Part shown: positions 1 through 64,000 of the stretch, piece by piece
How the letters are laid out: each line of letters starts with the position of its first letter
Position numbering within the stretch: position 1 is the first letter of the stretch
NCBI RefSeq assembly: GCF_044324785.1
Contig: NZ_CP172127.1
Source: Escherichia coli
GTDB taxonomy: Bacteria; Pseudomonadota; Gammaproteobacteria; Enterobacterales; Enterobacteriaceae
Strand: one strand, 5' to 3'
Length of the DNA stretch: 64,000 nucleotides
Program-made: the position numbers and the translations under genes
Notes under the pieces: model-generated
What the model was told of the DNA's origin: nothing
What the model saw: the letters and a program-made list of their open reading frames with translations, nothing else
Databases searched by the model: none

Positions 1-481
1 CCCGGTTGATCAGCACATGGTTGAAGCCCAGCAACTGGATATGGCCGAGGGCATCCAGATGCTCATGCAGCAGTGCGACCAGCGCCGCCACAAACTCGTC
101 ATGGCGGTTGCGCTGTTTGACCTCAACAATCAGCCCCATGCTGTTTTCCACCGCCCAGCGCAGCACGTCCGCCAGCAAGGGGATGCGCGTTCCGGCAAAC
201 GACGGATGGTATTTCACGCCAAAGTCGCACGCCAGCAGCTGCGGGTACGTCATCTGCTCCACAAATCCGTGTCCGGTGGATACCCGGTCGATACGGTGAT
301 CGTGCGTGACCACCAGTTGGTTATCCGCCGTCAGGTGGATATCGATTTCAATACAGTGGGTTCCCGCCAGGCGGGCGGCTTCAAAGGCCGGGAATGTGTT
401 CTCCGGCGCGCAGCTGGAATAACCTCGGTGGCTGTTGGCCAGCACGATCCCCTCTGCCGCCCGGTGAAAGTTAAACGCCAT
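1..481 (-). CDS. Glycerophosphodiester phosphodiesterase family protein (GDPD/UgpQ-like); start at 481, runs off the window start
   Basis: Minus-strand translation from the ATG at 481-479 reads MAFNFHRAAEGIVLANSHRGYSSCAPENTFPAFEAA...HCIEIDIHLTADNQLVVTHDH, typical of the GDPD family; preceded by an RBS-like stretch and an AT-rich promoter region 482-680. The listed + ORF 17..511 is its antisense shadow. Confidence 0.7.
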   Translation of the reverse strand, partial: MAFNFHRAAEGIVLANSHRGYSSCAPENTFPAFEAARLAGTHCIEIDIHLTADNQLVVTHDHRIDRVSTGHGFVEQMTYPQLLACDFGVKYHPSFAGTRIPLLADVLRWAVENSMGLIVEVKQRNRHDEFVAALVALLHEHLDALGHIQLLGFNHVLINR

Positions 482-696
482 CTTCTTTTCCTCTCGAATG
501 TAAGATGGTAATTAACTTTACTACTTAAATTTAAATGTGAAAGATGTTTTTGTTATTTTATGGTTAACCCATTGTTTTATATGCTTTTAATTTGATATTT
601 AGATCATTTTTTAGCTTTAAGGATCTGTGTCACATAAATTTAATGTTTAGTATGTAAATTTAATAATCATCTTTTTAACCGATGGAAGAGAGACTC

Positions 697-1764
697 ATGT
701 CAAAACTGGTTCTGGAACAGGTGACCAAAACCTTCGGCGAATTCTATGCCGCCAGAGAAATCTCGTTCTGCGCCGAAGAGGGGGAGTTCGTGACCCTGCT
801 TGGGCCGAGCGGCTGCGGTAAAACCACCCTGCTGAAAATGATCGGCGGTTTTCACCAGCCGGACAGCGGACGCATTCTTATTGGCGATAAAACGGTCAAC
901 GCCCTGCCGCCAGAAAAGCGCAATACCGCCATGTGTTTCCAGTCCTATGCGCTGTTTCCGCACCTCAACGTGGCACACAACATCTGCTTCGGCCTGAAGC
1001 AGAAAAAAGTCGCTATCAGTGAACAGCAGGACCGGCTGACGGAGGCGCTGAAGCAGGTGGGGCTGGAGAGCCAGCGCCTGAAAATGCCCGCCCAGCTCTC
1101 CGGCGGCCAGCAGCAGCGCGTGGCGCTGGCGCGGGCGATGATCACCCGCCCGGACGTGATCCTGTTCGACGAACCTCTCTCCAACCTTGATGCCAAGCTG
1201 CGCGAAAGCGTGCGTTTTGAAATCAAGGAACTCCAGCGGCAGTATCAGCTCACCTCGATCTACGTCACACACGACCAGGCGGAAGCGCTGGCGATGTCGG
1301 ATAAAATTGTGGTGCTGAACGCCGGTAATGTTGAGCAAATAGGCAAACCGGAAGAGATTTACTACCGTCCGGCCAACCGCTTTGTGGCCGACTTTATCGG
1401 CGCGGCCAATATCGACACCGCGCAGGTCACGCCCTCAGAGCAGCCGGGCTATTACCGGGTACGCTGTGCCCTCGGCGAGTTTTATGTGCATTCCGTACAG
1501 CCGCCACGCACAGAGCACTGCTATATCTGCTGGCGACCGGAAGATGCGCAGTATGTCAGCCAGCCTCAGGCAGGCAACAACCACTTCTCCCTGACGCTCG
1601 ACAAAATGGCCTTTATGGGCAACCTCACCGAAGCCTGGGGCCACAACGACAGCGGGTTATCGGTCCGCTTACAGCTAATTAAAAAGCCGCCCGTCGCCCC
1701 CGGCGAGAGTGCCTGCTTCCGTCTGGCGGAAAACGCCATCCATTTTCTGGAGCCGGTATCATGA
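697..1764 (+). CDS. ABC transporter ATP-binding protein (PotA/FbpC-like, with C-terminal TOBE-like domain)
   Basis: Walker [13 protein letters not shown] signature [14 protein letters not shown], Walker [12 protein letters not shown]; GGAAGAGAG RBS precedes the ATG at 697; stop overlaps the next gene (ATGA at 1761). Confidence 0.85.
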
Positions 1765-2627
1765 AAAACTGGCGCAATGATGCGGTCGCCTGGCTGCTGA
1801 TGCTCAGCGGGCTGGGCACGATCCTACTACTGATGGGATCGACGTTTTATGTGGTGATCGTCCAGAGCCTGGGCTGGTTCAACATCGAAGGCGACAGCAA
1901 TTTCTCGCTGGAATACTGGCGCAATATGTTGCAGGACGAAGTGTTGCAAAGCGCCCTGTTCTACTCAGTGAAAGTGTCACTGCTGGGGGCGTTCGGCTCG
2001 GTGATTTTCGCCTATCCGCTGGCGCTGTGGCTGCGTAAACCGATGGCCTATAAAGAGGGCATTATCGCGGTGCTGCGTGCGCCGATGTTTATCCCCGGTC
2101 TGGTGGCGGCGTTTCTGTTCGTCAATATCGTCGCTTATCACGGCATTATCAACGAACTGCTGCTGGCGCTGGGGATTATCAGCGAGCCGCTGCGGATGCA
2201 GAACGATGACTTCGGCTGGGGCGTGGTTATCCTGCAAATCTGGAAAAACCTGCCCTTCGCCCTGATCCTCGTCGGCGGCGCAGTCAACGCCATCCGTAAC
2301 GACGTGCTGGACGCCGCCAGCAATCTCGGTGCCAGCCGCTGGCGCAGTTTTACCGGCGTGGTGGTGCCGCTGACGCTGCCCGCCGTGCAGGTGACGCTGA
2401 TTCTGGTATTTATCGGCGCGCTGGGCGACTTCGCCTTCTTCTCGGTGGCCGGGCCACGCAACACCTACTCGCTGGCGCGGCTGATGCAGGCCACCGCCAT
2501 GGAGTACGGCGAGTGGAATAACGCGGCGGTGATTGCGGTGATCATTATGGTCACGGCGGCCATCTGCACGTTGCTGATTGCCACACTGATTACCCCGTTC
2601 GCCACCCGCAAAGGAGAGGTCAAATGA
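1761..2627 (+). CDS. ABC transporter permease (PotB-like)
   Basis: 288-aa hydrophobic protein with multiple TM segments; translationally coupled to the flanking genes (overlaps at 1761 and 2624). Confidence 0.85.
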   Translation: MKNWRNDAVAWLLMLSGLGTILLLMGSTFYVVIVQSLGWFNIEGDSNFSLEYWRNMLQDEVLQSALFYSVKVSLLGAFGSVIFAYPLALWLRKPMAYKEGIIAVLRAPMFIPGLVAAFLFVNIVAYHGIINELLLALGIISEPLRMQNDDFGWGVVILQIWKNLPFALILVGGAVNAIRNDVLDAASNLGASRWRSFTGVVVPLTLPAVQVTLILVFIGALGDFAFFSVAGPRNTYSLARLMQATAMEYGEWNNAAVIAVIIMVTAAICTLLIATLITPFATRKGEVK

Positions 2628-3460
2628 GCCACACTGCCAACGGTCGCCGGGTGGTGACGATTTCGCTGATCTTCTTCGTGGTCGCTAATCTGATCTGGCT
2701 GGGTATGCCGTTCGGCATGGCGATCCTCTGGTCGCTGGTTGACCCGGCCCATCCGTGGAGCTACCCGGATATCTTCCCGCCGGTGCTGTCGTTCAGCCGC
2801 TGGCTGCTGGTATGGGAAAAGACTTCGCTTTCCGAGGCGCTGTTCAACAGCTACACCATTGCGCCTGCGGTAGCGGTCGCCAGCCTGCTGCTGTCGCTAC
2901 CCACCGCGTATGCCTTCGGGCGCATGACCTTTCGCGGTAAGGCGGTGGCGGAGATGCTGACGCTGATCCCGCTGGTGATGCCGGGGATGCTGATCGGGAT
3001 TTTTTTCAGCGCCATGCTGATCAACCTCAATATCGACAACGCGTTTATCAGCATTGTTATCGGCCATACGGTACTGACGCTACCCTATTCGATCCGCATT
3101 ATGTCTGCGGGGTTTAAGTCTGTGCCGCAGGATCTGATCGACGCCAGCCGCGACCTGGGCTCCGGCGCGTGGGACACCTTCTGCAATGCCTATCTGCCGC
3201 TGTTAAAACCGAGCTTCCTGGCGGCGCTGATTTTTTGTCTGGTGCGAAGCCTGGAAGAGTTCGGCATCTCATACGTGCTGGGCGCGCCGGACTTTATCAC
3301 CGTTCCGACCATTCTTTACTCTTTCCTTGGCTACTCCTTCGTCCGCCCGGATGCGGCGGTGGTGTCGATGATTCTGGTGATCCCCAATGTCATCCTGATG
3401 GTCATCATTGAGAAGTTGCTGAAGGGGAACTATCTGTCGCAATCCACGGGAAAAGCCTGA
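2624..3460 (+). CDS. ABC transporter permease (PotC-like)
   Basis: 278-aa polytopic membrane protein; operon context. Confidence 0.85.
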   Translation: MSHTANGRRVVTISLIFFVVANLIWLGMPFGMAILWSLVDPAHPWSYPDIFPPVLSFSRWLLVWEKTSLSEALFNSYTIAPAVAVASLLLSLPTAYAFGRMTFRGKAVAEMLTLIPLVMPGMLIGIFFSAMLINLNIDNAFISIVIGHTVLTLPYSIRIMSAGFKSVPQDLIDASRDLGSGAWDTFCNAYLPLLKPSFLAALIFCLVRSLEEFGISYVLGAPDFITVPTILYSFLGYSFVRPDAAVVSMILVIPNVILMVIIEKLLKGNYLSQSTGKA

Positions 3461-3478
3461 CCTTTTACAGGAGATAAT

Positions 3479-4558
3479 GTGATGAAAAAAACAGTGATGA
3501 TTCTGGCGGGCGGCCTGCTGTGCAGCTCGCTGGCAACGGCGGCGGATAGCCCCGACCTGATTGCCCAAGCGAAAAAAGAGGGCAGCGTGACCTTTAACGT
3601 CTGGTACTTACAGCCGCAGTGGCGCAGCTTTGTGAAGGATTTTGAGCAGCAGTACGGCGTTAAGGTGCGCATCCCGGAAGGGAATATCGACGGAAACGTG
3701 AACAAGTTGCTGGCAGAAGCGGGGAAAAAAAGGGGTAAAATAGATGTTATCGCCTTGTCTGTTGCGCAACTGCCAGTGGCAATGGGAGCGAAAGCGCTGG
3801 CGAAGGTGGACGATTTGCCGGGCTATGGCGACGCCATTCACCAGATTCAGAACGTTGACACCCAGGGTTATGCCGTGGCGTTCTGGGGCAACCAGACCGG
3901 ATTTGCTTACGACCCGCAGCAGATGGGTGACCGGGCGCTGCCACAAACGCTGGAGCAGTTGCAGAGCTTTATCGACGCCAACCCGAAAAAGTTCGGCTAT
4001 AACGACCCGAACAACGGCGGCGCGGGGGAAGCCTTTATCCAGCGCATCGTCACTACTCAGGGCGACACGTTTAACAGCGAAGCGGAGAGCGTTGACCCGG
4101 CAGTGGTGAAAAACTGGCAGAAAGGCTGGCAGTGGTTTGCTGCTAATAAGGACAAAATTACCCGCACGGCCTCCGGTGCTGATAGTCTGACACGCCTGAA
4201 TGACGGCGAGCTGATGCTGACACCATCCTGGGAAGACCATCTTGTCGGACTACAAAAAACCGGGGCTATCAATTCGCGGCTGAAATTTTACGTACCGGAG
4301 TTTGGCATGCCTGGCGGCGGTAACATCGCTGCCATTGCCGCCAACAGCCCACATCCGGCGGCATCACGCTTATTCCTCAACTGGCTGATTCAGCCTGAAA
4401 CGCAACATGCACTGAGTAAAGTCTTCGGCTCCACGCCGATGAACAAACAGCTCCGTCCGGATCTGAATGAGATCCCGGAGCCCACGGTGGAGTTTTATGG
4501 CAAAGCGTACAGTACACAGCTCAAAAAAGATTTCGTTCGTGAGGTCATGATGCAGTAA
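3479..4558 (+). CDS. Periplasmic substrate-binding protein of the ABC transporter (PotD/family 1 SBP-like)
   Basis: Signal peptide MMKKTVMILAGGLLCSSLATAADS; 359 aa; operon context. Confidence 0.8.
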   Translation: MMKKTVMILAGGLLCSSLATAADSPDLIAQAKKEGSVTFNVWYLQPQWRSFVKDFEQQYGVKVRIPEGNIDGNVNKLLAEAGKKRGKIDVIALSVAQLPVAMGAKALAKVDDLPGYGDAIHQIQNVDTQGYAVAFWGNQTGFAYDPQQMGDRALPQTLEQLQSFIDANPKKFGYNDPNNGGAGEAFIQRIVTTQGDTFNSEAESVDPAVVKNWQKGWQWFAANKDKITRTASGADSLTRLNDGELMLTPSWEDHLVGLQKTGAINSRLKFYVPEFGMPGGGNIAAIAANSPHPAASRLFLNWLIQPETQHALSKVFGSTPMNKQLRPDLNEIPEPTVEFYGKAYSTQLKKDFVREVMMQ

Positions 4559-4653
4559 GCTTCATTTCGCGCACAGCCATCCCCCTGAAATCTGGCTGAC
4601 TGTTATTTCGCAACAGTTATTGAGTAAATCTTTAACCTGTTAACAGAGGGTTT

Positions 4654-5178
4654 ATGAAACGTAAACTTATTGCCTTTGTGATTCTGGCTACATCATCCTG
4701 TGGATATGCAGCCACCAAAGATGTAACAATGAATCTTGTTGATAGTGACGGAAAAGAGCGAAATATTGGTAAAATAACCATCCAGAAGACACCCTACGGG
4801 CTGCTGTTCACCCCTGATCTTCACTCCTTACCCGCCGGCATTCATGGTTTTCATGTACATGAAAACGCAAGTTGTGCTCCTGCCCTGAAAGATGGAAAAA
4901 CTGTCGCTGCTTTATCTGCAGGTGGTCACTTTGACCCGGAAAAAACAGGGAAGCATCTCGGTCCATGGTCTCCTGATGGCCACCTGGGTGATCTCCCTGC
5001 GCTTTATGTCACTCATGACGGAAAAGCAACCTACCCGGTGCTTGCGCCAAGACTATCTGAATTAAAGGAGCTCGATGGCCGTTCGCTAATGCTCCACGCA
5101 GGAGGTGATAATCATGATGACCATCCTGAACCTCTAGGTGGCGGTGGTGCAAGAATTGCCTGTGGTATCATCCCATAA
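4654..5178 (+). CDS. sodC: Periplasmic Cu/Zn superoxide dismutase, accessory SodC paralogue
   Basis: Signal peptide plus Cu/Zn-SOD motifs [49 protein letters not shown]; clearly diverged from the chromosomal K-12 SodC as recalled. Confidence 0.85.
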
Positions 5179-5185
5179 TCAATCA

Positions 5186-5208
5186 GGTAAGGGATATCCT
5201 CCCTTACC
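5186..5208 (+). terminator. Hairpin downstream of sodC (possible intrinsic terminator)
   Basis: GGTAAGGGA-tatcc-TCCCTTACC perfect 9-bp stem just after the sodC stop; weak U-tract. Confidence 0.35.
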
Positions 5209-5306
5209 CTTAATCTTCCCTGGCTGCATGTGCATATCTTTCAGTTACTGTGAGATACCTGTATTACGGTGTCTTTTTAGCTCACAGAAATATCAGACAG
5301 CCCGTT

Positions 5307-5531
5307 TCAGTGTTTTATTACCTTAATCTTTTTACGGCATTCTTCAGCTCTTGCGCATGCTATTTTTTCACCTGTTTCATAACATTGCTGGCAGCCTAAT
5401 CCAAATTTCATCGCCATATCATAACCTTCCCGAAAACCTCGGAACCACGCGTTACGAAGGTATTCATCATATTCCCCGCAGTCAATAATAACCATTTTAT
5501 TTTCATGGGATTTTCCGGTATTCTCACTCAT
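5307..5531 (-). CDS. Hypothetical small cysteine-rich protein (about 74 aa from MSENTGKSHENK)
   Basis: ORF only; internal Met chosen as start; no recognisable family. Confidence 0.25.
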   Translation of the reverse strand: MSENTGKSHENKMVIIDCGEYDEYLRNAWFRGFREGYDMAMKFGLGCQQCYETGEKIACARAEECRKKIKVIKH

Positions 5532-6360
5532 TTTCGATACCTCAATGCTTACAACAGAAAAGTATACTTTTACGAAGTTCGCCTTTGCAGGACTATATAA
5601 AGTTATCACTGGATGCAAGAGCCGGAAATCCTGTATATCAGGATCAACTTTGTAATTCAATAACATATTATCCAGTGAAAAAGTAAGTATATTTAAGCTG
5701 GGGAAGGAGAAGGGGGACTTGATTTGATATTTTCATCAATAATATTATTTTTCCTCCTCCATTATTCATTCAGACCTGGTTCCGGGCGTAATTCCGATTT
5801 CTCTGTTGAAGCGATGCATTTATATTTAAATATTCACCTGTCATTGAATTTTATTTGAAATAGGAGAAAATCTCCTCCTGTACTACAGATAACCCGGAAT
5901 GTTCCTCGAAAGAAAATTCTGGCGCAGAATTCACGCCCGGTTCTGTTCAACATCATGCAGGATAACGATACCGAAACGTTAAACTCTGGCAATTCTCGTG
6001 TTATACACAGGCAGGAGTGATTACTACGGTAAGAATTGCTGAAAAGGGGAGAACACTGAAGGCCTTATTCGCGAAGAATAAAGGAGACATTTCATGTAAA
6101 TTATTATCAGAGATAACCTTCTCCAGGCGCTTTTGTTCGCTTCCTGAATTGCTACCTGATACATATTTACGGGATGCCAGCCTGGTGACTATAACTCCGA
6201 AAAGACCGATTATTGTATTGCGTGCATCCGGCATGTTTACAATGTACGCTGGTATCTAACGGAGTCTGACACAGATGCACGCAGGTGTATATTTTAACGT
6301 AATTATCCGGAAAGAACAGTATATTTTAATGCGGGAGTTGCATGAGCGGTGGATTTGCCC

Positions 6361-7266
6361 CTATATTTCCAGACACCTGTTATCACTTAACCCATTACTG
6401 GCCTGCTGCCGCAGATATTCCCGTGGCGAGCGATAACCCAGTGCACTATGCGGATGCCATTCGTTATAATGCTCGAACGCCTCTGCAAGGTTCTTTGCTG
6501 CCGTTAACCCGTCTGGTTTAGGCATGATACTGATGTAGTCACGCTTTATCGTTTTCACGAAGCTCTCTGCTATGCCGTTACTCTCCGGACTCCGCACCGC
6601 CGTGTTCTTCGGTTCAAGCCCCAACATCCGGGCAAACTGCCGTGTTTCATTAGCCCGGTAGCATGAACCATTATCCGTCAGCCACTCTACTGGAGACGCC
6701 GGAAGCTCGTTGCCGAAGCGGCGTTCCACCGCTCCCAGCATTACGTCCTGTACTGTTTCACTGTCGAAGCCGCCCGTAGTGACTGCCCAGTGCAGTGCCT
6801 CACGGTCACAGCAGTCCAGCGCGAACGTGACTCGCAGTTTTTCTCCGTTATCACAGCGGAACTCGAACCCGTCAGAGCACCATCGTTGATTGCTTTCTTT
6901 CACGGCCACTTTGCCAGTATGTGCCCGTTTCGATGGCGGTACAGCGGTTTTTCGCTCAAGCAACAGCGCATTCTGGCGCATGATCCGGTAAACACGTTTG
7001 GCATTGATCGCAGGCATACCATCAAGTTCGGCCTGTCTGCGAAGCAGCGCCCATACCCGACGATAACCATACGTGGGCAGCTCTCCGATAACATGGTGTA
7101 TACGGAGAAGCACATCCGTATCATCTGAGTGACGGCTGCGGCGACCATCTTTCCAGTCATCGGTTCGTCTGAGAATTACGTGCAACTGCGCACGCGACAC
7201 CCGGAGACAACGGCTGACTAAGCTTACTCCCCATCCCCGGGCAATAAGGGCGCGTGCGCTATCCAC
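6361..7266 (-). CDS. insD: IS2 transposase OrfB (InsD), DDE domain
   Basis: 301-aa ORF matching IS2 InsD; overlaps insC in the -1 frame, typical of IS3-family elements. Confidence 0.9.
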
Positions 7267-7589
7267 TTTTTTGCACGCCCGTATTCAACGGCTTCTTTAA
7301 GGAGTTCATTTTCCATCGTTTTTTTGCCGAGCAGGCGCTGGAGTTCTTTAATCTGCTTCATGGCAGCAGCAAGTTCAGAGGCAGGAACGACCTGCTCTCC
7401 TGCGGCCACAGCAGTAAGACTTCCCTCCTGGTATTGCTTGCGCCAGAGAAATAACTGGCTGGCTGCCACACCGTGTTGCCGGGCAACAAGGGAGACCGTC
7501 ATTCCCGGTTCAAAACTCTGCTGAACAATAGCGATCTTTTCCTGTGTAGTACGCCGTCTGCGTTTCTCCGGTCCTAAGACATCAATCAT
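7224..7589 (-). CDS. insC: IS2 transposase OrfA (InsC)
   Basis: [56 protein letters not shown]... matches IS2 InsC. Confidence 0.9.
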
Positions 7590-7681
7590 CTGCTCTCCAA
7601 TGACTAGTCTAAAAACTAGTATTAAGACTATCACTTATTTAAGTGATATTGGTTGTCTGGAGATTCAGGGGGCCAGTCTAA

Positions 7682-8499
<818 letters not shown>

Positions 8500-8745
8500 T
8501 AATTACACTGTGGGTTGACGCCGGAAGAATCAGAGAACAGATACCGTTCTTACTGTAAAACGTGGCTAATATTAATTGAGCACTGCAGTGTTCAGAGCAC
8601 AAAGAAGAAAAAAGATGTGTGCGAATGCCTGTAATGTGTTAAAAGAATGTTCCGCGTTTCCGGTACGCTTTTCGTAACTAACAATGCAGGGTGACGTAAC
8701 GCTGGTTGTGCCGGAAACGCGTCCCTCCCCCTATCTTTCCTGTTT

Positions 8746-8765
8746 GGATTTGCCCCTATATTTCT
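8746..8765 (+). repeat. Solo IS2 terminal-repeat fragment
   Basis: TGGATTTGCCCCTATATTTC is identical to the first 20 nt of the IS2 end at 6350; the sequence diverges afterwards. Confidence 0.5.
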
Positions 8766-9108
8766 GGATTATCCGACAAAACCGGCGTGAAGTATTACTC
8801 TCGTCGCCCAGCACCATAAGGATAACGCCCATAAAATCATGAAACTTTTCTTCCAGATTGGATACAATCAGGCCGAAACGGTGATGAATATTATCCAAAT
8901 CTGATGGTTCGTAGCGTTTTCAGCCCCCAGATTCTGAGTTGCCTGTAGGGATGATTTCAATTCCCGATTTGTCTATCGCATAGAGAAAAAGAATTTCATT
9001 TCTGTTCACCAGAACCCATGTAACCCACTCCAATTCGTTATTTATCTCACTGATTGCCCTTCATTTATCTCATTGATGCACCGAAAGGTAAAACTGCCAT
9101 CCGGTGCA

Positions 9109-10038
9109 TCACGCTCGATGCATCAAATCCTGATAAATCCCCGTCAGTATTCCTTGTAAGCTAAATTCTCTTTTTATCCACTGAGTGACTTGACCGCTTG
9201 CCGAATGCCTGGTTGCCAACAGCATTCGTGAATCCTGACGTGGGTTGCGGATCTGCCGTGTCACCAGCAATGACTTTTCCATCGCTTCACGCACCATATA
9301 GTCTGGCAGAAAACCGATTCCCTCCCCCAGGATCTGGCACTGAAGCTTAGTATTAAAGTCGGGAACCAGAATCGACTCTTGCCCGTGTAACAGCCAGCCG
9401 ACTTTTTTGTTTATAGTGTTTGCAGTGTCTTCCACCATGATGTTCGGGTACAGACGTAACTGACTCTCAGAAATGGGCTCAGGAATAAACGCCAGCGGAT
9501 GAGCCGGAGAAATCGCGAACAACCAACGAATCATGCCGATTTCAATGTAATCAATTCCACCACCGTCCAGTAACGTATCGGGCGCGCCAATGGCGATATC
9601 AGCCTGGTTATTAATGAGTGAATCCCAGACGCCATTATACACCTCTGTAGTAATAGCTATCTGGCAGGTTGGAAAGTGTTCCCTGAGCACTTGCAGAAGC
9701 CGAGCTGTATGCTGAGGGGTATACAACAGTTGATTAATACAAATGCGCACCCGGGATTTAATTCCCTGAGCGATGGCATCAACTCTACGTATGATGGAGT
9801 GGTAATCGTTGAGCAGGTCAGTTGCTTTGCAAAAAAGGTAGTGCCCGGGCTCGGTCAGCTCAATGCTACGGGTAGTTCGGGTAAAAAGCACCACGTCAAG
9901 CCCCATTTCCATACGCTTGATAGTGTAACTAATTGCCGATGTGGTTAAGCCCAGTTCCTTCGCCGCCTTGCTGAAACTTCTATAGCGGGCAGCCATAGTA
10001 AATGCCAGTAAGTTTTCTTCCGTAAATATTGAATTCAT
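9109..10038 (-). CDS. LysR-family transcriptional regulator (YahB-like), divergent from the downstream cluster
   Basis: N-terminal HTH MNSIFTEENLLAFTMAARYRSFSKAAKELGLTTSAISYTIKRME; start set at the Met that gives a LysR-type N-terminus (ORF track extends to 10167). Confidence 0.8.
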   Translation of the reverse strand: MNSIFTEENLLAFTMAARYRSFSKAAKELGLTTSAISYTIKRMEMGLDVVLFTRTTRSIELTEPGHYLFCKATDLLNDYHSIIRRVDAIAQGIKSRVRICINQLLYTPQHTARLLQVLREHFPTCQIAITTEVYNGVWDSLINNQADIAIGAPDTLLDGGGIDYIEIGMIRWLFAISPAHPLAFIPEPISESQLRLYPNIMVEDTANTINKKVGWLLHGQESILVPDFNTKLQCQILGEGIGFLPDYMVREAMEKSLLVTRQIRNPRQDSRMLLATRHSASGQVTQWIKREFSLQGILTGIYQDLMHRA

Positions 10039-10424
10039 CTTTCTTTCCTCTGGCGACAATACACATACACAACATGATGATTGTTGAATGTATTTGTAAT
10101 TCTTATAACCGGCAATCAGTTTTGAAAAAATTAACACCGTATTTACATTTAATTTGAAGGAAATCACACATCTGAATTTTAATTACAGGCAGCTATCCGT
10201 GCTGCAGACCACCTTTATTTATATGACTGCGGATTAATGGCTAAAATATCCCAGCTATAATAGAAATATTGCACTATATCACACTCTCTTATTATTGTTA
10301 ATTTTGTTTCAATAATTCATGGTCTAATGATGAGTAAATTTTAAATGGATGGTGCTCTATGCATTCTGTTGCTATTCTTGGCTTGTTATATTTGTAAAAT
10401 CTTAAAAAGAGCAGGAGATCGATT

Positions 10425-11030
10425 ATGTCCAATAAAGAACTCATTACAGAATTTCTGCTGGCGGCAGAACAAGGTAATGCCGATGGATTAAAATCATGCC
10501 TTGATAAAAAGGTTGATATTAATGCGACTAACCGCGAGGGGCGTACTGCAATTATTATTGCCAGTCTGAATAAACATTATGACTGCGTTTCTTTATTGAT
10601 TTCCGCAGGTGCTGATATTAATAAACAAGATCAAACTTGTTTTAATCCCTTCCTGATTGGCTGCCTGAATAATGATTTAACACTGTTGCGTACGGTATTA
10701 CCGGCTAACCCCGACCTTAATTGCCTAACCCGTTTTGGCGGTGTTGGTATTACACCTGCCTGCGAAAAAGGCCATGTCGAGATTGTACGTGAATTGCTGA
10801 TGCGTACTGATATCAATGTCAACCATACTAATTTTGTTGGCTGGACGCCGCTCCTAGAGGCCATCGTGCTGAATGACGGCGGTGAAAAGCAGCAGGAGAT
10901 CGTCAAACTGTTGCTTGAGCATGGCGCAAACCCGCACATGACGGATAAATACGGTAAAACCCCGCTGGAGCTGGCGCGAGAAAAAGGCTACCACAAAATT
11001 GCCGAGTTGCTGATTTCGGCTGGAGCCTGA
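10425..11030 (+). CDS. Ankyrin-repeat protein (YahD-like)
   Basis: Repeated ANK-type motifs (GRTAIIIASLNKHYDCVSLLISAGADIN; GWTPLLEAIVLN...LLLEHGANPH; GKTPLELAREKGYHKIAELLISAGA). Confidence 0.8.
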   Translation: MSNKELITEFLLAAEQGNADGLKSCLDKKVDINATNREGRTAIIIASLNKHYDCVSLLISAGADINKQDQTCFNPFLIGCLNNDLTLLRTVLPANPDLNCLTRFGGVGITPACEKGHVEIVRELLMRTDINVNHTNFVGWTPLLEAIVLNDGGEKQQEIVKLLLEHGANPHMTDKYGKTPLELAREKGYHKIAELLISAGA

Positions 11031-11115
11031 CAACAGGAGCACGATTATCGCTATATTATCACGGCAATCTTTTCGGGCACTAACCGCAGACTGCGCGTTT
11101 CTCACTTTTCGGGGA

Positions 11116-11964
11116 ATGGGCCAGGTTGAACAGGTTTTTTCCCATGCGGTAAATCTGTTAATACCTGAACAGCAGCGACTGCTGACGTTACTGAGTGAGG
11201 ATTGTGATAACGCACCTAACAGTTGTCGTTTAGCACTGACACATTATGAAGACCTTTTTCACCCCGGTGAACAGGTCAATTTTAGCGGGTCTGGAATAAC
11301 TGTTGGAAATGATAAATGGATAGAAATAACCGGTTGTCAGATGTGGCGAATACCACGGTGGACATCTGATTCAGCAAGCCTTGCCAAAGTCGGCTGGCAG
11401 CATTGGGAAGAGTTTATCCGCCAACAACTAAGAAGCAACGACACATTATTTCTGTACCAGGGTGACAATCCATTTTATCAGGAAATTTCTCGCCAATTAC
11501 TCAACCGCCGAAAAAATTTGCTGAAGGCGTTGTGTACAGGAGAAAACATCACTGCGGCAGTCAACCAGTTAATTGGTCTTGGAATAGGGCTGACGCCATC
11601 ATCGGATGATTATTTAGTAGGTTTAAGCACTATTTTATTTATTCAAGGACATCCACTAAGGAAGTATAGATACGATTTCTTAGCAGCATTACAACTTGCA
11701 GGAAATAACATAACGCTTCTCAGCAAAATAACGTTAGAGGAAGCATTTAATCAGCGTTATCGGGAAAGAGTCGGACGGCTACTGAACCAATTTATTACTG
11801 AGCCACAACCCATTTCTACGCAATATGTTACTGACATAAAAAATATAGGCTCAAGTTCTGGATGCGACATGCTGTATGGCATGGCGGATGCCTGCGCCCT
11901 GAGCCACAGGTCCGGAGGTAATTATGTCAATCAGGATAGTTGTAAAAAAAAACACGTATTTTGA
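11116..11964 (+). CDS. Conserved hypothetical protein (YahE-like, DUF2877-type)
   Basis: 282-aa ORF; position between the ankyrin and FdrA-like genes mirrors the K-12 yahD-yahE-yahF order as recalled. Confidence 0.55.
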   Translation: MGQVEQVFSHAVNLLIPEQQRLLTLLSEDCDNAPNSCRLALTHYEDLFHPGEQVNFSGSGITVGNDKWIEITGCQMWRIPRWTSDSASLAKVGWQHWEEFIRQQLRSNDTLFLYQGDNPFYQEISRQLLNRRKNLLKALCTGENITAAVNQLIGLGIGLTPSSDDYLVGLSTILFIQGHPLRKYRYDFLAALQLAGNNITLLSKITLEEAFNQRYRERVGRLLNQFITEPQPISTQYVTDIKNIGSSSGCDMLYGMADACALSHRSGGNYVNQDSCKKKHVF

Positions 11965-13471
11965 TTCTGTTTCACTGATGTCTATCTCCACGCGCGCAAA
12001 TAAGCTTGATGGAGTTGAGCAGGCATTTGTTGCTATGGCGACAGAGATGAATAAGGGGGTGCTGAAGAATCTCGGTCTGCTGACCCCTGAGCTGGAAGAG
12101 GCGAAAAGTGGCGATCTGATGATTGTCATTAAAGGTACCAGCGAGGAGGCGAACGAGCGGACGCTAATAGCGATTGATGAGCTGTTTGCGCATAAAGAAC
12201 AGGGAGGCCAGCACGAAGCACGCTATGCCACGATTGCCAGTGCGAAGAAGCATGCTCCAGAGAGTAATCTGGCGGTGATCTCTGTCAATGGCCTGTTTGC
12301 TGCTCGTGAAGCTCGTCAGGCACTACAAAATAACCTCAATGTTATGCTGTTTTCTGACAACGTCTCTCTTGAGGACGAGCTGGAACTCAAGCATCTGGCA
12401 CATGAAAAAGGGTTGTTGATGATGGGGCCTGATTGTGGAACCGCCATCATTAACGGCGCAGCGTTGTGTTTTGGCAATGCAGTGCGTCGCGGCAACATCG
12501 GAATCATTGGTGCCTCCGGTACGGGTAGCCAGGAGCTGAGCGTACGCATTCACGAATTTGGCGGCGGGATTTCCCAGCTGATTGGGACAGGTGGACGCGA
12601 TATGAGTGAAAAAATTGGCGGCCTGATGATGCTTGACGCGATTAGCATGCTGGAGGCCGATCCACAAACTGAGATCATTACGCTTATATCCAAACCTCCT
12701 GCACCAGCGGTAGCCCGTAAGGTGCTGGAACGTGCGCGCACCTGTCACAAGCCTGTGGTGGTGTGTTTCCTCGGACGTGAGTCCACCCCTGCGGATGAAG
12801 AAGGCCTACAGTTTGCCCGCGGTACTAAAGAGGCTGCCTTGAAAGCGGTACTGTTGACTGGTGTGAAAAAAGAGAGTCTGGATTTGCATCCGCTCAACTG
12901 GCAGCTGATTGAAGAGGTTCGCTCCCGTCTGACTCCACAACAAAAGTATATCCGTGGCCTGTTCTGTGGTGGCACGTTATGCGATGAAGCGATGTTTACT
13001 GCCATGGAAAAACTCTCGGATGTGTATAGCAATATTCACCCGAATCCGGCGTTCCGCCTTACAGATCTCAACCGTAGCGTGGCGCATACCTTCCTCGATT
13101 TCGGCGATGATTATTTTACCAACGGCAAACCACATCCGATGATCGATCCCACCAATCGCATTACCCGGCTCTTGCAGGAAGCACAGGATCCTGAAGTTGG
13201 CGTGATCGTGATGGACTTCATTCTTGGATTTGGATCACATGAAGATCCGGTTGGAGTGATGCTGGATACAATTGTTGAAGCCAAAGAAATTGCTGCCGCA
13301 GACGGTCGCCCGCTTGAGATCCTCGGCTATGTGCTGGGAACCGACCTTGATACACCGTCGCTGAAAAAACAGTGTCAGATGTTGACCGATGCCGGGGTTA
13401 TTTGGGCAAGCAGTAGCACCAACACCGGATTACTGGCACGTGAATTTATATTTAAAGGGGAGGAAGGCTGA
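11924..13471 (+). CDS. FdrA/YahF-like protein (CoA-binding, succinyl-CoA synthetase alpha-like fold)
   Basis: N-terminus MSIRIVVKKNTYFDSVSLMSIS resembles the FdrA family; 515 aa; glycine-rich loops GASGTGSQE. Confidence 0.75.
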   Translation: MSIRIVVKKNTYFDSVSLMSISTRANKLDGVEQAFVAMATEMNKGVLKNLGLLTPELEEAKSGDLMIVIKGTSEEANERTLIAIDELFAHKEQGGQHEARYATIASAKKHAPESNLAVISVNGLFAAREARQALQNNLNVMLFSDNVSLEDELELKHLAHEKGLLMMGPDCGTAIINGAALCFGNAVRRGNIGIIGASGTGSQELSVRIHEFGGGISQLIGTGGRDMSEKIGGLMMLDAISMLEADPQTEIITLISKPPAPAVARKVLERARTCHKPVVVCFLGRESTPADEEGLQFARGTKEAALKAVLLTGVKKESLDLHPLNWQLIEEVRSRLTPQQKYIRGLFCGGTLCDEAMFTAMEKLSDVYSNIHPNPAFRLTDLNRSVAHTFLDFGDDYFTNGKPHPMIDPTNRITRLLQEAQDPEVGVIVMDFILGFGSHEDPVGVMLDTIVEAKEIAAADGRPLEILGYVLGTDLDTPSLKKQCQMLTDAGVIWASSSTNTGLLAREFIFKGEEG

Positions 13472-14889
13472 TGAGCCAGACACTGTTTAATCAGCCGCTG
13501 AACGTTATTAATGTCGGTATCGAAATGTTCAGCGATGACATGAAAAAGCAGAATGTACCGGTAACCCAACTTGACTGGACACCGCCAGGCCAAGGAAACA
13601 TACAAGTGGTAACGGCACTGGACGACATTGCCGCTTCACCACTGGCAGACAAAATTGCAGCTGCTAATCAGCTGGCGCTGGAACGCATTATCCAGTCGCA
13701 TCCTGTGCTAATTGGCTATGATCAGGCGATCAACGTCGTGCCGGGTATGACCCGTAACACTATCCTTCACGCCGGGCCGCCAATCCACTGGGAAAAAATG
13801 TGCGGCGCAATGAAGGGCGCAGTAACCGGGGCTCTGGTATTTGAAGGACTGGCGAAAGATCTGGATGATGCCGCCGAACTAGCTGCTTCAGGTGAAATCA
13901 TCTTCTCTCCGTGCCACGAACATGACTGTGTCGGCTCAATGGCGGGTGTCACGTCTGCATCGATGTTTATGCACATCGTCGAGAACAAAACCTATGGAAA
14001 CCGCGCATATACCAATATGAGCGAGCAGATGGCAAAGATCCTGCGTATGGGCGCTAACGACCAGAGCGTTATAGAGCGTCTTAACTGGATGCGAGATGTA
14101 CTGGGACCTATGTTGCGCGATGCTATGAAGCTGGCGGGCGAAATCGATCTGCACTTGATGTTAGCGCAGGCGCTGCATATGGGCGATGAGTGCCATAACC
14201 GCAACAACGCCGGGACGGCGCTGCTGATTCAGACGCTGACGCCGTGGATTATTCAGACTGGCTACCCTGTTGAGCAGCAGCGTGAGGTGTTCGAGTTTGT
14301 CCTCAGTAGTGATTACTTCTCAGGACCAACATGGATGGCAATGTGTAAAGCCGCAATGGACGCTGCGCACGGCATTGAATACAGCACCGTGGTGACAACG
14401 ATGGCACGCAATGGTGTTGAGTTCGGTCTTCGTATTAGCGGTTTGCCGGGCAAGTGGTTTACCGGTCCGGCGCAGCAGGTGATTGGGCCGATGTTTGCGG
14501 GCTATAAGCTAGAGGATTCCGGACGTGATATCGGTGATAGTGCAATTACCGAAACCTACGGCGTTGGCGGTTTCGCTATGGCGACGGCACCAGCTATTGT
14601 GTCACTGGTGGGCGGAACAGTTGAGGAAGCTATTGATTTCTCACGTAAAATGAGAGAAATCACTCTCGGAGAAAACCCCAACGTCACCATTCCCCTGCTT
14701 GGTTTTATGGGCGTACCGACCGCTATCGATATTACGCGTGTAGGCAGTACAGGCATTCTGCCGGTAATTAACACAGCCATTGCGCACAAAGACGCAGGGA
14801 TCGGCATGATCGGCGCAGGAATTGTTCACCCGCCGTTCACTTGTTTTGAAAAGGCGATCCTCAACTGGCGTGACCACTACTGCCAATAA
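13471..14889 (+). CDS. DUF1116-type protein (YahG/YlbE-like)
   Basis: 472-aa ORF whose ATG overlaps the FdrA-like stop (ATGA); family assignment from operon context and recalled similarity. Confidence 0.65.
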   Translation: MSQTLFNQPLNVINVGIEMFSDDMKKQNVPVTQLDWTPPGQGNIQVVTALDDIAASPLADKIAAANQLALERIIQSHPVLIGYDQAINVVPGMTRNTILHAGPPIHWEKMCGAMKGAVTGALVFEGLAKDLDDAAELAASGEIIFSPCHEHDCVGSMAGVTSASMFMHIVENKTYGNRAYTNMSEQMAKILRMGANDQSVIERLNWMRDVLGPMLRDAMKLAGEIDLHLMLAQALHMGDECHNRNNAGTALLIQTLTPWIIQTGYPVEQQREVFEFVLSSDYFSGPTWMAMCKAAMDAAHGIEYSTVVTTMARNGVEFGLRISGLPGKWFTGPAQQVIGPMFAGYKLEDSGRDIGDSAITETYGVGGFAMATAPAIVSLVGGTVEEAIDFSRKMREITLGENPNVTIPLLGFMGVPTAIDITRVGSTGILPVINTAIAHKDAGIGMIGAGIVHPPFTCFEKAILNWRDHYCQ

Positions 14890-15001
14890 CAATAACCGGG
14901 GCTAACGCAGTTAGCCCCACAGTAGCGGAAAACGTTGTTTACCTTCAGGGCTGGGCGATCTCCATGATCGCAAACGATGCTTAACCTGTTAAGGAGATTC
15001 C

Positions 15002-16552
15002 ATGAACAGCATAAAACTAGAATGGAAACGTGGTGACTGGGCGGCTTACTTTGGACTGATGACCAACAATCTGACTAACCTGCTGACAATGATGGGTCTG
15101 CTAATTTTTGTCGTCGGAATCCCTACTGAAATTGTCTATGGACGCATTGCGCCTGCCTTTGGTCTTGCAGTGCTGGCGGCCAGTGTCTGCTACTCCTGGT
15201 TTGGTCTACAGATGGTGAAGAAAACCGGTCGTAGCGATGTAACGGCGCTGCCGTCTGGACCGAGCGCACCCTCAATCTTTACCGTGACATTCCTGGTGCT
15301 GATGCCGGTTTATCAGCAAACCAAAGATGCCAACTTTGCTATTCAGATAGGATTGGTGTGGTGCTTTGTCGAAGCGTTGATCCTGGTCGGTGGCTCCTTC
15401 CTGGGTGAGACTATCCGCAAGATGATCCCGCGTACAGTGCTGCTTTCTTGTCTGTCCGGACTGGGGTTATTACTGCTGGCAATGAACCCGATGCTGCAAG
15501 CGTTCGAAGCGCCGACAGTTTCTTTCATCGTCCTGTTATTGATCTTCATTAACTGGTTCGGTAAGAAGCCGATTTTTCCCCATATTCCTACCGGTTTGCT
15601 GTTGCTGATTGCTGGTACGTCCCTAGCGTGGATATCCGGTTTACAAAGCCCGGAAGACATTAAAGCGTCGATGTCTTCCTTCGGCTTCAACCCGCCGGAA
15701 ATTCATGTAAGGAGCTTCCTGCAAGGTTTGCCGCACGCTCTGCCATATCTGGCTTCTGCAGTTCCTTTGGGCCTGGCTAACTACATTTTTGACCTCGAGA
15801 ACATTGAAAGTGCGCACGCGGCTGGTGATGAATACAACACCCGTAAGGTCATGATGGCGAACGGCTTTGCCTCCATGCTCGGTTGCATGCTGGGTAATCC
15901 GTTCCCGGTAACCGTATATGTTGGGCATGCAGGCTGGAAAGCTATGGGCGCTAGTATCTGCTATACCCTCGCATCAGGCATCACTATGTTTCTGGTGCCA
16001 TTGTTTGGGTTGGGCGCGTTTATGCTCGCCATTATTCCCATGACTGCTATAGTGCCAATTCTGGTTTTTATCGGTGTGGTAACCGCCAATCAGGTGGTGC
16101 GAGAAACTCCTAAAGTCGAGGTTCCCGTCATTTTCATCTGTCTGTTCCCATGGGTCGCCAACTGGGCATTGACCATCGTTAACAGCGTGATGGGCGCAGC
16201 CGGAACATCCGCTGAGAAACTTGGTAGCGACCTGTTGCACAGCAAAGGCGTCTATTACGATGGACTGATGCATCTGGGAAGCGGTGCACCGCTGGCCAGC
16301 ATGCTGTGGGGATGCATTGCTATCTTTGCCATTATGAATAAGCCGCTGCGCGGGGCGATAGCTGCATCCTTTGGAGCACTGTTATCGCTGTTTGGCGTGA
16401 TTCACTCCCCAGCGGTTGGCTTTGCGGAAGGCAGCTCGATTGTGTTTGTTGTGGCCTACCTGATGATGCTTGCTATGTTTGCCCTCAAGCATGTTATTGA
16501 TAGCCGTGAAACAGTGGCTGCGTCTGAGCAGGAAGAGACTAAAACGACCTGA
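15002..16552 (+). CDS. Polytopic membrane transporter (putative nucleobase/ureide-type permease), not part of the K-12 yah cluster
   Basis: 516 aa, at least 10 hydrophobic segments; RBS AAGGAGA before the ATG; family unresolved without a search. Confidence 0.65.
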   Translation: MNSIKLEWKRGDWAAYFGLMTNNLTNLLTMMGLLIFVVGIPTEIVYGRIAPAFGLAVLAASVCYSWFGLQMVKKTGRSDVTALPSGPSAPSIFTVTFLVLMPVYQQTKDANFAIQIGLVWCFVEALILVGGSFLGETIRKMIPRTVLLSCLSGLGLLLLAMNPMLQAFEAPTVSFIVLLLIFINWFGKKPIFPHIPTGLLLLIAGTSLAWISGLQSPEDIKASMSSFGFNPPEIHVRSFLQGLPHALPYLASAVPLGLANYIFDLENIESAHAAGDEYNTRKVMMANGFASMLGCMLGNPFPVTVYVGHAGWKAMGASICYTLASGITMFLVPLFGLGAFMLAIIPMTAIVPILVFIGVVTANQVVRETPKVEVPVIFICLFPWVANWALTIVNSVMGAAGTSAEKLGSDLLHSKGVYYDGLMHLGSGAPLASMLWGCIAIFAIMNKPLRGAIAASFGALLSLFGVIHSPAVGFAEGSSIVFVVAYLMMLAMFALKHVIDSRETVAASEQEETKTT

Positions 16553-16578
16553 ATAGCCTGCAAACGGAAGATAATTCT

Positions 16579-17541
16579 ATGAAAGAACTTGTGGTCGTTG
16601 CCATTGGTGGCAACAGCATTATCAAAGATAACGCCAGCCAGTCGATTGAGCATCAGGCGGAGGCGGTGAAGGCCGTCGCCGATACGGTTCTGGAAATGCT
16701 GGCTTCCGATTACGACATTGTGCTGACCCACGGCAACGGGCCGCAGGTCGGTCTGGATTTACGCCGCGCGGAGATAGCCCACGAGCGCGAAGGGCTACCC
16801 TTAACGCCGCTGGCGAACTGTGTGGCGGATACGCAAGGCGGCATTGGCTATCTGATCCAGCAGGCGCTGAACAACCGGCTGGCGCCTCTCGGCGAGAAAA
16901 AAGCCGTCACCGTGGTGACTCAGGTGGAAGTGGATAAAAACGATCCGGGGTTTGTCCATCCCACCAAGCCCATCGGTGCATTCTTTAGTGAAAACCAGCG
17001 TGATGAACTACAAAAGGCAAACCCTGACTGGCGTTTTGTTGAAGATGCCGGACGGGGCTATCGCCGCGTGGTCGCCTCGCCGGAACCGAAACGTATTGTC
17101 GAAGCACCTGCCATTAAGACTCTGATCCAGCAAGGCTTTGTGGTGATTGGCGCGGGCGGCGGTGGCATTCCGGTGGTGCGTACTGACGCAGGGGATTACC
17201 AAAGCGTGGACGCGGTTATCGACAAAGATCTCTCTAGCGCGCTACTGGCTCGCGAAATTCACGCCGACATTCTGGTGATCACCACCGGCGTGGAAAAAGT
17301 GAGTATTCATTTTGGGAAACCCAACCAGCATGCACTGGATACAGTGGATGTCCTAACGATGGCCCGTTACATGCAGGAGGGTCACTTCCCGCCTGGGAGT
17401 ATGTTACCGAAGATTCTTGCCAGTCTGGAGTTCCTGGAACGTGGAGGTAAAAGAGTGATTATCACCACGCCTGAATGCCTGTCCGCGGCACTGCGTGGCG
17501 AAACAGGCACCCATATTATCCACTCCCAAGAGGAGACGTAA
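16579..17541 (+). CDS. Carbamate kinase-like protein (YahI/ArcC-like)
   Basis: MKELVVVAIGGNSI...VLTHGNGPQVG matches the carbamate kinase / amino-acid kinase family. Confidence 0.8.
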   Translation: MKELVVVAIGGNSIIKDNASQSIEHQAEAVKAVADTVLEMLASDYDIVLTHGNGPQVGLDLRRAEIAHEREGLPLTPLANCVADTQGGIGYLIQQALNNRLAPLGEKKAVTVVTQVEVDKNDPGFVHPTKPIGAFFSENQRDELQKANPDWRFVEDAGRGYRRVVASPEPKRIVEAPAIKTLIQQGFVVIGAGGGGIPVVRTDAGDYQSVDAVIDKDLSSALLAREIHADILVITTGVEKVSIHFGKPNQHALDTVDVLTMARYMQEGHFPPGSMLPKILASLEFLERGGKRVIITTPECLSAALRGETGTHIIHSQEET

Positions 17542-18639
17542 ATTAAGGAAAGCGACCGCCGCCGTGAATTTTTAATGTTCATTGCAGATTATCGTGGGCT
17601 GGAAATGATAACGGTTGGGGAGTTATTGTTTAGTTGCTAAAACAGAACGATAACCAACCCCAACCGTTCTCAATTTCGAATACTATCTTTTCCATTTATC
17701 TCTGGATAGGCTTTGACGTCGTCCCTACTGAGTAAAATCCCCCTCATCATCCACCTAAAACCGATTGAAAACGGTCATTACTCTTGTGGCAAACAGGCTA
17801 AAGCCGTTCACGATGCTTCACTTCGCACCTTATCGTAATGAACAATACTGGTATTTCCAGTTCAGTTACGCCTACCCGTCTACCGCATTCTTTGCCCTAA
17901 CTGCGGCATAGTTCGGGATTATATCAGCTGGCTAAAGCCTTATGCTCATCAGACCACATGACTCATTGAGCATGTTGAGGCGTTACTCAAAATCTTGCCG
18001 ATTAAACATATTTCGTAATTTCTTACCCTGCACTAACATATCATCAATACTATCGACAAACGTCAGTTGCAAATAGAGGTCACAGGGTCTGATTGATGTA
18101 CTGTCAAGGCCGGGTCATGAAAGAGTTTGCCCTGTTCAAAGCTCATCGTTACGCACCGTCGTAGCCGATGCGGATACTCATCAATCCTCTGGATAGGTGA
18201 GGTGCGTAGTAGAGAAGCTCGGTCGTTTTTCGTTAATCTGAATCAGTACTGTCAACATATTCAAGTCGTTAATATGGATATGAATACCTCCTTTGACCTA
18301 GAGGTACAGATGCACTACCCCCCAAGCTGTCAACGACGGATGAAAAGTGGCTCTTCCGCAACCTGGATGGAGATTTTCATGCCAGTGGACTCATGACCCT
18401 CTGCCTGAGTAGTTCAAATCCGGCTCGACCATACATCTGGCCTTTCAGCATTTTTAGCCAATTTACATGACTTTCGACCACCCCCCATTATTCCAGCGAC
18501 TGCTGATTGCCTCACATATAGCCGCAGCATCAGCTACCATCCTTGCAGCCACGCGCCGAAGTTACCACTTTCTCGTTGCTCTTTTAACCACTCCCTCCAT
18601 GGGTCCAGAAGTCCTCGCTCTGGAGGCCGGGTTGACATT

Positions 18640-19539
18640 TCAGGGAATGTTCCTGAACACACCCAGAGACTGACTGTCACACGTGATAAGCCTGTAATAC
18701 GGGATAAGCCTGTAATACGGGATAAGCCTGTAATACGGGATATTTCCCCTGAACCCACATCCCTTGTTATGTAGTGCCATAACCTCTGTCCAACGCTGAT
18801 GCCGTTTTTGGCGGGTTTGCTGTTTAAGGCGTTCCGGACGACGGAGCGATGCTACAGGCACAGACAGTACTGGCTTAGGTGATTTCTTTGGTGACAACCC
18901 ACTGGCAACAAGACGTATCAGAGGCATCTGTCTGTACATCATTCGTTCAGGCGCATCGCCAATATTTTTTAGCAGGTGCCATCGATCAGCTATCTGTCTG
19001 GCCTGAGGTGCACCTTCACGTGCTGCTGTCGCATAGACTCCGCCACGGTCACGTGAGACAACCTGTATTTCCGGATATTTTCTGAACCAGGTCGCCAGCG
19101 TACTCTGATCGCAACCGGGAAGCAGGACGAGGGGACGGTGAGTATCAAGATTGACAATTAACGTGCCGTAATGGTGGCCCCGATGCCACGCCCACTCATC
19201 AATACCGACATGAGGCGCGCCCGACTGTTTCGTCTCCGGGGTATTAATAACCCTGCGAAGAAGAGTATCAGCACTGCAACGGAGCCCCACTGCCGTTGCT
19301 GCCTGTTTCCCGGCCTCACCTCCGGCTATTAATCCCAGTTGATGTTGTAAATTTTGTAACACCTGTGAAGAATGCTGGGAGTGAACCGGCGAAGGGGGCA
19401 AGCGACCCGGCAAAAATTTTACGTGAACAAGCCGGGTTACGGCAGTACCAGTGGCGGACGGAAAATACAAGCCATAGCGTCTGCCCTGAGCAGGGTAGAT
19501 GCTGTATCCGGCGCCGACGATAACTATGAACAGAGTCAC
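18640..19539 (-). pseudogene. ISL3-family transposase fragment, 5'-truncated at the IS1 insertion, with repeat-containing C-terminus
   Basis: ...HVGIDEWAWHRGHHYGTLIVNLDTHRPLVLLPGCDQSTLATWFRKYPEIQVVSRDRGGVYATAAREGAPQARQIADRWHLLKNIGDA resembles the ISL3 transposase core; the N-terminal part is missing. Confidence 0.55.
18685..18738 (+). repeat. 18-bp perfect tandem repeat x3 (GATAAGCCTGTAATACGG)
   Basis: Three identical 18-bp units, read in the minus-strand ORF as (IPYYRL)x3. Confidence 0.9.
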
Positions 19540-19716
19540 TACGCTTAAAGCATTCAGGACTTGTGCTGTTTTGCGTTTTCCGTGGAGATGGAGGGTTATA
19601 CCGTCAGAGCTAATAATTTGTCGACTGCATCTCCATCCGCAAGGTAACTGTAGAAGTGTCTGGTGATGCTGCCAACTTACTGATTTAGTGTATGATGGTG
19701 TTTTTGAGGTGCTCCA

Positions 19717-19992
19717 GTGGCTTCTGTTTCTATCAGCTGTCCCTCCTGTTCAGCTACTGACGGGGTGGTGCGTAACGGCAAAAGCACCGCCGGACATCAG
19801 CGCTATCTCTGCTCTCACTGCCGTAAAACATGGCAACTGCAGTTCACTTACACCGCTTCTCAACCCGGTACGCACCAGAAAATCATTGATATGGCCATGA
19901 ATGGCGTTGGATGCCGGGCAACTGCCCGCATTATGGGCGTTGGCCTCAACACGATTTTACGTCACTTAAAAAACTCAGGCCGCAGTCGGTAA
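19717..19992 (+). CDS. insA: IS1 InsA
   Basis: [43 protein letters not shown]... matches IS1 InsA. Confidence 0.9.
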
Positions 19993-20414
19993 CCTCGCGC
20001 ATACAGCCGGGCAGTGACGTCATCGTCTGCGCGGAAATGGACGAACAGTGGGGCTATGTCGGGGCTAAATCGCGCCAGCGCTGGCTGTTTTACGCGTATG
20101 ACAGTCTCCGGAAGACGGTTGTTGCGCACGTATTCGGTGAACGCACTATGGCGACGCTGGGGCGTCTTATGAGCCTGCTGTCACCCTTTGACGTGGTGAT
20201 ATGGATGACGGATGGCTGGCCGCTGTATGAATCCCGCCTGAAGGGAAAGCTGCACGTAATCAGCAAGCGATATACGCAGCGAATTGAGCGGCATAACCTG
20301 AATCTGAGGCAGCACCTGGCACGGCTGGGACGGAAGTCGCTGTCGTTTTCAAAATCGGTGGAGCTGCATGACAAAGTCATCAGGCATTATCTGAACATAA
20401 AACACTATCAATAA
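19911..20414 (+). CDS. insB: IS1 InsB frame (expressed as InsAB' by -1 frameshifting)
   Basis: ORF carrying the IS1 InsB sequence ...[47 protein letters not shown]...; coordinates are the open frame, not a defined start. Confidence 0.8.
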
Positions 20415-20429
20415 GTTGGAGTCATTACC

Positions 20430-20578
20430 GTGTTCCCGACAGACGACTCGGTGAAAAAAGTGGTGTGGCTGGCAATCCAGTCTGCGTCCCAGAAATGGAC
20501 GATGCCGTTGAAGGACTGGCGAATGGCAATGAGCCGCTTTATTATCGAGTTCGGTGACCGCCTGGACGGTCACTTCTG
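20430..20578 (+). pseudogene. C-terminal fragment of an IS256/Mutator-family transposase, cut at the IS1 boundary
   Basis: VFPTDDSVKKVVWLAIQSASQKWTMPLKDWRMAMSRFIIEFGDRLDGHF followed by a stop; resembles IS256-family transposase C-termini as recalled; begins right at the IS1 end. Confidence 0.5.
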
Positions 20579-20848
20579 AGAAAAGGCATTTACACAGAAT
20601 CCTAAACAGGCTCATTCAGACAGCTTTTTATTTCACTATGGCTATCCCAGAACAATCAGTACAAATAATAAAAGACATATCACAGCAACACTCCACACTG
20701 ACAGCGCAAAAATAAATGCCGCCTTTGTTATCTTCATATACAAGCAACCTGTCCTGATAATCACCAGCTCATGTTTTATTCTTAACCATTCGTCACAAAT
20801 ACAACAAAAAATAACAGCAGCAGCACCGATATCACAATATAAGATACA

Positions 20849-21304
20849 TTATTCAACACCTGAATCCCCCGCCGCTTCTCTCCCCTTTATAAAACGCCCC
20901 TTCCGGAATCCAGACCGCTGCAGTGCACGACGAAGATGACCGTATACCGTCTTGTCATTCTGCCCCGTCTCTTCTGTAATCTCCGCAATACTTAAACCTC
21001 TGTAATACCGGTTCAGTAACGCTCTGCGCTCTTCCAGCGTCAACACACCTCCGGCCGCTCTCAGATTCAGCATCGACTTATTCAGAATACAGCAGGCCTC
21101 TCCGGTAAAAAGAATACGAACAATATCTGTATACTCATCATCACAGAATACAAAATAATATCTGAATGACCTGCCTGACTGCACCCTTCTTCTGTCTGAT
21201 ATGGCATCTTCTATATATCTGATTCGACTGCTTACGGTTCCAAATACCTCTCGCAGGGCTTTTTCAAAATAAATATCTCTCGTCGCCAGGATTATATCCA
21301 GCAT
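20849..21304 (-). CDS. Putative HTH transcriptional regulator (LuxR/sigma-70 region-4-like C-terminus)
   Basis: C-terminal LTLEERRALLNRYYRGLSIAEITEETGQNDKTVYGHLRRALQR resembles a GerE/region-4 HTH; lies immediately upstream of the adhesin gene on the same strand. Confidence 0.5.
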   Translation of the reverse strand: MLDIILATRDIYFEKALREVFGTVSSRIRYIEDAISDRRRVQSGRSFRYYFVFCDDEYTDIVRILFTGEACCILNKSMLNLRAAGGVLTLEERRALLNRYYRGLSIAEITEETGQNDKTVYGHLRRALQRSGFRKGRFIKGREAAGDSGVE

Positions 21305-21365
21305 CTCTGTACCTCATTATATCCCGGGGGACTCCCCCCGGGACAGATATCTAAATCCTGACCTG

Positions 21366-22631
21366 TCAGAACTCAAAATTCACACCAGCATTCCACGATG
21401 CGGATGACCCACCTGCAGCAACTGCAACTTTTCCTGCCACATTCTCTGTGAAACGGTAGCCCACGCCCACCGCAATGGCCTGCTCATCACGGTAACCACC
21501 AACGGCTGCTGTCGCGTTAAATTTTCCAACACTGTATGGCTGGAAAAGACCGGCCAGTGCCGCGCTCTGGGCTGCACTCTCCCTTAACTCCTTCCGGTTC
21601 TCTTTAATCTGCTCCTGCATATTATTCATTCTCTCTGTCGCCATCTTCTGCCAGGCTTCCGTCAAATCCAGACGATGACTGTTATTCCTTATCGCTGCTG
21701 TATTTGAGGCTATTGCTGCATCCGTCTGCGCCCTGTTCTTCACAAGCACATCGCTGAGATGTTCTGCCTGGCTTTTCGCTTCTTTACGGGCATCCCGTAC
21801 ACTTTTATCTGTATAAGCCCGGGAAACCTGAACTGTTTCATCCGCTTTTTCTTTTATTTCATCCTGAAGAGCAAGAGAAGATGCATCCGTATACGCCACC
21901 GCTGCCGATGTGCCTGCAATAATATCCCTGCTGAGTTCATCACGTACTGCTGTAACCTGACTGTCAGTATGAGCACGGGCATCTCTGTATACACCGCCTA
22001 TCTCACCGCGCAGGGCATCCCCCGACACCCGTACAGCATCTGCAATGGCGTTGTCCATCTGTCCTTTTGTGGCCGCATCACTATCCTTAACACCATCTGA
22101 AACATTTATAATCCGGCGGGTTTCCGGTGCTCCTTTGACACTCTCTCCATATCCCTCAGGCCCGGCACCAACAGATACCACGTTATTTTCTCCCGACACC
22201 TGTGAGCCATGGCCCAGAGCTACAGAACTGGTAGAATCCTGCACAGATGAAAACGCACCAATTGCCGAGCTCTGACGAGAAGAAATAAGTGACGCTTCTT
22301 TTCCTGCAACAGTCCCCCATTCAGAGTCAGCAATAAGTGCATCATGCCCCAGACTCACACTTCCCGGAGAGTTCACAACACCAGAATTATTCCCCAAAAG
22401 CACAGTCCTGTTTGAGTCTAATAAAAAAGAATCATCACCAATCAACCATACATTTCTTACTTTATCAATCGAACGGCCAGCTACTGATTCTCCAACAAGA
22501 AAGCTATTATCTTCGCCAGGTTCAATCGGTCCGATTAAAATATCCTGAGCCTGAGCCTGAGCCGAGAGCAGCAGGGCCACACTCACTGCCAGCGCGCTTT
22601 TCTTTAAAAAAGCATCACGTCTTTTAAGCAT
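21366..22631 (-). CDS. Trimeric autotransporter adhesin (YadA-like C-terminal anchor; Eib/Saa-like)
   Basis: Signal peptide [28 protein letters not shown]; repetitive head, long coiled-coil stalk; C-terminal anchor ...[35 protein letters not shown]; RBS AGGAGA before the ATG at 22631. Confidence 0.7.
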
Positions 22632-23118
22632 TCTGTTATTCTCCTGTATTATTACTTCACCAGCCAGAACGGTAGTGCGGAGCAAAAATACAGTGATAAG
22701 AATCCTCTTTTATTAATTTAATAATGCCAGGAATATTATTGTGTATAATATGCGCCCTCAATTTAAGCAGCAGAAAAGCAATGACGAGAAAATCATTAAA
22801 ATACATAAAGATAAAACATCATAACTATAATTATAATAAGCGCGCTTATTTTAGCATCTGAACATTTAAAGTACTGCTATCACAAAACAATAAAAATCCT
22901 GGGTAATATCTCTGATGATTGAATGAGAAATTCACGATGTCTGGTGAGAATTCTGTTCAAAACGAGGAATGCAGACATACATGTGGCAGGCATGGACTTC
23001 CACCGATTTAACTTTTTTCCTTCCTTGTATTTACACATCACACATTTTGCGCTACAAAAATTTCACGTGGCACGCACCACGTGATCCGTAGAAAAGCCTC
23101 TTGTTACGAATTTCGTAA

Positions 23119-23150
23119 ACCGCACGTCTGTCTGGTCGTGCGGATTTTTT
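23119..23150 (+). terminator. Orphan intrinsic-terminator-like hairpin with U-tract
   Basis: CCGCACG-tctgtctggt-CGTGCGG followed by ATTTTTTAT; no + strand CDS upstream. Confidence 0.4.
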
Positions 23151-23343
23151 ATCCGTCAACTTCACATGAAACCGCCAGATCACTGTTTCCGGATTCAGAC
23201 ATCAGGCATATTATCATCCACAATGTCGTGAACAAGATCACACTTTTGCAATTCCTTTATTGATCGAAAGCAGTTAATCACGGAAATTAATTACCGGAGT
23301 GAAAGCATTACTGCATCGTAAATATCTACCATTTTTGACTACA

Positions 23344-23373
23344 CCCTCTGACAGAATTTTCAGAGGGTTTTTT
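23344..23373 (+). terminator. Orphan intrinsic-terminator-like hairpin with U-tract
   Basis: CCCTCTGA-cagaattt-TCAGAGGG followed by TTTTTTAT. Confidence 0.45.
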
Positions 23374-23827
23374 ATCAGTTTCACCATCCAACCCTGTACG
23401 CCAGAATGGTTTCACTGTCACTCAGTTCTGCTATTGCCTTTTTCATCTCCCTTTACCTTACGTTCTGCCAGAGTCTGAGCCATTTGAACAGGAGGTTATC
23501 ATTGATATCGTGTTCCCGGGCAATACGGGCAACAGAGGCTCCTGGTTGCAAAACCAGTTTAACCATTTGAAGTTTAACTCATTTGAAAATGATCTGCGGG
23601 GTTCTGCGGATAATGTTTTTGCTCCATAACAGGCGCCCACCAGTTTGAAAAGGTGGGCACCTACGTTACCAATACTGGCTTAATGGATACATACGGCGGT
23701 CGGTTCTTACGGTAAAACGACACAACCAAACGCTTCTTATCCTGCAATGAACTGCTTTATTACCGAGTTTAGTGACCGCACAGACACTCACTTTTAAGAA
23801 AAACAGAATGGTAAACAAACTCCATGA

Positions 23828-24007
23828 ATTACAATAGCTCTCTGGCTGCCGCCACAATAGCTTGCGCGGTTAACCCGTACTCTCTCTGTAAAAAGTCCTG
23901 AGTTTCAACCTGGCCATACCGCTCTTTAACCCCCACCCGACGCATGGGCACAGGACAAGTTTCTACAAGCACTTCAGCAACTGCTGAACCTAATCCATTA
24001 TGAATAC
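23828..24007 (-). pseudogene. 3' remnant of a transketolase C-terminal-subunit gene, truncated by the IS1-like element
   Basis: Minus-strand translation ...IHNGLGSAVAEVLVETCPVPMRRVGVKERYGQVETQDFLQREYGLTAQAIVAAARELL* resembles transketolase C-terminal domains; the upstream coding sequence is replaced by the IS1-like element at 24008. Confidence 0.5.
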
Positions 24008-24770
24008 GGTAATGACTCCAATTAGTTGAATTAGGAGTATAATAGCCACTTTTAAGGTTCTTTCATGGTCACAGTTAACCTTCATTGCTCCTGTTGCCAG
24101 TCCGTTCAGGTTTACCGTCACGGGAAGAACCCAAAGGACATGATCGATTTCGCTGCCGTGACTGTCATCGAGTGCTTCAGCTCACTTACCGTTACGAGGC
24201 CCGTAAACCGGGAGTTAAAGAGCAAATCACTGAAATGGCTTTCAACGGTGCCGGAGTTCGCGATACTGCCCGTACGCTGAAAATCGGCATTAATACTGTC
24301 ATCCGGACTTTAAAAAACTCTCGCCACGAAGAATAACGTCATACCCGGTCGCTCATGCTGATATGGCACTCATCTGCGAACTTGATGAGCAATGGAGTTT
24401 TGTCGGCAGTAAAGCGCGACAGCACTGGCTCTGGTACACGTACAACACGAAAACTGGTGGCGTTCTGGCCTACACTTTTGGCCTACGGACTGATTAAACC
24501 TGTCGTGAATTGCTGGCGCTGCTTGCCCTTTTACCATCGGTATGTTGACCACTGACGAATGGGGTAGTTACACCAGAGAGTTACCGAAGGAGAAGCATCT
24601 GACTGGTAAGATTTTTACTCAGCGCATTGAGCGCAACATCTACCTCTGAGAACCCGAATCAAACGTCTGGCCCGCAGAACTATCTGTTTCACGCGCTCTG
24701 TAGAACTTCATGAAAAAGTCATCGGTGCCTTTATCGAAAAATATATGTTCTACTAATTGGAGTCACCACC
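24008..24770 (+). mobile_element. Degenerate IS1-family element (divergent from canonical IS1, disrupted reading frames)
   Basis: IS1-like termini GGTAATGACTCCAA ... TTGGAGTCACCACC; InsA-like ...RFRCRDCHRVLQLTYRYEARKPGVKEQITEMAFNGAGVRDTARTLKIGINTVIRTLKN and InsB-like fragments split across frames. Confidence 0.7.
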
Positions 24771-25321
24771 TTCGTTTGTTTAAAGAACCTGCTGGTCCTG
24801 CCATTAATATTACCTGCTGATTGCTTCACATCCGGATTCCTCGCACTGCGCGCGGGTTATTGTTTCGTTTTCGGCCACGGGGTCGCCAGGGCTCTGTTTG
24901 CAGGCCATGATGGCCTGACCTGTACTGTTTCTCAGGCACTGAGATGTCCGTTTACGCCATTTGTTCCCGGATATCCTTAACCTCTGACGTTTGTTCCCTG
25001 CCCCTCTGTCTGATAACGAATACGCTCACAACGCACAGTACTGAACAATACCGACAACAACATGTCTTACATGAAATTCGCTGTAACATCCACCGGAAAA
25101 CATTTTCAGATATCGGATGAGGTACTACTTCCATTGACAGCGCGAGGTAACAAAATTGATGGTAACTCTGACCATTAACCGTAAACCGCAGGGTATTTTC
25201 AGTAAATCACCGGCAACGCCGCTGCAGAATAAAACGGACACAGCATACAAAATGAAGGCCGGTGACCAGATACCACAGTTGAACGATAAACAGAAACCTG
25301 CTGATAAAACACCGTGGCGAC

Positions 25322-25667
25322 ATGACAAAACGCCAGAGCAAAAACCGTAAGCGCATTATTCGTCTTGTGGAACTCTGGCCTGAGTCATTCAACCGGGAAA
25401 AAAACAAAACCACTTAAAGTGGGGATACCTGACGACCTGATACAGGATATCGCCATCCGAGAACTGGCGTTTGGCGCTGGTACATTACATGCAGCAGTGG
25501 CGTCTTATGTGCAGTCTCCGCGCTATTACCGTGCGTTAATAGCAGGTGGCGCCCGTTACAACCTGAACGGTCAGCCGTGCGGGGAAGTGACACCACAGGA
25601 ACAGAAAGAGGCAGAGACCCGTTTAATGATGCTGAATGACCGACGAAAAGACAGAAAACCTCGTTGA
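25322..25667 (+). pseudogene. FinO/ProQ-family RNA-chaperone-like gene interrupted by a frameshift in an A7 tract
   Basis: Frame 1 MTKRQSKNRKRIIRLVELWPESFNREKNKTT* stops at 25415-25417; the +1 frame continues ...KPLKVGIPDDLIQDIAIRELAFGAGTLHAAVASYVQSPRYYRALIAGGARYNLNGQPCGEVTPQE (FinO-like); junction at GGGAAAAAAACAAAACC (25395-25411). Confidence 0.55.
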
Positions 25668-25684
25668 CTGCACAACAGCGCTGT

Positions 25685-26437
25685 TCACTGAGCTGTAATC
25701 AATGTACAGCGCTGTACCGGGCGATGGGTAATACCGGTCACAACCGGTAACCCCAGAGACAATGCAACTGTTTTTAACGCAATATACTGGCCGGATGTAT
25801 CACCCCGGGCAGCCTGAAAACACCTTTCCACCCGGCATTGTCCGTCAGCACTTATCACCCGCCATGTCTGTTGCAATAAATCCACCCGTTGCGAACATTC
25901 TTCATCAACCGTGGCACTGACCCGTGGATGGCAAATGCTCGTCTGGCTGAGCAGCAACAGGCATCGCATTGTTGCTCCTCCATGTTGTTCCCGCAACCAG
26001 CGTAATACCACCGGTGGTGCTGGACTGGCCGTGTGATTACGTTCAGTAATACGCTCGTGCACCTGTCGGTAAAAGGAAGTACAGAATGCATGAATCTGTT
26101 GTCCGTTGATGTTTCCTTCTGCCGAATGGAGTGTGAAGTGGACGGCCAGCAGACGCGGCCAGTGATCCACCGCCTGCTGAATAAAACGCCGGATTTCCAC
26201 CGGCTCTGAAAGTACGGTTTCGGTTATTTGCACGATTTGATCCCCTTGAATGTTGCTGAACCGGTGTCGGTACGCAGGAAAGCACGCCGAGACCGGTACG
26301 ATGCCTGTTACAGCGAAGAACGAGGAATGACAGACGGGGGCAGCAGGTCGCCAGCACCAGGGACAGGGCTGATTTCCACAATACCAACGCTGGTATTTTG
26401 CACATTGCCAGCGTACCGGCATTACAACACGTTTCAT
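25685..26437 (-). CDS. Hypothetical protein, start overlapping the alpA stop
   Basis: ORF with ATGA overlap to alpA; cysteine/tryptophan-rich N-terminus (MKRVVMPVRWQCAKYQRWYCGNQPCPWCW); no family recognised. Confidence 0.4.
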   Translation of the reverse strand: MKRVVMPVRWQCAKYQRWYCGNQPCPWCWRPAAPVCHSSFFAVTGIVPVSACFPAYRHRFSNIQGDQIVQITETVLSEPVEIRRFIQQAVDHWPRLLAVHFTLHSAEGNINGQQIHAFCTSFYRQVHERITERNHTASPAPPVVLRWLREQHGGATMRCLLLLSQTSICHPRVSATVDEECSQRVDLLQQTWRVISADGQCRVERCFQAARGDTSGQYIALKTVALSLGLPVVTGITHRPVQRCTLITAQ

Positions 26438-26670
26438 GCGGCGACTCCCCGTGATGCTTCGATGCGCTGCTGCATCCACTGCTCCACTTCGCTTCTGTAC
26501 CAGCGGCTGCTGCGGCCCAGTTTGATGGGTTTAGGGAAATGGCCTTCACTGATCAGCTTGTAAAACCATTTGTCGGTCATACCAGTGAAGCTGGTGATGT
26601 AGTTCATGTCGATCAGGGGATCGTCGGCACGCAGCAATACGCTGTCGTGACCTGTCATTGAGGTCAACAT
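26434..26670 (-). CDS. alpA: AlpA-family phage/island transcriptional regulator
   Basis: 78 aa; ...LIDMNYITSFTGMTDKWFYKLISEGHFPKPIKLGRSSRWYRSEVEQWM matches the AlpA HTH family. Confidence 0.8.
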   Translation of the reverse strand: MLTSMTGHDSVLLRADDPLIDMNYITSFTGMTDKWFYKLISEGHFPKPIKLGRSSRWYRSEVEQWMQQRIEASRGVAA

Positions 26671-26738
26671 GGTCAGAATGTCCTCTGTGAGATTTATGAA
26701 TGTTGGGCAAATGCGGGTGAATCTGCTGAGCTGAGCTT

Positions 26739-27311
26739 TCAGAGCTGGCCTGCTACGGGATACCAGGGATTACCGGCGAGGTAACGGGCTTCCGGATCGC
26801 GCACACCACGACGATCGCGGGCGAAATCACTGAACGCCCATATCAGCTCTTTGAGTCTCTCTTCGCAGTCCGGTGAACGGGGATCCAGCAGCACATCCCG
26901 GGTAATCTGCTTCTGGTACGGTGCCGCTTCACCCGGTGACGCGAAGCCCAGTACGTTGCTCCAGGCATCCAGAATCAGCCGATCCAGTTCAGGGCCGTCG
27001 AAATATTCCTCCCTGACGCACAGCACCACGTGGTATTCCGGTTTTTCAGGATGACGAGTCAGGAGCCAGCAGAGATCACGTCCGGGGGTTGCATTCATCA
27101 GCGCACTGACGGTTTCGATAAAGGCCATACCGAACCAGGTTTTTCTGTCGCTGAAGATGTTGCCATGTTCCCCCGGCAGACGAAGCAGGATCCGCCGTAT
27201 TCGGGAGCAGGGCTGCTCACGCAGCGCACGCTCAAGGACACCGATAACTTTGCTCTGATAAGATGGCCAGAAGGGCGCCATGCTATAGTCGAAATAAGGG
27301 ATAGCATTCAT
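26739..27311 (-). CDS. YagK/YfjJ-family protein (inovirus Gp2-type), apparently 5'-truncated relative to its paralogue
   Basis: Similar to the 27668..28399 paralogue (YHVVLCVREEYF vs YHVILLLNKDTW); the paralogue's conserved 5' leader motif lies about 160 bp upstream of this gene. Confidence 0.55.
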   Translation of the reverse strand: MNAIPYFDYSMAPFWPSYQSKVIGVLERALREQPCSRIRRILLRLPGEHGNIFSDRKTWFGMAFIETVSALMNATPGRDLCWLLTRHPEKPEYHVVLCVREEYFDGPELDRLILDAWSNVLGFASPGEAAPYQKQITRDVLLDPRSPDCEERLKELIWAFSDFARDRRGVRDPEARYLAGNPWYPVAGQL

Positions 27312-27667
27312 AAGATATGTTCCGTTATACGCAGCCCACAACGCGTCCTGCCCGTGGATGCGCTGACGTGTTATGGCTTGCGTATGGGGTTGATGGAATA
27401 AGTGAAAAACCGCGGCAGAACGGGAAGATCAGGTAACCGACAAGGGACAGAACACCGGATGCAGGTTCAGAATGAATGATCTCCGTTGACTTCGGTTCAC
27501 ATCATTAAGCAGGACAGTAAGGTTTTACCGACGGAGTGTTTCCAGGAGCGAAAGCAGAGAAAAATACCGTTGCATGACTTCAGGACGACTTTTTCAGAAA
27601 ACGAGCTAAGGGCGTCAGCCAACGTCCTGTAGCATAAGCTCAGGCACCGGATGTCGTTTTACAGGGC

Positions 27668-28399
27668 TCACCTGCCATCCAGTAGACGCCCCGGCCCACG
27701 ACTGCAACCATAATTACGTTGCCCGGAACCGTTATGCAACTTCGTTTCATATTTCACGAGATAACTGGCTCTGTTCCGGGCTTTCTGCATCGCTTCCACA
27801 TCACCACGCTTGACCCAGAGCACAGCGGATTCACCCGGCTTTTTGTCTGAAGCCTTCCTGGTATCAGAACATCCACCCGACAAAGGCGTATCATCGGAAG
27901 AAGGGCGAGCATCAGATGATGTCGGTTTACGGAAAGGCGTCCGCCTGGAAAAATGAACCAGTCCATTACCCTGCCAGGGCTCAAGATGCAGAGCACTACA
28001 CCATGCCAGCTTGATCAGTGTCGCCAGCGAAGAAGGAACGGTGAAATCCCCTGGCGAGCACCAGGTATCTTTGTTGAGCAGCAATATCACGTGATAATGT
28101 TTCCTGCCTTTTTCCTTGCCAAACTCCCGGCACCAGAAATAACGCAGAGTGGTTGCACGCACACGCTTGTTGGCACGTCGTTTTTTCCGCTGGTAAGCCT
28201 GAATTTTGGCTTTCAGGGATGCAAAAAAACGAGAAATCACCGCTGAATCCGGATCGGGATCCATGATGGTGACAGGCATATACTCAGGGAAACGTAAATC
28301 CACCCGGATTAACGAGACGGCACGGTGCTGCGCCAGGGCACTGTCGAGAAGGCTGTCAAAACGGGATAACCAGTAAGCATTATGTATTGGTTGATTCAT
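27668..28399 (-). CDS. YagK/YfjJ-family protein (inovirus Gp2-type)
   Basis: 243-aa ORF; RBS GGAG about 10 nt upstream of the ATG; family assignment from recalled CP4-type island proteins. Confidence 0.6.
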   Translation of the reverse strand: MNQPIHNAYWLSRFDSLLDSALAQHRAVSLIRVDLRFPEYMPVTIMDPDPDSAVISRFFASLKAKIQAYQRKKRRANKRVRATTLRYFWCREFGKEKGRKHYHVILLLNKDTWCSPGDFTVPSSLATLIKLAWCSALHLEPWQGNGLVHFSRRTPFRKPTSSDARPSSDDTPLSGGCSDTRKASDKKPGESAVLWVKRGDVEAMQKARNRASYLVKYETKLHNGSGQRNYGCSRGPGRLLDGR

Positions 28400-29319
28400 G
28401 ATGAGAGATCTCCGTTGATTTGGATTGACTTCACATCATTAATCACCGCAGTAAAACTTTACGGCGTCCTGTCATTAAGCAACACCAGTGGCTCCTGATT
28501 AGAACAGAATGAGTTTCCCACGAACAAAAAGACAAACCTACACGCAGGGTAAAAACACGCAACAACAGCATGAATGGATTTGAAAACAATATGGATGACG
28601 AAAAATGTCAAAAGTGAAACGGATCAACAGAACGTGCAAACAAAACGTCAGAAACGCAATCAGAGCACTTTCTGGCGCTGTGAATCAACAACAACACCAA
28701 AACCTACAGCTTAACCACATTACTCAATCACGAATGCGAATGACACGTTTAAAACCTGTTTACAGATAACGCCGTAACACGATCATCCCCATCACCATCA
28801 GAATCGATTTTCTCATCCCGAAAATGTTACGTTTCACTACGCACCATAAAAACGATTAACCATCGATAACGTAAATCTCATCTGAATCAAAAAACCAAAA
28901 CCAATCATCACACTTTCGCAATGCAAGAAGAAAAACCACATCATGACGAAAACAATGACCTTACATGAAAAAGCAAAACGTCAGGAATCGTTAATGCCTC
29001 AATCTGATTGTTATCAAAACATCCAGAAAGTCGTTTAACAGAATCGTCGTAAGCACATCGAAAAGAACGTCAGATCACCTCAGGAAAGTTCGGGTTGATT
29101 TAGCGTAAAGATACTTTTCTCAGCTTAACGTCGAAACACAAACCAAAAACCACAAACAACCAAAGCTCAGGAAAGGTTAAACGTCACATCAGTAAAATCG
29201 AATAGCAGATTGATTGCTTAAACAGAAAGGTTTTACAGCAGCTTTAAACTGATTTTAGCTAACGTAAAGATTTACTAAACTGGATGAGTTTCAGACAAAG
29301 CAATGTGTACAGCAATGCT

Positions 29320-29500
29320 TAATGAAAACACTTATAGGGCTGTTTATGAAAACACGTGTATGTCTGGTAAAACACTTAGTAGAAAATACGTGTATAACAC
29401 TTACTGAAATGCTTAGTAAAAATACTTAGTAAAATATGTGTAGAATTATCTATTTAAAAAGATATGTATATAACACTTAATAAAAACATGTGTATATAGT
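29320..29500 (+). repeat. Cluster of at least 7 degenerate 11-bp direct repeats (AAAA[CT]A[CT][GT]T[AG][TG]); iteron-like
   Basis: aaaacacttat, aaaacacgtgt, aaaacacttag, aaaatacgtgt, aaaatacttag, aaaatatgtgt, aaaacatgtgt within about 180 bp of an ORF-free AT-rich stretch. Confidence 0.6.
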
Positions 29501-30138
29501 ATCATACCGACATTCTCAACATCTTCAGACTTCCATACATACTGGGTGTTGATTTCTCACTTTTACAGCCAGCATGGAGTTTTCTGTCCTAAAAACAGAG
29601 CAGATTTACTCTGGAATTATTTTTCTGCCCCCGTATTTCAGGCCCCAGAAAAGACAATCCGAAGCAAACCGTTTGTCAGCCTCCATATCATCTTTTACCC
29701 CCGGAAAGTGATCGCGTTTTACAACCAGAATGACAGCCATACTGATTATGTCGTCTCCCGGCCCCCTTCACATATAACATGCATGTCTGTCATTGCTTAC
29801 TGCTCCACATGACCGGATTTCACATACAGGATGCACATTCAGTGTTTTTATCGCCACTATAACAGACAGATTACTGTCGTCTTTACTCTTCAGATTGTTA
29901 ATCTGACCACAAGAACAGCCGAACGGCAAAACGCCCTCCACAAGGGGCACATGAACCATAGTTGATAGCATGTTTTTCCTAATCAAGGAATAGTTCAGGA
30001 ATATTTTATTGCATTAATAACTGGCGAATAATCGTTCTGTGAACACAAAATGCTTTTATTTGTAAATTTTATTGCATTGCACTCGTTTTATTGATATGGG
30101 GTTTAATAACAGATAACCCGGAAAGAAGGAGAAAACAG

Positions 30139-30930
30139 ATGACATTACGGATTAACGATCAGGGGCGAGATAAACAGAATCAATTTTTATCGAAAAATGG
30201 AGAAAATCTGAATTCGTTAAAATCGCGTCATGTGCAGGATAGGCATTTACCTGAATGGCTTAAGGATAAAGTTGCAGCATTCTGGTTTTGTCTGGTGATA
30301 AAGGATATGAAAGTGTCAGGGAGCAGTTACTATGAACTTACCATGCAACTTCCCACTTCTGAAGAATCTGTTTGCATCAGTAAGCTGTCATCCTCAACCC
30401 ATGAGATTCGGCTGGAGATCATCAGGCGATGGATTGATAGTGTAGCACAGATAGAAACGGAAGCTTTTACTAAAAATCTCGTTGATGCCATCTATAAAAA
30501 CTGGAAGGAAATCGGGAACAAAAACCAGGCTACATGGCTTAAAAAAAATCCGGAACAACTCGAGTGGGCATGGAAATATATTAACATTCGTATTCCCGAG
30601 TCACATTTAACCTGGTTTTGCCCCGTCAATAACGAAGAGAAACGCATTGCCATCTTAGCATTGCTTAAAATACTGTATCCCGGAGATATACCATGCCAGT
30701 ACAACGACAAAGAGTTTCATGTCGGGATCTGCGCTGAAGAACATTTTTACAGAAGAATGCACGACGCTTTCAGAAAACAGTTTATCGACGGGAAAAAAGA
30801 TAAACGGGTACAAATTAACGTAAAGATATCACCGTCCGCAAAAAGCGCTCTGGACAGACTGACCAGAGCGAGGAAAACAACACAGCAGGCTATTCTGGAA
30901 CAACTGATTCTGAACGGTAGACTGGATTAA
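30139..30930 (+). CDS. Hypothetical protein (263 aa), possible ribbon-helix-helix-like C-terminus
   Basis: RBS AAGGAG 8 nt before the ATG at 30139; no recognisable catalytic motif; C-terminal ...KISPSAKSALDRLTRARKTTQQAILEQLI. Confidence 0.5.
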   Translation: MTLRINDQGRDKQNQFLSKNGENLNSLKSRHVQDRHLPEWLKDKVAAFWFCLVIKDMKVSGSSYYELTMQLPTSEESVCISKLSSSTHEIRLEIIRRWIDSVAQIETEAFTKNLVDAIYKNWKEIGNKNQATWLKKNPEQLEWAWKYINIRIPESHLTWFCPVNNEEKRIAILALLKILYPGDIPCQYNDKEFHVGICAEEHFYRRMHDAFRKQFIDGKKDKRVQINVKISPSAKSALDRLTRARKTTQQAILEQLILNGRLD

Positions 30931-31928
30931 CTTTCACTACTTCCACTCCTGGCAGTTTTCCTCTTTTTGTAGTGTCTCCCGGCTGCAGGCATCAGGTACT
31001 TTTCCGTCATTTCGTTGCAGAACTCTTCAATGTAGTTAATCAGCTTCTGGTGTGCTTTCACCTTTTCTTCCCCGGGGGACGCTTTCAGATAAATGTCCTC
31101 CTTTTCCACAAGTGTATTTATAAACTCTCCCGGACATCCCTGGTTATAAAGCAACGTGAAAAACAACACATTCCCCAGTCTCTCCAGTAACTGCGATTTA
31201 ACCCTGTATTGTTGTTTGCTGAGGATTGATTGTTTTATAAAGCTTAGTCTTGTTAAAAGTTGTTCAAATCCCGGTTCCAGTTTAAAAACAGATTTTAATA
31301 CCAGGGACTGATACTCCTGATAAAAAAGTTCAAACGTCGGGGATGCAGACTGACGAACAGATTTGGCTACAACCCATGGACTAAATCCCATGATTGGGAT
31401 TTCCTTCGCTCCCTCCAGCGCACTCAGAGGTAGTCCAGCAATCCATGCGTCCAGCTTAGCCGAATCAATATCCCCGCTCAAAACCTCATACAAACTGCCC
31501 GTGAACGGTTGAGTCGGTTTTTTTGTTGTTTTACCTTCTGATTGCCTGAATCCATCCACTTTTCTCCGGATATTACGCGGAATCAGCATAAAAGGCGGGA
31601 CATTAAGTGATAAACGTTTACCCGTCATACGATACCAGTGGCCCACCTCAACCTTAATCCGTGTATCTGGCCTTGTATCTGGCCTTGTATCTGGCCTTAG
31701 CTCAAGTGCTATTATGTTAAGCAGGTACAGATAACGCACCGTATAACAGTCAAAATGTTTCTCCGGATCAAACGGCTCTGATCGTTCTCTGCACACAAGT
31801 CCGCTGCGCTTCAGTATTCGCTGGGTATCTTTCCAGGCCTTACTCTGAAGAATGGTGGTAACTCTGGCTTTATTAGCAATCTCACGCAGCGCATCACTTT
31901 GTTGTGCCGTCATCTCTTCCCTCCACAC
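30927..31928 (-). CDS. Hypothetical protein (333 aa) with internal (TRPD)x3 repeat, divergent from the YfjP-like GTPase gene
   Basis: ORF convergent with the previous gene (stop codons overlap); in-frame 12-bp tandem repeat; no family recognised. Confidence 0.5.
   Translation of the reverse strand: MWREEMTAQQSDALREIANKARVTTILQSKAWKDTQRILKRSGLVCRERSEPFDPEKHFDCYTVRYLYLLNIIALELRPDTRPDTRPDTRIKVEVGHWYRMTGKRLSLNVPPFMLIPRNIRRKVDGFRQSEGKTTKKPTQPFTGSLYEVLSGDIDSAKLDAWIAGLPLSALEGAKEIPIMGFSPWVVAKSVRQSASPTFELFYQEYQSLVLKSVFKLEPGFEQLLTRLSFIKQSILSKQQYRVKSQLLERLGNVLFFTLLYNQGCPGEFINTLVEKEDIYLKASPGEEKVKAHQKLINYIEEFCNEMTEKYLMPAAGRHYKKRKTARSGSSES
31663..31698 (+). repeat. 12-bp perfect tandem repeat x3 (GTATCTGGCCTT), in-frame within the 333-aa gene
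   Basis: Three identical units encoding RPDTRPDTRPDTR on the minus strand. Confidence 0.9.
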
Positions 31929-32019
31929 TTTGTCACTCCAGATTTTTTCACGTCCATATTACCTGAATGATAAACCGGATTAGTGTGATCCGGTTCAGCG
32001 AAATCAACAGGATACCGGT

Positions 32020-32904
32020 ATGTCATTCAGCCATTCTTCCCTCTCTGCACAAGTGAAATCATATCTGACGTTTCTTCCTGAAGAAATTCGCCAGAAAATC
32101 CTTGAACATCTCCACGGTGTTATTCATTACGAGCCCGTGATTGGCATTATGGGTAAATCCGGCACAGGCAAAAGCAGCCTGTGTAATGCCATTTTTCAGT
32201 CCCATATCTGCGCCACGCATCCCCTGAACGGCTGCACCCGCCAGGCTCATCACCTCACCCTGCAGATCGGTGAACGCAGAATGACGCTGGTCGATCTGCC
32301 CGGCATTGGTGAGACACCGCAGCATGATCAGGAATACCGGGCACTTTATCATCAGTTGCTACCGGAACTGGATCTGATTATCTGGATCCTGCGGGCTGAT
32401 GAACGTGCGTATGCTGCCGATATTGCCATGCATCAGTTTTTACTGAATGAAGATGCCGATCCCTCGCGTTTTCTGTTTGTTCTCAGCCATGCCGATCGCG
32501 TGTTTCCTGCTGAAGAATGGAACGACACAGAAAAATGCCCGTCCCGTCAGCAGGAACTCTCACTGGCGACAGTAACAGCCCGGGTGGCCACCCTGTTCCC
32601 GTCATCATTTCCGGTACTCTCCGTTGCAGCGCCTGTCGGCTGGAATCTTCAGGCACTGGTGTCACTGATGATCCACGCACTGCCACCACAGGCAACCAGC
32701 GCGGTTTATTCGCATATCCGGAATGAAAAGCGCACTGCGCAGGATCAGCAACACGCACAGCAGGCTTTTGGTGACGCCATCGGCCAGAGTTTTGACGCTG
32801 CCATTGCCCGGTTCAGCTTTCCGGCCTGGATGCTGCAGCTTCTGCGCAAAGCCCGTGATCGCATTATCCGCCTGCTGATCACACTGTGGGATCGCCTGTT
32901 CTGA
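32020..32904 (+). CDS. YfjP/YeeP/YkfA-family GTPase (50S ribosome-binding GTPase domain)
   Basis: P-loop GIMGKSGTGKSSLCNAIF, then DLPGIGE (G3); conserved first gene of the CP4-type island terminal module. Confidence 0.8.
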   Translation: MSFSHSSLSAQVKSYLTFLPEEIRQKILEHLHGVIHYEPVIGIMGKSGTGKSSLCNAIFQSHICATHPLNGCTRQAHHLTLQIGERRMTLVDLPGIGETPQHDQEYRALYHQLLPELDLIIWILRADERAYAADIAMHQFLLNEDADPSRFLFVLSHADRVFPAEEWNDTEKCPSRQQELSLATVTARVATLFPSSFPVLSVAAPVGWNLQALVSLMIHALPPQATSAVYSHIRNEKRTAQDQQHAQQAFGDAIGQSFDAAIARFSFPAWMLQLLRKARDRIIRLLITLWDRLF

Positions 32905-33013
32905 ATGTCCCCGCTTTTTGACCGGCCCCGGCGATAACCAGGAAACGCATTTCCGGTTGCGTCACCACAATGCTGAAGGGCTTCGGTAAACCCTCATTCA
33001 TTTCATCCATCAG

Positions 33014-33044
33014 GCCGCGTCTTCTCCGTGAGACGCGGCTTTTT
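33014..33044 (+). terminator. Intrinsic terminator after the GTPase gene
   Basis: GCCGCGTCT-tctccgtg-AGACGCGGC followed by TTTTTC. Confidence 0.55.
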
Positions 33045-33089
33045 CATTGATTACGTCATTCAGTCTTAACCACTGATAAGGAGCAAAGT

Positions 33090-33908
33090 ATGCGATTAGC
33101 CAGTCGTTTTGGTTATGCGAACCAGATACGCCGTGACCGTCCGCTGACCCGTGAAGAGCTGATGCACCATGTGCCCGGGATTTTCGGGGAAGATAAACAC
33201 ACCTCCCGGAGCCGGAACTATACATACATCCCCACCATCACCGTGCTGGAAAGCCTGCAGCGGGAAGGCTTTCAGCCATTCTTCGCCTGCCAGACCCGCG
33301 TACGTGACCCGGGCCGCCGGGGGTATACCAAACACATGCTGCGTCTGCGCCGTGACGGGGAGATAAACGGACAACATGTCCCTGAAATCATCCTGCTGAA
33401 CTCCCATGACGGTACCTCCAGCTACCAGATGCTGCCGGGTTACTTCAGGTTCGTCTGCCAGAACGGATGCGTCTGCGGTCAGTCTCTGGGGGAAGTGCGT
33501 GTTCCGCACCGGGGAAATGTGGTGGACAGAGTCATTGAAGGGGCTTACGAGGTGGTGGGCGTGTTTGACCGGATAGAGGAGAAGCGTGATGCCATGCAGT
33601 CGCTGGTCCTGCCGCCACCGGCACGCCAGGCGCTGGCACAGGCGGCACTGACTTACCGTTATGGTGACGAACATCAGCCCGTCACCACCGCCGACATTCT
33701 GACACCACGACGCCGGGAGGATTACGGTAAGGACCTGTGGAGTGCTTATCAGACCATCCAGGAGAATATGCTGAAAGGCGGGATTTCCGGTCGCAGTGCA
33801 AAAGGAAAACGTATCCATACCCGGGCCATTCACAGCATTGATACCGATATAAAACTCAACCGCGCATTGTGGGTGATGGCAGAAACGCTGCTGGAGAGCA
33901 TGCGCTGA
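33090..33908 (+). CDS. DUF932-family protein (YfjQ-like)
   Basis: 272 aa; position and size match the YfjQ slot of CP4-type islands; recalled similarity only. Confidence 0.7.
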   Translation: MRLASRFGYANQIRRDRPLTREELMHHVPGIFGEDKHTSRSRNYTYIPTITVLESLQREGFQPFFACQTRVRDPGRRGYTKHMLRLRRDGEINGQHVPEIILLNSHDGTSSYQMLPGYFRFVCQNGCVCGQSLGEVRVPHRGNVVDRVIEGAYEVVGVFDRIEEKRDAMQSLVLPPPARQALAQAALTYRYGDEHQPVTTADILTPRRREDYGKDLWSAYQTIQENMLKGGISGRSAKGKRIHTRAIHSIDTDIKLNRALWVMAETLLESMR

Positions 33909-33999
33909 TGCTGTTTCCCTGAAAGTGCAGCCCTGACTCACGTCTGTACCAGTCCCCAGGCATTCTTCCATTCATTTACTTTTTATAAGGAATCATCTC

Positions 34000-34485
34000 A
34001 TGACAACCTTTTCGCATAGCTCCACCACACCTTCTGTTTCCGTAACTACTGCATCAGGGAATAACCAGTCTCAACTGGTTGCCACTCCCGTCCCTGATGA
34101 ACAGCGCATCAGCTTCTGGCCGCAGCATTTTGGCCTCATTCCACAGTGGGTGACCCTGGAGCCCCGTGTCTTCGGCTGGATGGACCGTCTGTGCGAAGAC
34201 TACTGCGGTGGTATCTGGAATCTGTACACCCTGAACAACGGCGGGGCATTTATGGCCCCCGAACCGGATGATGATGATGACGAAACATGGGTACTGTTCA
34301 ATGCCATGAACGGTAACCGCGCTGAAATGAGCCCGGAAGCCGCCGGCATTGCTGCCTGTCTGATGACGTACAGTCATCACGCCTGCCGTACGGAGTGTTA
34401 TGCCATGACGGTTCATTATTACCGTCTGCGGGATTACGCCCTGCAGCATCCGGAATGCAGCGCCATTATGCGCATCATTGACTGA
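34000..34485 (+). CDS. Antirestriction protein (ArdB/KlcA-like; YfjX/YafX family)
   Basis: 161 aa with acidic stretch PEPDDDDDETW and ...GGIWNLYTLNNGGAFMAPE, typical of KlcA/ArdB-like island proteins. Confidence 0.7.
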   Translation: MTTFSHSSTTPSVSVTTASGNNQSQLVATPVPDEQRISFWPQHFGLIPQWVTLEPRVFGWMDRLCEDYCGGIWNLYTLNNGGAFMAPEPDDDDDETWVLFNAMNGNRAEMSPEAAGIAACLMTYSHHACRTECYAMTVHYYRLRDYALQHPECSAIMRIID

Positions 34486-34500
34486 AAGGGGGCCGGAACA

Positions 34501-34977
34501 ATGCAACAGATTTCCTTTCTGCCCGGAGAAATGACAACCAGAGAGCGCAGCCTCATTCAGCGGGCCCTGAAAGCCCTGGACCGCCATCTTCATGAACCCG
34601 GCGTGGCCTTCACCTCCACCCGTGCGGCACGGGAATGGCTGATTCTGAACATGGCGGGACTGGAGCGTGAAGAATTCCGGGTGCTGTATCTGAACAACCA
34701 GAATCAGCTGATTGCCGGTGAAACCCTCTTCACCGGCACCATCAACCGCACGGAAGTCCATCCCCGGGAAGTGATTAAACGCGCCCTGTACCACAATGCC
34801 GCTGCCGTGGTGCTGGCACACAATCACCCGTCCGGTGAAGTCACACCCAGTAAGGCAGACCGCCTTATTACGGAACGTCTGGTACAGGCACTGGCCCTGG
34901 TGGATATCCGGGTGCCGGACCATCTGATAGTCGGTGGCAGCCAGGTTTTCTCCTTTGCCGAACATGGTCTGCTTTAA
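34501..34977 (+). CDS. RadC-like JAB/MPN-domain protein (YeeS/YfjY/YkfG family)
   Basis: JAMM motif HNHPSGEVTPSKADRLITERL; 158 aa. Confidence 0.85.
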   Translation: MQQISFLPGEMTTRERSLIQRALKALDRHLHEPGVAFTSTRAAREWLILNMAGLEREEFRVLYLNNQNQLIAGETLFTGTINRTEVHPREVIKRALYHNAAAVVLAHNHPSGEVTPSKADRLITERLVQALALVDIRVPDHLIVGGSQVFSFAEHGLL

Positions 34978-35039
34978 CCCGTCACAACCACATCACACCT
35001 GTTTTCACTTTTATCTTCTGTCTTCAGAGGTATCCCATT

Positions 35040-35261
35040 ATGAAAATCATCACCCGTGGTGAAGCCATGCGTATTCACCAACAGCATCCTGCATCCCGTC
35101 TTTTTCCGTTCTGTACCGGCAAATACCGCTGGCACGGTGGCACTGAAGCGTATACCGGTCGTGAAGTGCAGGATATTCCCGGTGTGCTGGCCGTGTTTGC
35201 AGAACGCCGTAAGGACAGTTTTGGTCCGTATGTCCGGCTGATGAGCGTCACCCTGAACTGA
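35040..35261 (+). CDS. DUF987-family small protein (YeeT/YkfH/YpjJ-like)
   Basis: 73 aa; conserved slot between the radC-like gene and the TA pair. Confidence 0.6.
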   Translation: MKIITRGEAMRIHQQHPASRLFPFCTGKYRWHGGTEAYTGREVQDIPGVLAVFAERRKDSFGPYVRLMSVTLN

Positions 35262-35275
35262 GTCAGGGCATTCTG

Positions 35276-35920
35276 ATGAGCAGAATTATCACCATCACAG
35301 TGTATACGCTGGATGAACTTTCCTGCCCGGCACGGGAAAAAGCCCGCGACGGGTACCGTCAGCATCATGCTGACAGCAGCTGGTATGAAAACGTGTATGA
35401 GGACTTCAGGGCGGTCTGTGACATTGTCGGGATTGCCCTCCGCCAGCGAGTTATCCGGCTCAGCAGCGGCAGGTTTATGGAAGAGCCGTGCATCTGGTTC
35501 AGCGGCTTCAGCAGCCAGGGGGACGGAGCCTGTTTTGACGGGCGCTGGCACTGGCAGCCGGCAACAGCCAGGAAAATCCGGGAATATGCCCCGCAGGACC
35601 GTGAGCTTCATCGTATCGCGGATGCCCTGCAGGCGGTGCAGAAGCGTAACTTCCGGCAGCTTCAGGCTGAAATCCGCCACCGGGGACGCTACTGCCATCC
35701 GTACAGCATGGATATCACCGTCACCCGGGACAGTCCGACTGGTCAGGCTATGACAGCCGATGCGGAAGCCGCTGTCAGCGAAGCCCTGCGCGACCTGGCC
35801 TTCTGGCTGTACCGTCAACTGGAAAACGAGTACGACCAGATGACCTCAGACGCCGCTGTGGATGAGGCCATTCTCATCAATGCATACATCTTCACCGAAA
35901 CCGGTCAGCGCACCGGCTGA
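35276..35920 (+). CDS. Hypothetical protein (214 aa) in the variable slot between the DUF987 gene and cbeA
   Basis: ORF with consistent coding composition; no motif recognised; the overlapping antisense ORF 35075..35818 is rejected. Confidence 0.5.
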   Translation: MSRIITITVYTLDELSCPAREKARDGYRQHHADSSWYENVYEDFRAVCDIVGIALRQRVIRLSSGRFMEEPCIWFSGFSSQGDGACFDGRWHWQPATARKIREYAPQDRELHRIADALQAVQKRNFRQLQAEIRHRGRYCHPYSMDITVTRDSPTGQAMTADAEAAVSEALRDLAFWLYRQLENEYDQMTSDAAVDEAILINAYIFTETGQRTG

Positions 35921-35969
35921 CCTGTCATCGTTAAACCATTCTTAACCACTTTTCAGAGAGGATTTTATC

Positions 35970-36338
35970 GTGTCAGACACACTCTCCGGGATAACTCATC
36001 CCGACGACAATCACGACCGCCCCTGGTGGGGGCTTCCCTGCACAGTGAGGCCCTGTTTTGGCGCCCGTCTGGTGCAGGAGGGTAACCGGTTGCATTACCT
36101 TGCCGACCGCGCCGGCATCAGAGGCCGGTTCAGCGATGCGGATGCATACCATCTGGACCAGGCCTTTCCGCTGCTGATGAAACAACTGGAACTCATGCTC
36201 ACCAGCGGTGAACTGAATCCCCGCCATCAGCATACCGTCACGCTGTATGCAAAAGGGCTGACCTGCGAAGCCGACACCCTCGGCAGTTGTGGTTACGTTT
36301 ATCTGGCTGTTTATCCGACGCCCGAAACGAAAAAGTAA
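35970..36338 (+). CDS. cbeA: CbeA/YeeU/YfjZ-family type IV antitoxin
   Basis: MSDTLSGITHPDDNHDRPWWGLPCTVRPCFGARLVQEGNRLHYLADRAGIRGRF...YVYLAVYPTPE matches the family. Confidence 0.8.
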   Translation: MSDTLSGITHPDDNHDRPWWGLPCTVRPCFGARLVQEGNRLHYLADRAGIRGRFSDADAYHLDQAFPLLMKQLELMLTSGELNPRHQHTVTLYAKGLTCEADTLGSCGYVYLAVYPTPETKK

Positions 36339-36428
36339 ACCACCGGAATAACCTTCTGCTCCGGCCAGGTGTTTTCACCACGCCACTCTCCCCATAATTT
36401 AATCTCTCATATCAGGAAAATCTTCAGT

Positions 36429-36839
36429 ATGAAATTATTACCCGACACACATGTACGGGAGGCATCGTGCTGCCCGTCTCCCGTCACCATCTGGCAGACA
36501 CTGCTCATCCGTCTGCTGGACCAGCACTATGGCCTCACACTGAATGACACACCGTTCGCTGATGAACGTGTGATTGAGCAGCATATTGAGGCCGGCATTT
36601 CACTGTGCGATGCGGTGAACTTTCTCGTTGAAAAATACGCACTGGTACGTACCGACCAGCCGGGATTCAGCGCAGGAGCCCCGTCGCAGTTAATCAACAG
36701 CATCGATATTCTCCGGGCCCGCCGGGCAACAGGCCTGATGACACGTAATAACTACAGAATGGTAAATAACATTACCCTGGGTAGCATCCGGGGGCGAAAC
36801 GATGAAACTTTCCCTGACGCTGGAAGCCGACAGCGTTAA
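36429..36839 (+). CDS. cbtA: CbtA/YeeV/YpjF-family toxin (cytoskeleton-binding toxin)
   Basis: ...[67 protein letters not shown]...[16 protein letters not shown] matches the CbtA family; start set at MKLLPDTH. Confidence 0.75.
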
Positions 36840-37227
36840 CGTACAGGCGCTGAACATGGGGCGAATTGTCGTTGACATTGATGGTGTTGAGCTCACTGAA
36901 CTGATTAACAAGGTCGCTGAAAACGGTTATTCACTCCGCGTGGTGGATGAACGTGACGCTACCGAAACACCGGCGACTTCTGCCAGCTCTCATCAGTTGC
37001 CGGAAGACAATACAGTGATACAGAGCGTGATGCCATTAACCACTGAAACAGCGCTGGATATCCTCATTGCGTGGCTGCAGGACAATATCGACTGCGGGTC
37101 CGGAATTATTTTCGACAACGATGAGGATAAAACGGATTCGGCAGCACTGCTGCCCTGTATCGAACAGGCCAGAGCAGATATCCGCACCCTGCGCCAGCTG
37201 CAGCAGCTTCTGCAACAGAACCGGTGA
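36802..37227 (+). CDS. YeeW-like hypothetical protein
   Basis: 141-aa ORF in the slot occupied by yeeW downstream of cbtA in CP4-44 (recalled); overlaps the cbtA 3' end. Confidence 0.45.
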
Positions 37228-37323
37228 GTCTTACTCATCATCTCACTCACCAGACTTCATTCCACTGACACCAGCCTGAACAGGGCTGGCGTTTTCATTT
37301 ATCTGCAAAAAGGAATATCGATT

Positions 37324-38190
37324 ATGTCTAAAATCACAGTCTCCCGTCCGGAAGTGGTCAACGGGCATACGGACGTTATCTGTTCCACCTCAATCTGCCA
37401 CATTCTGGCTGTACGAAAGAATACACTGCTGCAAATCGACACACTTATCCGGCAACTGGCTGAAATCTCGGTGCTGACGGAAAGCATCGGAGGTAAAACT
37501 GCCCCGGACTGGGCCATGAAACAGGATTTTCGCTGCGGATGCTGGCTCATGGAGAAACCTGAAACGGCAATGAAAGCCATTACCCGGAATCTTGACCGCG
37601 AAATCTGGCGTGACCTGATGCAACGTTCAGGGATGCTTTCCTTAATGGATGCACAGGCCCGTGATACATGGTACCGATCACTGGAATACGATAATTTTCC
37701 GGAAATCAGTGAAGCGAACATTCTGAGCACATTTGAACAACTGCACCAGAATAAGGATGAGGTGTTTGAGCGAGGGGTGATCAACGTCTTCAGGGGACTG
37801 AGCTGGAATTACAAAACCAATTGCCCCTGCAAATTTGGCAGTAAAATTATCGTCAACAACCTGGTGAGGTGGGACCGGTGGGGGTTTCATCTGAACAACG
37901 GCCCACAGGCCGATCGACTTGCCGATCTGGAAAGAATGCTGCACCTGTTCAGCGGCAAACCGATCCCCGACAACCGGGAAAACATCACCATTCATCTGGA
38001 TGATCACATCCAGTCTGTTCAGGGTAAAGAGGACTATGAAGATGAGATGTTCAGCATCAGATACTTTAAGAAGGGCTCCGCGCACATCACGTTCAGGAAA
38101 CCAGAGCTGGTTGACAGGCTTAATGATATTATTGCCAGACACTACCCGGAAGCCCTGGCAAGCACAGTGAACAAAAGCCGCAAGGCATAA
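37324..38190 (+). CDS. Hypothetical protein (288 aa), conserved-looking island protein of unknown function
   Basis: Long ORF with the GGAATATCGATTATG start context; no catalytic motif recognised. Confidence 0.5.
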   Translation: MSKITVSRPEVVNGHTDVICSTSICHILAVRKNTLLQIDTLIRQLAEISVLTESIGGKTAPDWAMKQDFRCGCWLMEKPETAMKAITRNLDREIWRDLMQRSGMLSLMDAQARDTWYRSLEYDNFPEISEANILSTFEQLHQNKDEVFERGVINVFRGLSWNYKTNCPCKFGSKIIVNNLVRWDRWGFHLNNGPQADRLADLERMLHLFSGKPIPDNRENITIHLDDHIQSVQGKEDYEDEMFSIRYFKKGSAHITFRKPELVDRLNDIIARHYPEALASTVNKSRKA

Positions 38191-38261
38191 AAGAGGTATT
38201 TTACAATTCGCGAATATTAACTATTATTAATTGATAGTAATCAATCGGCGAGAAAATAACC

Positions 38262-38525
38262 ATGCCTACCAGTGTATCCCTCAGTCCTTACTTTGAAACG
38301 TTTATCCGCGAACAAATAGAAAGTGGTCGGTACAACAATACAAGTGAAGTCATTCGTGCCGGACTTCGTGCGCTGGAAGAACGGGAACAGCAGATAAAGC
38401 TTGAATCACTCCAGAGCGCCGTGACCGCAGGCATCAACAGCGGTGAAAGTAAAAGTGCTGAAGAGGTATTCGGGCGACTGACGCACAAATACAAAAAGAT
38501 GGCAGAAGGTGAACAGCCAATATGA
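38262..38525 (+). CDS. parD: ParD-family type II antitoxin (ribbon-helix-helix)
   Basis: 87 aa; ...SEVIRAGLRALEEREQQIKLESLQSAVTAGINSGES... typical of ParD; stop overlaps the toxin start (ATGA at 38522). Confidence 0.75.
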   Translation: MPTSVSLSPYFETFIREQIESGRYNNTSEVIRAGLRALEEREQQIKLESLQSAVTAGINSGESKSAEEVFGRLTHKYKKMAEGEQPI

Positions 38526-38848
38526 AACTGACTGTTTCACCATTAGCAGAACACGATCTTGAAGCTATAGGTGACTGGATCGCTCAGGATAATCCTGTCC
38601 GTGCAATCAGTTTTACCGAAGAGCTTTACCAACAATGTCTGTTGATAGCCGAATCGCCAGTACTCTACAGAGAAAGACCCGAGTTAGGGGCTGGGATCAG
38701 AGGTTGTTCGTATGGTCGTTACCTTCTGCTGTTCAGGGTACTGGATACTGAAGTTCGTATCGAACGTATCGTTCATGGTTCCCGGGATATCAACAGGGTA
38801 CTTGCAGAGCCAGACGACAAACCATCAGATCATTTCTGGCAGCCATAA
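38522..38848 (+). CDS. parE: ParE/RelE-family type II toxin
   Basis: 108 aa, ...LLLFRVLDTEVRIERIVHGSRD... ParE-like; translationally coupled to parD. Confidence 0.75.
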   Translation: MKLTVSPLAEHDLEAIGDWIAQDNPVRAISFTEELYQQCLLIAESPVLYRERPELGAGIRGCSYGRYLLLFRVLDTEVRIERIVHGSRDINRVLAEPDDKPSDHFWQP

Positions 38849-39095
38849 ACAAAATCTGTGCGTTAACGCTCCCTAACACAGGTAGCCAGGTATTTTATAA
38901 ATCTCTGTATTTTGTTGTCACTTCGATTCCGCGATTCAGCATATCGAACCAGATAAAATGATTACAACAAACCACAAGAAAGAGGGATTATAGCGTCAAA
39001 AGAATTCGAATTGCACATGGGGGCCTCATTGGTGGCCTCAAAAATAACAAACACAAAACAATCAATATAAAACAACTTGTTATACAACCAGTTTC

Positions 39096-39114
39096 ATTCC
39101 GAGTCCGGGCACCA
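39096..39114 (+). repeat. 19-nt direct repeat of the tRNA-Phe 3' end (attR-like island boundary)
   Basis: ATTCCGAGTCCGGGCACCA equals the 3' terminal 19 nt of E. coli tRNA-Phe (pheU/pheV) as recalled; upstream sequence does not fold as a tRNA; followed by the tRNA-type terminator. Confidence 0.7.
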
Positions 39115-39126
39115 AATTCATATAAA

Positions 39127-39151
39127 CGGACCTCCACGGAGGTCCGTTTTT
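39127..39151 (+). terminator. Intrinsic terminator (native pheU-downstream type)
   Basis: CGGACCTCC-ac-GGAGGTCCG followed by TTTTT. Confidence 0.6.
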
Positions 39152-39730
39152 CGTTTCAGGACGCCACAATTTAAGCGTTCTGCCTAAAAATCATTTCTAC
39201 CGAACTCAACCAGATTCTCCCCACATCACCAGCAATTTGCGGGCATATCCCAATTCGGGGAAATGTGTTCCTGAGCTATAGCACTGACTGACGTGAAATG
39301 TCGTGCGGCCCCGTGATGCTGTTGAACGTCAAATGACGTCATCAGGAGCGTAACGCATCCATAAAGCACAACATCGGGCAGAACGCCGACTGATAAGATT
39401 TTCTGAATGAGAACAAAGAGAAATGTATCAGTCCGCTTGCTCATGCAAAGACTAACAATCCATTAAAATAGTAAGCGCTCCGGGCAATTTTCCATGGATT
39501 ATTTTCTGAACATTTTTCTTTGGCAAAGATGATGAATTTTGATGGTAAGGAATATTACTTCTGGTTCTCAGTAAAATCCTTTCGTAATACTATGTGATCA
39601 AGAAGTTTATGGCTGGTAAAAATAACGTCTTGCATTCACCAATAATATGTAAATAAACCCATCTATAGATGGTAAAAATAGGTTGTGGCAATTATCATTG
39701 CATCATTCCCTTTTCGAATGAGTTTCTATT

Positions 39731-41269
39731 ATGCAACAACCTGTAGTTCGCGTTGGCGAATGGCTTGTTACTCCGTCCATAAACCAAATTAGCCGCAATG
39801 GGCGTCAACTTACCCTTGAGCCGAGATTAATCGATCTTCTGGTTTTCTTTGCTCAACACAGTGGCGAAGTACTTAGCAGGGATGAACTTATCGATAATGT
39901 CTGGAAGAGAAGTATTGTCACCAATCACGTTGTGACGCAGAGTATCTCAGAACTACGTAAGTCATTAAAAGATAATGATGAAGATAGTCCTGTCTATATC
40001 GCTACTGTACCAAAGCGCGGCTATAAATTAATGGTGCCGGTTATCTGGTACAGCGAAGAAGAGGGAGAGGAAATAATGCTATCTTCGCCTCCCCCTATAC
40101 CAGAGGCGGTTCCTGACACAGCTTCTCCCTCCCACAGTCTTAACATTCAAAACACCGCAACACCACCTGAACAATCCCCTGTTAAAAGCAAACGATTCAC
40201 TACCTTTTGGGTATGGTTTTTTTTCCTGTTGTCGTTAGGTATCTGTGTAGCACTGGTAGCGTTTTCAAGTCTTGATACACGTCTTCCTATGAGCAAATCG
40301 CGTATTTTGCTCAATCCACGCGATATTGACATTAATATGGTTAATAAGAGTTGTAACAGCTGGAGTTCTCCGTATCAGCTCTCTTACGCGATAGGCGTGG
40401 GTGATTTGGTGGCGACATCACTTAACACCTTCTCCACCTTTATGGTGCATGACAAAATCAACTACAACATTGATGAACCGAGCAGTTCCGGTAAAACATT
40501 ATCTATTGCGTTTGTTAATCAGCGCCAATACCGTGCTCAACAATGCTTTATGTCGGTAAAATTGGTAGACAATGCAGATGGTTCAACCATGCTGGATAAA
40601 CGTTATGTCATCACTAACGGTAATCAGCTGGCGATTCAAAATGATTTACTCCAGAGTTTATCAAAAGCGTTAAACCAACCATGGCCACAACGAATGCAGG
40701 AGATGCTCCAGCAAATTTTGCCGCATCGTGGTGCGTTATTAACTAATTTTTATCAGGCACATGATTATTTACTGCATGGTGATGATAAATCATTGGATCG
40801 TGCCAGTGAATTATTAGGTGAGATTGTTCAATCATCCCCAGAATTTACCTACGCGAGAGCAGAAAAAGCATTAGTTGATATCGTGCGCCATTCTCAACAT
40901 CCTTTAGCCGAAAAACAATTAGCAGCACTGAACACAGAAATAGATAACATTGTTACACTGCCGGAATTGAACAACCTGTCCATTATATATCAAATAAAAG
41001 CGGTCAGTGCCCTGGTAAAAGGTAAAACAGATGAGTCTTATCAGGCGATAAATACTGGCATTGATCTTGAAATGTCCTGGCTAAATTATGTGTTGCTTGG
41101 CAAGGTTTATGAAATGAAGGGGATGAACCGGGAAGCAGCTGATGCATATCTCACCGCCTTTAATTTACGCCCAGGGGCAAACACCCTTTACTGGATTGAA
41201 AATGGTATATTCCAGACTTCTGTTCCTTATGTTGTACCTTATCTCGACAAATTTCTCGCTTCAGAATAA
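39731..41269 (+). CDS. cadC: CadC, membrane-integrated ToxR-like activator of cadBA
   Basis: 512 aa, MQQPVVRVGEWLVTPSINQISRNGRQLTLEPRLIDLLVFF...; single TM segment (FTTFWVWFFFLLSLGICVALVAF); matches K-12 CadC. Confidence 0.95.
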   Translation: MQQPVVRVGEWLVTPSINQISRNGRQLTLEPRLIDLLVFFAQHSGEVLSRDELIDNVWKRSIVTNHVVTQSISELRKSLKDNDEDSPVYIATVPKRGYKLMVPVIWYSEEEGEEIMLSSPPPIPEAVPDTASPSHSLNIQNTATPPEQSPVKSKRFTTFWVWFFFLLSLGICVALVAFSSLDTRLPMSKSRILLNPRDIDINMVNKSCNSWSSPYQLSYAIGVGDLVATSLNTFSTFMVHDKINYNIDEPSSSGKTLSIAFVNQRQYRAQQCFMSVKLVDNADGSTMLDKRYVITNGNQLAIQNDLLQSLSKALNQPWPQRMQEMLQQILPHRGALLTNFYQAHDYLLHGDDKSLDRASELLGEIVQSSPEFTYARAEKALVDIVRHSQHPLAEKQLAALNTEIDNIVTLPELNNLSIIYQIKAVSALVKGKTDESYQAINTGIDLEMSWLNYVLLGKVYEMKGMNREAADAYLTAFNLRPGANTLYWIENGIFQTSVPYVVPYLDKFLASE

Positions 41270-41634
41270 GTAACTCCCGGGTTGATTCATACTCGGGAAT
41301 ATTTGTTGTTGAGCTTTTGTATGTTTCTGTTGGTATAATATGTTGCGGCAATTTATTTGCCGCATAATTTTCATTACATAAATTTAACCAAAGAATGTTC
41401 CGCAATCCATTGTAAACATTGAATGTTTATCTTTTCATGATATCAACTTGCGATCCTGATGTGTTAATAAAAAACCTCAAGTTCTCACTTACAGAAACTT
41501 TTGTGTTATTTCACCTAATCTTTAGGATTAATCCTTTTTTCGTGAGTATTCTTAGCGCCAGTTTGGTCTGGTCAGGAAATAGTTATACATCATGACCCGG
41601 ACTCCAAATTCAAAAATGAAATTAGGAGAAGAGC
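41270..41634 (+). promoter_or_regulatory. cadC-cadB intergenic region containing the Pcad promoter and CadC binding region
   Basis: AT-rich 365-bp region upstream of cadB; Pcad and CadC sites are described for this interval in K-12 (established knowledge); exact sites not mapped here. Confidence 0.55.
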
Positions 41635-42969
41635 ATGAGTTCTGCCAAGAAGATCGGGCTATTTGCCTGTACCGGTGTTGTTGCCGGTAATATGATGGGG
41701 AGCGGTATTGCATTATTACCTGCGAACCTAGCAAGTATCGGTGGTATTGCTATCTGGGGTTGGATTATCTCTATTATTGGTGCAATGTCGCTGGCATATG
41801 TATATGCCCGACTGGCAACAAAAAACCCGCAACAAGGTGGCCCAATTGCTTATGCCGGAGAAATTTCCCCTGCATTTGGTTTTCAGACAGGTGTTCTTTA
41901 TTACCATGCTAACTGGATTGGTAACCTGGCGATTGGTATTACCGCTGTATCTTATCTTTCCACCTTCTTCCCAGTATTAAATGATCCTGTTCCGGCGGGT
42001 ATCGCCTGTATTGCTATCGTCTGGGTATTTACCTTTGTAAATATGCTCGGCGGTACCTGGGTAAGCCGTTTAACCACTATTGGTCTGGTGCTGGTTCTTA
42101 TTCCTGTGGTTATGACTGCTATTGTTGGCTGGCATTGGTTTGATGCTGCGACTTATGCCGCTAACTGGAATACTGCGGATACCACCGATGGTCATGCGAT
42201 CATTAAAAGTATTCTGCTCTGCCTGTGGGCCTTCGTGGGTGTTGAATCCGCAGCTGTAAGTACTGGTATGGTTAAAAACCCGAAACGTACCGTTCCGCTG
42301 GCAACCATGCTGGGTACTGGTTTAGCAGGTATTGTTTATATCGCTGCGACTCAGGTGCTTTCCGGTATGTATCCGTCTTCTGTAATGGCAGCTTCCGGTG
42401 CTCCGTTTGCAATCAGTGCTTCAACTATCCTCGGTAACTGGGCTGCGCCGCTGGTTTCTGCATTCACCGCCTTTGCGTGCCTGACTTCTCTGGGCTCCTG
42501 GATGATGTTGGTAGGCCAGGCAGGTGTACGTGCCGCTAACGACGGTAACTTCCCGAAAGTTTATGGTGAAGTCGACAGCAACGGTATTCCGAAAAAAGGT
42601 CTGCTGCTGGCTGCAGTGAAAATGACTGCCCTGATGATCCTCATCACTCTGATGAACTCTGCCGGTGGTAAAGCATCTGACCTGTTCGGTGAACTGACCG
42701 GTATCGCAGTACTGCTGACTATGCTGCCGTACTTCTACTCTTGCGTTGACCTGATTCGTTTTGAAGGCGTTAACATCCGCAACTTTGTCAGCCTGATCTG
42801 CTCTGTACTGGGTTGCGTGTTCTGCTTCATCGCGCTGATGGGCGCAAGCTCCTTCGAGCTGGCAGGTACCTTCATCGTCAGCCTGATTATCCTGATGTTC
42901 TACGCTCGCAAAATGCACGAGCGCCAGAGCCACTCAATGGATAACCACACAGCGTCTAACGCACATTAA
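41635..42969 (+). CDS. cadB: CadB lysine:cadaverine antiporter
   Basis: 444 aa APC-family transporter, [43 protein letters not shown]... Confidence 0.95.
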   Translation: MSSAKKIGLFACTGVVAGNMMGSGIALLPANLASIGGIAIWGWIISIIGAMSLAYVYARLATKNPQQGGPIAYAGEISPAFGFQTGVLYYHANWIGNLAIGITAVSYLSTFFPVLNDPVPAGIACIAIVWVFTFVNMLGGTWVSRLTTIGLVLVLIPVVMTAIVGWHWFDAATYAANWNTADTTDGHAIIKSILLCLWAFVGVESAAVSTGMVKNPKRTVPLATMLGTGLAGIVYIAATQVLSGMYPSSVMAASGAPFAISASTILGNWAAPLVSAFTAFACLTSLGSWMMLVGQAGVRAANDGNFPKVYGEVDSNGIPKKGLLLAAVKMTALMILITLMNSAGGKASDLFGELTGIAVLLTMLPYFYSCVDLIRFEGVNIRNFVSLICSVLGCVFCFIALMGASSFELAGTFIVSLIILMFYARKMHERQSHSMDNHTASNAH

Positions 42970-43048
42970 TTAAAAGTATTTTCCGAGGCTCCTCCTTTCA
43001 TTTTGTCCCATGTGTTGGGAGGGGCCTTTTTTACCTGGAGATATGACT

Positions 43049-45196
43049 ATGAACGTTATTGCAATATTGAATCACATGGGGGTTTATTTTAAAGAAGAAC
43101 CCATCCGTGAACTTCATCGCGCGCTTGAACGTCTGAACTTCCAGATTGTTTACCCGAACGACCGTGACGACTTATTAAAACTGATCGAAAACAATGCGCG
43201 TCTGTGCGGCGTTATTTTTGACTGGGATAAATATAATCTCGAGCTGTGCGAAGAAATTAGCAAAATGAACGAGAACCTGCCGTTGTACGCGTTCGCTAAT
43301 ACGTATTCCACTCTCGATGTAAGCCTGAACGATCTGCGTTTACAGATTAGCTTCTTTGAATATGCGCTGGGTGCTGCTGAAGATATTGCTAATAAGATCA
43401 AGCAGACCACTGACGAATATATCAACACTATTCTGCCTCCGCTGACCAAAGCACTGTTTAAATATGTTCGTGAAGGTAAATATACTTTCTGTACTCCTGG
43501 TCACATGGGCGGTACTGCATTCCAGAAAAGCCCGGTAGGTAGCCTGTTCTATGATTTCTTTGGTCCGAACACCATGAAATCTGATATTTCCATTTCAGTA
43601 TCTGAACTGGGTTCTCTGCTGGATCACAGTGGTCCACACAAAGAAGCAGAACAGTATATCGCTCGCGTCTTTAACGCAGACCGCAGCTACATGGTGACCA
43701 ACGGTACTTCCACTGCGAACAAAATTGTTGGTATGTACTCTGCTCCGGCAGGCAGCACCATTCTGATTGACCGTAACTGCCACAAATCGCTGACCCACCT
43801 GATGATGATGAGCGATGTTACGCCAATCTATTTCCGCCCGACCCGTAACGCTTACGGTATTCTTGGTGGTATCCCACAGAGTGAATTCCAGCACGCTACC
43901 ATTGCTAAGCGCGTGAAAGAAACACCAAACGCAACCTGGCCGGTACATGCTGTAATTACCAACTCTACCTATGATGGTCTGCTGTACAACACCGACTTCA
44001 TCAAGAAAACACTGGATGTGAAATCCATCCACTTTGACTCCGCGTGGGTGCCTTACACCAACTTCTCACCGATTTACGAAGGTAAATGCGGTATGAGCGG
44101 TGGCCGTGTAGAAGGGAAAGTGATTTACGAAACCCAGTCTACTCACAAACTGCTGGCGGCGTTCTCTCAGGCTTCCATGATCCACGTTAAAGGTGACGTA
44201 AACGAAGAAACCTTTAACGAAGCCTACATGATGCACACCACCACTTCTCCGCACTACGGTATCGTGGCGTCCACTGAAACCGCTGCGGCGATGATGAAAG
44301 GCAATGCAGGTAAGCGTCTGATCAACGGTTCCATTGAACGTGCGATCAAATTCCGTAAAGAGATCAAACGTCTGAGAACGGAATCTGATGGCTGGTTCTT
44401 TGATGTATGGCAGCCGGATCATATCGATACGACTGAATGCTGGCCGCTGCGTTCTGACAGCACCTGGCACGGCTTCAAAAACATCGATAACGAGCACATG
44501 TATCTTGACCCGATCAAAGTCACCCTGCTGACTCCGGGGATGGAAAAAGACGGCACCATGAGCGACTTCGGTATTCCGGCCAGCATCGTGGCGAAATACC
44601 TCGACGAACATGGCATCGTTGTTGAGAAAACCGGTCCGTATAACCTGCTGTTCCTGTTCAGCATCGGTATCGATAAGACCAAAGCACTGAGCCTGCTGCG
44701 TGCTCTGACAGACTTCAAACGTGCGTTCGATCTGAACCTGCGTGTGAAAAACATGCTGCCGTCTCTGTATCGTGAAGATCCTGAATTCTATGAAAACATG
44801 CGTATTCAGGAACTGGCTCAGAATATCCACAAACTGATTGTTCACCACAATCTGCCGGATCTGATGTATCGCGCATTTGAAGTTCTGCCGACCATGGTAA
44901 TGACTCCGTATGCTGCGTTCCAGAAAGAGCTGCACGGTATGACCGAAGAAGTTTACCTCGACGAAATGGTAGGTCGTATTAACGCCAATATGATCCTTCC
45001 GTATCCGCCGGGAGTTCCTCTGGTAATGCCGGGTGAAATGATCACCGAAGAAAGCCGTCCGGTTCTGGAGTTCCTGCAGATGCTGTGTGAAATCGGCGCT
45101 CACTATCCGGGCTTTGAAACCGATATTCACGGTGCATACCGTCAGGCTGATGGCCGCTATACCGTTAAGGTATTGAAAGAAGAAAGCAAAAAATAA
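43049..45196 (+). CDS. cadA: CadA inducible lysine decarboxylase
   Basis: 715 aa from MNVIAILNHMGVYFKEEPIREL...; PLP-dependent fold-III decarboxylase motifs (STHKLL); intact reading frame. Confidence 0.95.
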   Translation: MNVIAILNHMGVYFKEEPIRELHRALERLNFQIVYPNDRDDLLKLIENNARLCGVIFDWDKYNLELCEEISKMNENLPLYAFANTYSTLDVSLNDLRLQISFFEYALGAAEDIANKIKQTTDEYINTILPPLTKALFKYVREGKYTFCTPGHMGGTAFQKSPVGSLFYDFFGPNTMKSDISISVSELGSLLDHSGPHKEAEQYIARVFNADRSYMVTNGTSTANKIVGMYSAPAGSTILIDRNCHKSLTHLMMMSDVTPIYFRPTRNAYGILGGIPQSEFQHATIAKRVKETPNATWPVHAVITNSTYDGLLYNTDFIKKTLDVKSIHFDSAWVPYTNFSPIYEGKCGMSGGRVEGKVIYETQSTHKLLAAFSQASMIHVKGDVNEETFNEAYMMHTTTSPHYGIVASTETAAAMMKGNAGKRLINGSIERAIKFRKEIKRLRTESDGWFFDVWQPDHIDTTECWPLRSDSTWHGFKNIDNEHMYLDPIKVTLLTPGMEKDGTMSDFGIPASIVAKYLDEHGIVVEKTGPYNLLFLFSIGIDKTKALSLLRALTDFKRAFDLNLRVKNMLPSLYREDPEFYENMRIQELAQNIHKLIVHHNLPDLMYRAFEVLPTMVMTPYAAFQKELHGMTEEVYLDEMVGRINANMILPYPPGVPLVMPGEMITEESRPVLEFLQMLCEIGAHYPGFETDIHGAYRQADGRYTVKVLKEESKK

Positions 45197-45209
45197 TTAG
45201 CTCGTACAA

Positions 45210-45238
45210 GGGAAGTGGCTTGCCACTTCCCTTTTTTG
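45210..45238 (+). terminator. cadA intrinsic terminator
   Basis: GGGAAGTGG-cttg-CCACTTCCC followed by TTTTTTG. Confidence 0.8.
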
Positions 45239-45254
45239 CTCATAAGGAGAACAC

Positions 45255-46712
45255 ATGAAAACACCCTCACAGCCGCGCGCGATATACTATATCGTGGCGA
45301 TCCAAATCTGGGAGTACTTCAGTTTTTACGGCATGCGTGCCTTACTCATTCTCTATCTCACCCATCAGCTTGGTTTTGATGATAACCATGCCATCAGCCT
45401 GTTCAGCGCATATGCTTCTCTGGTTTACGTTACCCCTATTCTCGGCGGCTGGCTTGCCGACCGCCTGCTCGGCAACCGCACTGCAGTGATTGCCGGCGCG
45501 CTGTTAATGACCCTTGGCCATGTGGTGCTGGGCATTGATACAAATTCAACTTTTAGCCTGTATCTGGCGCTGGCTATCATTATTTGTGGCTACGGTTTAT
45601 TCAAATCAAACATCAGCTGTTTACTTGGCGAGCTCTACGACGAGAACGATCATCGACGTGATGGCGGTTTTTCGCTGCTGTATGCTGCAGGCAATATCGG
45701 TTCTATCGCCGCCCCCATCGCCTGCGGCCTGGCTGCTCAGTGGTATGGATGGCATGTTGGCTTTGCCCTTGCGGGTGGCGGCATGTTTATCGGTTTGTTG
45801 ATTTTCTTAAGCGGTCATCGTCATTTCCAGTCCACGCGTAGTATGGATAAGAAAGCGCTCACTAGCGTCAAATTTGCCTTACCAGTATGGAGCTGGTTAG
45901 TGGTGATGCTCTGTTTAGCCCCAGTATTTTTTACCCTGCTGCTGGAGAACGACTGGTCCGGATATTTGCTGGCGATCGTTTGCCTCATTGCAGCACAAAT
46001 CATTGCCCGCATGATGATCAAATTCCCCGAACACCGCCGTGCTCTTTGGCAAATTGTATTGTTGATGTTTGTCGGGACGTTGTTCTGGGTACTGGCACAA
46101 CAGGGCGGCAGTACCATCAGCTTGTTTATCGATCGCTTTGTGAATCGTCAGGCATTCAATATTGAAGTACCTACAGCACTATTCCAGTCGGTGAATGCCA
46201 TTGCGGTGATGCTCGCTGGGGTTGTTCTGGCCTGGCTGGCGTCGCCAGAAAGCCGCGGCAATTCAGCATTGCGCGTCTGGCTGAAGTTTGCCTTTGGCTT
46301 ACTGCTGATGGCTTGTGGCTTTATGTTGCTGGCATTTGATGCCCGACATGCAGCGGCTGGCGGTCAAGCGTCAATGGGCGTGATGGTATCCGGGCTGGCG
46401 CTAATGGGCTTTGCTGAACTCTTTATTGACCCGGTGGCGATTGCGCAAATCACGCGTCTGAAAATGTCTGGCGTATTAACCGGTATTTATATGCTGGCAA
46501 CAGGCGCGGTCGCCAACTGGCTGGCAGGCGTCGTGGCACAGCAGACGACAGAGTCGCAAATTAGCGGTATGGCAATTGCCGCTTACCAGCGATTCTTTTC
46601 TCAGATGGGAGAGTGGACGTTGGCTTGTGTCGCGATCATCGTGGTATTGGCCTTTGCTACCCGTTTTCTGTTTAGCACGCCGACGAATATGATACAGGAG
46701 AGCAACGATTAA
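45255..46712 (+). CDS. dtpC: DtpC (YjdL) di/tripeptide permease, POT family
   Basis: 485 aa, [36 protein letters not shown]...; POT/PTR2 signature region. Confidence 0.9.
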
Positions 46713-46948
46713 CTGTCGTAAAAACAATTGGTTATGAATAAATTAACTTTCAGTTTATCACACTAGCAAATCGAGATTAATAAGTCATTTAAACCATTTT
46801 TATGGTTATTTATTAGTGATATCAACTTGAGGTAAGCGTTAGTTTCGATAAGATAAACTGAGTTATTAATAGTCGAGGCAGATAATACAGTGTACCGATC
46901 TGTCTCTTTATCTACGCTAAATTGAAAGCTGGATTTAGAGGAACCAAA

Positions 46949-48466
46949 ATGTCTGAACGAGAAACACGGGGAGCCAATGAGGCTATTGATTTTAACGATG
47001 AACTGAGAAATCGCCGCGAAAAACTGGCGGCACTACGTCAGCAAGGTGTGGCGTTTCCCAATGATTTTCGCCGCGACCATACCTCTGACAAGTTGCACGA
47101 AGAGTTTGATGCGAAGGATAACCAGGAACTGGAATCCTTAAACATTGAAGTCTCGGTTGCTGGCCGAATGATGACCCGTCGTATCATGGGGAAAGCCTCC
47201 TTTGTAACGTTGCAGGATGTCGGTGGCCGTATTCAACTGTACGTTGCAAGAGATAGCCTGCCAGAAGGTGTTTATAACGATCAGTTTAAAAAATGGGATC
47301 TGGGTGACATTATCGGTGCCCGCGGTACGCTGTTTAAGACGCAAACGGGTGAGCTTTCCATTCACTGTACTGAGCTGCGCCTGCTGACTAAAGCACTACG
47401 TCCTTTACCAGATAAATTCCATGGTCTGCAGGATCAGGAAGTCCGTTATCGTCAACGTTATCTGGACCTCATCGCTAACGATAAATCCCGTCAAACGTTT
47501 GTTGTCCGTTCAAAAATTCTGGCCGCTATCCGTCAGTTCATGGTCGCGCGCGGCTTTATGGAAGTAGAAACCCCGATGATGCAGGTAATTCCAGGTGGGG
47601 CATCTGCTCGCCCGTTTATTACCCATCATAACGCTCTGGATTTAGATATGTACCTGCGTATCGCGCCGGAGCTGTATCTGAAACGTCTGGTTGTAGGCGG
47701 TTTTGAACGGGTATTCGAAATCAACCGTAACTTCCGTAATGAAGGTATTTCTGTTCGCCATAATCCTGAGTTCACAATGATGGAACTCTACATGGCGTAT
47801 GCGGATTACCACGATTTGATTGAACTGACGGAGTCACTGTTCCGCACCCTGGCACAAGAGGTTCTGGGTACCACTAAAGTCACTTATGGCGAGCATGTGT
47901 TTGATTTCGGCAAACCGTTTGAAAAACTCACCATGCGCGAAGCAATCAAAAAATATCGTCCAGAAACCGATATGGCCGACCTGGATAATTTTGATGCTGC
48001 TAAAGCATTAGCTGAATCTATCGGAATTACGGTAGAGAAAAGCTGGGGTCTGGGACGTATTGTTACGGAGATCTTTGATGAAGTGGCAGAAGCACATCTG
48101 ATTCAGCCAACCTTTATTACGGAATATCCGGCAGAAGTGTCCCCGCTGGCGCGCCGTAATGATGTTAACCCGGAAATCACCGACCGTTTTGAATTCTTCA
48201 TCGGTGGTCGTGAAATCGGTAATGGTTTTAGCGAATTAAACGATGCAGAAGATCAGGCTGAACGTTTCCAGGAACAGGTTAACGCTAAAGCTGCAGGTGA
48301 CGACGAAGCCATGTTCTATGACGAAGATTACGTGACTGCGCTGGAATATGGTCTGCCGCCAACCGCTGGTCTGGGTATTGGTATCGACCGAATGATTATG
48401 CTGTTTACAAACAGTCATACTATTCGCGACGTTATTCTCTTCCCGGCGATGCGCCCACAGAAATAA
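46949..48466 (+). CDS. lysU: LysU lysine--tRNA ligase (heat-inducible)
   Basis: 505 aa from [40 protein letters not shown]...; class II aaRS motifs; the track ORF starts 27 nt upstream at an in-frame Met. Confidence 0.95.
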
Positions 48467-48479
48467 ATTTCACTTTAAT

Positions 48480-48509
48480 GAACGAAGCAGTCAGGCGACT
48501 GCTTCGTTC
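48480..48509. terminator. Hairpin between convergent lysU and ghoT (probable bidirectional terminator)
   Basis: GAACGAAGCAGTC-aggc-GACTGCTTCGTTC, a perfect 13-bp stem; A/T-rich flank on the ghoT side. Confidence 0.55.
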
Positions 48510-48584
48510 GTCGTTCCGCAAATCCAGTTTTGAGGAGAGACGCTTCGTTTCACGATAACCAGCGGGTCCACTCAACTACAGCTC

Positions 48585-48758
48585 CTAAAAGAGAGAAAAA
48601 AGTAATGCCACAGGCAGACTCATTGGCCAGGTTATTCCTACCAGGAATGCACTAAGTAAACGAATATGTGTTTTCTCATGTGAGATAAACCAGATAATGA
48701 CAAAGGATATGTTCACACCAATCACATAAAAAATTAATATTTTAGAGAATAGTGCCAT
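48585..48758 (-). CDS. ghoT: GhoT type V toxin (small membrane-lytic peptide), 57 aa, below the ORF-track size cut-off
   Basis: Minus-strand translation MALFSKILIFYVIGVNISFVIIWFISHEKTHIRLLSAFLVGITWPMSLPVALLFSLF*; two hydrophobic helices; immediately downstream of ghoS. Confidence 0.8.
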   Translation of the reverse strand: MALFSKILIFYVIGVNISFVIIWFISHEKTHIRLLSAFLVGITWPMSLPVALLFSLF

Positions 48759-48785
48759 TTTTTATGTTCTTCTTATCCTTCCTGG

Positions 48786-49082
48786 CTACTTGTAAAACTG
48801 ACGGAAATAGTCATCAACTGTCATAATGTTGAGGTCAAAGTCAATATCCGGTAAGTCTAAGCATTTAAGCCTGATTAAATCTTCGATTTCACTTGCGGCT
48901 AATGATGTCGTTATTGCGAAGGAATTTTCATTCAATTGTCGTGGTATCCCATATTCATCAGCCACGATAGAGGAGAAATTCATATCATGCATCAATGATC
49001 TTAACCTTAAGAACACTGAGGAATAAGATGATGGATAATCAAAAGAAACAACATAAGTATTGAACTTGTTTTTACCTTCCAT
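48786..49082 (-). CDS. ghoS: GhoS type V antitoxin (sequence-specific endoribonuclease; YjdK)
   Basis: 98 aa MEGKNKFNTYVVSFDYPSSYSSVFLRLRSLMHDMNFSSIVADEYGIPRQLNENSFAITTSL... matches GhoS as recalled. Confidence 0.85.
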   Translation of the reverse strand: MEGKNKFNTYVVSFDYPSSYSSVFLRLRSLMHDMNFSSIVADEYGIPRQLNENSFAITTSLAASEIEDLIRLKCLDLPDIDFDLNIMTVDDYFRQFYK

Positions 49083-49310
49083 AATATGACTCCTATCAAT
49101 TTTAAACGCTCTGGGGACGCAAAACTTATTAACCCCGAATGATGATTCTCATATAGGAGATATTCTTTTTTTTTTGCTCAGTAAAGGGGATGACTTGGGA
49201 CAAAAAAACGCTCTCTCTGACCATTCTTTGTGCATCCCCCTACCCTTCAGATGCTCACCTGCATCACACCGCGGAGAGCATGAAAAATATCGTGACTCTG
49301 TACTCTCCCA

Positions 49311-49583
49311 TCAACTGCGAATATCATCATACTCCCGTGTTTTATCAAATTCGTGTTTCGCAAATGGGCATAGTGGGATAATTTTTCGTTTTTCCCGACG
49401 CATTTTTTCCACGACTTTCGCAACCAGCTGTTTACCAATCCCCTGCCCTTTCAGGCTTTCATCGACATCGGTATGTTCGATAATCGCTAAATTCTCTCCG
49501 GTCGGCACAAAGACAATTTCAGCGATTTGCTTGCCCTGTTCGTCATTAATGTAAAATTTATTGTGGCCTTCGCGTATTTCCAT
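49311..49583 (-). CDS. yjdJ: YjdJ GNAT-family N-acetyltransferase
   Basis: 90 aa with acetyl-CoA binding motif [14 protein letters not shown]. Confidence 0.8.
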
Positions 49584-49594
49584 TTTACCCTCGC

Positions 49595-49825
49595 TTATTT
49601 ATGACGGTATTTCAGCGCGCCGCTCGGGCACGTATCAATCACTTTAACCACAGTGGCAACGTCGACTTCATCCGGCATGATCCACGGCTTTCGTTTGAGA
49701 TTAAATAACTTGCCGTTGCCACGTACGCAATTGCCAGAATGCTGACATATCGCAGTATTGAAATAGACATCGATCTTTTCGCCGGTATAACAGCGATAAC
49801 CCCCGTCCAGTAGCGCCCGATCCAT
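49595..49825 (-). CDS. yjdI: YjdI small cysteine-containing protein
   Basis: 76 aa with CxxxxCxxxC...C spacing ([12 protein letters not shown]...CPSGAL). Confidence 0.75.
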
Positions 49826-50005
49826 GACCTTCCCTCTCTCATCAGTATGATTATCGCTATAAGCATAGCCCCGGAATCTTCATACAGCACTGGCAGTTTC
49901 CGTTGCCAGAGTCTCTTCCCCTATATAGCCAATCATTCTTACTCCCTTTGAATTACCCGCCTCATCAGAGATAATGCTTAAGAAATTTGTCACACAAGGA
50001 AGCTG

Positions 50006-51637
50006 ATGAGACATTCATTGCCCTACCGCATGTTACGCAAACGTCCGATGAAATTGAGTACCACAGTGATCTTAATGGTCAGCGCGGTACTGTTCTCGGT
50101 GCTATTGGTGGTGCATCTGATTTACTTCTCGCAAATCAGTGATATGACGCGAGACGGGCTAGCCAACAAGGCACTGGCAGTAGCGCGTACCCTCGCCGAC
50201 TCGCCGGAAATCCGTCAGGGCTTGCAGAAAAAACCGCAGGAGAGTGGAATCCAGGCCATCGCGGAAGCCGTGCGCAAACGCAACGATCTGCTATTTATTG
50301 TCGTTACCGATATGCAAAGTCTTCGCTACTCGCATCCTGAAGCCCAGCGTATTGGTCAGCCATTTAAAGGTGATGACATCCTTAAAGCGCTGAATGGCGA
50401 AGAAAATGTCGCTATCAATCGCGGTTTTCTGGCGCAGGCTTTACGCGTATTTACCCCCATCTACGATGAAAATCATAAACAAATTGGCGTGGTGGCGATC
50501 GGCCTTGAGTTAAGTCGCGTGACCCAACAGATCAATGACAGTCGCTGGAGCATTATCTGGTCGGTACTATTTGGCATGCTGGTCGGACTGATTGGCACTT
50601 GCATTCTGGTTAAGGTACTGAAAAAAATCCTTTTCGGCCTGGAACCCTACGAAATCTCCACGCTGTTTGAGCAACGCCAGGCCATGTTGCAGTCTATCAA
50701 AGAAGGCGTCGTTGCCGTGGACGATCGCGGCGAGGTCACGCTAATCAACGATGCCGCACAAGAATTGCTGAATTACCGTAAGTCGCAGGACGATGAGAAA
50801 CTGTCGACGCTAAGCCACTCGTGGTCACAGGTGGTAGATGTCTCGGAAGTGTTACGCGACGGTACCCCGCGCCGCGACGAAGAGATTACGATTAAAGATC
50901 GGCTATTACTGATCAACACCGTTCCGGTGCGCAGTAATGGCGTTATCATCGGTGCCATTTCAACCTTCAGGGACAAAACTGAAGTACGTAAACTGATGCA
51001 GCGACTCGACGGTCTGGTCAACTATGCTGACGCACTTCGTGAACGATCCCACGAATTTATGAATAAATTGCATGTGATTCTCGGATTATTGCATCTGAAG
51101 AGTTATAAGCAGTTGGAAGATTACATTCTCAAAACAGCCAATAACTATCAGGAAGAGATTGGCTCTCTGCTGGGTAAGATCAAATCTCCGGTTATCGCTG
51201 GTTTTTTAATCAGCAAGATTAACCGCGCGACCGATTTAGGCCATACGCTGATTTTAAACAGTGAAAGCCAGCTGCCAGACAGCGGCAGTGAGGACCAGGT
51301 CGCGACGCTGATTACCACATTGGGAAATCTGATAGAAAACGCGCTGGAAGCATTAGGGCCGGAACCCGGTGGCGAAATTAGCGTAACATTGCACTACCGT
51401 CACGGCTGGCTGCACTGTGAAGTTAACGATGATGGACCGGGGATCGCACCCGATAAAATCGATCACATTTTTGACAAAGGTGTCTCGACAAAAGGAAGCG
51501 AGCGAGGCGTCGGTTTAGCACTTGTCAAACAACAGGTAGAAAATCTCGGCGGCAGCATCGCCGTGGAATCGGAACCCGGGATTTTCACACAATTTTTTGT
51601 CCAGATACCCTGGGACGGGGAGAGGTCGAACAGATGA
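50006..51637 (+). CDS. dcuS: DcuS C4-dicarboxylate sensor histidine kinase
   Basis: 543 aa; two TM segments flanking a periplasmic domain, PAS, HisKA/HATPase (GVGLALVKQQVENLGGSIAV). Confidence 0.95.
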   Translation: MRHSLPYRMLRKRPMKLSTTVILMVSAVLFSVLLVVHLIYFSQISDMTRDGLANKALAVARTLADSPEIRQGLQKKPQESGIQAIAEAVRKRNDLLFIVVTDMQSLRYSHPEAQRIGQPFKGDDILKALNGEENVAINRGFLAQALRVFTPIYDENHKQIGVVAIGLELSRVTQQINDSRWSIIWSVLFGMLVGLIGTCILVKVLKKILFGLEPYEISTLFEQRQAMLQSIKEGVVAVDDRGEVTLINDAAQELLNYRKSQDDEKLSTLSHSWSQVVDVSEVLRDGTPRRDEEITIKDRLLLINTVPVRSNGVIIGAISTFRDKTEVRKLMQRLDGLVNYADALRERSHEFMNKLHVILGLLHLKSYKQLEDYILKTANNYQEEIGSLLGKIKSPVIAGFLISKINRATDLGHTLILNSESQLPDSGSEDQVATLITTLGNLIENALEALGPEPGGEISVTLHYRHGWLHCEVNDDGPGIAPDKIDHIFDKGVSTKGSERGVGLALVKQQVENLGGSIAVESEPGIFTQFFVQIPWDGERSNR

Positions 51638-52353
51638 TCAATGTATTAATTATCGATGACGACGCAATGGTCGCGGAGCTGAATCGCCGATACGTAGCAC
51701 AAATCCCAGGCTTTCAATGCTGTGGAACAGCCTCGACGCTGGAGAAAGCCAAAGAGATTATCTTCAATAGCGATACGCCTATCGACCTGATATTGCTCGA
51801 TATCTATATGCAAAAAGAGAACGGGCTCGATTTACTGCCTGTCCTGCATAACGCGCGTTGCAAAAGTGATGTGATTGTCATCTCCTCCGCAGCCGATGCG
51901 GCAACCATTAAAGATTCGCTGCATTACGGTGTCGTGGATTACCTGATCAAACCCTTCCAGGCTTCCCGCTTTGAAGAGGCGCTCACCGGCTGGCGGCAAA
52001 AGAAAATTGCGCTGGAAAAACATCAGTATTATGACCAGGCCGAGCTTGATCAGCTAATCCACGGCAGCAGCTCCAACGAGCAGGATCCTCGTCGCTTGCC
52101 AAAAGGCTTAACGCCGCAGACGTTACGCACGCTGTGCCAGTGGATTGACGCGCATCAGGACTATGAGTTTTCAACCGACGAGCTGGCCAACGAGGTTAAC
52201 ATATCGCGTGTTTCCTGCCGTAAATACCTCATCTGGCTGGTCAACTGCCACATCTTGTTCACCAGTATCCATTATGGCGTTACGGGGCGTCCGGTTTACC
52301 GTTACCGTATTCAGGCAGAACACTACTCACTGCTGAAACAATATTGCCAATAA
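51634..52353 (+). CDS. dcuR: DcuR response regulator
   Basis: 239 aa, receiver domain (LIIDDD...D) plus C-terminal HTH; overlaps the dcuS stop. Confidence 0.95.
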   Translation: MINVLIIDDDAMVAELNRRYVAQIPGFQCCGTASTLEKAKEIIFNSDTPIDLILLDIYMQKENGLDLLPVLHNARCKSDVIVISSAADAATIKDSLHYGVVDYLIKPFQASRFEEALTGWRQKKIALEKHQYYDQAELDQLIHGSSSNEQDPRRLPKGLTPQTLRTLCQWIDAHQDYEFSTDELANEVNISRVSCRKYLIWLVNCHILFTSIHYGVTGRPVYRYRIQAEHYSLLKQYCQ

Positions 52354-52923
52354 CGGATCGCTGGTTATCTGTAAGTAATAATTATTACTGTAATGCAAAA
52401 TATTCCTGGCACAAGTTACATTCTTCATCAGTAAAACTTGTGCCAGATCAAATATAATTATCCCTCCATCATCGTTAAAAATTAATATCTCTTCAGATGA
52501 ACGGTGTTTTTAATTTCAAAACGCTAACAAAAGTTAATTAACTATTATGTCACCCGCATTATGTGTATTTTTACCCACAAATGGGTAGATCAGATTAATC
52601 TATAAACCTAATGACATCTGCCCTGAGAACAAAAAATAGACCAATAAATATCAATAAGATAGAAGCAAACAAAACATTAACATCTGCGCAGTACAAACTA
52701 TAAACCCATCGCCAGAGAGTCATTCTCTCTGAAAAAGCCGCTTATCACAGTGCATAAATTTGCCGCTGCTTTAATCAGCCAATATTCACTGTGAGGTATT
52801 TGCTAAAGCCGGTAACGACCAAACGGATATTTAGTCAGGCTCTGAAAACAGTTCATACAAAACAGAACGTGACTGTGATCTATTCAGCAAAAATTTAAAT
52901 AGGATTATCGCGAGGGTTCACAC
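52354..52923 (+). promoter_or_regulatory. dcuB upstream regulatory region (DcuR/FNR/CRP-controlled promoter in K-12)
   Basis: 570-bp AT-rich intergenic region; includes the inverted repeat CTGGCACAAGTT...AACTTGTGCCAG (52406-52446); sites not individually mapped. Confidence 0.5.
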
Positions 52924-54264
52924 ATGTTATTTACTATCCAACTTATCATAATACTGATATGTCTGTTTTATGGTGCCAGAAAGGGTGGTATCGCGCTGGG
53001 TTTATTAGGCGGTATCGGTCTGGTCATTCTGGTCTTCGTCTTCCACCTTCAGCCAGGTAAACCACCGGTTGATGTCATGCTGGTTATCATTGCGGTGGTG
53101 GCGGCATCGGCGACCTTGCAAGCTTCGGGCGGTCTTGATGTCATGCTGCAAATTGCCGAGAAGCTGCTGCGCCGCAACCCGAAATATGTCTCAATTGTCG
53201 CGCCGTTTGTGACCTGTACGCTGACCATTCTTTGCGGTACGGGTCATGTGGTTTACACCATTCTGCCGATCATCTACGACGTTGCTATTAAGAACAACAT
53301 CCGTCCGGAACGTCCAATGGCGGCAAGTTCTATTGGTGCACAGATGGGGATTATCGCCAGTCCGGTGTCGGTTGCGGTCGTATCTCTGGTTGCGATGCTG
53401 GGTAATGTCACCTTTGATGGTCGCCATCTTGAGTTCCTCGACCTGCTGGCAATCACCATTCCATCGACGTTAATCGGTATCCTGGCGATCGGTATCTTCA
53501 GCTGGTTCCGCGGTAAAGATCTGGATAAAGACGAAGAGTTCCAGAAATTCATCTCCGTACCGGAAAACCGTGAGTATGTTTACGGTGATACCGCGACGCT
53601 GCTGGATAAAAAACTGCCGAAAAGCAACTGGCTGGCAATGTGGATCTTCCTCGGGGCAATCGCTGTAGTCGCCCTTCTTGGTGCTGATTCGGACCTGCGT
53701 CCATCCTTCGGCGGCAAACCGCTGTCGATGGTACTGGTTATTCAGATGTTTATGCTGCTGACCGGGGCGCTGATTATTATCCTGACCAAAACCAATCCCG
53801 CGTCTATCTCAAAAAACGAAGTCTTCCGTTCCGGTATGATCGCCATCGTGGCGGTGTACGGTATCGCATGGATGGCAGAAACCATGTTCGGTGCGCATAT
53901 GTCTGAAATTCAGGGCGTACTGGGCGAAATGGTGAAAGAGTATCCGTGGGCCTATGCCATTGTTCTGCTGCTGGTTTCCAAGTTTGTAAACTCTCAGGCT
54001 GCGGCGCTGGCGGCGATTGTTCCGGTCGCGCTGGCGATCGGCGTTGATCCGGCATACATCGTGGCTTCAGCACCGGCTTGCTACGGTTATTACATCCTGC
54101 CGACTTATCCGAGCGATCTGGCAGCGATTCAGTTTGACCGTTCCGGCACCACCCACATCGGTCGCTTCGTCATCAACCACAGCTTTATTCTGCCGGGGTT
54201 GATTGGTGTGAGCGTATCGTGCGTCTTCGGCTGGATCTTCGCCGCGATGTACGGGTTCTTATAA
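52924..54264 (+). CDS. dcuB: DcuB anaerobic C4-dicarboxylate antiporter
   Basis: 446-aa polytopic membrane protein, [30 protein letters not shown]... Confidence 0.95.
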
Positions 54265-54341
54265 ATGCACTTTGCGTGCCGCCCGTGACTACGCGGCACG
54301 CCATTTTCGAATAACAAATACAGAGTTACAGGCTGGAAGCT

Positions 54342-55988
54342 ATGTCAAACAAACCCTTTATCTACCAGGCACCTTTCCCGATGGGGAAAGACAATACCGA
54401 ATACTATCTACTCACTTCCGATTACGTTAGCGTTTCCGACTTCGACGGCGAAACCATTCTGAAAGTGGAACCAGAAGCCCTGACCCTGCTGGCGCAGCAA
54501 GCCTTTCACGACGCTTCTTTCATGCTCCGCCCGGCCCACCAGAAACAGGTCGCGGCTATTCTTCACGATCCAGAAGCCAGCGAAAACGACAAGTACGTGG
54601 CGCTGCAATTCTTAAGAAACTCCGAAATCGCCGCCAAAGGCGTACTGCCGACCTGCCAGGACACCGGCACCGCGATCATCGTCGGTAAAAAAGGCCAGCG
54701 CGTGTGGACCGGTGGCGGTGATGAAGAAGCGCTGTCGAAAGGCGTCTATAACACCTATATCGAGGATAACCTGCGCTATTCACAGAACGCGCCGCTGGAC
54801 ATGTATAAAGAGGTCAACACCGGCACGAACCTGCCTGCGCAAATCGACCTGTACGCGGTAGATGGCGATGAGTACAAATTCCTTTGCGTTGCGAAAGGCG
54901 GCGGCTCTGCCAACAAAACCTATCTCTACCAGGAAACCAAAGCCCTGCTGACTCCCGGCAAACTGAAAAACTTCCTCGTTGAGAAAATGCGTACCCTCGG
55001 TACTGCAGCCTGCCCGCCGTACCATATCGCGTTTGTGATTGGCGGTACGTCTGCGGAAACCAACCTGAAAACCGTCAAGTTAGCAAGCGCTCACTATTAC
55101 GATGAACTGCCGACGGAAGGGAACGAACATGGTCAGGCGTTCCGCGATGTCCAGCTGGAACAGGAACTGCTGGAAGAGGCCCAGAAACTCGGTCTTGGCG
55201 CGCAGTTTGGCGGTAAATACTTCGCGCACGACATTCGCGTTATCCGTCTGCCACGTCACGGCGCATCCTGCCCGGTAGGCATGGGCGTCTCCTGCTCCGC
55301 TGACCGTAACATTAAAGCGAAAATCAACCGCGAAGGTATCTGGATCGAAAAACTGGAACACAATCCAGGCCAGTACATTCCACAAGAACTGCGTCAGGCC
55401 GGTGAAGGCGAAGCGGTGAAAGTCGACCTTAACCGCCCGATGAAAGAGATCCTCGCCCAGCTTTCGCAATACCCGGTATCCACCCGCTTGTCGCTCACCG
55501 GCACCATTATCGTGGGTCGAGATATTGCACACGCCAAGCTGAAAGAGCTGATTGACGCCGGTAAAGAACTGCCGCAGTACATCAAAGATCACCCGATCTA
55601 CTACGCGGGTCCGGCGAAAACGCCTGCCGGTTATCCATCAGGTTCACTTGGCCCAACCACCGCAGGTCGTATGGACTCCTACGTGGATCTGCTGCAATCC
55701 CACGGCGGCAGCATGATCATGCTGGCGAAAGGCAACCGCAGCCAGCAGGTTACCGACGCGTGCCATAAACACGGCGGCTTTTACCTCGGTAGCATCGGCG
55801 GTCCAGCGGCGGTACTGGCGCAGCAGAGCATCAAGCATCTGGAATGCGTCGCTTATCCGGAGCTGGGTATGGAAGCTATCTGGAAAATCGAAGTAGAAGA
55901 TTTCCCGGCGTTTATCCTGGTCGATGACAAAGGTAACGACTTCTTCCAGCAAATCGTCAACAAACAGTGCGCGAACTGCACTAAGTAA
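54342..55988 (+). CDS. fumB: FumB class I fumarate hydratase (anaerobic)
   Basis: 548 aa, [31 protein letters not shown]...; Fe-S class I fumarase family. Confidence 0.95.
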
Positions 55989-56110
55989 CCTCTTCGGCCC
56001 AGCGCCTGGCAGCATGCTGCCAGGTGATCCCCCTGGGCCACCTCTTTTGCGATTGTAATTTCACGCTTGCTGGTGAATAGTCAGTATTTTCCCTGACTTG
56101 CGAACTCACC

Positions 56111-56761
56111 ATGACCCGCACACTCAAGCCGTTAATTCTTAACACCGGCGCACTGGCGCTAACGTTAATCCTGATTTATACCGGCATTTCGGCCCATGAC
56201 AAACTCACCTGGCTGATGGAAGTGACACCGGTGATTATTGTCGTGCCGCTACTGCTTGCCACCGCCAGACGTTATCCGTTAACGCCGCTGCTCTATACGC
56301 TCATTTTCTTTCACGCCATCATCCTGATGGTCGGCGGACAATACACCTACGCGAAAGTCCCCGTTGGTTTTGAGGTGCAGGAATGGCTGGGGTTGAGTCG
56401 TAATCCGTATGACAAGCTGGGGCACTTTTTCCAGGGGCTGGTGCCTGCACTGGTGGCACGAGAAATTCTCGTTCGCGGGATGTACGTGCGCGGACGTAAA
56501 ATGGTGGCGTTCCTGGTCTGCTGCGTGGCGCTGGCGATAAGCGCGATGTATGAATTAATCGAGTGGTGGGCGGCGCTGGCAATGGGCCAGGGAGCGGATG
56601 ATTTTCTCGGCACCCAGGGCGACCAGTGGGACACGCAATCCGATATGTTCTGCGCGCTGCTTGGCGCATTAACGACGGTGATATTCCTCGCTCGCTTTCA
56701 TTGCCGCCAGCTACGGCGCTTTGGCTTAATCACCAGAGCGCCGGAAGCGATTACCCCTTAA
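56111..56761 (+). CDS. yjdF: YjdF inner-membrane protein (DUF2238)
   Basis: 216-aa hydrophobic ORF, MTRTLKPLILNTGALALTLILIYTGISAHDK...; the true start may lie upstream; the stop overlaps the melA stop. Confidence 0.8.
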   Translation: MTRTLKPLILNTGALALTLILIYTGISAHDKLTWLMEVTPVIIVVPLLLATARRYPLTPLLYTLIFFHAIILMVGGQYTYAKVPVGFEVQEWLGLSRNPYDKLGHFFQGLVPALVAREILVRGMYVRGRKMVAFLVCCVALAISAMYELIEWWAALAMGQGADDFLGTQGDQWDTQSDMFCALLGALTTVIFLARFHCRQLRRFGLITRAPEAITP

Positions 56762-58113
56762 CGGTGCAACCAGCCAGGCAGCCAGTCGCCGTGGGCAGCA
56801 ATCAAGTCGTCAACAAGAGCATATATTTCGTCAATGCCCAGCACGGCGGCAGTATGCGGGTCCATCATCGCGGCGTGGTAAACACGGTCGCGATTTTCCG
56901 TAAGAATGGCTTCGGTCAGCAGCGTCTGTACGTTGATGTTGGTTTGCATCAGAGCGGCCAGATGCGAAGGTAGCGTACCGACTTTGGTCGGCTGAATGCC
57001 ATTAGCATCAACCAGACAGGCTACTTCCACGCAACATCCTTGTGGCAGGTTATCAATCAAACCATCGTTACGGACGTTGCCGTAAATCACACTCGGCTCG
57101 CCAGTCCAGATAGCGTTCATGATTGTGCTGGCATATTCCCGTGACGGTTTAATATCAATCCGGGAGGCGTTTTTATACTCCTCCAGCTCTTTATGCCAGT
57201 TCGCCAGCTGCTCGACGCAGCGTTTCGGGTACTCATCCAGCGGTACTTTATAACGCTCAATCAAATCCTCACGACCTGGCTTAATAAACCACGGTGTGTA
57301 CTCAGCAAAATGTTCTGACGATTCCGTGACGAAGTAGCCCAGCTTTTTGAACATTTCGTAGCGCACAATATTCTGGCAGCGAGTATTGCCATGAATATTC
57401 GGCTTCGGTGCCTGCCCTGCTTCATAAGCCGCCAGCAGTTCCGGGTAGAGATTCACGTAACTGCCGTCGGCGGTTTTGCGCTCCAGTTCCAGGTAAAACG
57501 CCATATGGTTGATACCTGCGCAACGGTAACGTAGCGTAGCCGGGTCGATATTGAGGTCACGCGCCAGCTCTTCCGCCGTTCCCTGCACCGAATGGCACAA
57601 CCCTACCTGTTTGATATGCGGATAGTGGGCATACATCGCCCAGGTATTCATCGCCATTGGGTTAACGTAGTTGAGCATGGTGGCATCGGGGCAGACTTCC
57701 GTCATGTCCTCGCAAATTTGCCACAGATGCGGAATGGTACGTAGCGCGCGCATAATACCGCCCGGCCCCAACGTATCGGCAATGGTTTGTTCCAGACCAT
57801 GCCGCTTACAGACCTCGAAATCAGTCACCGTGCAAGGTTCATAACCGCCAATCTGAAATGCCACCACCACAAAATCGGCATCCTGTAAGGCTTCTTTCTG
57901 TTGGGTGTGGCAGGTGATTTTGCCGCTGGCCCCTGCTGAATCCATCAGCTTACGCACCACAATGTGCGACTCTTCCAGGCGGGTGGGATCAATGTCCATC
58001 AGGGCAATATGCGCCGTTTTCAGCGCCTCGCGATGGAACACATCACCAAGAATATTTTTAACGAAAATCGTCGAACCAGCGCCGATAAATGTAATTTTGG
58101 GTGCAGACATCAT
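56758..58113 (-). CDS. melA: MelA alpha-galactosidase (NAD/Mn-dependent, GH4)
   Basis: 451 aa, MMSAPKITFIGAGSTIFVKNILGDVFHREAL... ...AAHGDWLPGWLHR; intact. Confidence 0.95.
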   Translation of the reverse strand: MMSAPKITFIGAGSTIFVKNILGDVFHREALKTAHIALMDIDPTRLEESHIVVRKLMDSAGASGKITCHTQQKEALQDADFVVVAFQIGGYEPCTVTDFEVCKRHGLEQTIADTLGPGGIMRALRTIPHLWQICEDMTEVCPDATMLNYVNPMAMNTWAMYAHYPHIKQVGLCHSVQGTAEELARDLNIDPATLRYRCAGINHMAFYLELERKTADGSYVNLYPELLAAYEAGQAPKPNIHGNTRCQNIVRYEMFKKLGYFVTESSEHFAEYTPWFIKPGREDLIERYKVPLDEYPKRCVEQLANWHKELEEYKNASRIDIKPSREYASTIMNAIWTGEPSVIYGNVRNDGLIDNLPQGCCVEVACLVDANGIQPTKVGTLPSHLAALMQTNINVQTLLTEAILTENRDRVYHAAMMDPHTAAVLGIDEIYALVDDLIAAHGDWLPGWLHR

Positions 58114-58395
58114 GCAGATCTCCTGGCTTGCTTGAATAACTTCATCATGGCAGGCGAATCTGCAGAAAACCTCCGGCTTCCAGGTTGAGCATTCCCATAA
58201 ACTCAGATCCTGCGTGAAGCGGCAGTAAATCTAAGTTTATGGGAATAATTTACCTGAAAAGCAGAGTTTTCGGCCTCATGATGCTCGGACAGTCCCCTCG
58301 CCGCTGTGGGAAGAGGGTGAAAACCGTGCTCCCACTCGCAGTCATCCTCCCTCACTCCTGCCATAATTCTGATATTCCAGGAAAGAGAGCCATCC
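58114..58395. promoter_or_regulatory. melA-melR divergent control region (MelR and CRP sites in K-12)
   Basis: 282-bp intergenic region between divergent melA and melR; binding sites known from K-12 were not mapped individually. Confidence 0.55.
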
Positions 58396-59304
58396 ATGAA
58401 TACAGATACGTTTATGTGCAGCAGCGACGAAAAACAGACCCGCAGCCCGCTGTCGCTGTATTCGGAATACCAGCGGATGGAGATTGAGTTTCGCGCACCG
58501 CATATCATGCCCACCAGCCACTGGCATGGTCAGGTCGAAGTGAATGTGCCTTTCGATGGCGATGTGGAATACCTGATCAACAATGAAAAAGTGAATATCA
58601 ATCAGGGTCATATCACGCTGTTCTGGGCCTGTACACCGCACCAACTAACAGATACCGGAACCTGTCAGAGCATGGCGATTTTTAATCTGCCGATGCATCT
58701 GTTTCTCTCCTGGCCGCTGGATAAAGACCTGATTAACCACGTCACTCACGGCATGGTGATCAAATCACTGGCCACACAGCAACTTAGCCCGTTTGAAGTG
58801 CGCCGCTGGCAGCAGGAATTGAACAGTCCGAACGAGCAAATTCGCCAGCTCGCCATTGATGAAATTGGCCTGATGCTCAAGCGATTTAGCCTCTCTGGCT
58901 GGGAACCGATTCTGGTCAATAAAACCTCGCGCACACACAAAAACAGCGTCTCGCGCCATGCGCAATTTTATGTCAGCCAGATGCTGGGCTTTATTGCCGA
59001 AAACTATGATCAGGCGCTGACCATCAACGATGTGGCTGAGCACGTCAAACTTAACGCCAACTATGCAATGGGGATATTCCAGCGGGTCATGCAATTGACG
59101 ATGAAACAGTACATAACCGCGATGCGCATCAACCACGTTCGCGCGTTACTGAGCGATACCGATAAAAATATTCTCGATATTGCCCTGACGGCAGGCTTTC
59201 GTTCAAGTAGTCGTTTTTACAGCACGTTCGGCAAATATGTCGGCATGTCGCCGCAACAATACCGCAAACTTAGCCAACAGCGCCGCCAGACGTTTCCCGG
59301 CTAA
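58396..59304 (+). CDS. melR: MelR AraC-family melibiose operon activator
   Basis: 302 aa; C-terminal AraC-type HTH (...DILDIALTAGFRSSSRFYSTFGKYVGMSPQQYR). Confidence 0.95.
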   Translation: MNTDTFMCSSDEKQTRSPLSLYSEYQRMEIEFRAPHIMPTSHWHGQVEVNVPFDGDVEYLINNEKVNINQGHITLFWACTPHQLTDTGTCQSMAIFNLPMHLFLSWPLDKDLINHVTHGMVIKSLATQQLSPFEVRRWQQELNSPNEQIRQLAIDEIGLMLKRFSLSGWEPILVNKTSRTHKNSVSRHAQFYVSQMLGFIAENYDQALTINDVAEHVKLNANYAMGIFQRVMQLTMKQYITAMRINHVRALLSDTDKNILDIALTAGFRSSSRFYSTFGKYVGMSPQQYRKLSQQRRQTFPG

Positions 59305-59502
59305 AGACGATATCAGTATCAGCCAAAAAAATAGTTTAGCCGTCGATAATAAGCAGTGAAAATAATTTAAAATAATCACATAACATATTGTTTATAAAAA
59401 CAAATATTTCAAAAATGTTTGTTTTTCACGCGCTTTACAGCCCGAAAAGGCCGGAAGATACTTGCCCGCAACGAAGATTCCTTCATAACCGGGTAAGCAA
59501 TG

Positions 59503-61770
59503 ATGAAAGTATTAATTGTTGAAAGCGAGTTTCTCCATCAAGACACCTGGGTCGGTAACGCCGTTGAGCGTCTGGCAGATGCTTTAAGCCAGCAAAATGT
59601 TACCGTGATTAAATCCACCTCCTTTGATGATGGTTTTGCCATTCTCTCTTCAAACGAAGCCATTGACTGCCTGATGTTCAGCTATCAAATGGAACATCCG
59701 GACGAACATCAAAACGTCAGACAATTGATCGGTAAGCTTCATGAGCGTCAACAAAACGTGCCGGTCTTCCTGTTGGGCGATCGGGAAAAAGCCCTCGCCG
59801 CAATGGACCGGGATCTGCTGGAGCTTGTCGATGAATTCGCCTGGATTCTGGAAGATACCGCCGACTTTATCGCCGGACGCGCCGTTGCCGCGATGACCCG
59901 CTACCGCCAGCAACTGTTGCCGCCACTGTTCAGCGCGCTGATGAAATATAGCGACATCCATGAATATTCCTGGGCAGCGCCAGGCCACCAGGGTGGCGTT
60001 GGTTTTACCAAAACACCCGCCGGACGTTTCTACCATGACTACTATGGTGAAAATCTGTTCCGCACCGACATGGGCATCGAACGAACTTCCCTCGGTTCTT
60101 TGCTTGACCATACTGGCGCATTTGGCGAAAGCGAAAAATATGCCGCACGCGTATTTGGTGCCGATCGCTCCTGGTCGGTAGTCGTCGGTACTTCCGGCTC
60201 TAACCGCACCATCATGCAGGCTTGCATGACCGATAACGATGTCGTGGTCGTTGACCGTAACTGCCATAAATCCATCGAACAAGGCTTGATGCTGACAGGC
60301 GCGAAACCGGTCTACATGGTGCCAAGCCGCAACCGCTACGGCATTATCGGGCCAATCTATCCGCAGGAAATGCAACCTGAAACCTTGCAGAAGAAAATCA
60401 GTGAAAGCCCGCTGACTAAAGACAAAGCCGGGCAAAAACCGTCTTACTGCGTAGTGACCAACTGTACCTATGACGGCGTGTGTTATAACGCTAAAGAAGC
60501 GCAGGATCTGCTGGAAAAAACCTCCGATCGTCTGCACTTTGACGAAGCCTGGTACGGCTATGCACGTTTCAACCCGATCTATGCCGATCACTATGCCATG
60601 CGCGGCGAACCTGGCGATCACAACGGTCCTACCGTTTTCGCCACCCACTCCACCCACAAACTACTGAATGCACTGTCACAGGCCTCTTATATTCATGTAC
60701 GTGAAGGTCGTGGGGCGATTAACTTCTCCCGCTTCAACCAGGCCTACATGATGCATGCCACCACCTCCCCGCTGTATGCCATCTGTGCATCCAACGACGT
60801 GGCAGTGTCGATGATGGACGGCAACAGCGGCCTGTCACTGACCCAGGAAGTGATCGACGAAGCGGTTGATTTCCGTCAGGCGATGGCGCGGCTGTATAAA
60901 GAGTTCACCGCTGACGGTAGCTGGTTCTTCAAACCGTGGAACAAAGAAGTCGTCACCGACCCACAAACCGGCAAAACCTATGACTTTGCTGACGCACCAA
61001 CCAAACTGCTGACCACCGTTCAGGACTGCTGGGTCATGCATCCGGGCGAAAGCTGGCACGGCTTCAAAGATATTCCGGATAACTGGAGTATGCTCGACCC
61101 GATTAAAGTCAGCATCCTTGCTCCGGGAATGGGTGAAGATGGTGAACTGGAAGAAACCGGTGTTCCGGCGGCGCTGGTCACTGCCTGGCTTGGTCGCCAC
61201 GGCATTGTGCCTACCCGCACCACTGACTTCCAAATCATGTTCCTGTTCTCTATGGGCATAACCCGTGGGAAATGGGGGACTCTGGTTAACACCCTTTGCT
61301 CCTTCAAACGCCACTATGACGCCAACACACCGCTGGCGCAGGTGATGCCGGAACTTGTTGAACAATATCCTGACACTTACGCGAACATGGGGATTCACGA
61401 TCTGGGTGACACCATGTTTGCCTGGCTGAAAGAAAACAACCCTGGCGCACGGTTGAACGAAGCCTATTCCGGCCTGCCGGTGGCGGAAATCACCCCGCGT
61501 GAAGCGTACAACGCGATTGTCGACAACAATGTCGAACTGGTATCCATTGAAAATCTGCCAGGACGCATCGCGGCAAACTCAGTTATCCCGTATCCGCCAG
61601 GAATCCCGATGCTGCTGTCTGGTGAAAACTTCGGCGATAAAAACAGTCCGCAAGTAAGTTATTTACGCTCGCTGCAATCCTGGGACCATCATTTCCCTGG
61701 ATTTGAACACGAAACAGAAGGGACAGAAATTATTGACGGTATTTACCACGTTATGTGTGTGAAAGCGTAA
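59503..61770 (+). CDS. adiA: AdiA biodegradative arginine decarboxylase
   Basis: 755 aa from MKVLIVESEFLHQDTWVGNAVERLADAL...; PLP fold-III decarboxylase paralogous to CadA. Confidence 0.95.
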   Translation: MKVLIVESEFLHQDTWVGNAVERLADALSQQNVTVIKSTSFDDGFAILSSNEAIDCLMFSYQMEHPDEHQNVRQLIGKLHERQQNVPVFLLGDREKALAAMDRDLLELVDEFAWILEDTADFIAGRAVAAMTRYRQQLLPPLFSALMKYSDIHEYSWAAPGHQGGVGFTKTPAGRFYHDYYGENLFRTDMGIERTSLGSLLDHTGAFGESEKYAARVFGADRSWSVVVGTSGSNRTIMQACMTDNDVVVVDRNCHKSIEQGLMLTGAKPVYMVPSRNRYGIIGPIYPQEMQPETLQKKISESPLTKDKAGQKPSYCVVTNCTYDGVCYNAKEAQDLLEKTSDRLHFDEAWYGYARFNPIYADHYAMRGEPGDHNGPTVFATHSTHKLLNALSQASYIHVREGRGAINFSRFNQAYMMHATTSPLYAICASNDVAVSMMDGNSGLSLTQEVIDEAVDFRQAMARLYKEFTADGSWFFKPWNKEVVTDPQTGKTYDFADAPTKLLTTVQDCWVMHPGESWHGFKDIPDNWSMLDPIKVSILAPGMGEDGELEETGVPAALVTAWLGRHGIVPTRTTDFQIMFLFSMGITRGKWGTLVNTLCSFKRHYDANTPLAQVMPELVEQYPDTYANMGIHDLGDTMFAWLKENNPGARLNEAYSGLPVAEITPREAYNAIVDNNVELVSIENLPGRIAANSVIPYPPGIPMLLSGENFGDKNSPQVSYLRSLQSWDHHFPGFEHETEGTEIIDGIYHVMCVKA

Positions 61771-61877
61771 CCACTATTCCGCTGAAGGCGTAATTGTTAA
61801 ATAACATTACGCCGCCTGGCTTGAGGCCTTTTAAGTATGGCAACGTTTTCATAAAAATTGCTGCAAACAAAAAATGT

Positions 61878-61904
61878 CATGCTTTTTGCGCGGTCCCACC
61901 CCGC
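61878..61904 (+). terminator. Intrinsic terminator downstream of adiA
   Basis: GCGCGG-tcccac-CCGCGC followed by TTTTTTTT. Confidence 0.7.
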
Positions 61905-62105
61905 GCTTTTTTTTGCCTGTTATTTATCCTTTTTTTAGCCTGTAAAAAAATATGTACATGAGAAATTACTATAAAAATTTGTAATATTAGTAAAACTCGT
62001 TATTTTTATGCATGTTTATATTCATCATACAATTATATAACCATTTCCCGGTATCGCTTCGCTTTAGCGAGAACTGGTCTTTTATTCGCACTCAGGAGTA
62101 CATGT

Positions 62106-62867
62106 ATGAGGATTTGCAGCGACCAACCTTGTATTGTTTTATTGACTGAAAAAGATGTCTGGATAAGGGTGAATGGGAAAGAACCTATTAGCCTTAAAGC
62201 TAACCATATGGCGTTATTAAATTGTGAAAATAATATTATCGACGTCTCCTCTCTTAATAACACTTTGGTTGCTCATATTAGTCACGACATCATCAAAGAT
62301 TACCTCCGGTTTCTGAATAAAGATCTCTCGCAAATACCAGTATGGCAACGTAGCGCTACGCCCATCCTCACCCTTCCATGCCTGACGCCAGACGTCTTTC
62401 GCGTTGCCGCGCAACATAGCATGATGCCCGCTGAAACTGAGTCAGAAAAGGAACGAACACGTGCATTATTATTCACTGTGCTATCCCGTTTTCTCGACAG
62501 TAAAAAATTCCTTTCGCTAATGATGTATATGTTACGTAATTGTGTAAGTGACAGCGTTTATCAAATTATTGAAAGCGATATCCACAAAGACTGGAATCTT
62601 AGTATGGTAGCCAGTTGTTTATGTCTTAGCCCAAGTCTGTTAAAGAAAAAGCTGAAAAGCGAAAACACCAGCTATAGCCAAATAATCACCACCTGCCGCA
62701 TGCGTTATGCCGTAAATGAATTAATGATGGACGGTAAAAATATCTCTCAGGTATCACAGTCCTGCGGCTACAACAGTACGTCTTACTTTATTTCTGTCTT
62801 TAAAGACTTCTACGGTATGACGCCGCTGCATTATGTTAGTCAGCACAGAGAACGCACTGTCGCCTGA
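62106..62867 (+). CDS. adiY: AdiY AraC-family regulator of the arginine decarboxylase system
   Basis: 253 aa, MRICSDQPCIVLLTEKDVWIRVNGKEPISL...; C-terminal AraC HTH. Confidence 0.9.
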   Translation: MRICSDQPCIVLLTEKDVWIRVNGKEPISLKANHMALLNCENNIIDVSSLNNTLVAHISHDIIKDYLRFLNKDLSQIPVWQRSATPILTLPCLTPDVFRVAAQHSMMPAETESEKERTRALLFTVLSRFLDSKKFLSLMMYMLRNCVSDSVYQIIESDIHKDWNLSMVASCLCLSPSLLKKKLKSENTSYSQIITTCRMRYAVNELMMDGKNISQVSQSCGYNSTSYFISVFKDFYGMTPLHYVSQHRERTVA

Positions 62868-63003
62868 TTTTTAACCTTAACGAAGAGCTATATTAATAAC
62901 GGCATCAGCGATAACCCGGTCGATAATAATTCAACTATCGAATGCAGGCGTATGATATGACGTAATTTATTGTCACGAAGCTCGCCTTCGCAGGAGTTTA
63001 ATT

Positions 63004-64000
63004 ATGTCTTCGGATGCTGATGCTCACAAAGTGGGCTTAATCCCCGTCACCCTGATGGTGTCGGGGAATATTATGGGGTCAGGTGTTTTTCTGTTACCTG
63101 CAAACCTGGCCTCCACTGGCGGGATTGCCATTTATGGATGGTTGGTGACGATTATCGGTGCGCTGGGGCTCTCGATGGTATACGCCAAAATGTCGTTCCT
63201 CGACCCAAGTCCTGGTGGTTCTTACGCTTACGCCCGCCGCTGCTTTGGGCCGTTTCTCGGTTATCAAACCAACGTCCTCTACTGGCTGGCCTGCTGGATC
63301 GGCAATATCGCCATGGTGGTCATTGGCGTAGGATATTTAAGTTACTTCTTCCCGATTCTGAAAGATCCACTGGTATTAACCATCACCTGCGTCGTGGTGC
63401 TGTGGATCTTCGTCCTGCTGAACATTGTCGGTCCGAAAATGATCACCCGCGTGCAGGCCGTTGCCACTGTGCTGGCGCTGATCCCCATCGTCGGGATTGC
63501 CGTATTTGGCTGGTTCTGGTTCCGTGGTGAAACCTATATGGCGGCATGGAACGTCAGCGGCCTGGGCACCTTCGGCGCGATTCAAAGTACCCTTAACGTT
63601 ACGCTGTGGTCGTTCATCGGTGTGGAAAGTGCCTCCGTTGCCGCAGGTGTGGTGAAAAACCCGAAACGCAACGTCCCTATCGCCACCATTGGTGGGGTAT
63701 TGATTGCCGCCGTTTGCTATGTGCTCTCCACCACCGCGATTATGGGGATGATCCCTAATGCCGCACTGCGCGTTTCTGCCTCGCCATTCGGTGATGCCGC
63801 ACGGATGGCGTTGGGTGACACCGCCGGGGCCATTGTTTCCTTCTGCGCAGCTGCGGGTTGCTTAGGTTCACTGGGCGGCTGGACGTTGCTGGCGGGTCAA
63901 ACGGCGAAAGCCGCTGCCGATGACGGACTGTTCCCACCGATTTTTGCCCGTGTAAATAAAGCGGGTACGCCAGTGGCAGGGCTGATTATCGTCGGTATTT
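63004..64000 (+). CDS. adiC: AdiC arginine:agmatine antiporter, 5' part (runs off the window end)
   Basis: [64 protein letters not shown]...; APC family; open to the window end. Confidence 0.9.

Follow-up and report, generated by a model that had tools for sequence, protein, structure and literature searches.

Why should two hairpins with the build of intrinsic terminators lie on a strand on which no gene precedes them? In the window, i.e. the whole stretch of 64,000 nucleotides of an Escherichia coli genome that was analysed (contig NZ_CP172127.1), these hairpins, here called T1 (23120-23150) and T2 (23343-23374), occur on the + strand of a spacer of about 830 nt. RefSeq leaves 22632-23380 unannotated, and the flanking genes are all located on the - strand. 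A previous sequence-only reading of this DNA had described an ORF-free stretch with the nearest genes on the minus strand, and had offered one or two short transcripts (a small RNA or a leader peptide) or the relics of a deleted operon as explanations. Its description of the stretch is correct: only ORFs of up to 60 aa are present, and a Pfam and PHROGs search with every spacer ORF of at least 30 aa on both strands gave no match.

T1 possesses a stem of seven base pairs, six of them GC pairs, in which CCGCACG (23120-23126) pairs with CGTGCGG (23137-23143) across a 10-nt loop; the tail consists of an A and six T residues (23144-23150). In a 46-nt context, the folding energy is -14.3 kcal/mol (z = -3.7), and none of 200 shuffled sequences was as stable. 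T2 has a stem of nine base pairs, five of them GC pairs, formed by ACCCTCTGA (23343-23351) and TCAGAGGGT (23360-23368), which enclose a loop of 8 nt, and its tail is a stretch of six to seven T residues up to 23373 (-14.7 kcal/mol, z = -4.4; again, no shuffled sequence out of 200 was as stable). Both hairpins are thus of the kind found in intrinsic terminators, which have GC-rich stems of approximately 5-12 bp and short loops. The adjoining U-run exists on the + strand only, AUUUUUU after T1 and UUUUUU after T2. The - strand versions fold just as well (-11.3 and -17.2 kcal/mol), but their tails are UUUACGAAAU and UGUAGUCAAA. Because an A-run precedes each hairpin on this strand and no U-run follows, the terminator polarity of T1 and T2 is that of the + strand. 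The two + strand hairpins with T-runs that had been noticed from the letters were hence borne out by their stems, fold energies, shuffled controls and polarity. T1 and T2 are strong transcription-stop signals, termination itself being predicted. A literature search with the exact sequences of the region gave no match.

Upstream of T1, an inverted repeat, T3 (23063-23084), was detected with the sequence TCACGTGG-CACGCA-CCACGTGA, followed on the - strand by AATTTTTGTA (-13.4 kcal/mol). It had previously been taken for a perfect palindrome at 23065-23084. In fact, it consists of inverted arms of 7-8 bp around the non-symmetric 6-nt spacer CACGCA, and the 20-mer CACGTGGCACGCACCACGTG sits one base off that position, at 23064-23083. 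Read on the - strand, T3 is a third terminator-like site, which faces in the same direction as the genes, while on the + strand it is a 5' hairpin without a U-run. The frequency of such sites was determined by a scan of both strands with criteria set beforehand (hairpin of at most 30 nt, dG of -12 or lower, at least five T in the next seven nucleotides). The window contains 13 strong compact terminator-like sites, compared to 0-6 (mean 2.6) in eight dinucleotide shuffles of the same DNA. Three of the 13, namely T1, T2 and T3, fall within 312 nt (23063-23374) that make up 0.5% of the window. The clustering of the three sites is far above chance.

The genes adjacent to the spacer reveal the type of element to which it belongs. 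An AT-rich region (22632-22900), in which the - strand promoters TTCAGA-18-TATTAT and TTGAGG-17-TAATAT are predicted by consensus matches only, precedes a gene for a 421-aa Eib-like trimeric autotransporter of the YadA family (21366-22631, - strand; Pfam YadA_anchor, E = 1.8e-16). The adhesin shares 36% identity with EibD (E = 6e-49), the membrane anchors of the two being almost the same, and its ortholog in NRZ14408 is annotated as 'immunoglobulin-binding protein'. Next to it lies a gene for a 151-aa helix-turn-helix protein resembling sigma-70 region 4 (20849-21304, - strand; Pfam Sigma70_r4_2, E = 1.7e-7). This protein shows 22% identity (E = 2e-4) to ORF-156D, and the gene corresponds to ORF-156 of Eib prophages by position and, weakly, by sequence. 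On the other side, the spacer is bordered by the 3' remnant of a DUF4376/ORF-191 tail-fibre-assembly-like gene (23381-23459, - strand), of which the last 25 codons and the stop are left (translation ending in REMKKAIAELSDSETILAYRVGW before the stop codon). The stop codon TGA appears as tca at 23381-23383 on the + strand, and T2 starts 13 nt past it in the opposite orientation. The sequence-only reading had not recorded how close T2 lies to the end of this truncated - strand gene. The DUF4376 gene is cut by an ISEc23-like fragment of the IS66 family (23460-23713, - strand). According to an alignment with intact ISEc23, the fragment comprises the terminal repeat and the first (5') part of tnpA, nothing more; RefSeq annotates a frameshifted partial transposase at this site.

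Judging by the sequence, a lambdoid prophage inside an E. coli genomic island has decayed here, and the locus represents its right end. The locus shows the composition of an Eib-type prophage moron, a YadA-family Eib homolog after tail fibre and ORF-191, followed by an ORF-156-like gene. The name moron for extra genes of lambdoid phages stems from Juhala et al. (2000), as cited in PMC4104026. The phage in the window is dead, and its DUF4376 gene is cut by the IS fragment, which leaves the terminators behind without any co-oriented gene. The suggested relics of a deleted operon are therefore relics of a prophage, but the gene that was destroyed is the - strand DUF4376/ORF-191 gene, cut by an element of the IS66 family. 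A paper on the tkt1 island (PMC3349570), considered as an account of the locus, concerns another locus.

Less decayed copies of the locus are available. The 1,061 nt at 22640-23700 are 100% identical to strain 135, and at least 80% of them are present in 366 of 5,426 complete genomes. A pattern scan of metagenomes yielded 28 true homologs with 90-100% identity. Three of these (L014, L037 and L049) have no IS fragment and depart from the window just right of 23455-23459, where L014 and L037 continue into a - strand ORF of 191 aa and then into a collagen-like tail-fibre gene. The ORF encodes a DUF4376 protein (Pfam PF14301, E = 2e-20) and was found at full length in L014, L037, L056 and L057. 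Altogether, 22 complete E. coli genomes as well as metagenome contigs possess the intact arrangement, which lies on one strand throughout and is annotated in the order gpJ, Lom, prophage tail fibre, DUF4376, spacer, "immunoglobulin-binding protein"/YadA-like and sigma-like helix-turn-helix. Had the hairpins closed a + strand gene that was deleted from this genome, as the sequence-only reading had considered, homologous loci should still carry it. In the intact relatives L056, L057, L014 and L037, no + strand gene has its end at T1 or at T2. The absence of an upstream + strand gene, noted before for the window, thus extends to the intact prophage copies, and no co-oriented unit ends at T1 or T2 in either. 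Only in phage 1720a-02 does a co-oriented unit (int) exist at the analogous position. The observed occurrences of the spacer region itself are limited to E. coli and metagenome contigs (90-100% identity); no homolog outside E. coli was found. In 100,044 species-representative genomes, no relatives of the YadA-like protein were detected, and the T1 pattern gave six chance matches in unrelated rumen and gut MAGs. A search of the phage collection with the spacer DNA produced no match, and among plasmids the spacer is present on pNDM5_LS003 only, the remaining matches being due to the IS fragment.

More distant relatives were identified by the protein instead of the spacer. A tblastn search of phages with the DUF4376 protein led to ORF-191 of P-EibA, P-EibC, P-EibD and P-EibE (E. 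coli ECOR-9) and to homologs in the PhiR5/PhiR12 phages, GER2, phiSTEC1589-Stx1c and 1720a-02, with an overall amino-acid identity of 56-63%. The records of these Eib-type phages contain the same module: tail fibre, ORF-191, a spacer of 360-800 nt, eib, orf-156 and orf-60. The spacer of the window cannot be aligned with those of the related phages; a short-word alignment with the P-Eib and PhiR spacers returned only chance words of 9-13 nt. The publications on EibG contain nothing on the spacer except that 168 bp upstream suffice for expression. The terminator scan was extended to P-EibA, P-EibD, PhiR5_2, PhiR12_5, GER2, phiSTEC1589-Stx1c and 1720a-02 (P-EibC, which has the same layout, stood outside the scan). 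Each of the scanned phages possesses a backward-facing intrinsic terminator approximately 6-15 nt past the ORF-191 stop codon. It reads AGGGGC...GCCCCT followed by C and seven T in P-EibA, PhiR5_2 and PhiR12_5, GGGAAA...TTTCCC followed by CCATATTTTT in P-EibD, ATGGGGGA...TCCCCCAT followed by C and five T in 1720a-02 and phiSTEC1589, and GGGGGTGA...TCACCCCC followed by G and seven T in GER2. Including T2, five unrelated terminator sequences hence occupy this position with this polarity. Tandem backward terminators, like T1 and T2, are present in P-EibA (two), PhiR5_2 (three) and phiSTEC1589 (two). In 1720a-02, a backward-oriented integrase gene and a small ORF converge on the terminator behind ORF-191, and it is therefore these that the terminator closes there. 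After the DUF4376 genes of Rac-SA53 and Vibrio phage H188 (approximately 30-36% identity), no backward terminator exists. Thus, the feature does not arise from the scan itself but is a specific property of this lambdoid clade.

With moderate confidence, T1 and T2 are interpreted as orientation-specific terminators at the boundary of the tail module and the eib moron, which would stop transcription converging on the late operon. They are part of the spacer that follows the last tail gene (DUF4376/ORF-191) and precedes the eib adhesin moron. Facing against the late/tail operon, they would halt polymerases that approach the tail module from the other side. The early-left pL operon of lambda traverses int together with the ea genes of the b region and, at its end, meets tfa head-on. 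In the phage, the transcription to be halted may likewise be that of an early-left or integrase-side unit, cf. 1720a-02. In the lysogen, it may be divergent or spurious transcription arising in the AT-rich control region of eib. T3, on the gene strand, could stop read-through from the tail operon ahead of the eib promoter, and the three sites together would insulate two transcription units. Tandem copies might serve to stop an antiterminated polymerase. It speaks against this boundary function that eib and orf-156 sit between T1/T2 and any early-left genes, and that in lambda itself the hairpin behind tfa has no U-run. A backward dinI gene is present in PhiR12_5 and L056, but it carries its own hairpin or terminator, by which T1 and T2 as closers of a dinI unit are ruled out. 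The occurrence of five unrelated backward terminators, often in tandem, directly after the last tail gene suggests that protection of the tail operon against converging transcription has been selected for. By the boundary interpretation, the orphan-looking pair of terminators would be explained as a prophage module boundary, which is mainly a matter of annotation hygiene. The locus itself is recognised as the decayed end of a prophage coding for an Eib (immunoglobulin-binding) adhesin, with a remnant of 25 codons of a gene. The finding is largely ordinary, a previously unannotated instance of a well-known type of feature.

Sequence variation among the alleles bears on this interpretation and on its alternatives. 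T1 is unchanged in all 28 metagenome homologs and in four further aligned sequences, and the 131 nt around it show at least 97.7% identity at the best match in each of 370 genomes. T3 is unchanged in all homologs as well. Due to the invariance of T1 and T3, there is no covariation signal. For T2, five sequence variants were found, all with a stem of 8-10 bp (-13.4 to -18 kcal/mol) and six or seven U residues; the sole switching pair, at the base of the stem, alternates between A-U and C-G, and some of the variation concerns homopolymer length, which may be sequencing noise. Directly 5' of T2 on the + strand lies a hypervariable patch (23311-23342), which in a second allele contains a 26-nt insertion and approximately 30% substitutions, while its flanks are 99-100% identical. 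The two alleles occur in 172 and 197 complete genomes. The stem and the U-run of T2 are retained although the adjoining 30 nt differ by approximately 30% between the alleles. Furthermore, a segment of 81 nt (22993-23073), bounded by CACGTGGCA direct repeats, is present in some alleles and missing from others, among them L052 and the prophage copy L056. The spacer is also a frequent target of IS elements.

The alternative that survives best, although it is considered unlikely, is that T1, T2 or both form the 3' ends of one or two prophage sRNAs divergent from eib. Two candidates were envisaged, an RNA of approximately 87 nt (23065-23150) with three hairpins and a second one of 60-150 nt, with T2 as its 3' end and a 5' part that would differ between alleles while the terminator is conserved. 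The layout of T1 and T2, a U-rich stretch, a hairpin and six U residues, is typical of the 3' ends of Hfq-binding sRNAs, and the DNA at 23060-23155 folds into three hairpins (-31.7 kcal/mol, z = -4.0). The hypervariable patch directly 5' of the conserved T2 recalls the anti-sRNAs of EHEC prophages, which have variable 5' ends and conserved 3' regions (PMC4104026); convergent sRNAs are documented at moron sites in these prophages (PMC4104026). In spacers of the P-EibA type, a backward promoter-like sequence (TAGTCA-17-AATAAT) is located upstream of the backward terminators. On the other hand, promoter prediction upstream of the hairpins, which the sequence-only reading had named as a check, revealed + strand sites at chance density only. 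In the position-weight scan, chance density corresponds to 81 sites scoring at least 9 per 64 kb, and the best + strand sites were TTTCCG-17-TATTAT (start at approximately 23221) with a score of 9.8 and TTTACA-17-TACAAA (23030-23058, start at approximately 23065) with 8.5. The latter, the only promoter-like site upstream of T1, has a -10 element without the conserved T at the last position, is contained in the 81-nt segment and is lost with it in natural alleles. Rfam 15, including the models of AsxR, AgvB, Esr41 and STnc100, gave no match at E <= 1 in 20000-27000 or in the related spacers L058, L059 and L062. Complementarity of the candidates to the eib 5' region was no better than that of shuffled sequences. 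Conservation of the sRNA type, with covariation beyond close relatives, was not observed, as the copies come from E. coli and metagenomes only and T1 is invariant. Pas sRNAs of EPEC are reported to match phage genomes (bioRxiv 10.64898/2026.05.13.724894); an RNA from the spacer, which has no match in the phage collection, would thus not be a Pas sRNA. There is a small chance that the backward terminators of all Eib-type prophages mark an unrecognised class of prophage sRNAs divergent from eib. If so, the allele-specific stretch 5' of T2 would be the variable targeting region of the sRNA, these RNAs might link the prophage with adhesin expression or with host genes, and discrete transcripts would enlarge the set of prophage sRNAs known to occur alongside virulence morons.

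It is rather improbable that T1 and T2 are inert debris, i.e. the terminators of lost backward genes from the b region or integrase side of an ancestral phage, which mosaic recombination or insertion of the moron removed or displaced and which left the terminators without function. Phage 1720a-02 with its backward genes ending at such a terminator would represent the ancestral type of layout, and the spacer is indeed a mosaic with the hypervariable patch, the 26-nt and the 81-nt indel, and is often hit by IS elements. However, the five unrelated terminators of the same position and polarity occur in phages that all have a late-oriented eib downstream, and it is unlikely that unselected debris would persist in the same place in every lineage. 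All variants of T2, moreover, retain pairing and the U-run, and the missing Pfam and PHROGs matches of the spacer ORFs mean that there is no trace of a + strand pseudogene.

Still less is to be said for hairpins that act on the - strand transcript or on the DNA, either as stem-loops stabilising the 3' end of the late mRNA or as an operator for a regulator of eib, where the CACGTG-containing repeat would be a putative site for the ORF-156-like helix-turn-helix protein or IbrAB; we regard this as very doubtful. All neighbouring genes are on the - strand, T2 follows immediately after a - strand stop codon and both hairpins fold equally well on that strand. An operator would be consistent with the dyad symmetry of the arms (8 bp each) and with the additional CACGTGGCA half-site that some alleles have 81 nt upstream. 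Left unexplained are the six to seven A residues that precede the hairpin on the gene strand and are retained in five unrelated sequences.

The leader peptide proposed earlier is rejected, since a co-oriented gene is lacking downstream and none of the small ORFs survives the SNPs and indels of the alleles: the ORFs between T1 and T2 are thrown out of frame by a 1-nt indel at 23171/72, and the allelic changes in a + strand ORF of 40 aa are mostly non-synonymous. A type I toxin or small hydrophobic peptide encoded by a - strand ORF of 30 aa (23149-23241) was discarded, the ORF being frameshifted in most alleles with non-synonymous changes, and a sigma-54 promoter at GTGGCACG was dropped because the -12 element is absent.

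Among the known systems, the Eib modules of ECOR-9 (P-EibA, P-EibC, P-EibD and P-EibE; GenBank AF151091, AF151674-AF151676) are similar to the window in gene order, in their homologous proteins (56-60% identity for ORF-191, 36% for Eib and 22% for ORF-156) and in the backward-facing terminators after ORF-191. The depositors of these records annotated only stem-loops on the gene strand upstream of eib and no backward terminators. Unlike the Eib prophages, the copy in the window is a decayed, IS-truncated island remnant without orf-60 or eaa. The AsxR, AgvB and EcOnc RNAs (Tree et al. 2014, PMC4104026) and the Pas RNAs are short non-coding units with Rho-independent terminators, which are located between a moron and a conserved phage gene, are in part antisense to their flanks and have variable 5' and conserved 3' regions. 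Their sites are found after PR' or beside capsid and tail structural genes, unlike the tail-eib junction described here, and the spacer shows no sequence similarity to them, the Rfam models of AsxR and AgvB included. In lambda (NC_001416), only a hairpin without a U-run is present between tfa and the converging ea47. Like the window, this junction has a backward unit meeting the last tail-fibre gene head-on, with a hairpin in a short gap, but lambda retains the backward gene ea47 and its hairpin lacks a U-run on either side, whereas the window has no backward gene and terminators that are canonical and tandem. By definition, morons possess their own promoter and terminator. The cassette of eib and the ORF-156-like gene resembles them in its position after tail genes, its own AT-rich promoter region (predicted) and the terminators at its edges. 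However, a moron's own terminator is co-oriented and lies downstream, whereas T1 and T2 are located upstream of the eib moron and face away from it.

The spacer between the DUF4376 (ORF-191) remnant and the Eib-like adhesin gene has repeatedly been hit by IS elements, as judged from the window (22810-23460), L052, L056 and strain OkiPb01692. The window carries an ISEc23-like fragment at 23460, L056 (the intact prophage copy carried by strain 135) contains a complete IS66-family element with a 9-bp duplication at 22843-22851, an IS1 lies near 22810 in the metagenome contig L052 and an insertion of ~1.26 kb is located near 23246 in OkiPb01692. An 81-nt segment (22993-23073), flanked by CACGTGGCA direct repeats, shows a presence/absence polymorphism which occurs in L052 and L056. 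As to the origin of the spacer, two near-identical terminators composed of GGGGAG-N6-8-CTCCCC and T6 were detected in the corresponding spacer of the related phage PhiR5_2 (L062 4017-4038 and 4186-4207), while a third one directly follows the backward-oriented dinI gene of phage PhiR12_5 (L061 6503-6522). The occurrence of this terminator both in a spacer and at the end of dinI hints that duplicated ends of genes facing against the tail genes may have given rise to the spacer units.

To the right of the ISEc23-like fragment, a remnant of a transketolase gene (23829-24014, minus strand) was identified. Strain 20Ec-P-124 (L003 7819-11797) harbors the complete PTS-ascorbate-type/split-transketolase operon. 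Both the window and SMS-3-5 have lost this operon by a deletion beside an IS1. Terminator-type hairpins of small RNAs are bound by FinO-domain proteins. A ProQ/FinO-family gene lies ~2 kb from the hairpins T1 (23120-23150) and T2 (23343-23374), at ~25159-25667 on the plus strand (mapped from L001 8520-9028); it is a frameshifted pseudogene, and no link between it and T1 or T2 was found.

On the other side of the spacer, the adhesin gene (21366-22631, minus strand) encodes 421 aa. Comparison with L001, L002, L003 and L056 revealed that the length of the adhesin differs greatly (from 369 aa in SMS-3-5 and 395 aa in L056 through 452 aa in 20Ec-P-124 to 581 aa in strain 135), although the loci are otherwise near-identical, which suggests that the stalk repeats expand and contract. 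Downstream of the adhesin gene, a helix-turn-helix gene (20849-21304, minus strand) was detected, whose product contains a sigma-70 region-4-like domain and shows weak homology to ORF-156 of the Eib prophages. To our knowledge, ORF-156 has not been studied. Due to this domain and the weak homology, eib modules may share a dedicated DNA-binding partner as a conserved component.

The spacer together with the eib module is present in 370 of the 5,426 complete E. coli genomes, always on the chromosome, and many of the isolates listed among the carriers originated from poultry. Only a single plasmid bearing the spacer was found, pNDM5_LS003 (L004, NZ_OP290546.1; IncI-gamma/K1 type). Its locus (6462-8090) is 91.8% identical to the window, adjoins floR and harbors at the adhesin position only a 585-bp gene annotated as 'Tat pathway signal sequence protein'. 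Apparently, this resistance plasmid captured a chromosomal prophage remnant. Within the complete genomes, the module reaches up to seven to nine copies per genome, resembling the situation in E. coli ECOR-9, where four Eib prophages reside in one strain.

Follow-up and report, generated by a model that had tools for sequence, protein, structure and literature searches.

A probable deletion scar in an Escherichia coli genomic island, in which a defective IS1H-type element stands in place of 5,284 bp of a PTS-transketolase module

Introduction

The Salmonella transketolase TktC is encoded by two adjacent genes that lie beside PTS genes. In PMC12651746, which cites Shaw et al. 2018 as its ref. 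59, TktC appears as the third transketolase of Salmonella (Typhimurium). Another split transketolase, that of Carboxydothermus hydrogenoformans, has been solved structurally (PDB 6yaj/6yak). The locus described here resembles these systems in its intact E. coli allele, in which the N and C subunits are encoded by overlapping genes; in contrast, the window (the whole stretch of E. coli DNA analysed, 64,000 nucleotides long) keeps residues 260-317 of the C subunit only.

A different transketolase gene, tkt1, has been described on an island of APEC O1 and other ExPEC; its full-length transketolase is encoded in one piece, by a gene of 1,998 bp, and its 16-kb island lies between metE and ysgA and places it beside a glucose-type IIBC gene (PMC3349570). 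The likeness is that the tkt1 island, too, brings a transketolase-like gene and a PTS gene together on an E. coli island, in avian and human extraintestinal strains. We considered this island as the source of the fragment in the window and rejected it, as it holds another gene, at another locus, with a PTS of another family. The cluster c3405-c3410 in GI-metV of strain CFT073 may be a similar PTS/transketolase cluster; our literature search found no confirmation of this, and searches that asked whether AGI-3, the selC island, is connected, or that addressed the split Salmonella transketolase TktC, returned nothing usable.

The second component of the locus is an insertion sequence of the IS1 family. 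It shares with that family the ~768-bp length class (763 bp here and 766 bp in an intact relative), 23-bp inverted repeats starting GGT(G/A)ATG, an insA gene with a Zn ribbon and HTH, the A6C motif, and an insB' frame with a DDE transposase domain. Unlike IS1A, to which it is ~53% identical in DNA, the element has three frameshifts and one nonsense codon and is not flanked by a target duplication, and the original prediction of a diverged, frame-broken IS1-family element is therefore upheld.

Results

A truncated gene for a transketolase C subunit

The minus strand of positions 23829..24007 carries the remnant of a transketolase C-terminal-subunit gene. The original prediction had 59 codons left, starting from 23828; the minus-strand remnant stands, but the stop codon occupies 23829-23831 and is preceded by 58 whole codons, with a 59th cut down to 2 nt. 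The translation, which ends ...IHNGLGSAVAEVLVETCPVPMRRVGVKERYGQVETQDFLQREYGLTAQAIVAAARELL*, represents residues 260-317 of a 317-aa C subunit, i.e. the end of the Transketolase_C domain. A protein search with the fragment matched transketolase, with 55/58 identities to WP_063115976.1 ('transketolase family protein', 317 aa, from E. coli CLSC36; BLASTP, E = 2e-37), and across 179 nt the DNA is 97.8-98.3% identical to the intact genes. Taken alone, the stub scores 16.9 bits with Pfam Transketolase_C (PF02780; profile positions 74-124/124), against a cutoff of 25.9 and 112.6 bits for the same domain in the intact allele; because this is below the gathering threshold, the assignment of the stub leans on its near-identity with intact genes. 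The NCBIfam transketolase model NF004559 gives a weak match (positions 567-624/627, E = 5e-5), and models for DXP synthase also match weakly.

As determined by blastn, the stub is the 3′-end of a C-subunit gene that is intact, at 954 bp, in strains such as CLSC36 and 64.1. The 317-aa product of this gene contains Transket_pyr and Transketolase_C domains, of which Transket_pyr (PF02779, at residues 12-171) is missing from the stub. Directly upstream in the intact allele, and overlapping the C-subunit gene in both CLSC36 and strain 64.1, is a gene encoding a 276-aa Transketolase_N protein. On model NF004559, which has 627 positions, the N subunit spans 14-278 and the C subunit 315-624, and the nearest solved structure of the intact C subunit is 6yaj (E = 6e-70), the C-terminal chain of the C. 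hydrogenoformans split transketolase. The 55/58 identities, the adjacent N-subunit gene and the 6yaj match all agree with the original reading of the fragment as the C-terminal section of a two-subunit transketolase.

Several features of the stub bear on its function. The only start codon it offers is an internal GTG at 23972, and the in-frame upstream stops fall inside the IS; the adjoining N-subunit gene, encoding the thiamine-diphosphate-binding part, is deleted in the window. Because the promoter-proximal part, the start codon, the thiamine-diphosphate- and pyrimidine-binding domains and the partner subunit are all absent, we infer that the stub is a pseudogene without function. No enzyme can come from the window copy, which is a remnant and not a member gene of the split-type C subunits. 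In NZ_CP182371.1, PGAP annotates the region equivalent to window 23829-24014 (minus strand) as 'transketolase family protein', incomplete and missing its N-terminus. On islands of this kind, a match to a 'transketolase family protein' may be a stub that has no function.

The deleted segment and its junctions

In CLSC36, the intact module consists of genes for a LacI-family regulator, PTS IIA, IIB and IIC, transketolase N, and transketolase C, in that order. The PTS proteins have PTS_EIIA_2 (IIA), PTS_IIB (IIB) and EIIC-GAT (IIC) domains, and the IIC protein matches the NCBIfam 'PTS ascorbate transporter subunit IIC' model at 989 bits. Alignment of the window with this locus (L002) by blastn places 22544-24007 on 4687-6179 and 24771-25486 on 11464-12179, the latter at 100% identity, and the 763-bp element stands in place of exactly L002 6180-11463, a span of 5,284 bp. 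Lost with this span are the remainder of the C-subunit gene, the other five genes of the module, and 207 bp past the regulator gene. The right flank of the deletion (24771..25158), which is 100% identical to L002 from 11464, accordingly begins 207 bp past the end of the LacI-family regulator gene. Within the window there is no second copy of either the operon or the IS element. The intact CLSC36 module is on an island that adjoins setC/yicL and also contains ireA; the island in the window adjoins cadC.

The loss of a sugar-metabolism locus had been proposed from the fragment, and the comparison with genomes that have a two-subunit transketolase operon bears this out, as the same flanks enclose regulator, PTS, and transketolase N and C genes where the operon is intact, and the IS replaces exactly 5,284 bp in the CLSC36 comparison. 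The proposal needs one refinement: the gene is more than interrupted, in that the rest of the operon is deleted and the right flank resumes 5.3 kb away. The locus is thus a base-level record of an accessory carbohydrate locus, with an ascorbate-family PTS, a split transketolase and a LacI-type regulator, that was lost from an E. coli island.

The junctions are defined to the nucleotide. Homology to the transketolase gene stops exactly at 24007 and position 24008 is the first base of the left inverted repeat; the stub does end at the left terminus of the IS, as had been predicted. The 9 nt on either side of the element are TATGAATAC on the left and TTCGTTTGT on the right; they differ, no target-site duplication (8-10 bp, usually 9 bp) is present at the IS flanks, and both junctions are clean at the termini. 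The missing duplication points to an IS-associated deletion and not to a simple insertion, and because its absence is expected after such a deletion, it does not argue against membership in the IS1 family. That both breakpoints coincide with the IS termini to the base, with no 9-bp duplication, indicates that the event was IS-mediated. We therefore consider it very probable that a deletion has left its scar here on a genomic island of E. coli, where an IS1H-type element has replaced 5,284 bp of a PTS-transketolase module.

A defective IS1H-type element

The element, of the IS1H type, occupies 24008..24770 on the plus strand (763 bp), as delimited by its inverted repeats, by Pfam and NCBIfam matches, and by alignment of its flanks. 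The left terminal inverted repeat (IRL, GGTAATGACTCCAATTAGTTGAA) is at 24008..24030 and the right one (IRR, TTCTACTAATTGGAGTCACCACC) is at 24748..24770; each is 23 nt long and aligns with the termini of IS1A and IS1H, and the two are 87% complementary. The element shows 92.3% identity with an IS1H-type relic, which ~2,600 E. coli records have as a fixed copy between yiiX and an Rhs element, and 52.8% identity with IS1A.

Both transposase frames are on the plus strand and both are damaged. A broken insA, encoding the Zn ribbon and HTH, spans 24065..24336 with its stop codon at 24334-24336, and the insB' frame for the DDE transposase spans 24316..24756 with its natural stop at 24754-24756. Between them the programmed -1 frameshift motif, TTTAAAAAAC, read from the sequence at 24309..24318 (A6C at 24312-24318), is kept, and the A6C motif is conserved in alignments with IS1A, the IS1H relic, and the intact relative. 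We placed the lesions by alignment with this intact 766-bp relative, which resides on plasmid p2011C_4037-1 (L010 301-1066) and is annotated with a programmed frameshift. There is one lesion in insA, a 1-bp deletion in a shortened C run between 24129 and 24130, and there are three in insB': a nonsense codon (TAA, 24495-24497) and two further 1-bp deletions, one at ~24526-24534, which is common to the yiiX/Rhs IS1H relic, and one at ~24638. The InsA and InsB' sequence is scattered over three reading frames, and with three frameshifts and one nonsense codon the element is no longer autonomous.

The domain content is still recognizable. In the unrepaired frames, Pfam detects HTH_Tnp_IS1 at 105 bits, Zn_ribbon_InsA at 25 bits on a fragment, and DDE_Tnp_IS1 as two separate pieces in different frames, with 77 and 46 bits. 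When the frames are repaired conceptually, InsA contains complete Zn_ribbon_InsA (1-35/35, 63 bits) and HTH_Tnp_IS1 (1-46/46, 104.8 bits) domains and InsB' a complete DDE_Tnp_IS1 domain (1-131/131, 232.8 bits); the repaired element scores 148.5 bits with NCBIfam transpos_IS1, for which the cutoff is 100. In NZ_CP182371.1, PGAP annotates the region equivalent to window 24065-24756 (plus strand) as 'IS1 family transposase', frameshifted and with an internal stop. The stub and the dead IS are therefore both already annotated as pseudogenes by RefSeq (PGAP), and nothing here departs from known biology.

The deletion at 24526-24534 is present in both the window relic and the yiiX/Rhs relic (L004 1501-2264), when each is compared with the intact plasmid-borne relative. 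This shared insB frameshift is a hint that an IS1H derivative was already defective when it moved or was copied; it could equally be homoplasy, the same slip having happened twice in a C/T homopolymer run.

Distribution of the two alleles

We searched a population set of 5,426 complete E. coli genomes for each component of the locus. The 179-nt stub is matched (blastn) in 366 of them. With identical context, the deleted allele is present in 289/5,426 genomes, at 99.7-99.9% identity over a 1,901-bp query, and the intact 5.3-kb operon is present at >=99% identity in 133/5,426; the deleted allele is thus commoner than the intact one. Several genomes (23CRST013, AR13438, strain 135 and LH50-c) have both, at different chromosomal sites, and the module of stub plus IS occurs up to five times per genome. 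Copies of the IS at >=99% identity number 290 records, compared to 289 with the full context. An independently sequenced variant of the deleted allele, from EC1722-1 (L005), carries 4 substitutions that all fall outside the lesion sites, and its length, its junctions and all lesions are the same. The carriers of the deleted allele belong to many lineages and are often poultry-associated. The deleted allele could serve as a marker of island lineages.

Route of the deletion and alternative explanations

Adjacent deletions are a classical property of IS1. The starting point would be an ancestral island module comprising a LacI-family regulator, PTS IIA/IIB/IIC of the ascorbate/EIIC-GAT family, and transketolase N and C. 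The intact arrangement is taken as ancestral, since a lone 3′ stub of a gene cannot have come first, and the change most probably ran from intact to deleted. A single IS could have generated the deletion of adjacent DNA through intramolecular transposition from one of its ends, or recombination could have occurred between two directly oriented IS copies. Both routes would lead to the same product; two chimeric junction queries found 0 records of a single-breakpoint IS intermediate with the operon intact in the 5,426 genomes, and because no such intermediate allele was found, the order of events given here is a proposal and the product is compatible with either route. The frameshift that is common to the copy at another locus suggests that the element may have been defective on arrival, in which case it would have had to rely on transposase acting in trans or else to arise by recombination.

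These considerations bear on two more specific versions of the mechanism. In the first, homologous recombination between two direct IS1H-type copies, one in the C-subunit gene and the other past the regulator, would have cut out the 5.3 kb. The product predicted is the one observed, with a single IS, no target duplication and breakpoints at the termini, and this sub-variant is open to a defective element, which the lesion in common with the other locus suggests may have lost function early. However, it needs two independent insertions of a rare element whose copies at >=99% identity are found in essentially one context, and neither a single- nor a double-insertion intermediate is present among the 5,426 genomes; we regard it as possible but on the unlikely side. 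The other version is a non-autonomous, MITE-like IS1 lineage, in which a defective derivative moved, and perhaps made the 5.3-kb deletion, by means of transposase provided in trans by an intact relative, for instance the one on the plasmid, with loss of the PTS-transketolase genes maybe also selected; we consider this scenario improbable.

Other readings would dispense with the deletion scar or give it a different meaning. If the IS did nothing but interrupt the transketolase gene, with the rest of the gene and operon on its other side, the gene fragment would stop exactly at the IS terminus, as it does; but no target-site duplication is present, the DNA that matches the right flank at 100% identity is found 5,284 bp away at the intact locus, past the LacI-family regulator gene, and operon sequence is nowhere in the window. 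The window-CLSC36 alignments, the junction sequences and the lack of an operon elsewhere in the window refute such a simple insertion, to which we give next to no credence. We attach an equally negligible probability to the idea that the 58 codons form an open frame by chance or are part of another thiamine-diphosphate enzyme (DXP synthase or pyruvate dehydrogenase E1 beta). The sub-threshold Pfam score of the lone stub and the weak matches of DXP synthase models would fit it, but at 97.8-98.3% identity the DNA matches the 3′-end of intact genes, which have an adjacent Transketolase_N partner, the two intact products span the full transketolase model, and the best solved structure is a split transketolase; the intact-allele domains, the 55/58 identity, the structure match and the NCBIfam coverage thus refute it. 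Finally, the stub and dead IS may have gained a new role, as a promoter, a terminator or a source of small RNA for their island neighbours. The module is highly conserved (>=99% across 289 genomes) and is present in up to five copies per genome, as such a role might predict, but a recent common ancestor and horizontal transfer of the island explain the conservation equally well, and the flanks are as conserved as the module (99.7-99.9%); we judge a new role very improbable.

The island around the scar

The deletion scar is located among other decayed and variable segments. Just downstream of the transketolase stop codon, before the YadA-like gene is reached, is a frameshifted remnant of a transposase N-terminus (23465..23640, minus strand; HTH_Tnp_1, 38.9 bits). 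Because this remnant is in both the intact and the deleted alleles, it records an older, separate decay event and is context only. The YadA-like trimeric-autotransporter gene itself (21366-22685, minus strand) is an uninterrupted ORF in the window, and PGAP calls it frameshifted in NZ_CP182371.1. An 80-nt unit of this gene (21934-22013) occurs once in the window and as several tandem copies with 99-bp spacing in NZ_CP182371.1, CLSC36 and strain 64.1; the adhesin varies in repeat copy number. Tandem Repeats Finder, run on 20500-26000, returned nothing relevant.

To the right of the IS is a ProQ/FinO-family pseudogene (25159-25667, plus strand). It is frameshifted in the window and likewise in CLSC36, whose allele keeps the operon, and is another pre-existing pseudogene of the island. 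Farther right is a CP4-type island backbone with an AlpA-like HTH gene, YeeU/CbtA and others. The left part of the island (~1-38000), including the stub and IS, is 99.8-99.9% identical to NZ_CP182371.1 (L006), where glnP marks the end of the island; in the window, as in other strains, the island runs on into the CP4-type backbone, which is only 83-92% identical, and ends at cadC. These differing continuations suggest recombination or rearrangement between paralogous islands. We take cadC at the right end of the island to mark what is the pheU neighbourhood in K-12; ARAGORN found no tRNA genes anywhere in 1-64000, and a related genome has an integrase remnant at the cadC end of the island. In a few strains (e.g. 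NZ_CP097198.1 and NZ_CP028589.2), an IS3-family insertion of ~1.3 kb divides the 1.9-kb region once more, which shows that IS traffic in this segment is continuing.

Follow-up and report, generated by a model that had tools for sequence, protein, structure and literature searches.

In Escherichia coli, the global RNA-binding protein ProQ is encoded by the core genome and consists of an N-terminal FinO domain, a linker and a Tudor-like C-terminal domain. The plasmid protein FinO (F-like plasmids) and FopA/PcnR possess the same FinO/ProQ domain together with a disordered basic N-terminal extension, and are encoded on mobile elements. Such N-terminal extensions have been credited with RNA-chaperone activity, and a review of the family proposes for FinO-like genes that have integrated into chromosomes that they 'likely suffered erosion' (PMC9977716). 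Among the mutations that disrupt accessory genes are the single-base insertions in short homopolymeric runs that are inherited clonally or with an island and that PGAP flags as 'frameshifted' in RefSeq. In the contingency loci of Neisseria, Haemophilus and Campylobacter, indels in coding homopolymers likewise switch the reading frame.

The gene described here lies in a window of 64,000 nucleotides, by which we mean the whole stretch of E. coli DNA that was analysed (contig NZ_CP172127.1). It is an accessory-genome paralogue of proQ whose product has neither the linker nor the Tudor-like C-terminal domain of ProQ. With plasmid FinO and FopA/PcnR it shares the FinO/ProQ domain, the disordered basic extension and the location on a mobile element and, by analogy, the island FinO-domain protein probably stabilises or matches a cognate structured RNA of its own element. 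It differs from the plasmid FinO-like genes in being chromosomal and in having been frameshifted twice. Nothing material sets it apart from the homopolymer-slippage pseudogenes flagged by PGAP, the only additional element being a substitution (A5CC to A6C) that first lengthened the run.

Reading frames and domain structure of the island gene

The complete ProQ/FinO-family pseudogene, as delimited by the RefSeq span and tblastn, extends over three reading frames from 25159 to 25667 on the forward strand and corresponds to an ancestral gene of about 169 codons. On identical DNA of E. coli AR_0085, RefSeq/PGAP carries the label 'ProQ/FINO family protein; frameshifted', and the frameshifted span (L001, 6010-6518) equals 25159-25667 of the window. 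The feature is already annotated and is an ordinary kind of pseudogene. When the repaired long protein was aligned to the window by tblastn, residues 1-55 were found in frame 1 (25159-25323), residues 56-84 in frame 2 (25322-25408) and the remainder in frame 3, up to 25664.

The first of these frames is an upstream ORF of 63 codons and a stop (25159-25350, forward strand; MVTLTINRKPQGIFSK...KTPWRHDKTPEQKP*), a remnant of the N-terminal extension that reads MVTLTINRKPQG...KTPWRH and then continues out of frame as DKTPEQKP*; its homologous part, 25159-25323, corresponds to the first 55 residues of the ancestral protein. It is cut off by the older of the two lesions, a 2-nt AT deletion at 25320-25325 (forward strand) that changed the intact TGGCGACATATGACA into TGGCGACATGACA, the junction having gone from CATATG to CATG at about 25322. 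From the ATG at 25322 a frame of 31 codons (25322-25417, forward strand; MTKRQSKNRKRIIRLVELWPESFNREKNKTT*) encodes helix 1 of the FinO domain (KNRKRIIRLVELWPESF) and ends at a premature TAA at 25415-25417. Within GGGAAAAAAAC of this frame lies the A7 homopolymer (25398-25404, forward strand), where a 1-nt insertion (A6C to A7C) followed an earlier C>A change (A5CC to A6C); the stop is reached three codons past the tract. The remaining FinO/ProQ domain occupies the +1 frame from 25404 to 25667 on the forward strand (TKPLKVGIPDDL...RKDRKPR*, stop at 25665-25667), with matches to Pfam PF04352 and to structures in the PDB.

An earlier sequence-only reading of this DNA had described the latter two frames, and in these respects it was right: the 5' frame does end three codons after the A7 tract (TAA at 25415-25417), the FinO-like body does continue in the +1 frame, to 25667, and the tract is the site of a 1-nt insertion, diverged relatives being in frame with A5CC. 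It had also foreseen that removal of one A would yield a fusion of about 115 aa; the product has 114 aa and exists as a natural E. coli protein (P0022), identical to the A-removed product of the window. Its two-frame picture was incomplete, as the third frame, the older 2-nt deletion and the start at 25159 had been missed, and the proper gene model should be the form of about 169 codons from 25159 rather than the 114-codon ORF.

Taken alone, the downstream frame matches PF04352 at 4.9e-17 (62.3 bits, against a curated threshold of 27 bits), while the 114-aa form obtained by removing one A matches at 3.1e-21 (75.8 bits) over profile positions 5-107 of 109. Since the fusion both extends and strengthens this match, the two frames are parts of one former gene. 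The 114-aa form also matches the solved structures of ProQ (5nb9, 1.8e-10), NMB1681 (3mw6, 1.9e-9), RocC (7rgu, 5.9e-8) and FinO (1dvo, 6.3e-7), in agreement with the FinO/ProQ assignment previously given to the downstream frame. Both the profile score above the cut-off and the homology to solved FinO-domain structures place the locus in the ProQ/FinO family. Its complete domain is not encoded by an uninterrupted coding sequence: the frame changes twice, at about 25322 and at 25398-25404, and a stop is reached too early, at 25415-25417. The locus is therefore a pseudogene of this family and not a functional member.

By sequence, the closest structural relative is the N-terminal domain of E. 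coli ProQ (5nb9), which aligns with residues 8-102 of the 114-aa form, taking in helix 1 and the PLK(I/V)GI motif; the codons of the tract align to the linker between these two elements. In an AF2 model of the long form, which is of low confidence (mean pLDDT only 57.5), residues 1-50 are disordered (pLDDT <50), helix 1 spans residues 58-73 and a floppy linker residues 74-91, so that the model seems to agree qualitatively with the 5nb9 alignment in placing the tract in the linker. The order of elements in this low-confidence model, namely helices at 58-73, 92-101, 107-119 and 122-129, a beta-hairpin at 132-143 and a helix at 146-166, is the one expected of the FinO-domain fold.

Intact homologues, allelic series and island setting

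A protein search identified intact homologues of about 165-180 aa with a start equivalent to 25159, among them P0002, P0005, P0007, P0009, P0026 and P0110. P0002 has 169 aa (...KQKPADKTPWRHMTKRQRKNRKR...REKPKPLKVG...) and P0110, of 165 aa, is present on at least 1000 contigs; P0002, P0005, P0007 and P0009 all read ...KTPWRHMTKRQ... without a break, and long homologues also occur in Salmonella, Shigella and Citrobacter. Because intact homologues of 165-180 aa are this numerous and include those of other species, the long form is ancestral and the 114-aa ORF already a truncation. The comparison also answers the question, raised with the initial description, whether separate genes might be the norm: the norm is the long in-frame form. 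The intact junction, CGACATATGACA, is carried by contigs L012, L016 and L022, of which L016 and L022 encode an uninterrupted 165-aa protein with an A5CC tract. The deleted junction has an exact match in 368 complete E. coli genomes; an AT-restored junction probe gave no exact match, which is a weak test as intact-junction alleles differ at neighbouring bases. The pN/pS ratio between two intact long forms is about 0.13, which argues that the island FinO gene is real and constrained; between the window and intact forms it amounts to 0.25-0.37, on small counts, and the A7 alleles differ too little from one another for dN/dS to be informative.

Loss of the N-terminal extension has occurred at least twice, once by the AT deletion seen here and once by a gain of 5 + 2 nt in L003 and L005. 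In these two loci (E. coli AHB29 and mip270_05) the uncoupling event affects the region equivalent to 25290-25325, the 7 nt gained creating an ATGA stop/start overlap and a 114-aa short form. A short form (P0085) is present on 408 contigs. As a separate observation, P0001 (168 aa, from one 1,253-nt Logan contig) has the upstream ORF rejoined to the FinO body through loss of one A from CAAAAAC, at the site equivalent to 25339-25343, in combination with an A6 tract (...KTPWRHDKTPEQNRKRIIRL...); this variant can be explained by a compensating frameshift or by an error in the reads.

At the tract itself, three states were found. Diverged relatives have A5CC and read EKPKPLKVG in frame; A6C, in P0022-P0025 and confirmed at the DNA level in L031-L038, L040 and L041, gives EKTKPLKVG, also in frame; and the A7C of the window is frameshifted. 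More generally, the frame is kept across this site in homologues of 60-92% identity, which have A5CC or another sequence there. The alleles are nested, as L016/L022 combine the long form with A5CC, L004 (strain 144) combines the AT deletion with A5CC in an intact ORF of 113 codons, P0022 combines the deletion with A6C and the window combines it with A7C, and for this reason the most parsimonious order of events would be long form, AT deletion, C>A (A6) and insertion of one A (A7). One metagenome contig (L026, CDYI01052375.1) carries A7C on another 5' background (GGCATATG junction, QRKNRKRINR), which implies recombination between allele lineages inside the gene.

Tract lengths were counted in 5,426 complete E. 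coli genomes by means of probes of 74-76 nt that have the tract at their centre. The lineage is present in 400 of these, with exact counts of 347 for A7, 2 for A6 and 0 for A8, and a metagenome pattern scan allowing any tract length returned 25 contigs (15 A7C, 10 A5CC and no A6C). The exact 601 nt of the window recur in at least 27 complete E. coli genomes. Among all public assemblies, the products of the A7 state comprise an 82-aa ORF with a GTG start on at least 1000 contigs and a 100-aa ORF on 63 contigs, the product of the upstream ORF is found on at least 1000 contigs, and the 114-aa product of the A6 state on 19. With the tract masked, at least 8 different haplotypes of 594 nt carry A7; its probe matches up to 5 places per genome, and its flanks differ: LacI/PTS in L001, IS3 in L002 and IS1/YadA-like in the window and L043. 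Of the earlier suggestion of a 'recent pseudogenisation', the pseudogenisation thus stands and the 'recent' does not, given these haplotypes, island contexts and copies. In all A7 alleles that were sampled (8 haplotypes and 22 loci, the window included), the FinO body is otherwise open once one A is removed, as is expected of a young pseudogene and without being a proof of death.

Three protein haplotypes exist in both the A7 and the A6 state: KDRKPR is A7 in the window and A6 in P0022, KARKPR is A7 in L002, L014 and L018 and A6 in P0024, and SPCYY is A7 in L019 and A6 in P0023. Since in-frame A6 alleles are found in both clades (KDRKPR and KARKPR), the tract has changed its length more than once or alleles have recombined, such events being rare at population scale. 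At the DNA level, the window's own haplotype and a neighbouring one each include one A6 locus (L034 and L035). As both come from a single assembly, GCA_027279515.1, they are probably homopolymer miscalls caused by under-calling, and they were rejected as a proof of reversion. The other A6 haplotypes are A6-only and 1-3 nt away from A7 haplotypes; at least one was found in a draft assembly of several contigs, and many short contigs likewise have the A6 protein. These alleles are probably genuine and of the ancestral type. The sole A9 record (L042, GCA_019431125.1; P0064) is in frame. It was not accepted as evidence of a hypervariable tract, given its many extra gaps, a second homopolymer defect and fragmented neighbouring genes. 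L034, L035 and L042, whose haplotypes otherwise have A7 throughout, are probably all long-read homopolymer miscalls that stand in protein databases as 'intact' ProQ/FinO proteins.

The locus sits in a decaying integrative island of the CP4 type, which contains genes for a YadA-like adhesin, a degenerate IS1, the ProQ/FinO protein, UCP030791, AlpA, inovirus-Gp2/YagK-YfjJ, a YeeP-like GTPase, DUF932, an antirestriction protein, RadC and YeeU/CbtA. Among the neighbours, the IS1, a transketolase fragment, cbtA and an antitoxin gene are annotated as pseudogenes. The degenerate IS1-family element lies directly upstream, at about 24065-24760 of the window (equivalent to 11080-12007 in L043); that of L043 bears the annotation 'frameshifted; internal stop', with a truncated transketolase gene behind it. 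Other strains (L001) have an intact LacI/PTS/transketolase sugar-uptake module upstream of the FinO gene instead. Other copies of the FinO gene have been broken independently, by an internal stop in L003, by frameshifts in the body in L007/L017 and L012, and by truncation in L023. Compared with the plasmid FinO-like proteins, the island protein reaches no more than about 40% identity with plasmid-borne homologues. A few records of the plasmid collection, including a 4.8-Mb replicon, match at 80-90%; every other homologue from a plasmid or phage is less than 60% identical and, among the matches listed, at most about 40%. A plasmid or phage origin was discarded, as close relatives lie almost exclusively in chromosomal islands.

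Immediately past the stop codon, where the pseudogene and the UCP030791 gene converge, an inverted repeat (25675-25715) has 17-nt arms that are 88% complementary, a 7-nt loop and two ACAGCGCTGT palindromes. It is without a T-run and was not called a terminator by a consensus scan; this candidate element could be a transcript-end hairpin of the kind that FinO-domain proteins bind. An Rfam search returned nothing relevant at the locus, and a sigma-70-like promoter was not found in 24700-26000.

Origin and fate of the A7 allele

Our preferred reading, to which we assign a probability of about 80%, is that the locus is a stably inherited island FinO/ProQ-domain pseudogene that was inactivated in two steps. 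Of this explanation, what was observed directly is the division of the gene over three frames, together with the series of alleles and their frequencies in the population. The ancestor would have encoded about 169 aa, with a disordered basic N-terminal extension (MVTLTINRKP...KTPWRH) preceding the FinO domain. Deletion of AT in CATATG would have uncoupled this extension, leaving an ORF of 114 aa with the internal Met (25322) as its start; a C>A substitution would then have lengthened the A5 run to A6 (EKPKP to EKTKP); and replication slippage, which we infer as the mutational mechanism, would have added one A to give A7, with a stop after helix 1 and the remaining domain in the +1 frame. The A7 allele is predicted to yield a 31-aa peptide with helix 1 alone and, because the frameshift severs helix 1 from the remaining domain, we infer a loss of function. 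This remaining domain has no good start: neither of the candidates, TTG 25365 and GTG 25420, is preceded by an evident Shine-Dalgarno sequence. Any function of the 114-aa short form is putative, as is the effect of the inserted A on it, and a low level of rescue by transcriptional or ribosomal slippage on A7, which may take place although no sign of it was seen, counts against the pseudogene reading. So do the otherwise open FinO body of all sampled A7 alleles and the in-frame A6 alleles in both clades.

In an alternative account, the upstream ORF and the FinO-domain ORF would be a functional, translationally coupled pair and the A7 event the sole lesion. That 114-aa short forms are common (P0085) and have arisen at least two times, by the AT deletion and by the 7-nt gain with its ATGA overlap in L003/L005, speaks for such a pair; against it, the proteins of the wider family, other species included, are all long (165-180 aa) and have an in-frame extension, chaperone activity in the family is attributed to such extensions (PMC9977716), PGAP treats all split forms as frameshifted, and the ATG at 25322 has no good Shine-Dalgarno sequence before it, as judged from the sequence. 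We therefore hold this account to be unlikely. Practically no weight remains for a sequencing or assembly error with A6 as the true state, which the sequence-only reading had offered as one option. Homopolymers are error-prone on some platforms and the A6 protein does exist in databases, but the exact 601 nt recur in at least 27 independent complete genomes, the A7 probe matches in 347, 15 independent metagenome contigs have A7 and its products are on at least 1000 contigs; errors appear to go the opposite way, as A6 miscalls. The same reading had also allowed for a phase-variable or frameshift-regulated gene, which the tract counts and the in-frame A5CC of diverged homologues argue against. 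A contingency gene that is toggled at a useful rate between A6 (ON) and A7 (OFF) by slipped-strand mispairing could draw on the presence of A6 and A7 on identical or near-identical 594-nt haplotypes in both clades, and on the complete genome NZ_CP033635.1, in which A6 and A7 are found in separate copies of the island. Known contingency loci usually have mononucleotide tracts of more than 7, and, unlike in these loci, the tract here is short, essentially monomorphic in the population (347 A7, 2 A6 and 0 A8 in complete genomes, 15 to 0 in metagenomes) and not conserved in homologues; moreover, the A6 cases that share A7 haplotypes (L034 and L035) come from one assembly, which suggests miscalls, the only A9 record is from a noisy assembly with another homopolymer defect, and the gene already has a second lesion, so that we give such a switch only a slim chance. 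The window itself contains longer homopolymers elsewhere, at 11944 (A9), 49166 (T10), 30541 (A8), and 40217 and 61907 (T8).

Recoding would instead make the frameshift productive, with programmed +1 ribosomal frameshifting or RNA-polymerase slippage providing a tuned, low level of FinO-domain protein. Within an A7 run tRNA-Lys can re-pair in +1, and RNA polymerase can slip on A/T runs; in addition, A7 is a widespread allele, and in every copy sampled the frame downstream of it is open. Nevertheless, the shift is not conserved, diverged homologues being in frame with A5CC, and divergence among the A7 alleles is too low for their conservation to count. The heptamer A_AAA_AAC is phased for -1, whereas the body needs +1, and in the -1 frame a stop is reached within 13 codons (...REKKQNHLKWGYLTT*); a stimulator peculiar to the A7 allele was not identified. 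A -1 programmed frameshift at A_AAA_AAC with the mini-hairpin behind it was rejected, given this early stop and given that the hairpin is ordinary coding sequence (KPLKVG), common to the in-frame alleles. Altogether, recoding strikes us as very improbable. We regard it as scarcely more plausible that the near-fixation of A7 (about 99% of the haplotype lineage) results from selection, rather than drift, or from trickle expression by slippage. If selection were at work, silencing an island FinO-domain protein that competes with the ProQ/FinO RNA networks of the host would be an advantage; if trickle expression were true, it would come from slippage of RNA polymerase or the ribosome on A7, and rare A6 revertants would keep the ON state available.

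Returning to the pseudogene reading, the A7 allele is a fixed, widely inherited pseudogene allele and neither an error nor a switch. The finding matters little beyond annotation hygiene, and offers a small, clean example of a substitution that lengthens a homopolymer and thereby predisposes it to a frameshift. The island FinO-domain family, which has intact members in many E. coli and seems to be uncharacterised in the literature consulted, may merit study, for which the A7 copy is not the starting place. As to the family as a whole, the locus illustrates the erosion of integrated FinO-like genes that has been proposed for it (PMC9977716).

Follow-up and report, generated by a model that had tools for sequence, protein, structure and literature searches.

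A conserved leader element precedes two YagK/YfjJ-type gene units in Escherichia coli islands

Introduction

The genes of the YagK/YfjJ family (PF11726) are known from the cryptic prophages CP4-6 and CP4-57, and in Escherichia coli K-12 yfjJ and yagK each stand as a single gene behind an unrelated leader of its own. Repeated operators exist in the control regions of phages and their satellites, for example the Cox boxes of P2 and the sites of the P4 Vis/AlpA-type excisionase-regulators, and the origins of rolling-circle replicons usually adjoin the rep gene, as in Ff phages and pC194-type plasmids. In Pseudomonas aeruginosa, the element bound by AlpA is GGGACG (PMC9371919).

The locus described here lies in a 64-kb stretch of E. 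coli DNA (the whole stretch analysed, hereafter the window) and resembles each of these systems in part. Its 243-aa gene is a clear member of the YagK/YfjJ family with HUH and YxxK motifs, its short gene and its UCP030791 gene are remote homologues of one fold, and, as in CP4-57, these genes are found in integrative islands, beside alpA and genes for DUF3987/YfjI. Unlike the K-12 genes, which carry no copy of the motif, the module has up to three paralogues, two of them without catalytic residues. Like the operators of P2 Cox and P4 Vis/AlpA, the element found here has short phased direct repeats before replication or excision genes, is doubled before two units in a module that includes an AlpA-family winged helix-turn-helix (wHTH) gene, and shows conservation of sequence but not of RNA structure; it differs in having no recognisable promoter hexamers, and it is unlike both the published Cox boxes and the GGGACG element, the P. 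aeruginosa AlpA being a different, larger protein (PMC9371919). With the Ff plus-strand origin and the double-strand origins of rolling-circle plasmids it shares a place immediately before a Gp2-like rep gene, as well as an inverted repeat next to repeated elements and an invariant AT-rich box, and with the cis-regulatory leaders and island small RNAs of Rfam a 5' leader position that includes the Shine-Dalgarno sequence. No paper containing the motif sequence or characterising YagK/YfjJ was found in the literature, and the element appears to be undescribed so far.

The repeated element and the genes it precedes

An earlier note on this DNA had reported a leader motif repeated before two YfjJ/YagK-type genes, and the repeat is real, with both copies where they had been placed. 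The pattern TTAATGATGTGAA-N-TCAACGGAGATC has two exact matches in the window, at 28442-28407 and 27508-27478, both on the minus strand; when scanned as TTAATGATGTGAA-N(3-12)-TCAACGGAGATC, it matched none of 100 dinucleotide shuffles, and no further exact copy of either box alone occurs elsewhere in the window. Pairwise alignment of the two leaders, each of about 75 nt, gave 73% column identity with one 5-nt indel, and a repeat search of the window found each half of the element by itself (families D1 and D2, spaced 929 and 934 nt apart). No complement of either box, as expected of antisense or target pairing, was found near the module.

Copy A (28400..28475, minus strand) abuts the ATG at 28399 of the 243-aa gene and combines an imperfect palindrome (GTAAAG/TTTTAC) with the invariant box TGnTTAATGATGTGAA and phased ARRTCW repeats; the Shine-Dalgarno sequence of the gene lies within its TCAACGGAGATC. 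The 243-aa gene itself (27668..28399, minus strand; 'inovirus Gp2 family' in RefSeq) encodes a protein that scores 123.7 bits with PF11726 (YagK_YfjJ_C; gathering cutoff 25.8, E 9.8e-36) and 39.9 bits with PF23343 (REP_ORF2-G2P; E 5e-10), and that in alignment keeps the HUH motif (HYH, in KHYHVILLL) and the YxxK motif (YLVK, in SYLVKYETK) in family-conserved columns. The protein also has a lineage-specific internal insert of about 40 aa and low complexity. The unit ends in a conserved 3' tail (27600..27667, minus strand) with a GC-rich hairpin, the loop of which is inverted in some variants; a terminator scan of this tail found no intrinsic terminator, the hairpin lacking a proper U-tract and being degraded in this window.

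Copy B (27471..27545, minus strand) includes a hairpin (CGGTAA-AACC-TTACTG), a variable 5-nt linker and the core TTAATGATGTGAACCGAAGTCAACGGAG, and no start codon follows its GGAG. As had been noted, about 160 bp separate it from the first Met of the short gene (160 nt to 27311). This spacer (27312..27470, minus strand) is non-coding, fast-evolving and C-rich (C/G 1.5-1.7), comes in two diverged length types of about 130-150 and 165-180 nt, and ends in the ribosome-binding site of the short gene, AACGGAAC-N7-ATG. Two small reading frames on the ORF list, 27486..27632 (plus strand) and 27497..27622 (minus strand), overlie the motif. An overlapping reading frame was rejected as the cause of its conservation, these frames running into DNA that is replaced in islands with an upstream gene of a 188-aa type and the variation in the motif showing no 3-nt periodicity. 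A leader peptide starting at CTG, ATT or ATC after the GGAG of copy B was likewise rejected, as its frame shifts among variants and type II spacers have no such codon.

The short gene (26739..27311, minus strand; 190 aa) is followed, in conserved gene order, by the third gene of the module, a 78-aa AlpA-family HTH gene (26434..26670, minus strand; PF05930, E 3e-10), the stop codon of which overlaps (ATGA) the ATG of a Zn-ribbon-like/UCP030791 ORF (25685..26437, minus strand). The N-terminal part of this last protein is Zn-ribbon-like, and its C-terminal 182 aa (26233..25685; PF27752) form a third remote YagK/YfjJ homologue without the HUH motif (hhalign probability 96.6%, E 5e-10). A gene of the ProQ/FinO family, usually frameshifted, adjoins the module. 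PADLOC returned no meaningful defence-system match.

The short gene is an intact paralogue

The earlier note had explained copy B by a tandem duplication followed by start loss or N-terminal truncation of the shorter gene. The two genes are indeed homologous, and the duplication must be placed far back: although annotated as a 'hypothetical protein' and matching nothing in Pfam, NCBIfam or PHROG, the 190-aa protein aligns with YagK/YfjJ in a profile-profile comparison (hhalign probability 84%, E 7e-6, 145 columns), and its relative P0197 (36% identity, E 2e-17) passes the Pfam YagK_YfjJ_C model with 41.8 bits (E 1.4e-10); at about 19% identity, the pair is ancient and not the product of a recent local event. 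The tandem pairing is also found in a distant island (L023). The HYH of the family is replaced by EYH in the 190-aa protein and the Tyr of YxxK by Asp (SYLxK to SDFAR), losses seen likewise in P0197 and P0201, and the protein is, from these residues, probably catalytically inactive.

Start loss and truncation themselves did not hold up. All orthologues of the short protein are 186-191 aa long, begin with MNAIPYFDYS or (GTG)NTFSYFDDS with a GGAG 8 nt upstream, and have no N-terminal extension; the lineage aligns with YfjJ/YagK from residue 1 and has 8 residues more than the 243-aa protein before the first homologous column. The difference in size is accounted for by the internal insert of the 243-aa protein, and both genes are full length, an outcome that the earlier note had itself named as refuting its model. 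The TGA said to stand opposite the ATG of the longer gene is found at 27469-27467, one base off the alignment and outside the frame of the short gene; the triplet that aligns with 28399-28397 of copy A is CTG (27470-27468).

That copy B is a non-functional leftover of a duplicated start, with its ATG mutated and the downstream gene truncated or re-started, is therefore highly improbable. The similarity of the copies does run past the start position (CATCATGAAT in A, CATTCTGAAC in B), and the ribosome-binding site of the short gene, AACGGA(G/A)C-N7-ATGAAT, is similar to AACGGAG-N10-ATGAAT at the 3' end of copy A, so that an ancient rearrangement of the leader-start junction is conceivable. Against a relic, however, stand the complete short protein and its orthologues, a spacer with no conserved reading frame in which indels shift the frame, and a degree of conservation in copy B that exceeds that of second codon positions and would not be expected of a leftover. 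With a complete gene downstream of copy B, the element has the look of a control site common to both genes rather than of the scar of a lost start codon.

Conservation and distribution

The proposal of a shared cis element, by contrast, is borne out by selection on the motif, as 27 of the 28 core columns of copy B are invariant across 11 island variants. In the same variants, identity is 0.82 at third codon positions of the adjacent gene, 0.725 (mean pairwise) in the spacer and 0.70 in the 60 nt upstream. This pattern of substitution marks the motif common to both leaders as a cis element under selection.

Copy A precedes the 243-aa gene in 80 of 80 metagenome loci, with 24 sequence variants and a near-invariant core, in a scan that returned only close relatives (89-97% identity) and thus serves as a census and not as deep phylogenetic footprinting; it also stands before this gene in L006, L018, L026 and L027. 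Copy B lies upstream of every short gene that has upstream DNA (20 loci and the window) and always heads the short gene-alpA operon, whether the gene before it is of the 243-aa type or of the unrelated-looking 188-aa type. An intact HUH gene of one of these types, which are only about 25% identical, is always found directly upstream of copy B, and breakpoints of mosaic homology fall at both edges of the copy. In 188-aa-type islands, copy A is missing and copy B begins 12-15 nt past the upstream stop codon; of 75 informative metagenomic loci with the 243-aa gene, in turn, 57 have this gene alone and lack both copy B and the short gene. Each gene-plus-leader unit can thus occur without the other. 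Neither hybrids nor extra copies turned up, orientation is constant, and A stays with the 243-aa gene and B with the short gene; the two are separate lineages, marked by the 5-nt indel and private substitutions, yet the invariant boxes are common to both.

Among complete genomes of E. coli, about one in three has the element. Outside Escherichia, exact matching against 100,044 species genomes located it in one Enterobacteriaceae MAG, and an nhmmer profile detected no weaker copies upstream of 188-aa genes, of K-12 yfjJ/yagK or in the distant islands L021 and L023. It is absent from phage records, the sole 'phage' record with a homologous protein being an unverified 4.5-kb contig, and only 20 plasmid records match, most of them to flanking sequence alone. 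Leaders of 34-42%-identical orthologues from other lineages and genera share the pattern TTT(T/A)AC-N15-TATGNNC at -49 to -56 from the ATG, although this was a post hoc observation in a small set of sequences; the next gene in these loci is alpA, whose own leader again has TTTTAC, and the Providencia leader carries GTAAAGTTTTACC, as copy A does.

RNA structure, promoters and terminators

Some features of the element would suit a role at the mRNA level, where an RNA-binding protein or small RNA might bind it or where it might determine processing or stability. Copy A, with the Shine-Dalgarno sequence and the AUG inside the element, would then govern ribosome access. Copy B would act on the long, C-rich 5' UTR that precedes the short gene and alpA in their operon, through its stability, its processing or Rho-dependent readthrough. 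Both copies read in one orientation on the coding strand and include a GGAG, and A runs into the AUG. In the hairpins predicted for copy A, AUGAUG is base-paired to CAUCAU at the start codon (z -1.98), and hairpin 1 of copy B has mostly wobble-compatible stem changes and a variable loop. In 188-aa-type islands, copy B is too near the upstream stop for an obvious promoter of its own, the C-rich, G-poor spacer resembles a Rho utilisation region, and the neighbouring ProQ/FinO-family gene, though usually frameshifted, might be counted on the same side.

Other results speak against a role in the transcript, which is somewhat unlikely overall. RNAalifold gave essentially no consensus fold (-1.04 kcal/mol, 8 pairs, none of them compensatory) on sequences that vary little, the B copies fold no better than shuffles (z-scores near 0), the deletion variant L016 lacks hairpin 2, and hairpin 1 is not kept in the orthologous leaders of other genera. 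Searches against Rfam 15 gave no match at the gathering score in the whole window and only chance-level matches at E up to 10 in 25500-29500, none of them on the element. The GGAG of copy B, moreover, has neither a start codon nor a conserved leader peptide after it.

No sigma-70 site, with -35 and -10 hexamers 16-18 nt apart, was predicted in copy A or B, and among the orthologous leaders only that of L036 was called; the terminator scan found none within either copy. When -35 and -10 hexamers were fitted manually, either the spacer was 14-15 nt or the -10 was without the -11 A, and the candidate second promoter element in E. coli, TGTGAA, lacks this critical -11 A. A sigma-28 look-alike, TAAAGTTT, was rejected for want of a matching -10, and neither a sigma-54 nor a sigma-E promoter fits.

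A possible rolling-circle origin

The HUH and YxxK motifs of the 243-aa protein and its matches to replication-initiator families raise another explanation, in which the element would be the nick site, with binding repeats, of a HUH Rep-like protein. The intact rep-like gene lies between the two direct copies, which could be sites of initiation and termination, and the inactive paralogues could be regulators that bind the site. The likeness to an origin is one of position and composition: the element adjoins a rep-like gene as rolling-circle origins usually do, its inverted repeat is followed within a few bases by the AT-rich invariant box and the phased repeats, and an intact HUH gene is always next to copy B. 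Nonetheless, the same copy B lies downstream of two highly diverged Rep subfamilies and follows the inactive short gene rather than Rep, 188-aa-type islands do without copy A, and most 243-aa genes have A without B, which means that a two-site unit is not the rule. Phage records have no copy and plasmid records few, and a literature search found no demonstration of nicking for the YagK/YfjJ family. On balance, we consider an origin or nick site unlikely. A bolder version, in which YagK/YfjJ of E. coli islands would be the nickase of a domesticated HUH rolling-circle system, the direct copies A and B would delimit the circle that is replicated or excised, and the two dead paralogues and AlpA would bind at the element too and so license or repress the process, is speculative and quite unlikely.

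A putative operator

The reading we prefer, with a probability of roughly 45%, is that the motif is a cis element recognised by its sequence, a protein-bound operator or leader that would co-regulate both units. In the CP4-57/P4-like island module of E. coli to which both units belong, copy A heads the gene for the intact HUH Rep-like protein and copy B the operon of the short inactive Rep-like gene, alpA and the Zn-ribbon/UCP030791 gene. The element would act at the DNA level, as an operator within a weak or factor-dependent promoter/leader region, and may be bound by a protein of the module itself, with AlpA, an excisionase-type wHTH protein, as the first candidate and the inactive Rep-like paralogues next. 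The outcome would be common control of both units, with autoregulation at copy B, while copy A would control the Rep-like gene. The 3' end of copy A doubles as a ribosome-binding site.

Several lines of evidence argue for such an operator. Both copies have a near-invariant core (11 variants of B, 24 of A), which in B stands amid diverged flanks; each copy is strictly linked, in constant orientation, to its own gene; copy B is retained under either type of upstream gene, with breakpoints at the motif edges; and two distinct lineages have kept the same boxes. Sequence rather than structure is conserved, with no covarying pair, conservation in blocks and ARRTCW repeats phased every 10-11 nt, as seen by eye, after the fact and in few sequences, and the cross-genus pattern with its recurrence of TTTTAC before alpA, equally post hoc, points the same way. 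Arguing against an operator are the missing consensus sigma-70 promoter in both copies and most orthologous leaders and, in 188-aa-type islands, the closeness of copy B to the upstream stop, by which it may be part of a polycistronic mRNA; the variation among the sequences is also too small to exclude a role at the RNA level.

Concluding remarks

YagK/YfjJ ('inovirus Gp2-like') and alpA are core genes of very common integrative islands in Enterobacteria and Pseudomonas, and neither the function nor the control of these island genes is described in the literature. For the annotation of such islands, the analysis brings a correction, in that the YagK/YfjJ fold has two degenerate members here, the UCP030791 protein and the 190-aa protein annotated as 'hypothetical'. 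A strongly selected, island-specific element also provides an experimental handle, both as a probe for regulator pull-down and footprinting and as a substrate for tests of binding or nicking by the Rep-like proteins. The practical consequence is modest unless the element is part of a rolling-circle system, in which case it would give the first biochemical function for the widespread YagK/YfjJ family and its 'hypothetical' partners.

A Leader Element Repeated in the Module

The composite pattern TTAATGATGTGAA-N(3-12)-TCAACGGAGATC occurs exactly twice in the window, at 28442-28407 and 27508-27478 on the minus strand, and in none of 100 dinucleotide-preserving shuffles, which confirms the two occurrences of the motif described in an earlier note. 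No further exact copy of either box is present in the 64 kb, and a repeat search of the window independently recovered both halves of the motif. Copy A (28475-28400, minus) precedes the 243-aa "inovirus Gp2 family" gene (28399..27668, minus), referred to here as the long gene, while copy B (about 27545-27471, minus) is separated by a spacer of 160 nt, correctly estimated before, from the first Met of the short gene, which encodes a 190-aa "hypothetical protein" (27311..26739, minus). Pairwise alignment, proposed as a check for the gene-plus-leader units, gave 73% identity for the two leaders over ~75 nt, with one 5-nt indel. Copy B does lack an ATG at the place matching the start of the long gene, but the TGA thought to lie opposite is displaced: the ATG is matched by CTG in copy B, with the TGA shifted downstream by one base and not in the short-gene frame.

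The proposal of a shared cis element is borne out by a comparison of 11 distinct island variants, in which the 63-nt motif has an identity of 0.91 and its 28-nt core, TTAATGATGTGAAC[CT]GAAGTCAACGGAG, only one variable column, against 0.725 in the spacer to the short-gene ATG, 0.70 in the 60 nt upstream of the motif, and 0.92, 0.95, and 0.82 at codon positions 1, 2, and 3 of the short gene. Copy A is conserved in like manner (24 variants). Each copy keeps private differences (GAAGTCAATCCAAATCAA in A, GAAC[CT]GAAGTCAA in B), which indicates that the two are not being homogenised and, judging from these alignments, that the features common to both are selected. Its range is limited to Escherichia: when 100,044 species genomes were scanned for exact matches, a single one emerged, in one Enterobacteriaceae MAG. 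Within E. coli it is common, 1,872 of 5,426 complete genomes having copy A and 1,910 the B region. Phage records do not contain the element, and only a few plasmid records do.

The conserved blocks are TGnTTAATGATGTGAA and AAnTCAACGGAGnTC; the linker between these and an imperfect palindrome is constant in length but free in sequence, and ARRTCW units, read by eye from the alignments, recur every 10-11 nt. Neither a consensus sigma-70 promoter nor an intrinsic terminator was found in the motif. A leader peptide and an overlapping ORF were also considered, and neither accounts for the conservation. A role at the mRNA level is suggested by copy A, which includes the Shine-Dalgarno sequence and abuts the AUG, by islands in which B follows the stop codon of the upstream gene too closely to leave room for an obvious promoter of its own, and by the C-rich spacer, which resembles Rho utilisation regions; we nevertheless regard such a role as rather doubtful. 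As for conserved RNA structure, it is not supported by our predictions: the element has no Rfam match, RNAalifold on 16 unique copies gave -1.04 kcal/mol with no compensatory pair, copy B folds no better than shuffled sequence, and a second predicted hairpin is missing in a deletion variant.

Paralogues of One Fold

The long protein is a clear member of the YagK/YfjJ family (PF11726, E 1e-35). The short protein has no match in Pfam, NCBIfam, or PHROG models and its BLASTP match to the long protein is marginal (E 0.026), and an exhaustive HMMER search with it found only two distant full-length relatives. The profile of its orthologues matches the Gp2-family profile (probability 84%, E 7e-6, 145 columns), and one of the two relatives, P0197 (36% identity), clears the Pfam YagK_YfjJ_C threshold. 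The genes are thus paralogues, as previously claimed, but old ones, with ~19% identity. A distant island (L023) carries a tandem YagK-type and short-type pair followed by a UCP030791 gene.

The loss of the start or of the N-terminus proposed for the short gene is contradicted by its orthologues, which are all of 186-191 aa, share one N-terminus, and begin with ATG, or GTG in the same position, with GGAG 8 nt upstream. Short residue 14 aligns with long residue 6, and throughout the short lineage the alignment with K-12 YfjJ and YagK begins at residue 1. By these alignments the short gene is not truncated, and it is very improbable that copy B is the relic of a duplicated gene start. The greater length of the 243-aa protein is due to a ~40-aa low-complexity insert (about residues 153-195), absent from other family members of 189-208 aa. 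Only the E. coli 243-aa lineage has this Ser/Pro/Asp-rich insert (27820-27950, minus). Frameshifts lie within it in many variants from the databases (about 214 aa, e.g., P0105 and P0120), suggesting a mutational hot spot or a dispensable region.

The short lineage has lost the first HUH histidine, with EYH, CYH, or FYH replacing HYH, and has Asp in place of the YxxK tyrosine; it is therefore probably a catalytically inactive paralogue. Downstream follow an AlpA-family HTH gene (26670..26434, minus) and an ORF with a UCP030791-type domain at its end (26437/26233..25685, minus). The fourth module gene (25685-26233, minus; 182 aa, PF27752 UCP030791), annotated as "hypothetical", encodes a protein remotely homologous to YagK/YfjJ (hhalign, probability 96.6%, E 5e-10 with the profile of the Gp2 family) that has MRC in place of the HUH motif. 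The module therefore holds three paralogues of one fold, one alone predicted to be catalytically intact. The counterpart in island L027 is labelled "YagK/YfjJ domain-containing" in one RefSeq record. An unannotated ORF (26437-26234, minus) begins at an ATG that shares bases with the stop codon of alpA (ATGA at 26437-26434); its Cys-rich product, MKRVVMPVRWQCAKYQRWYCGNQPCPWCW..., resembles a Zn ribbon. In the window this ORF continues in frame into the UCP030791 ORF to give 250 aa; in other islands it is separate, with 42-76 aa (L012, L018). In a distant island, L021, a comparable CxxC...CxxC ORF lies ahead of the short-type gene.

Juxtaposed Units in a Genomic Island

The window, identical (100%) to the E. 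coli strain GF60 chromosome (NZ_CP172185.1), covers an IS-riddled, CP4-57/P4-like genomic island adjoining glnPQ; the window has no tRNA gene in its 64 kb and no integrase among its annotated features. The island's CbtA toxin gene is frameshifted, as is a ProQ/FinO-family gene (25159-25667, plus) that converges on the module and is likewise frameshifted in most islands examined, being intact in some (L018, L026). At the border, glnP directly follows two DUF4942 gene fragments (~39650-39800 and flanks; L001 33100-33404) with no glnH annotated between, and glnH may have been removed or displaced by the island or by IS-mediated rearrangement.

Linkage was surveyed with an nhmmer profile of the motif in 28 loci (complete genomes and assemblies) and 80 metagenome contigs. 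Copy B precedes every short gene having upstream DNA (20 loci and the window), copy A precedes every 243-aa gene, and the motif has no other placement; not even weaker copies were detected before 188-aa Gp2 genes, K-12 yfjJ/yagK, or distant relatives. Many islands have a different gene ahead of B, one of the 188-aa Gp2 subfamily with an unrelated leader, and there B begins 12-15 nt past the upstream stop codon. Conversely, at 57 of the 75 informative loci of the 243-aa gene, neither B nor the short gene nor alpA follows within 1.5 kb. About 100 nt past the long-gene stop are conserved, homology ends just 5' of the start of copy B, and BLAST breakpoints fall at both B edges. Since the units occur independently and are bounded by breakpoints, the tandem of the window consists of two self-contained units placed side by side, [A + 243-aa gene] and [B + short gene-alpA-UCP030791]. 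It did not arise by a local duplication, and with ~19% identity between the paralogues a recent tandem duplication is contradicted.

The region past the long gene includes a GC-rich hairpin, AGGGCGT-loop-ACGCCCT (27600-27640, minus, its stem partly degraded in the window; L018 2655-2685), with loop variants CAGCCA, TGGCTG, and GGTTG; the loop is flipped in some, as expected for template switching within the hairpin. Between copy B and the short gene, opposite the longer of two spacer types (type II), RefSeq places an antisense "hypothetical protein" of 49 aa (L004 4101-4250, L016 322-471, L027 3732-3881); the window, with a type I spacer, lacks a counterpart, and the annotation is probably spurious.

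A Putative Operator

The position of the element beside an intact HUH gene recalls a rolling-circle origin or nick site, an improbable reading, since copy B goes with the short gene whichever of two Rep subfamilies is present, and copy A without B is the rule among 243-aa genes. Leaders of 34-42%-identical orthologues from another E. coli lineage, Brenneria, Providencia, and a metagenomic lineage (L032 216-265; L036, L042, L043 2450-2501) have in common TTT(T/A)AC-N15-TATGNNC at -49 to -56 from the ATG, a pattern derived post hoc from few sequences. The L032 record (OR844780.1, 4.5 kb, "UNVERIFIED_ORG Escherichia phage"), with a Gp2-like gene and a 537-aa ORF, looks like island DNA rather than a phage genome. 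In these other-lineage islands the Gp2 orthologue is followed directly by alpA, without a short paralogue between, and TTTTAC recurs in the alpA leader, in Providencia even in the form GTAAAGTTTTACC that copy A also has. The presence of two copies, ahead of the Rep-like gene and of the alpA operon respectively, looks like a conserved feature of the module.

This arrangement across modules favours, with a probability of roughly 0.45, a putative DNA-level operator in a weak or factor-dependent promoter or leader. A module-encoded protein, AlpA being the first candidate and the inactive Rep-like proteins the next, would bind the element and so place both units under common control.

Gp2-like genes and alpA have been recorded as core genes in integrative islands, e.g., in Pseudomonas (bioRxiv 10.1101/2024.08.29.610337), and AlpA of P. 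aeruginosa is an antiterminator with a GGGACG binding element (PMC9371919), but it is a different, larger protein than the AlpA of the module, and GGGACG does not match the element studied here. Our literature search found no paper characterising YagK/YfjJ or containing the motif sequence. The element is apparently an undescribed case of a familiar feature, a duplicated regulatory site before paralogous units, and would gain greater significance if it were the DNA substrate of these Rep-like proteins.

Follow-up and report, generated by a model that had tools for sequence, protein, structure and literature searches.

In the 64-kb stretch of Escherichia coli DNA that we analyzed (the window), a gene-free interval of 1.7 kb has an A-rich region on its left, and the setting is a CP4/P4-like genomic island. 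As listed in Table 1, the interval is flanked by a minus-strand YfjJ/"inovirus Gp2" gene on one side, and on the other by clustered 13-nt repeats together with a promoter-like site, with GTPase, antirestriction and toxin-antitoxin genes following downstream. A reading made from the sequence alone had placed the A-rich DNA on the promoter side of the YfjJ-like gene and next to iteron-like repeats. Both placements hold, with the start codon of the gene at 28399 and direct repeats of 13-14 nt at about 29300-29500. The YfjJ-like protein matches Pfam YagK_YfjJ_C (9.8e-36) and REP_ORF2-G2P as well as replication-initiation families in PHROGs, and has a HUH-nickase fold. The hypothetical protein encoded at the right end of the interval gives a weak ribbon-helix-helix (RHH) hint at its C terminus (Pfam RHH_1, E 0.065, below the cut-off).

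Of 5426 complete E. coli genomes, 1877 contain the interval, in up to eight copies each, and it is seldom annotated in them; the copies number roughly 3300 in all. In APEC O1 (NC_008563.1), the matched part spans 3347979-3349480 and corresponds to positions 28400-29976 of the window. The region shows no phage similarity, while its plasmid similarity is limited to four E. coli plasmids, all with the same island piece, and a single-protein scan of genome contigs returned only two close loci. It is absent from the K-12 cryptic prophages CP4-6, CP4-44 and CP4-57, so that K-12 data sets are uninformative. In the literature searched, six conserved 16-18-mers found no match and the topics YfjJ, YagK and Gp2 brought up no mention of the region. 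Among the island variants, several features bear on what follows: a minus-strand gene may lie directly upstream of the interval; strain GF60 carries an IS3 element inside it, which breaks the match at about position 29440; and in the L101/L102 variant a non-homologous 1155-nt cassette replaces 28577-28876. This cassette encodes, on the plus strand, a 176-aa protein with a weak NikA-like match (E 0.011, below the Pfam cut-off).

Table 1. Features of the interval and its flanking genes (positions in the 64-kb window)
Feature	Position	Strand	Detail or basis
YfjJ / "inovirus Gp2 family" gene, 243 aa	27668..28399	-	HUH motif HYHVILLL and YLVKY motif
Conserved 5' block of the YfjJ-like gene, with Shine-Dalgarno-like GGAGA	28400..28470	-	pairwise identity, 14 copies
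Imperfect 9+9 bp inverted repeat CGCAGTAAA-AC-TTTACGGCG	28447..28466	.	read from the sequence; conserved
A-rich, G-poor, ORF-free core	28450..29250	+	A 40 %, C 23 %, T 21 %, G 16 %
Conserved blocks AATCAACAACAA and CCAAAACCTACAGCTTAA	28683..28714	.	invariant or nearly so in 14 copies
Conserved block TTAAAACCTGTTTACAGATAAC	28749..28770	.	14-copy comparison
(CATCAC)n hexanucleotide microsatellite remnant	28784..28801	+	unit number differs among copies
Conserved block ATCAGAATCGATTTTCT, with palindrome AATCGATT inside	28797..28813	.	14-copy comparison
Best-conserved internal block CACCATAAAAACGATTAACCATCGATAACGTAAA..TCATCTGAATCAAAAAACCA	28842..28897	.	96 % pairwise identity vs 85 % in flanks
Three conserved right-edge blocks	29210..29286	.	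include the best minus-strand sigma-70-like site
Sigma-70-like site TTTAGT-16-TAAAAT	29279-29252	-	score 9.3
Iteron-like 13-14-nt direct repeats AAAACACTTAGTA / AAAATACGTGTAT	29300..29500	+	copy number differs between islands
Best plus-strand promoter-like site TTAATA-17-TATCAT (alternative -10 TATAGT), then conserved CCGACATTCTCAA	29477..29505	+	predicted
Hypothetical protein gene, 263 aa, right end of the interval	30139..30930	+	annotation; Pfam RHH_1

Strand composition and coding potential of the A-rich region

Between 28440 and 29300, the plus strand consists of 346 A, 196 C, 137 G and 182 T (40.2, 22.8, 15.9 and 21.1 %), while over the whole window each base accounts for about 25 %. By our own binomial arithmetic, the A:T ratio of 346:182 is about 7 SD off parity. 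When AT skew was computed for all 860-nt segments of the 64 kb (mean 0.002, SD 0.096), the maximum of 0.317 was found in the segment starting at 28481, and the 15 most skewed segments, with starts at 28221-28561, all overlap the A-rich region. With 0.408 for A and 0.63 for A+C, these two fractions are likewise at their highest in the 64 kb. The strand-asymmetric A excess reported in the sequence-only reading is thus confirmed, and the skew, far from unremarkable, is extreme. In 100-nt steps, it stays at 0.2 or above across about 28450-29200, with a single exception at 28750 (0.12), and the skewed core is better delimited as about 28450-29250 than as 28440-29300. G drops to 10-11 % in 28700-28900, and its content in 28680-28980 is among the lowest in the window. 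This composition is constant in 60 independent copies, with A at 0.390-0.411 and G at 0.139-0.171, and corresponds to 61 % A+T in a genome of 50 % G+C.

The absence of any ORF of 60 aa or more in 28440-29300 was also verified, the longest being 54, 50 and 48 aa. That the region might nevertheless be a decayed protein-coding gene is very improbable. It displays no period-3 signal (z -1.0, against 2.4-6.5 for neighboring genes), its six-frame translations match no Pfam family, and the 60 distinct indel events seen in 830 nt among 60 copies include just 18 multiples of three. Some copies do contain ORFs of 82-95 aa, which PGAP occasionally annotates as hypothetical proteins, but frame and sequence differ between copies and no ORF is kept across them. 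The lone ORF present in 14 of 14 copies gives frame-shifted, unrelated peptides, and a comparison with 5.8 billion proteins found relatives (50-101 aa) of the longest plus-strand ORF of any copy (82 aa) at this E. coli locus and nowhere else. The idea that related islands could hold an intact gene here applies to one variant: L101/L102 do have a gene at this site but, being borne on the non-homologous cassette, it is not an intact form of the A-rich DNA.

A structured non-coding RNA or riboswitch-like element, to which the length, conservation and unannotated intergenic position of the region could point, is barely credible. A covariance-model scan of 20000-40000 (Rfam 15, cmscan, E <= 1) gave no match in the region and one unrelated weak match outside it, and folding energies are at the level of shuffled sequences (z 0.07 on the plus strand, +1.7 on the minus strand). 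RNAalifold applied to 10 diverse copies found no conserved structure, with a structure conservation index (SCI) on the plus strand of at most 0.57 and half of the windows below 0.1. One of 34 windows, on the minus strand (28860-28964, -6.9 kcal/mol), beat column shuffles, and the many indels also speak against a conserved fold. The region shows no complementarity to the remainder of the 64-kb window either, and the suggestion of a structured or antisense RNA is not supported.

Searches for DNA motifs were equally plain in outcome. The best local alignment of 28470-29300 with itself scores 24, as compared with 23.9 +/- 3.2 in shuffles, and the sole array found by TRF is the neighboring 13-nt one at 29369-29434. 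Counts of tetramers and other k-mers brought up a modest over-representation of AACGT and ACGTCAG, an excess that by our own estimate is not significant once the number of k-mers tested is counted, and the two are not conserved between copies. The high-affinity H-NS motif TCGATAAATT, with up to two mismatches, occurs once (2.4 +/- 1.6 expected), the autocorrelation of AA (-0.03 to -0.06 at lags 10-11) shows no phasing of A-tracts, and four consecutive ARN triplets of the kind bound by Hfq occur once, against 2.2 +/- 1.8 in shuffles. The region thus holds no gene, decayed gene, known or structured RNA, or repeat array.

Divergence, conserved blocks and origin of the skew

Most of the region evolves rapidly. 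The segments 28471-28840 and 28901-29300 show 85 % identity, while fourfold sites of the adjacent gene show 93 %, which means that the bulk is diverging faster than the neutral-like sites next door. Against this background stand four or five invariant blocks of 17-56 nt. Besides the (CATCAC)n microsatellite, which varies in steps of 6, 12, 18, 24 and 30 nt, copies differ by tandem duplications of 9 and 17 nt. The block at 28842-28897 is missing from L101/L102. A plus-strand promoter-like site (TTTACA-16-GATCAT) overlaps the block at 28749-28770, and its -10 is lost in other copies. At the left edge, 28400-28470 is more conserved (97 % pairwise identity in 14 copies) than the YfjJ-like gene itself (94 %). 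The inverted repeat within it resembles an operator and is predicted to form a small ssDNA hairpin, the 101-nt segment around it being no more stable than shuffles. Ten of 11 distant YfjJ-like loci have no upstream skew, which is consequently not a general property of DNA upstream of such genes.

The tests gave no sign of a strand-biased mutation process at work today. Rare variants are strand-symmetric (G>A 0.189 and C>T 0.196 per base), their net flux over 141 events is A -11, T +18, C -14 and G +7, and the composition implied at equilibrium is A.32, T.30, C.18 and G.19. One locus from a metagenome pattern scan (L062) is an unrelated ORF with a fortuitous 20-nt match and was excluded from the spectrum, the equilibrium and the indel list. 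Fourfold sites of plus-strand island genes have an AT skew of -0.01 and a GC skew of +0.04, and there is no island-wide strand skew. With a symmetric spectrum, a flux toward symmetry and no skew at fourfold sites, mutational strand asymmetry, whether by transcription- or ssDNA-driven deamination, is not supported.

An island of Providencia, whose YfjJ homologue is 39 % identical, has an equivalent interval of 449 nt with 44 % A and 7 % G on the same strand, which hints at long-term maintenance of the composition. The alignment of this interval with that of E. coli is not significant (107, against 85.7 +/- 9.5 and a maximum of 114). Two short look-alikes shared by the two intervals, ATTAAT.ACCGCAGTAAAAC and TATAGTATCATACCGACAT, were spotted by eye and are unproven.

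Candidate functions and comparison with known systems

The explanation that we favor, tentatively, is a weakly constrained spacer with an inherited skew, in which function is confined to short blocks. The region would be a non-coding spacer in the 1.7-kb divergent control region of the island, set between the 5' block of the YfjJ/Gp2-like gene and the iteron-flanked promoter-like site facing the downstream genes. We infer that sequence-specific function is limited to the four or five invariant blocks, which most likely bind proteins and could be operators, host-factor sites or accessory sites of the nickase. The other 80 % or so would be weakly constrained filler, altered by point mutation and slippage, by small tandem duplications and by the exchange of cassettes. 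Its excess of A over T and of C over G would have been inherited from an ancestral sequence, with no present mutation bias behind it, and rare variants would tend to push the composition back toward strand symmetry. The bulk may provide distance and insulation between two divergent modules, and a tolerated insertion site for cargo. The lack of any coding or RNA signal, the fast divergence, the 60 indel events and the tolerated cassette and IS3 element argue for such a spacer. Against it, the origin of 0.8 kb with 40 % A and 16 % G is left unexplained, the composition is the same in 60 out of 60 copies, although neutral drift at such divergence would also leave it so, the Providencia interval hints at long-term maintenance, and a pure spacer has no need of a strand-specific property of the region, which concerns folding. 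For plus-strand RNA, the mean MFE per 100 nt is -10.4 kcal/mol in 28451-29250 and -23.3 +/- 7.3 in the window as a whole, and no other 800 nt of this strand in the 64 kb are as poor in structure.

Because of this low foldability, together with an excess of C over G in 113 of 145 78-nt windows on the plus strand (78 %; 26 of 145 on the minus strand), we kept a strand-specific, composition-level role as a reading. In what we regard as an unlikely scenario, the plus-strand RNA, if made by transcription from left to right, would act through its composition, as an untranslated, nearly structure-free and G-poor transcript to which Rho could bind, forming a putative long Rho-dependent barrier. With the same small likelihood, the barrier would keep transcripts that arise in the YfjJ operon, or antisense to it, out of the iteron/promoter module and out of the downstream GTPase, antirestriction and toxin-antitoxin genes. 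The absence of ORFs and the very low G content of 28680-28980 fit this proposal, as does a sequence that changes fast at constant composition, the pattern expected of constraint on composition only. However, the region is A-rich rather than C-rich (C 22.8 %), with YC dinucleotides at 10.0 per 100 nt, below the window mean of 12.1, and candidate plus-strand promoters at its left end score 7.5-8.6, which is chance level. Dinucleotide shuffles fold just as poorly, so nothing beyond composition is involved. An opposite transcript can be considered too: the region might be the long 5' leader of a YfjJ-orf-alpA operon, read right to left from a predicted promoter near 29250-29280, a proposal that we find doubtful. 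Its U/G-rich untranslated RNA, hardly more plausible as a component, would, for want of C, escape Rho. Within about 100 nt of the YfjJ start there is no sigma-70 promoter of acceptable quality, the nearest candidate having a spacer of 14-15 nt, and the best minus-strand site sits in the conserved right-edge blocks. Sense strands are usually rich in G+T, as the minus strand is, and the minus-strand gene directly upstream in island variants makes co-transcription through the interval conceivable. Yet the score of that site is at chance level (expected once per 1.4 kb per strand; each strand of the 64 kb has 45 sites scoring 9 or more), and about 4-5 of 61 aligned copies have a 13-nt insertion in the spacer between its hexamers. 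Minus-strand RNA is also ordinary in foldability and shows no conserved structure, the low C content does not account for 40 % U, and the variant island has a plus-strand gene within the supposed leader.

At the DNA level, the HUH nickase encoded next to it may nick in or near the interval to start rolling-circle replication or mobilization, although we consider this improbable. The A/C-rich strand, being unable to self-pair, would then offer a zone for entry or templating that is free of hairpins and unwinds with ease, a role to which we give the same low credence, and the nickase and accessory proteins would bind to the conserved blocks and to the 13-nt repeats, which is no likelier. The adjacent gene, with its HUH motifs, replication-initiation matches and nickase fold, supports an origin, and the succession of nickase gene, non-coding DNA, iteron-like repeats and weak-RHH gene resembles oriT/ori modules. 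These surroundings also fit the replication- or partition-related role put forward in the sequence-only reading. The weak NikA-like match of the cassette protein points the same way, and a strand asymmetry demands an explanation in single-strand terms. On the other hand, known oriT and rolling-circle origins span 40-500 bp and are structured, whereas the imperfect 9+9 palindrome at 28447-28466 is the one candidate seen here, no clear hairpin or nick-site-like element having been found in the A-rich part itself, and the four conserved segments, folded as ssDNA, do not exceed shuffles in stability (z -1.5 to +0.3). The A-rich part contains no repeat array or enriched short motif, both RHH matches fall under Pfam cut-offs, a comparable region is missing at most of the distant YfjJ-like loci, and L101/L102 lack the best-conserved block.

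These single-strand proposals meet in a broader one, which we hold to be possible but unlikely, that selection acts on composition alone, keeping one strand from ever folding so that it can work single-stranded beside the HUH nickase gene. In RNA form, such an element could be a Rho gate that lets transcription pass in the direction of the nickase operon and ends it in that of the antirestriction/toxin operon; in DNA form, it could be a hairpin-free entry zone for rolling-circle replication or mobilization of this family of islands. If this were true, about one E. coli genome in three would contain an unusual "composition-only" functional element, and a functional skew would represent a rare case of selection on strand composition, not sequence. 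If instead the skew is not functional, as under the spacer that we favor, it cautions that even a marked anomaly of composition may be no more than a relic, inherited and in slow erosion. Few accessory elements of E. coli are as common as CP4/P4-like islands (AlpA, YfjJ/Gp2-like, GTPase, antirestriction, RadC, CbtA), which bear virulence, defense and resistance cargo. The interval, conserved, unannotated and non-coding, and made up of a control block, a skewed spacer, iteron-like repeats and a promoter-like site, is the place to look for an island origin or regulatory switch.

Several known systems share part of these properties. H-NS-silenced island DNA is, like the region, A+T-rich and located within islands, but the region shows no motif enrichment or A-tract phasing, and H-NS binding neither needs nor explains strand asymmetry. 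Rut regions and Rho-subject leaders, exemplified by lambda tR1 and the rpoS, mgtA and corA leaders, are similarly untranslated and G-poor with C in excess of G, and essentially unstructured on one strand. The A-rich stretch differs from them in being about ten times longer, in having 40 % A instead of being C-rich with dense YC, and in its promoter-like sites, which score at chance level. The Ff phage intergenic region is also an AT-rich non-coding interval beside the gene of a Gp2-type HUH nickase (gene II), and in both cases the T-rich strand is the sense strand of that gene. In Ff, stable hairpins dominate some 0.5 kb that includes a plus-strand origin with an AT-rich enhancer, whereas the A-rich region folds no better than shuffles on both strands and has no recognizable nick site. 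The order of nickase gene, AT-rich non-coding DNA and weak-RHH gene recalls mobA-oriT-mobC of RSF1010 and oriT-nikA of R64. No inverted repeat plus nic motif was found in the E. coli interval, however, its RHH match is below threshold, and it is several times longer than any oriT. AT-rich unwinding elements are 50-100 bp long, and while the A-rich part has no 13-mer-type repeats, DnaA boxes or repeat family, the interval resembles the iteron origins of plasmids, P4 and PICI/SaPI in having 13-nt direct repeats of variable copy number directly beside AT-rich DNA. Finally, the available parts of a report on the Pseudomonas islands I23, I44 and I55 describe no non-coding A-rich region and likewise leave the core genes without assigned functions, while the core set given there, integrase, AlpA, RadC and an inovirus Gp2-like protein, is the same as that found around the E. 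coli region (PMC12595487).

Composition and setting of the A-rich region

The strong A-rich strand asymmetry that a sequence-only reading had placed at 28440-29300 is borne out by a sliding-window analysis, which locates the maximum of the whole 64 kb here. The region contains 346 A, 196 C, 137 G and 182 T (40.2, 22.8, 15.9 and 21.1%), in a window with an overall composition of ~25% per base. AT skew (given throughout for the + strand) averages 0.002 (SD 0.096) when every 860-nt window of the 64 kb is considered; it is highest, at 0.317, in the one starting at 28481, and the 15 highest-skew windows (starts 28221-28561) each overlap the A-rich region, where the fractions of A (0.408) and of A+C (0.63) also peak. 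In 100-nt steps, skew is at least 0.2 from ~28450 to 29200, with a single dip to 0.12 in the window starting at 28750, and G reaches a minimum of 10-11% around 28700-28900. The skewed core is about 28450-29250. A second A-rich stretch, at 25050-25500 (AT skew 0.34), corresponds to a frameshifted + strand gene of the ProQ/FinO family and therefore reflects ordinary coding composition, and the lowest G content of the window (10.3% over 300 nt, C/G 2.8, about 20590-20900) sits within a minus-strand YadA-like adhesin gene.

As had also been read from the sequence, the region lies on the promoter side of a minus-strand YfjJ-like gene and next to an iteron-like cluster of direct repeats (see table). 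The product of this gene matches the Pfam families YagK_YfjJ_C (9.8e-36) and REP_ORF2-G2P (5.4e-10, above the cut-off). The number of repeats varies among island copies via whole-unit indels. Judged by sequence, the repeats and the promoter-like site that closes them (29300-29520) resemble either an origin or a promoter under activator or initiator control. The 243-aa gene has a conserved 5' control block, two 12-13-nt pieces of which, GATCTCCGTTGA and TTCACATCATTAA (28407-28442), recur in the same order at 27478-27508, upstream of the next gene (190-aa hypothetical), which suggests a putative operator shared by the two genes. A 333-aa hypothetical protein (ORF 30927-31928, minus strand) has RPDTRPDTRPDTR as a tandem peptide repeat. 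No Pfam or PHROGs family is matched by this protein, or by the 376- and 407-aa proteins that take its place in other islands.

Features in and around the gene-free interval (invariant blocks as seen over 14 copies)
Feature	Position	Strand	Remark
Two further YfjJ-like paralogues and AlpA gene	farther left	minus	
243-aa gene, RefSeq 'inovirus Gp2 family protein'	27668-28399	minus	left of interval
Gene-free interval	28400-30138		1.7 kb; A-rich region is its left half
Invariant block	28683-28714		
Invariant block	28749-28770		
Invariant block	28797-28813		
Invariant block	28842-28897		
Three invariant blocks	within 29210-29286		
13-14-nt direct repeats AAAACACTTAGTA / AAAATACGTGTAT	about 29300-29500		right of A-rich region
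Top promoter-like site	29477-29505 (element 29477-29520)	+	closes direct repeats; conserved; followed by CCGACATTCTCAA
Two hypothetical genes, then CP4-type set (GTPase, DUF932, antirestriction, RadC, DUF987, YeeU/CbtA)	right of promoter-like site		

Distribution among genomes

Megablast with 28400-29520 as query shows that 1877 of the 5426 complete E. coli genomes carry the interval; in 1085 of these 1877, a single place spans at least 80% of the query. Copies occur at up to eight places per genome, almost all chromosomal and 77-100% identical, in DNA that mostly carries no annotation. In all 13 copies that were fetched, the interval comes immediately after the Gp2-family gene and contains no genes over 1.45-1.96 kb. 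The region was not found in phage records or in the K-12 cryptic prophages CP4-6, CP4-44 and CP4-57, its plasmid occurrences number four, all in E. coli, and a literature search for its conserved 16-18-mers found none. Further copies came from a pattern scan of metagenomes, giving 60 distinct copies (77-100% identical to the window) after removal of one false match (L062, Ga0102589_1005083), in which the 20-nt pattern TTAACCATCGATAACGTAAA occurs by chance within an unrelated 565-aa ORF; exact-pattern matches in metagenomes require individual checking before use. Composition is narrowly distributed among the 60 copies (A 0.390-0.411, C 0.205-0.242, G 0.139-0.171, T 0.204-0.227). One contig labelled 'MAG: Bacillota bacterium' (JAEYLX010000008.1) has the A-rich interval together with a Gp2-family gene at 87% identity, and most likely represents Enterobacteriaceae DNA that was mis-binned or is a contaminant.

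Coding, RNA and repeat content

The claim that no ORF of 60 aa or more is present holds, the longest being 54, 50 and 48 aa. A decayed gene, one origin proposed earlier, is close to excluded: a period-3 signal is absent (z -1.0 vs 2.4-6.5 in neighboring genes), six-frame translations match no Pfam family, indel lengths are multiples of three in only 18 of 60 runs, and no ORF is conserved among copies, the sole ORF common to all encoding frame-shifted, unrelated peptides. Relatives of the longest + strand ORF seen among the copies occur at this locus only. An intact gene does occur in variant islands, encoding a 176-aa protein (WP_000778605.1) on the + strand within the A-rich interval of two loci (L101, 2581-3111; L102, 2575-3105), but it is carried on a nonhomologous 1155-nt cassette replacing 28577-28876, and the window gives no tblastn match to it. 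The interval is therefore a cargo insertion site. The only match of this protein is weak, sub-threshold and NikA-like (E 0.011).

The suggestion of a structured or antisense RNA fares no better, a structured RNA being likewise close to excluded, with a negative Rfam scan, folding z-scores of 0.07 (+) and +1.7 (-), no complementarity to the rest of the window and, in an alignment of 10 diverse copies, low structure conservation (1 of 34 windows, a weak one, above shuffles). Internal repeats are not above chance (best self-alignment score 24 vs 23.9 ± 3.2 in shuffles), tetramer and k-mer counts show no convincing enrichment, A-tract phasing was not found, neither H-NS motifs nor Hfq-type ARN runs are enriched, and the four conserved segments that were tested contain no single-stranded DNA hairpins above shuffles.

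Sequence evolution and possible roles

Over 14 copies, the bulk of the region (28471-28840 and 28901-29300) is 85% identical, the adjacent gene 94% (93% at its fourfold sites), 28400-28470 97% and 28841-28900 96%. Copies fall into deep haplotype classes, shuffled relative to flanking genes in a mosaic manner. Indels are common and include 9- and 17-nt tandem duplications, a 21-nt insertion of A and C only, and single-unit steps in a (CATCAC)n microsatellite (28784-28801) differing by up to 30 nt. Rare variants (141 events, minor allele in no more than 4 of the 60 copies, L062 excluded) are strand-symmetric (G>A 0.189 vs C>T 0.196; A>G 0.089 vs T>C 0.118), with net fluxes of A -11, T +18, C -14 and G +7 and an implied equilibrium of about A.32, T.30, C.18 and G.19, with wide intervals. 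Since fourfold sites of island genes also show no island-wide strand skew, the skew is not made by any present mutation process; present mutation tends to erode it. The A-rich bulk is thus noncoding, unstructured, nonrepetitive, fast-evolving and insertion-tolerant, with conserved blocks and no current mutational driver.

We tentatively favor a weakly constrained spacer in a divergent control region, whose skew would be inherited and whose sequence-specific function would reside in the short invariant blocks. These may be protein-binding or promoter elements, with the bulk between them serving as spacer. Overall, the skewed stretch is probably relic-like, a spacer in which control sites are embedded.

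Strand-specific roles draw on composition and context. The + strand RNA of 28451-29250 is the least foldable 800 nt of the window (mean MFE -10.4 kcal/mol per 100 nt vs -23.3 ± 7.3), the minus strand not being extreme, and on the + strand 78% of 78-nt windows have more C than G, vs 18% on the minus strand. An A/C-rich, G/T-poor sequence has few pairing partners, and dinucleotide shuffles fold as poorly as the native + strand, so the low foldability is purely compositional. A + strand transcript accessible to Rho that would form a directional barrier is unlikely; origin-flanking single-stranded DNA for the HUH nickase, the fold assigned to the 243-aa product, is somewhat less likely still; and a C-poor leader to the nickase operon, on the minus strand, is quite improbable. 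For all three, positive support stops at composition and context: promoter-like sites have chance-level scores, and ribbon-helix-helix hints in flanking proteins fall under threshold.

The compositional feature is real, widespread and undescribed, its status as a new kind of element is not established, and the island family carrying it is medically relevant. Ten of 11 loci with YfjJ homologues 30-42% identical show no comparable skew upstream. The exception, Providencia heimbachae, has a 449-nt interval between the YfjJ homologue and a divergent GTPase gene, in which the same strand is 44% A, 32% T, 18% C and 7% G; a promoter-like block and short direct repeats are also present. Its alignment with the E. 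coli interval does not reach statistical significance, so homology of the intervals is only a lead. The long A-rich stretch is therefore a feature of this island family's E. coli lineage alone. In Pseudomonas, one paper (PMC12595487) describes an island class, with core genes of unknown role, that is likewise built from an integrase, AlpA, RadC and a Gp2-like protein.
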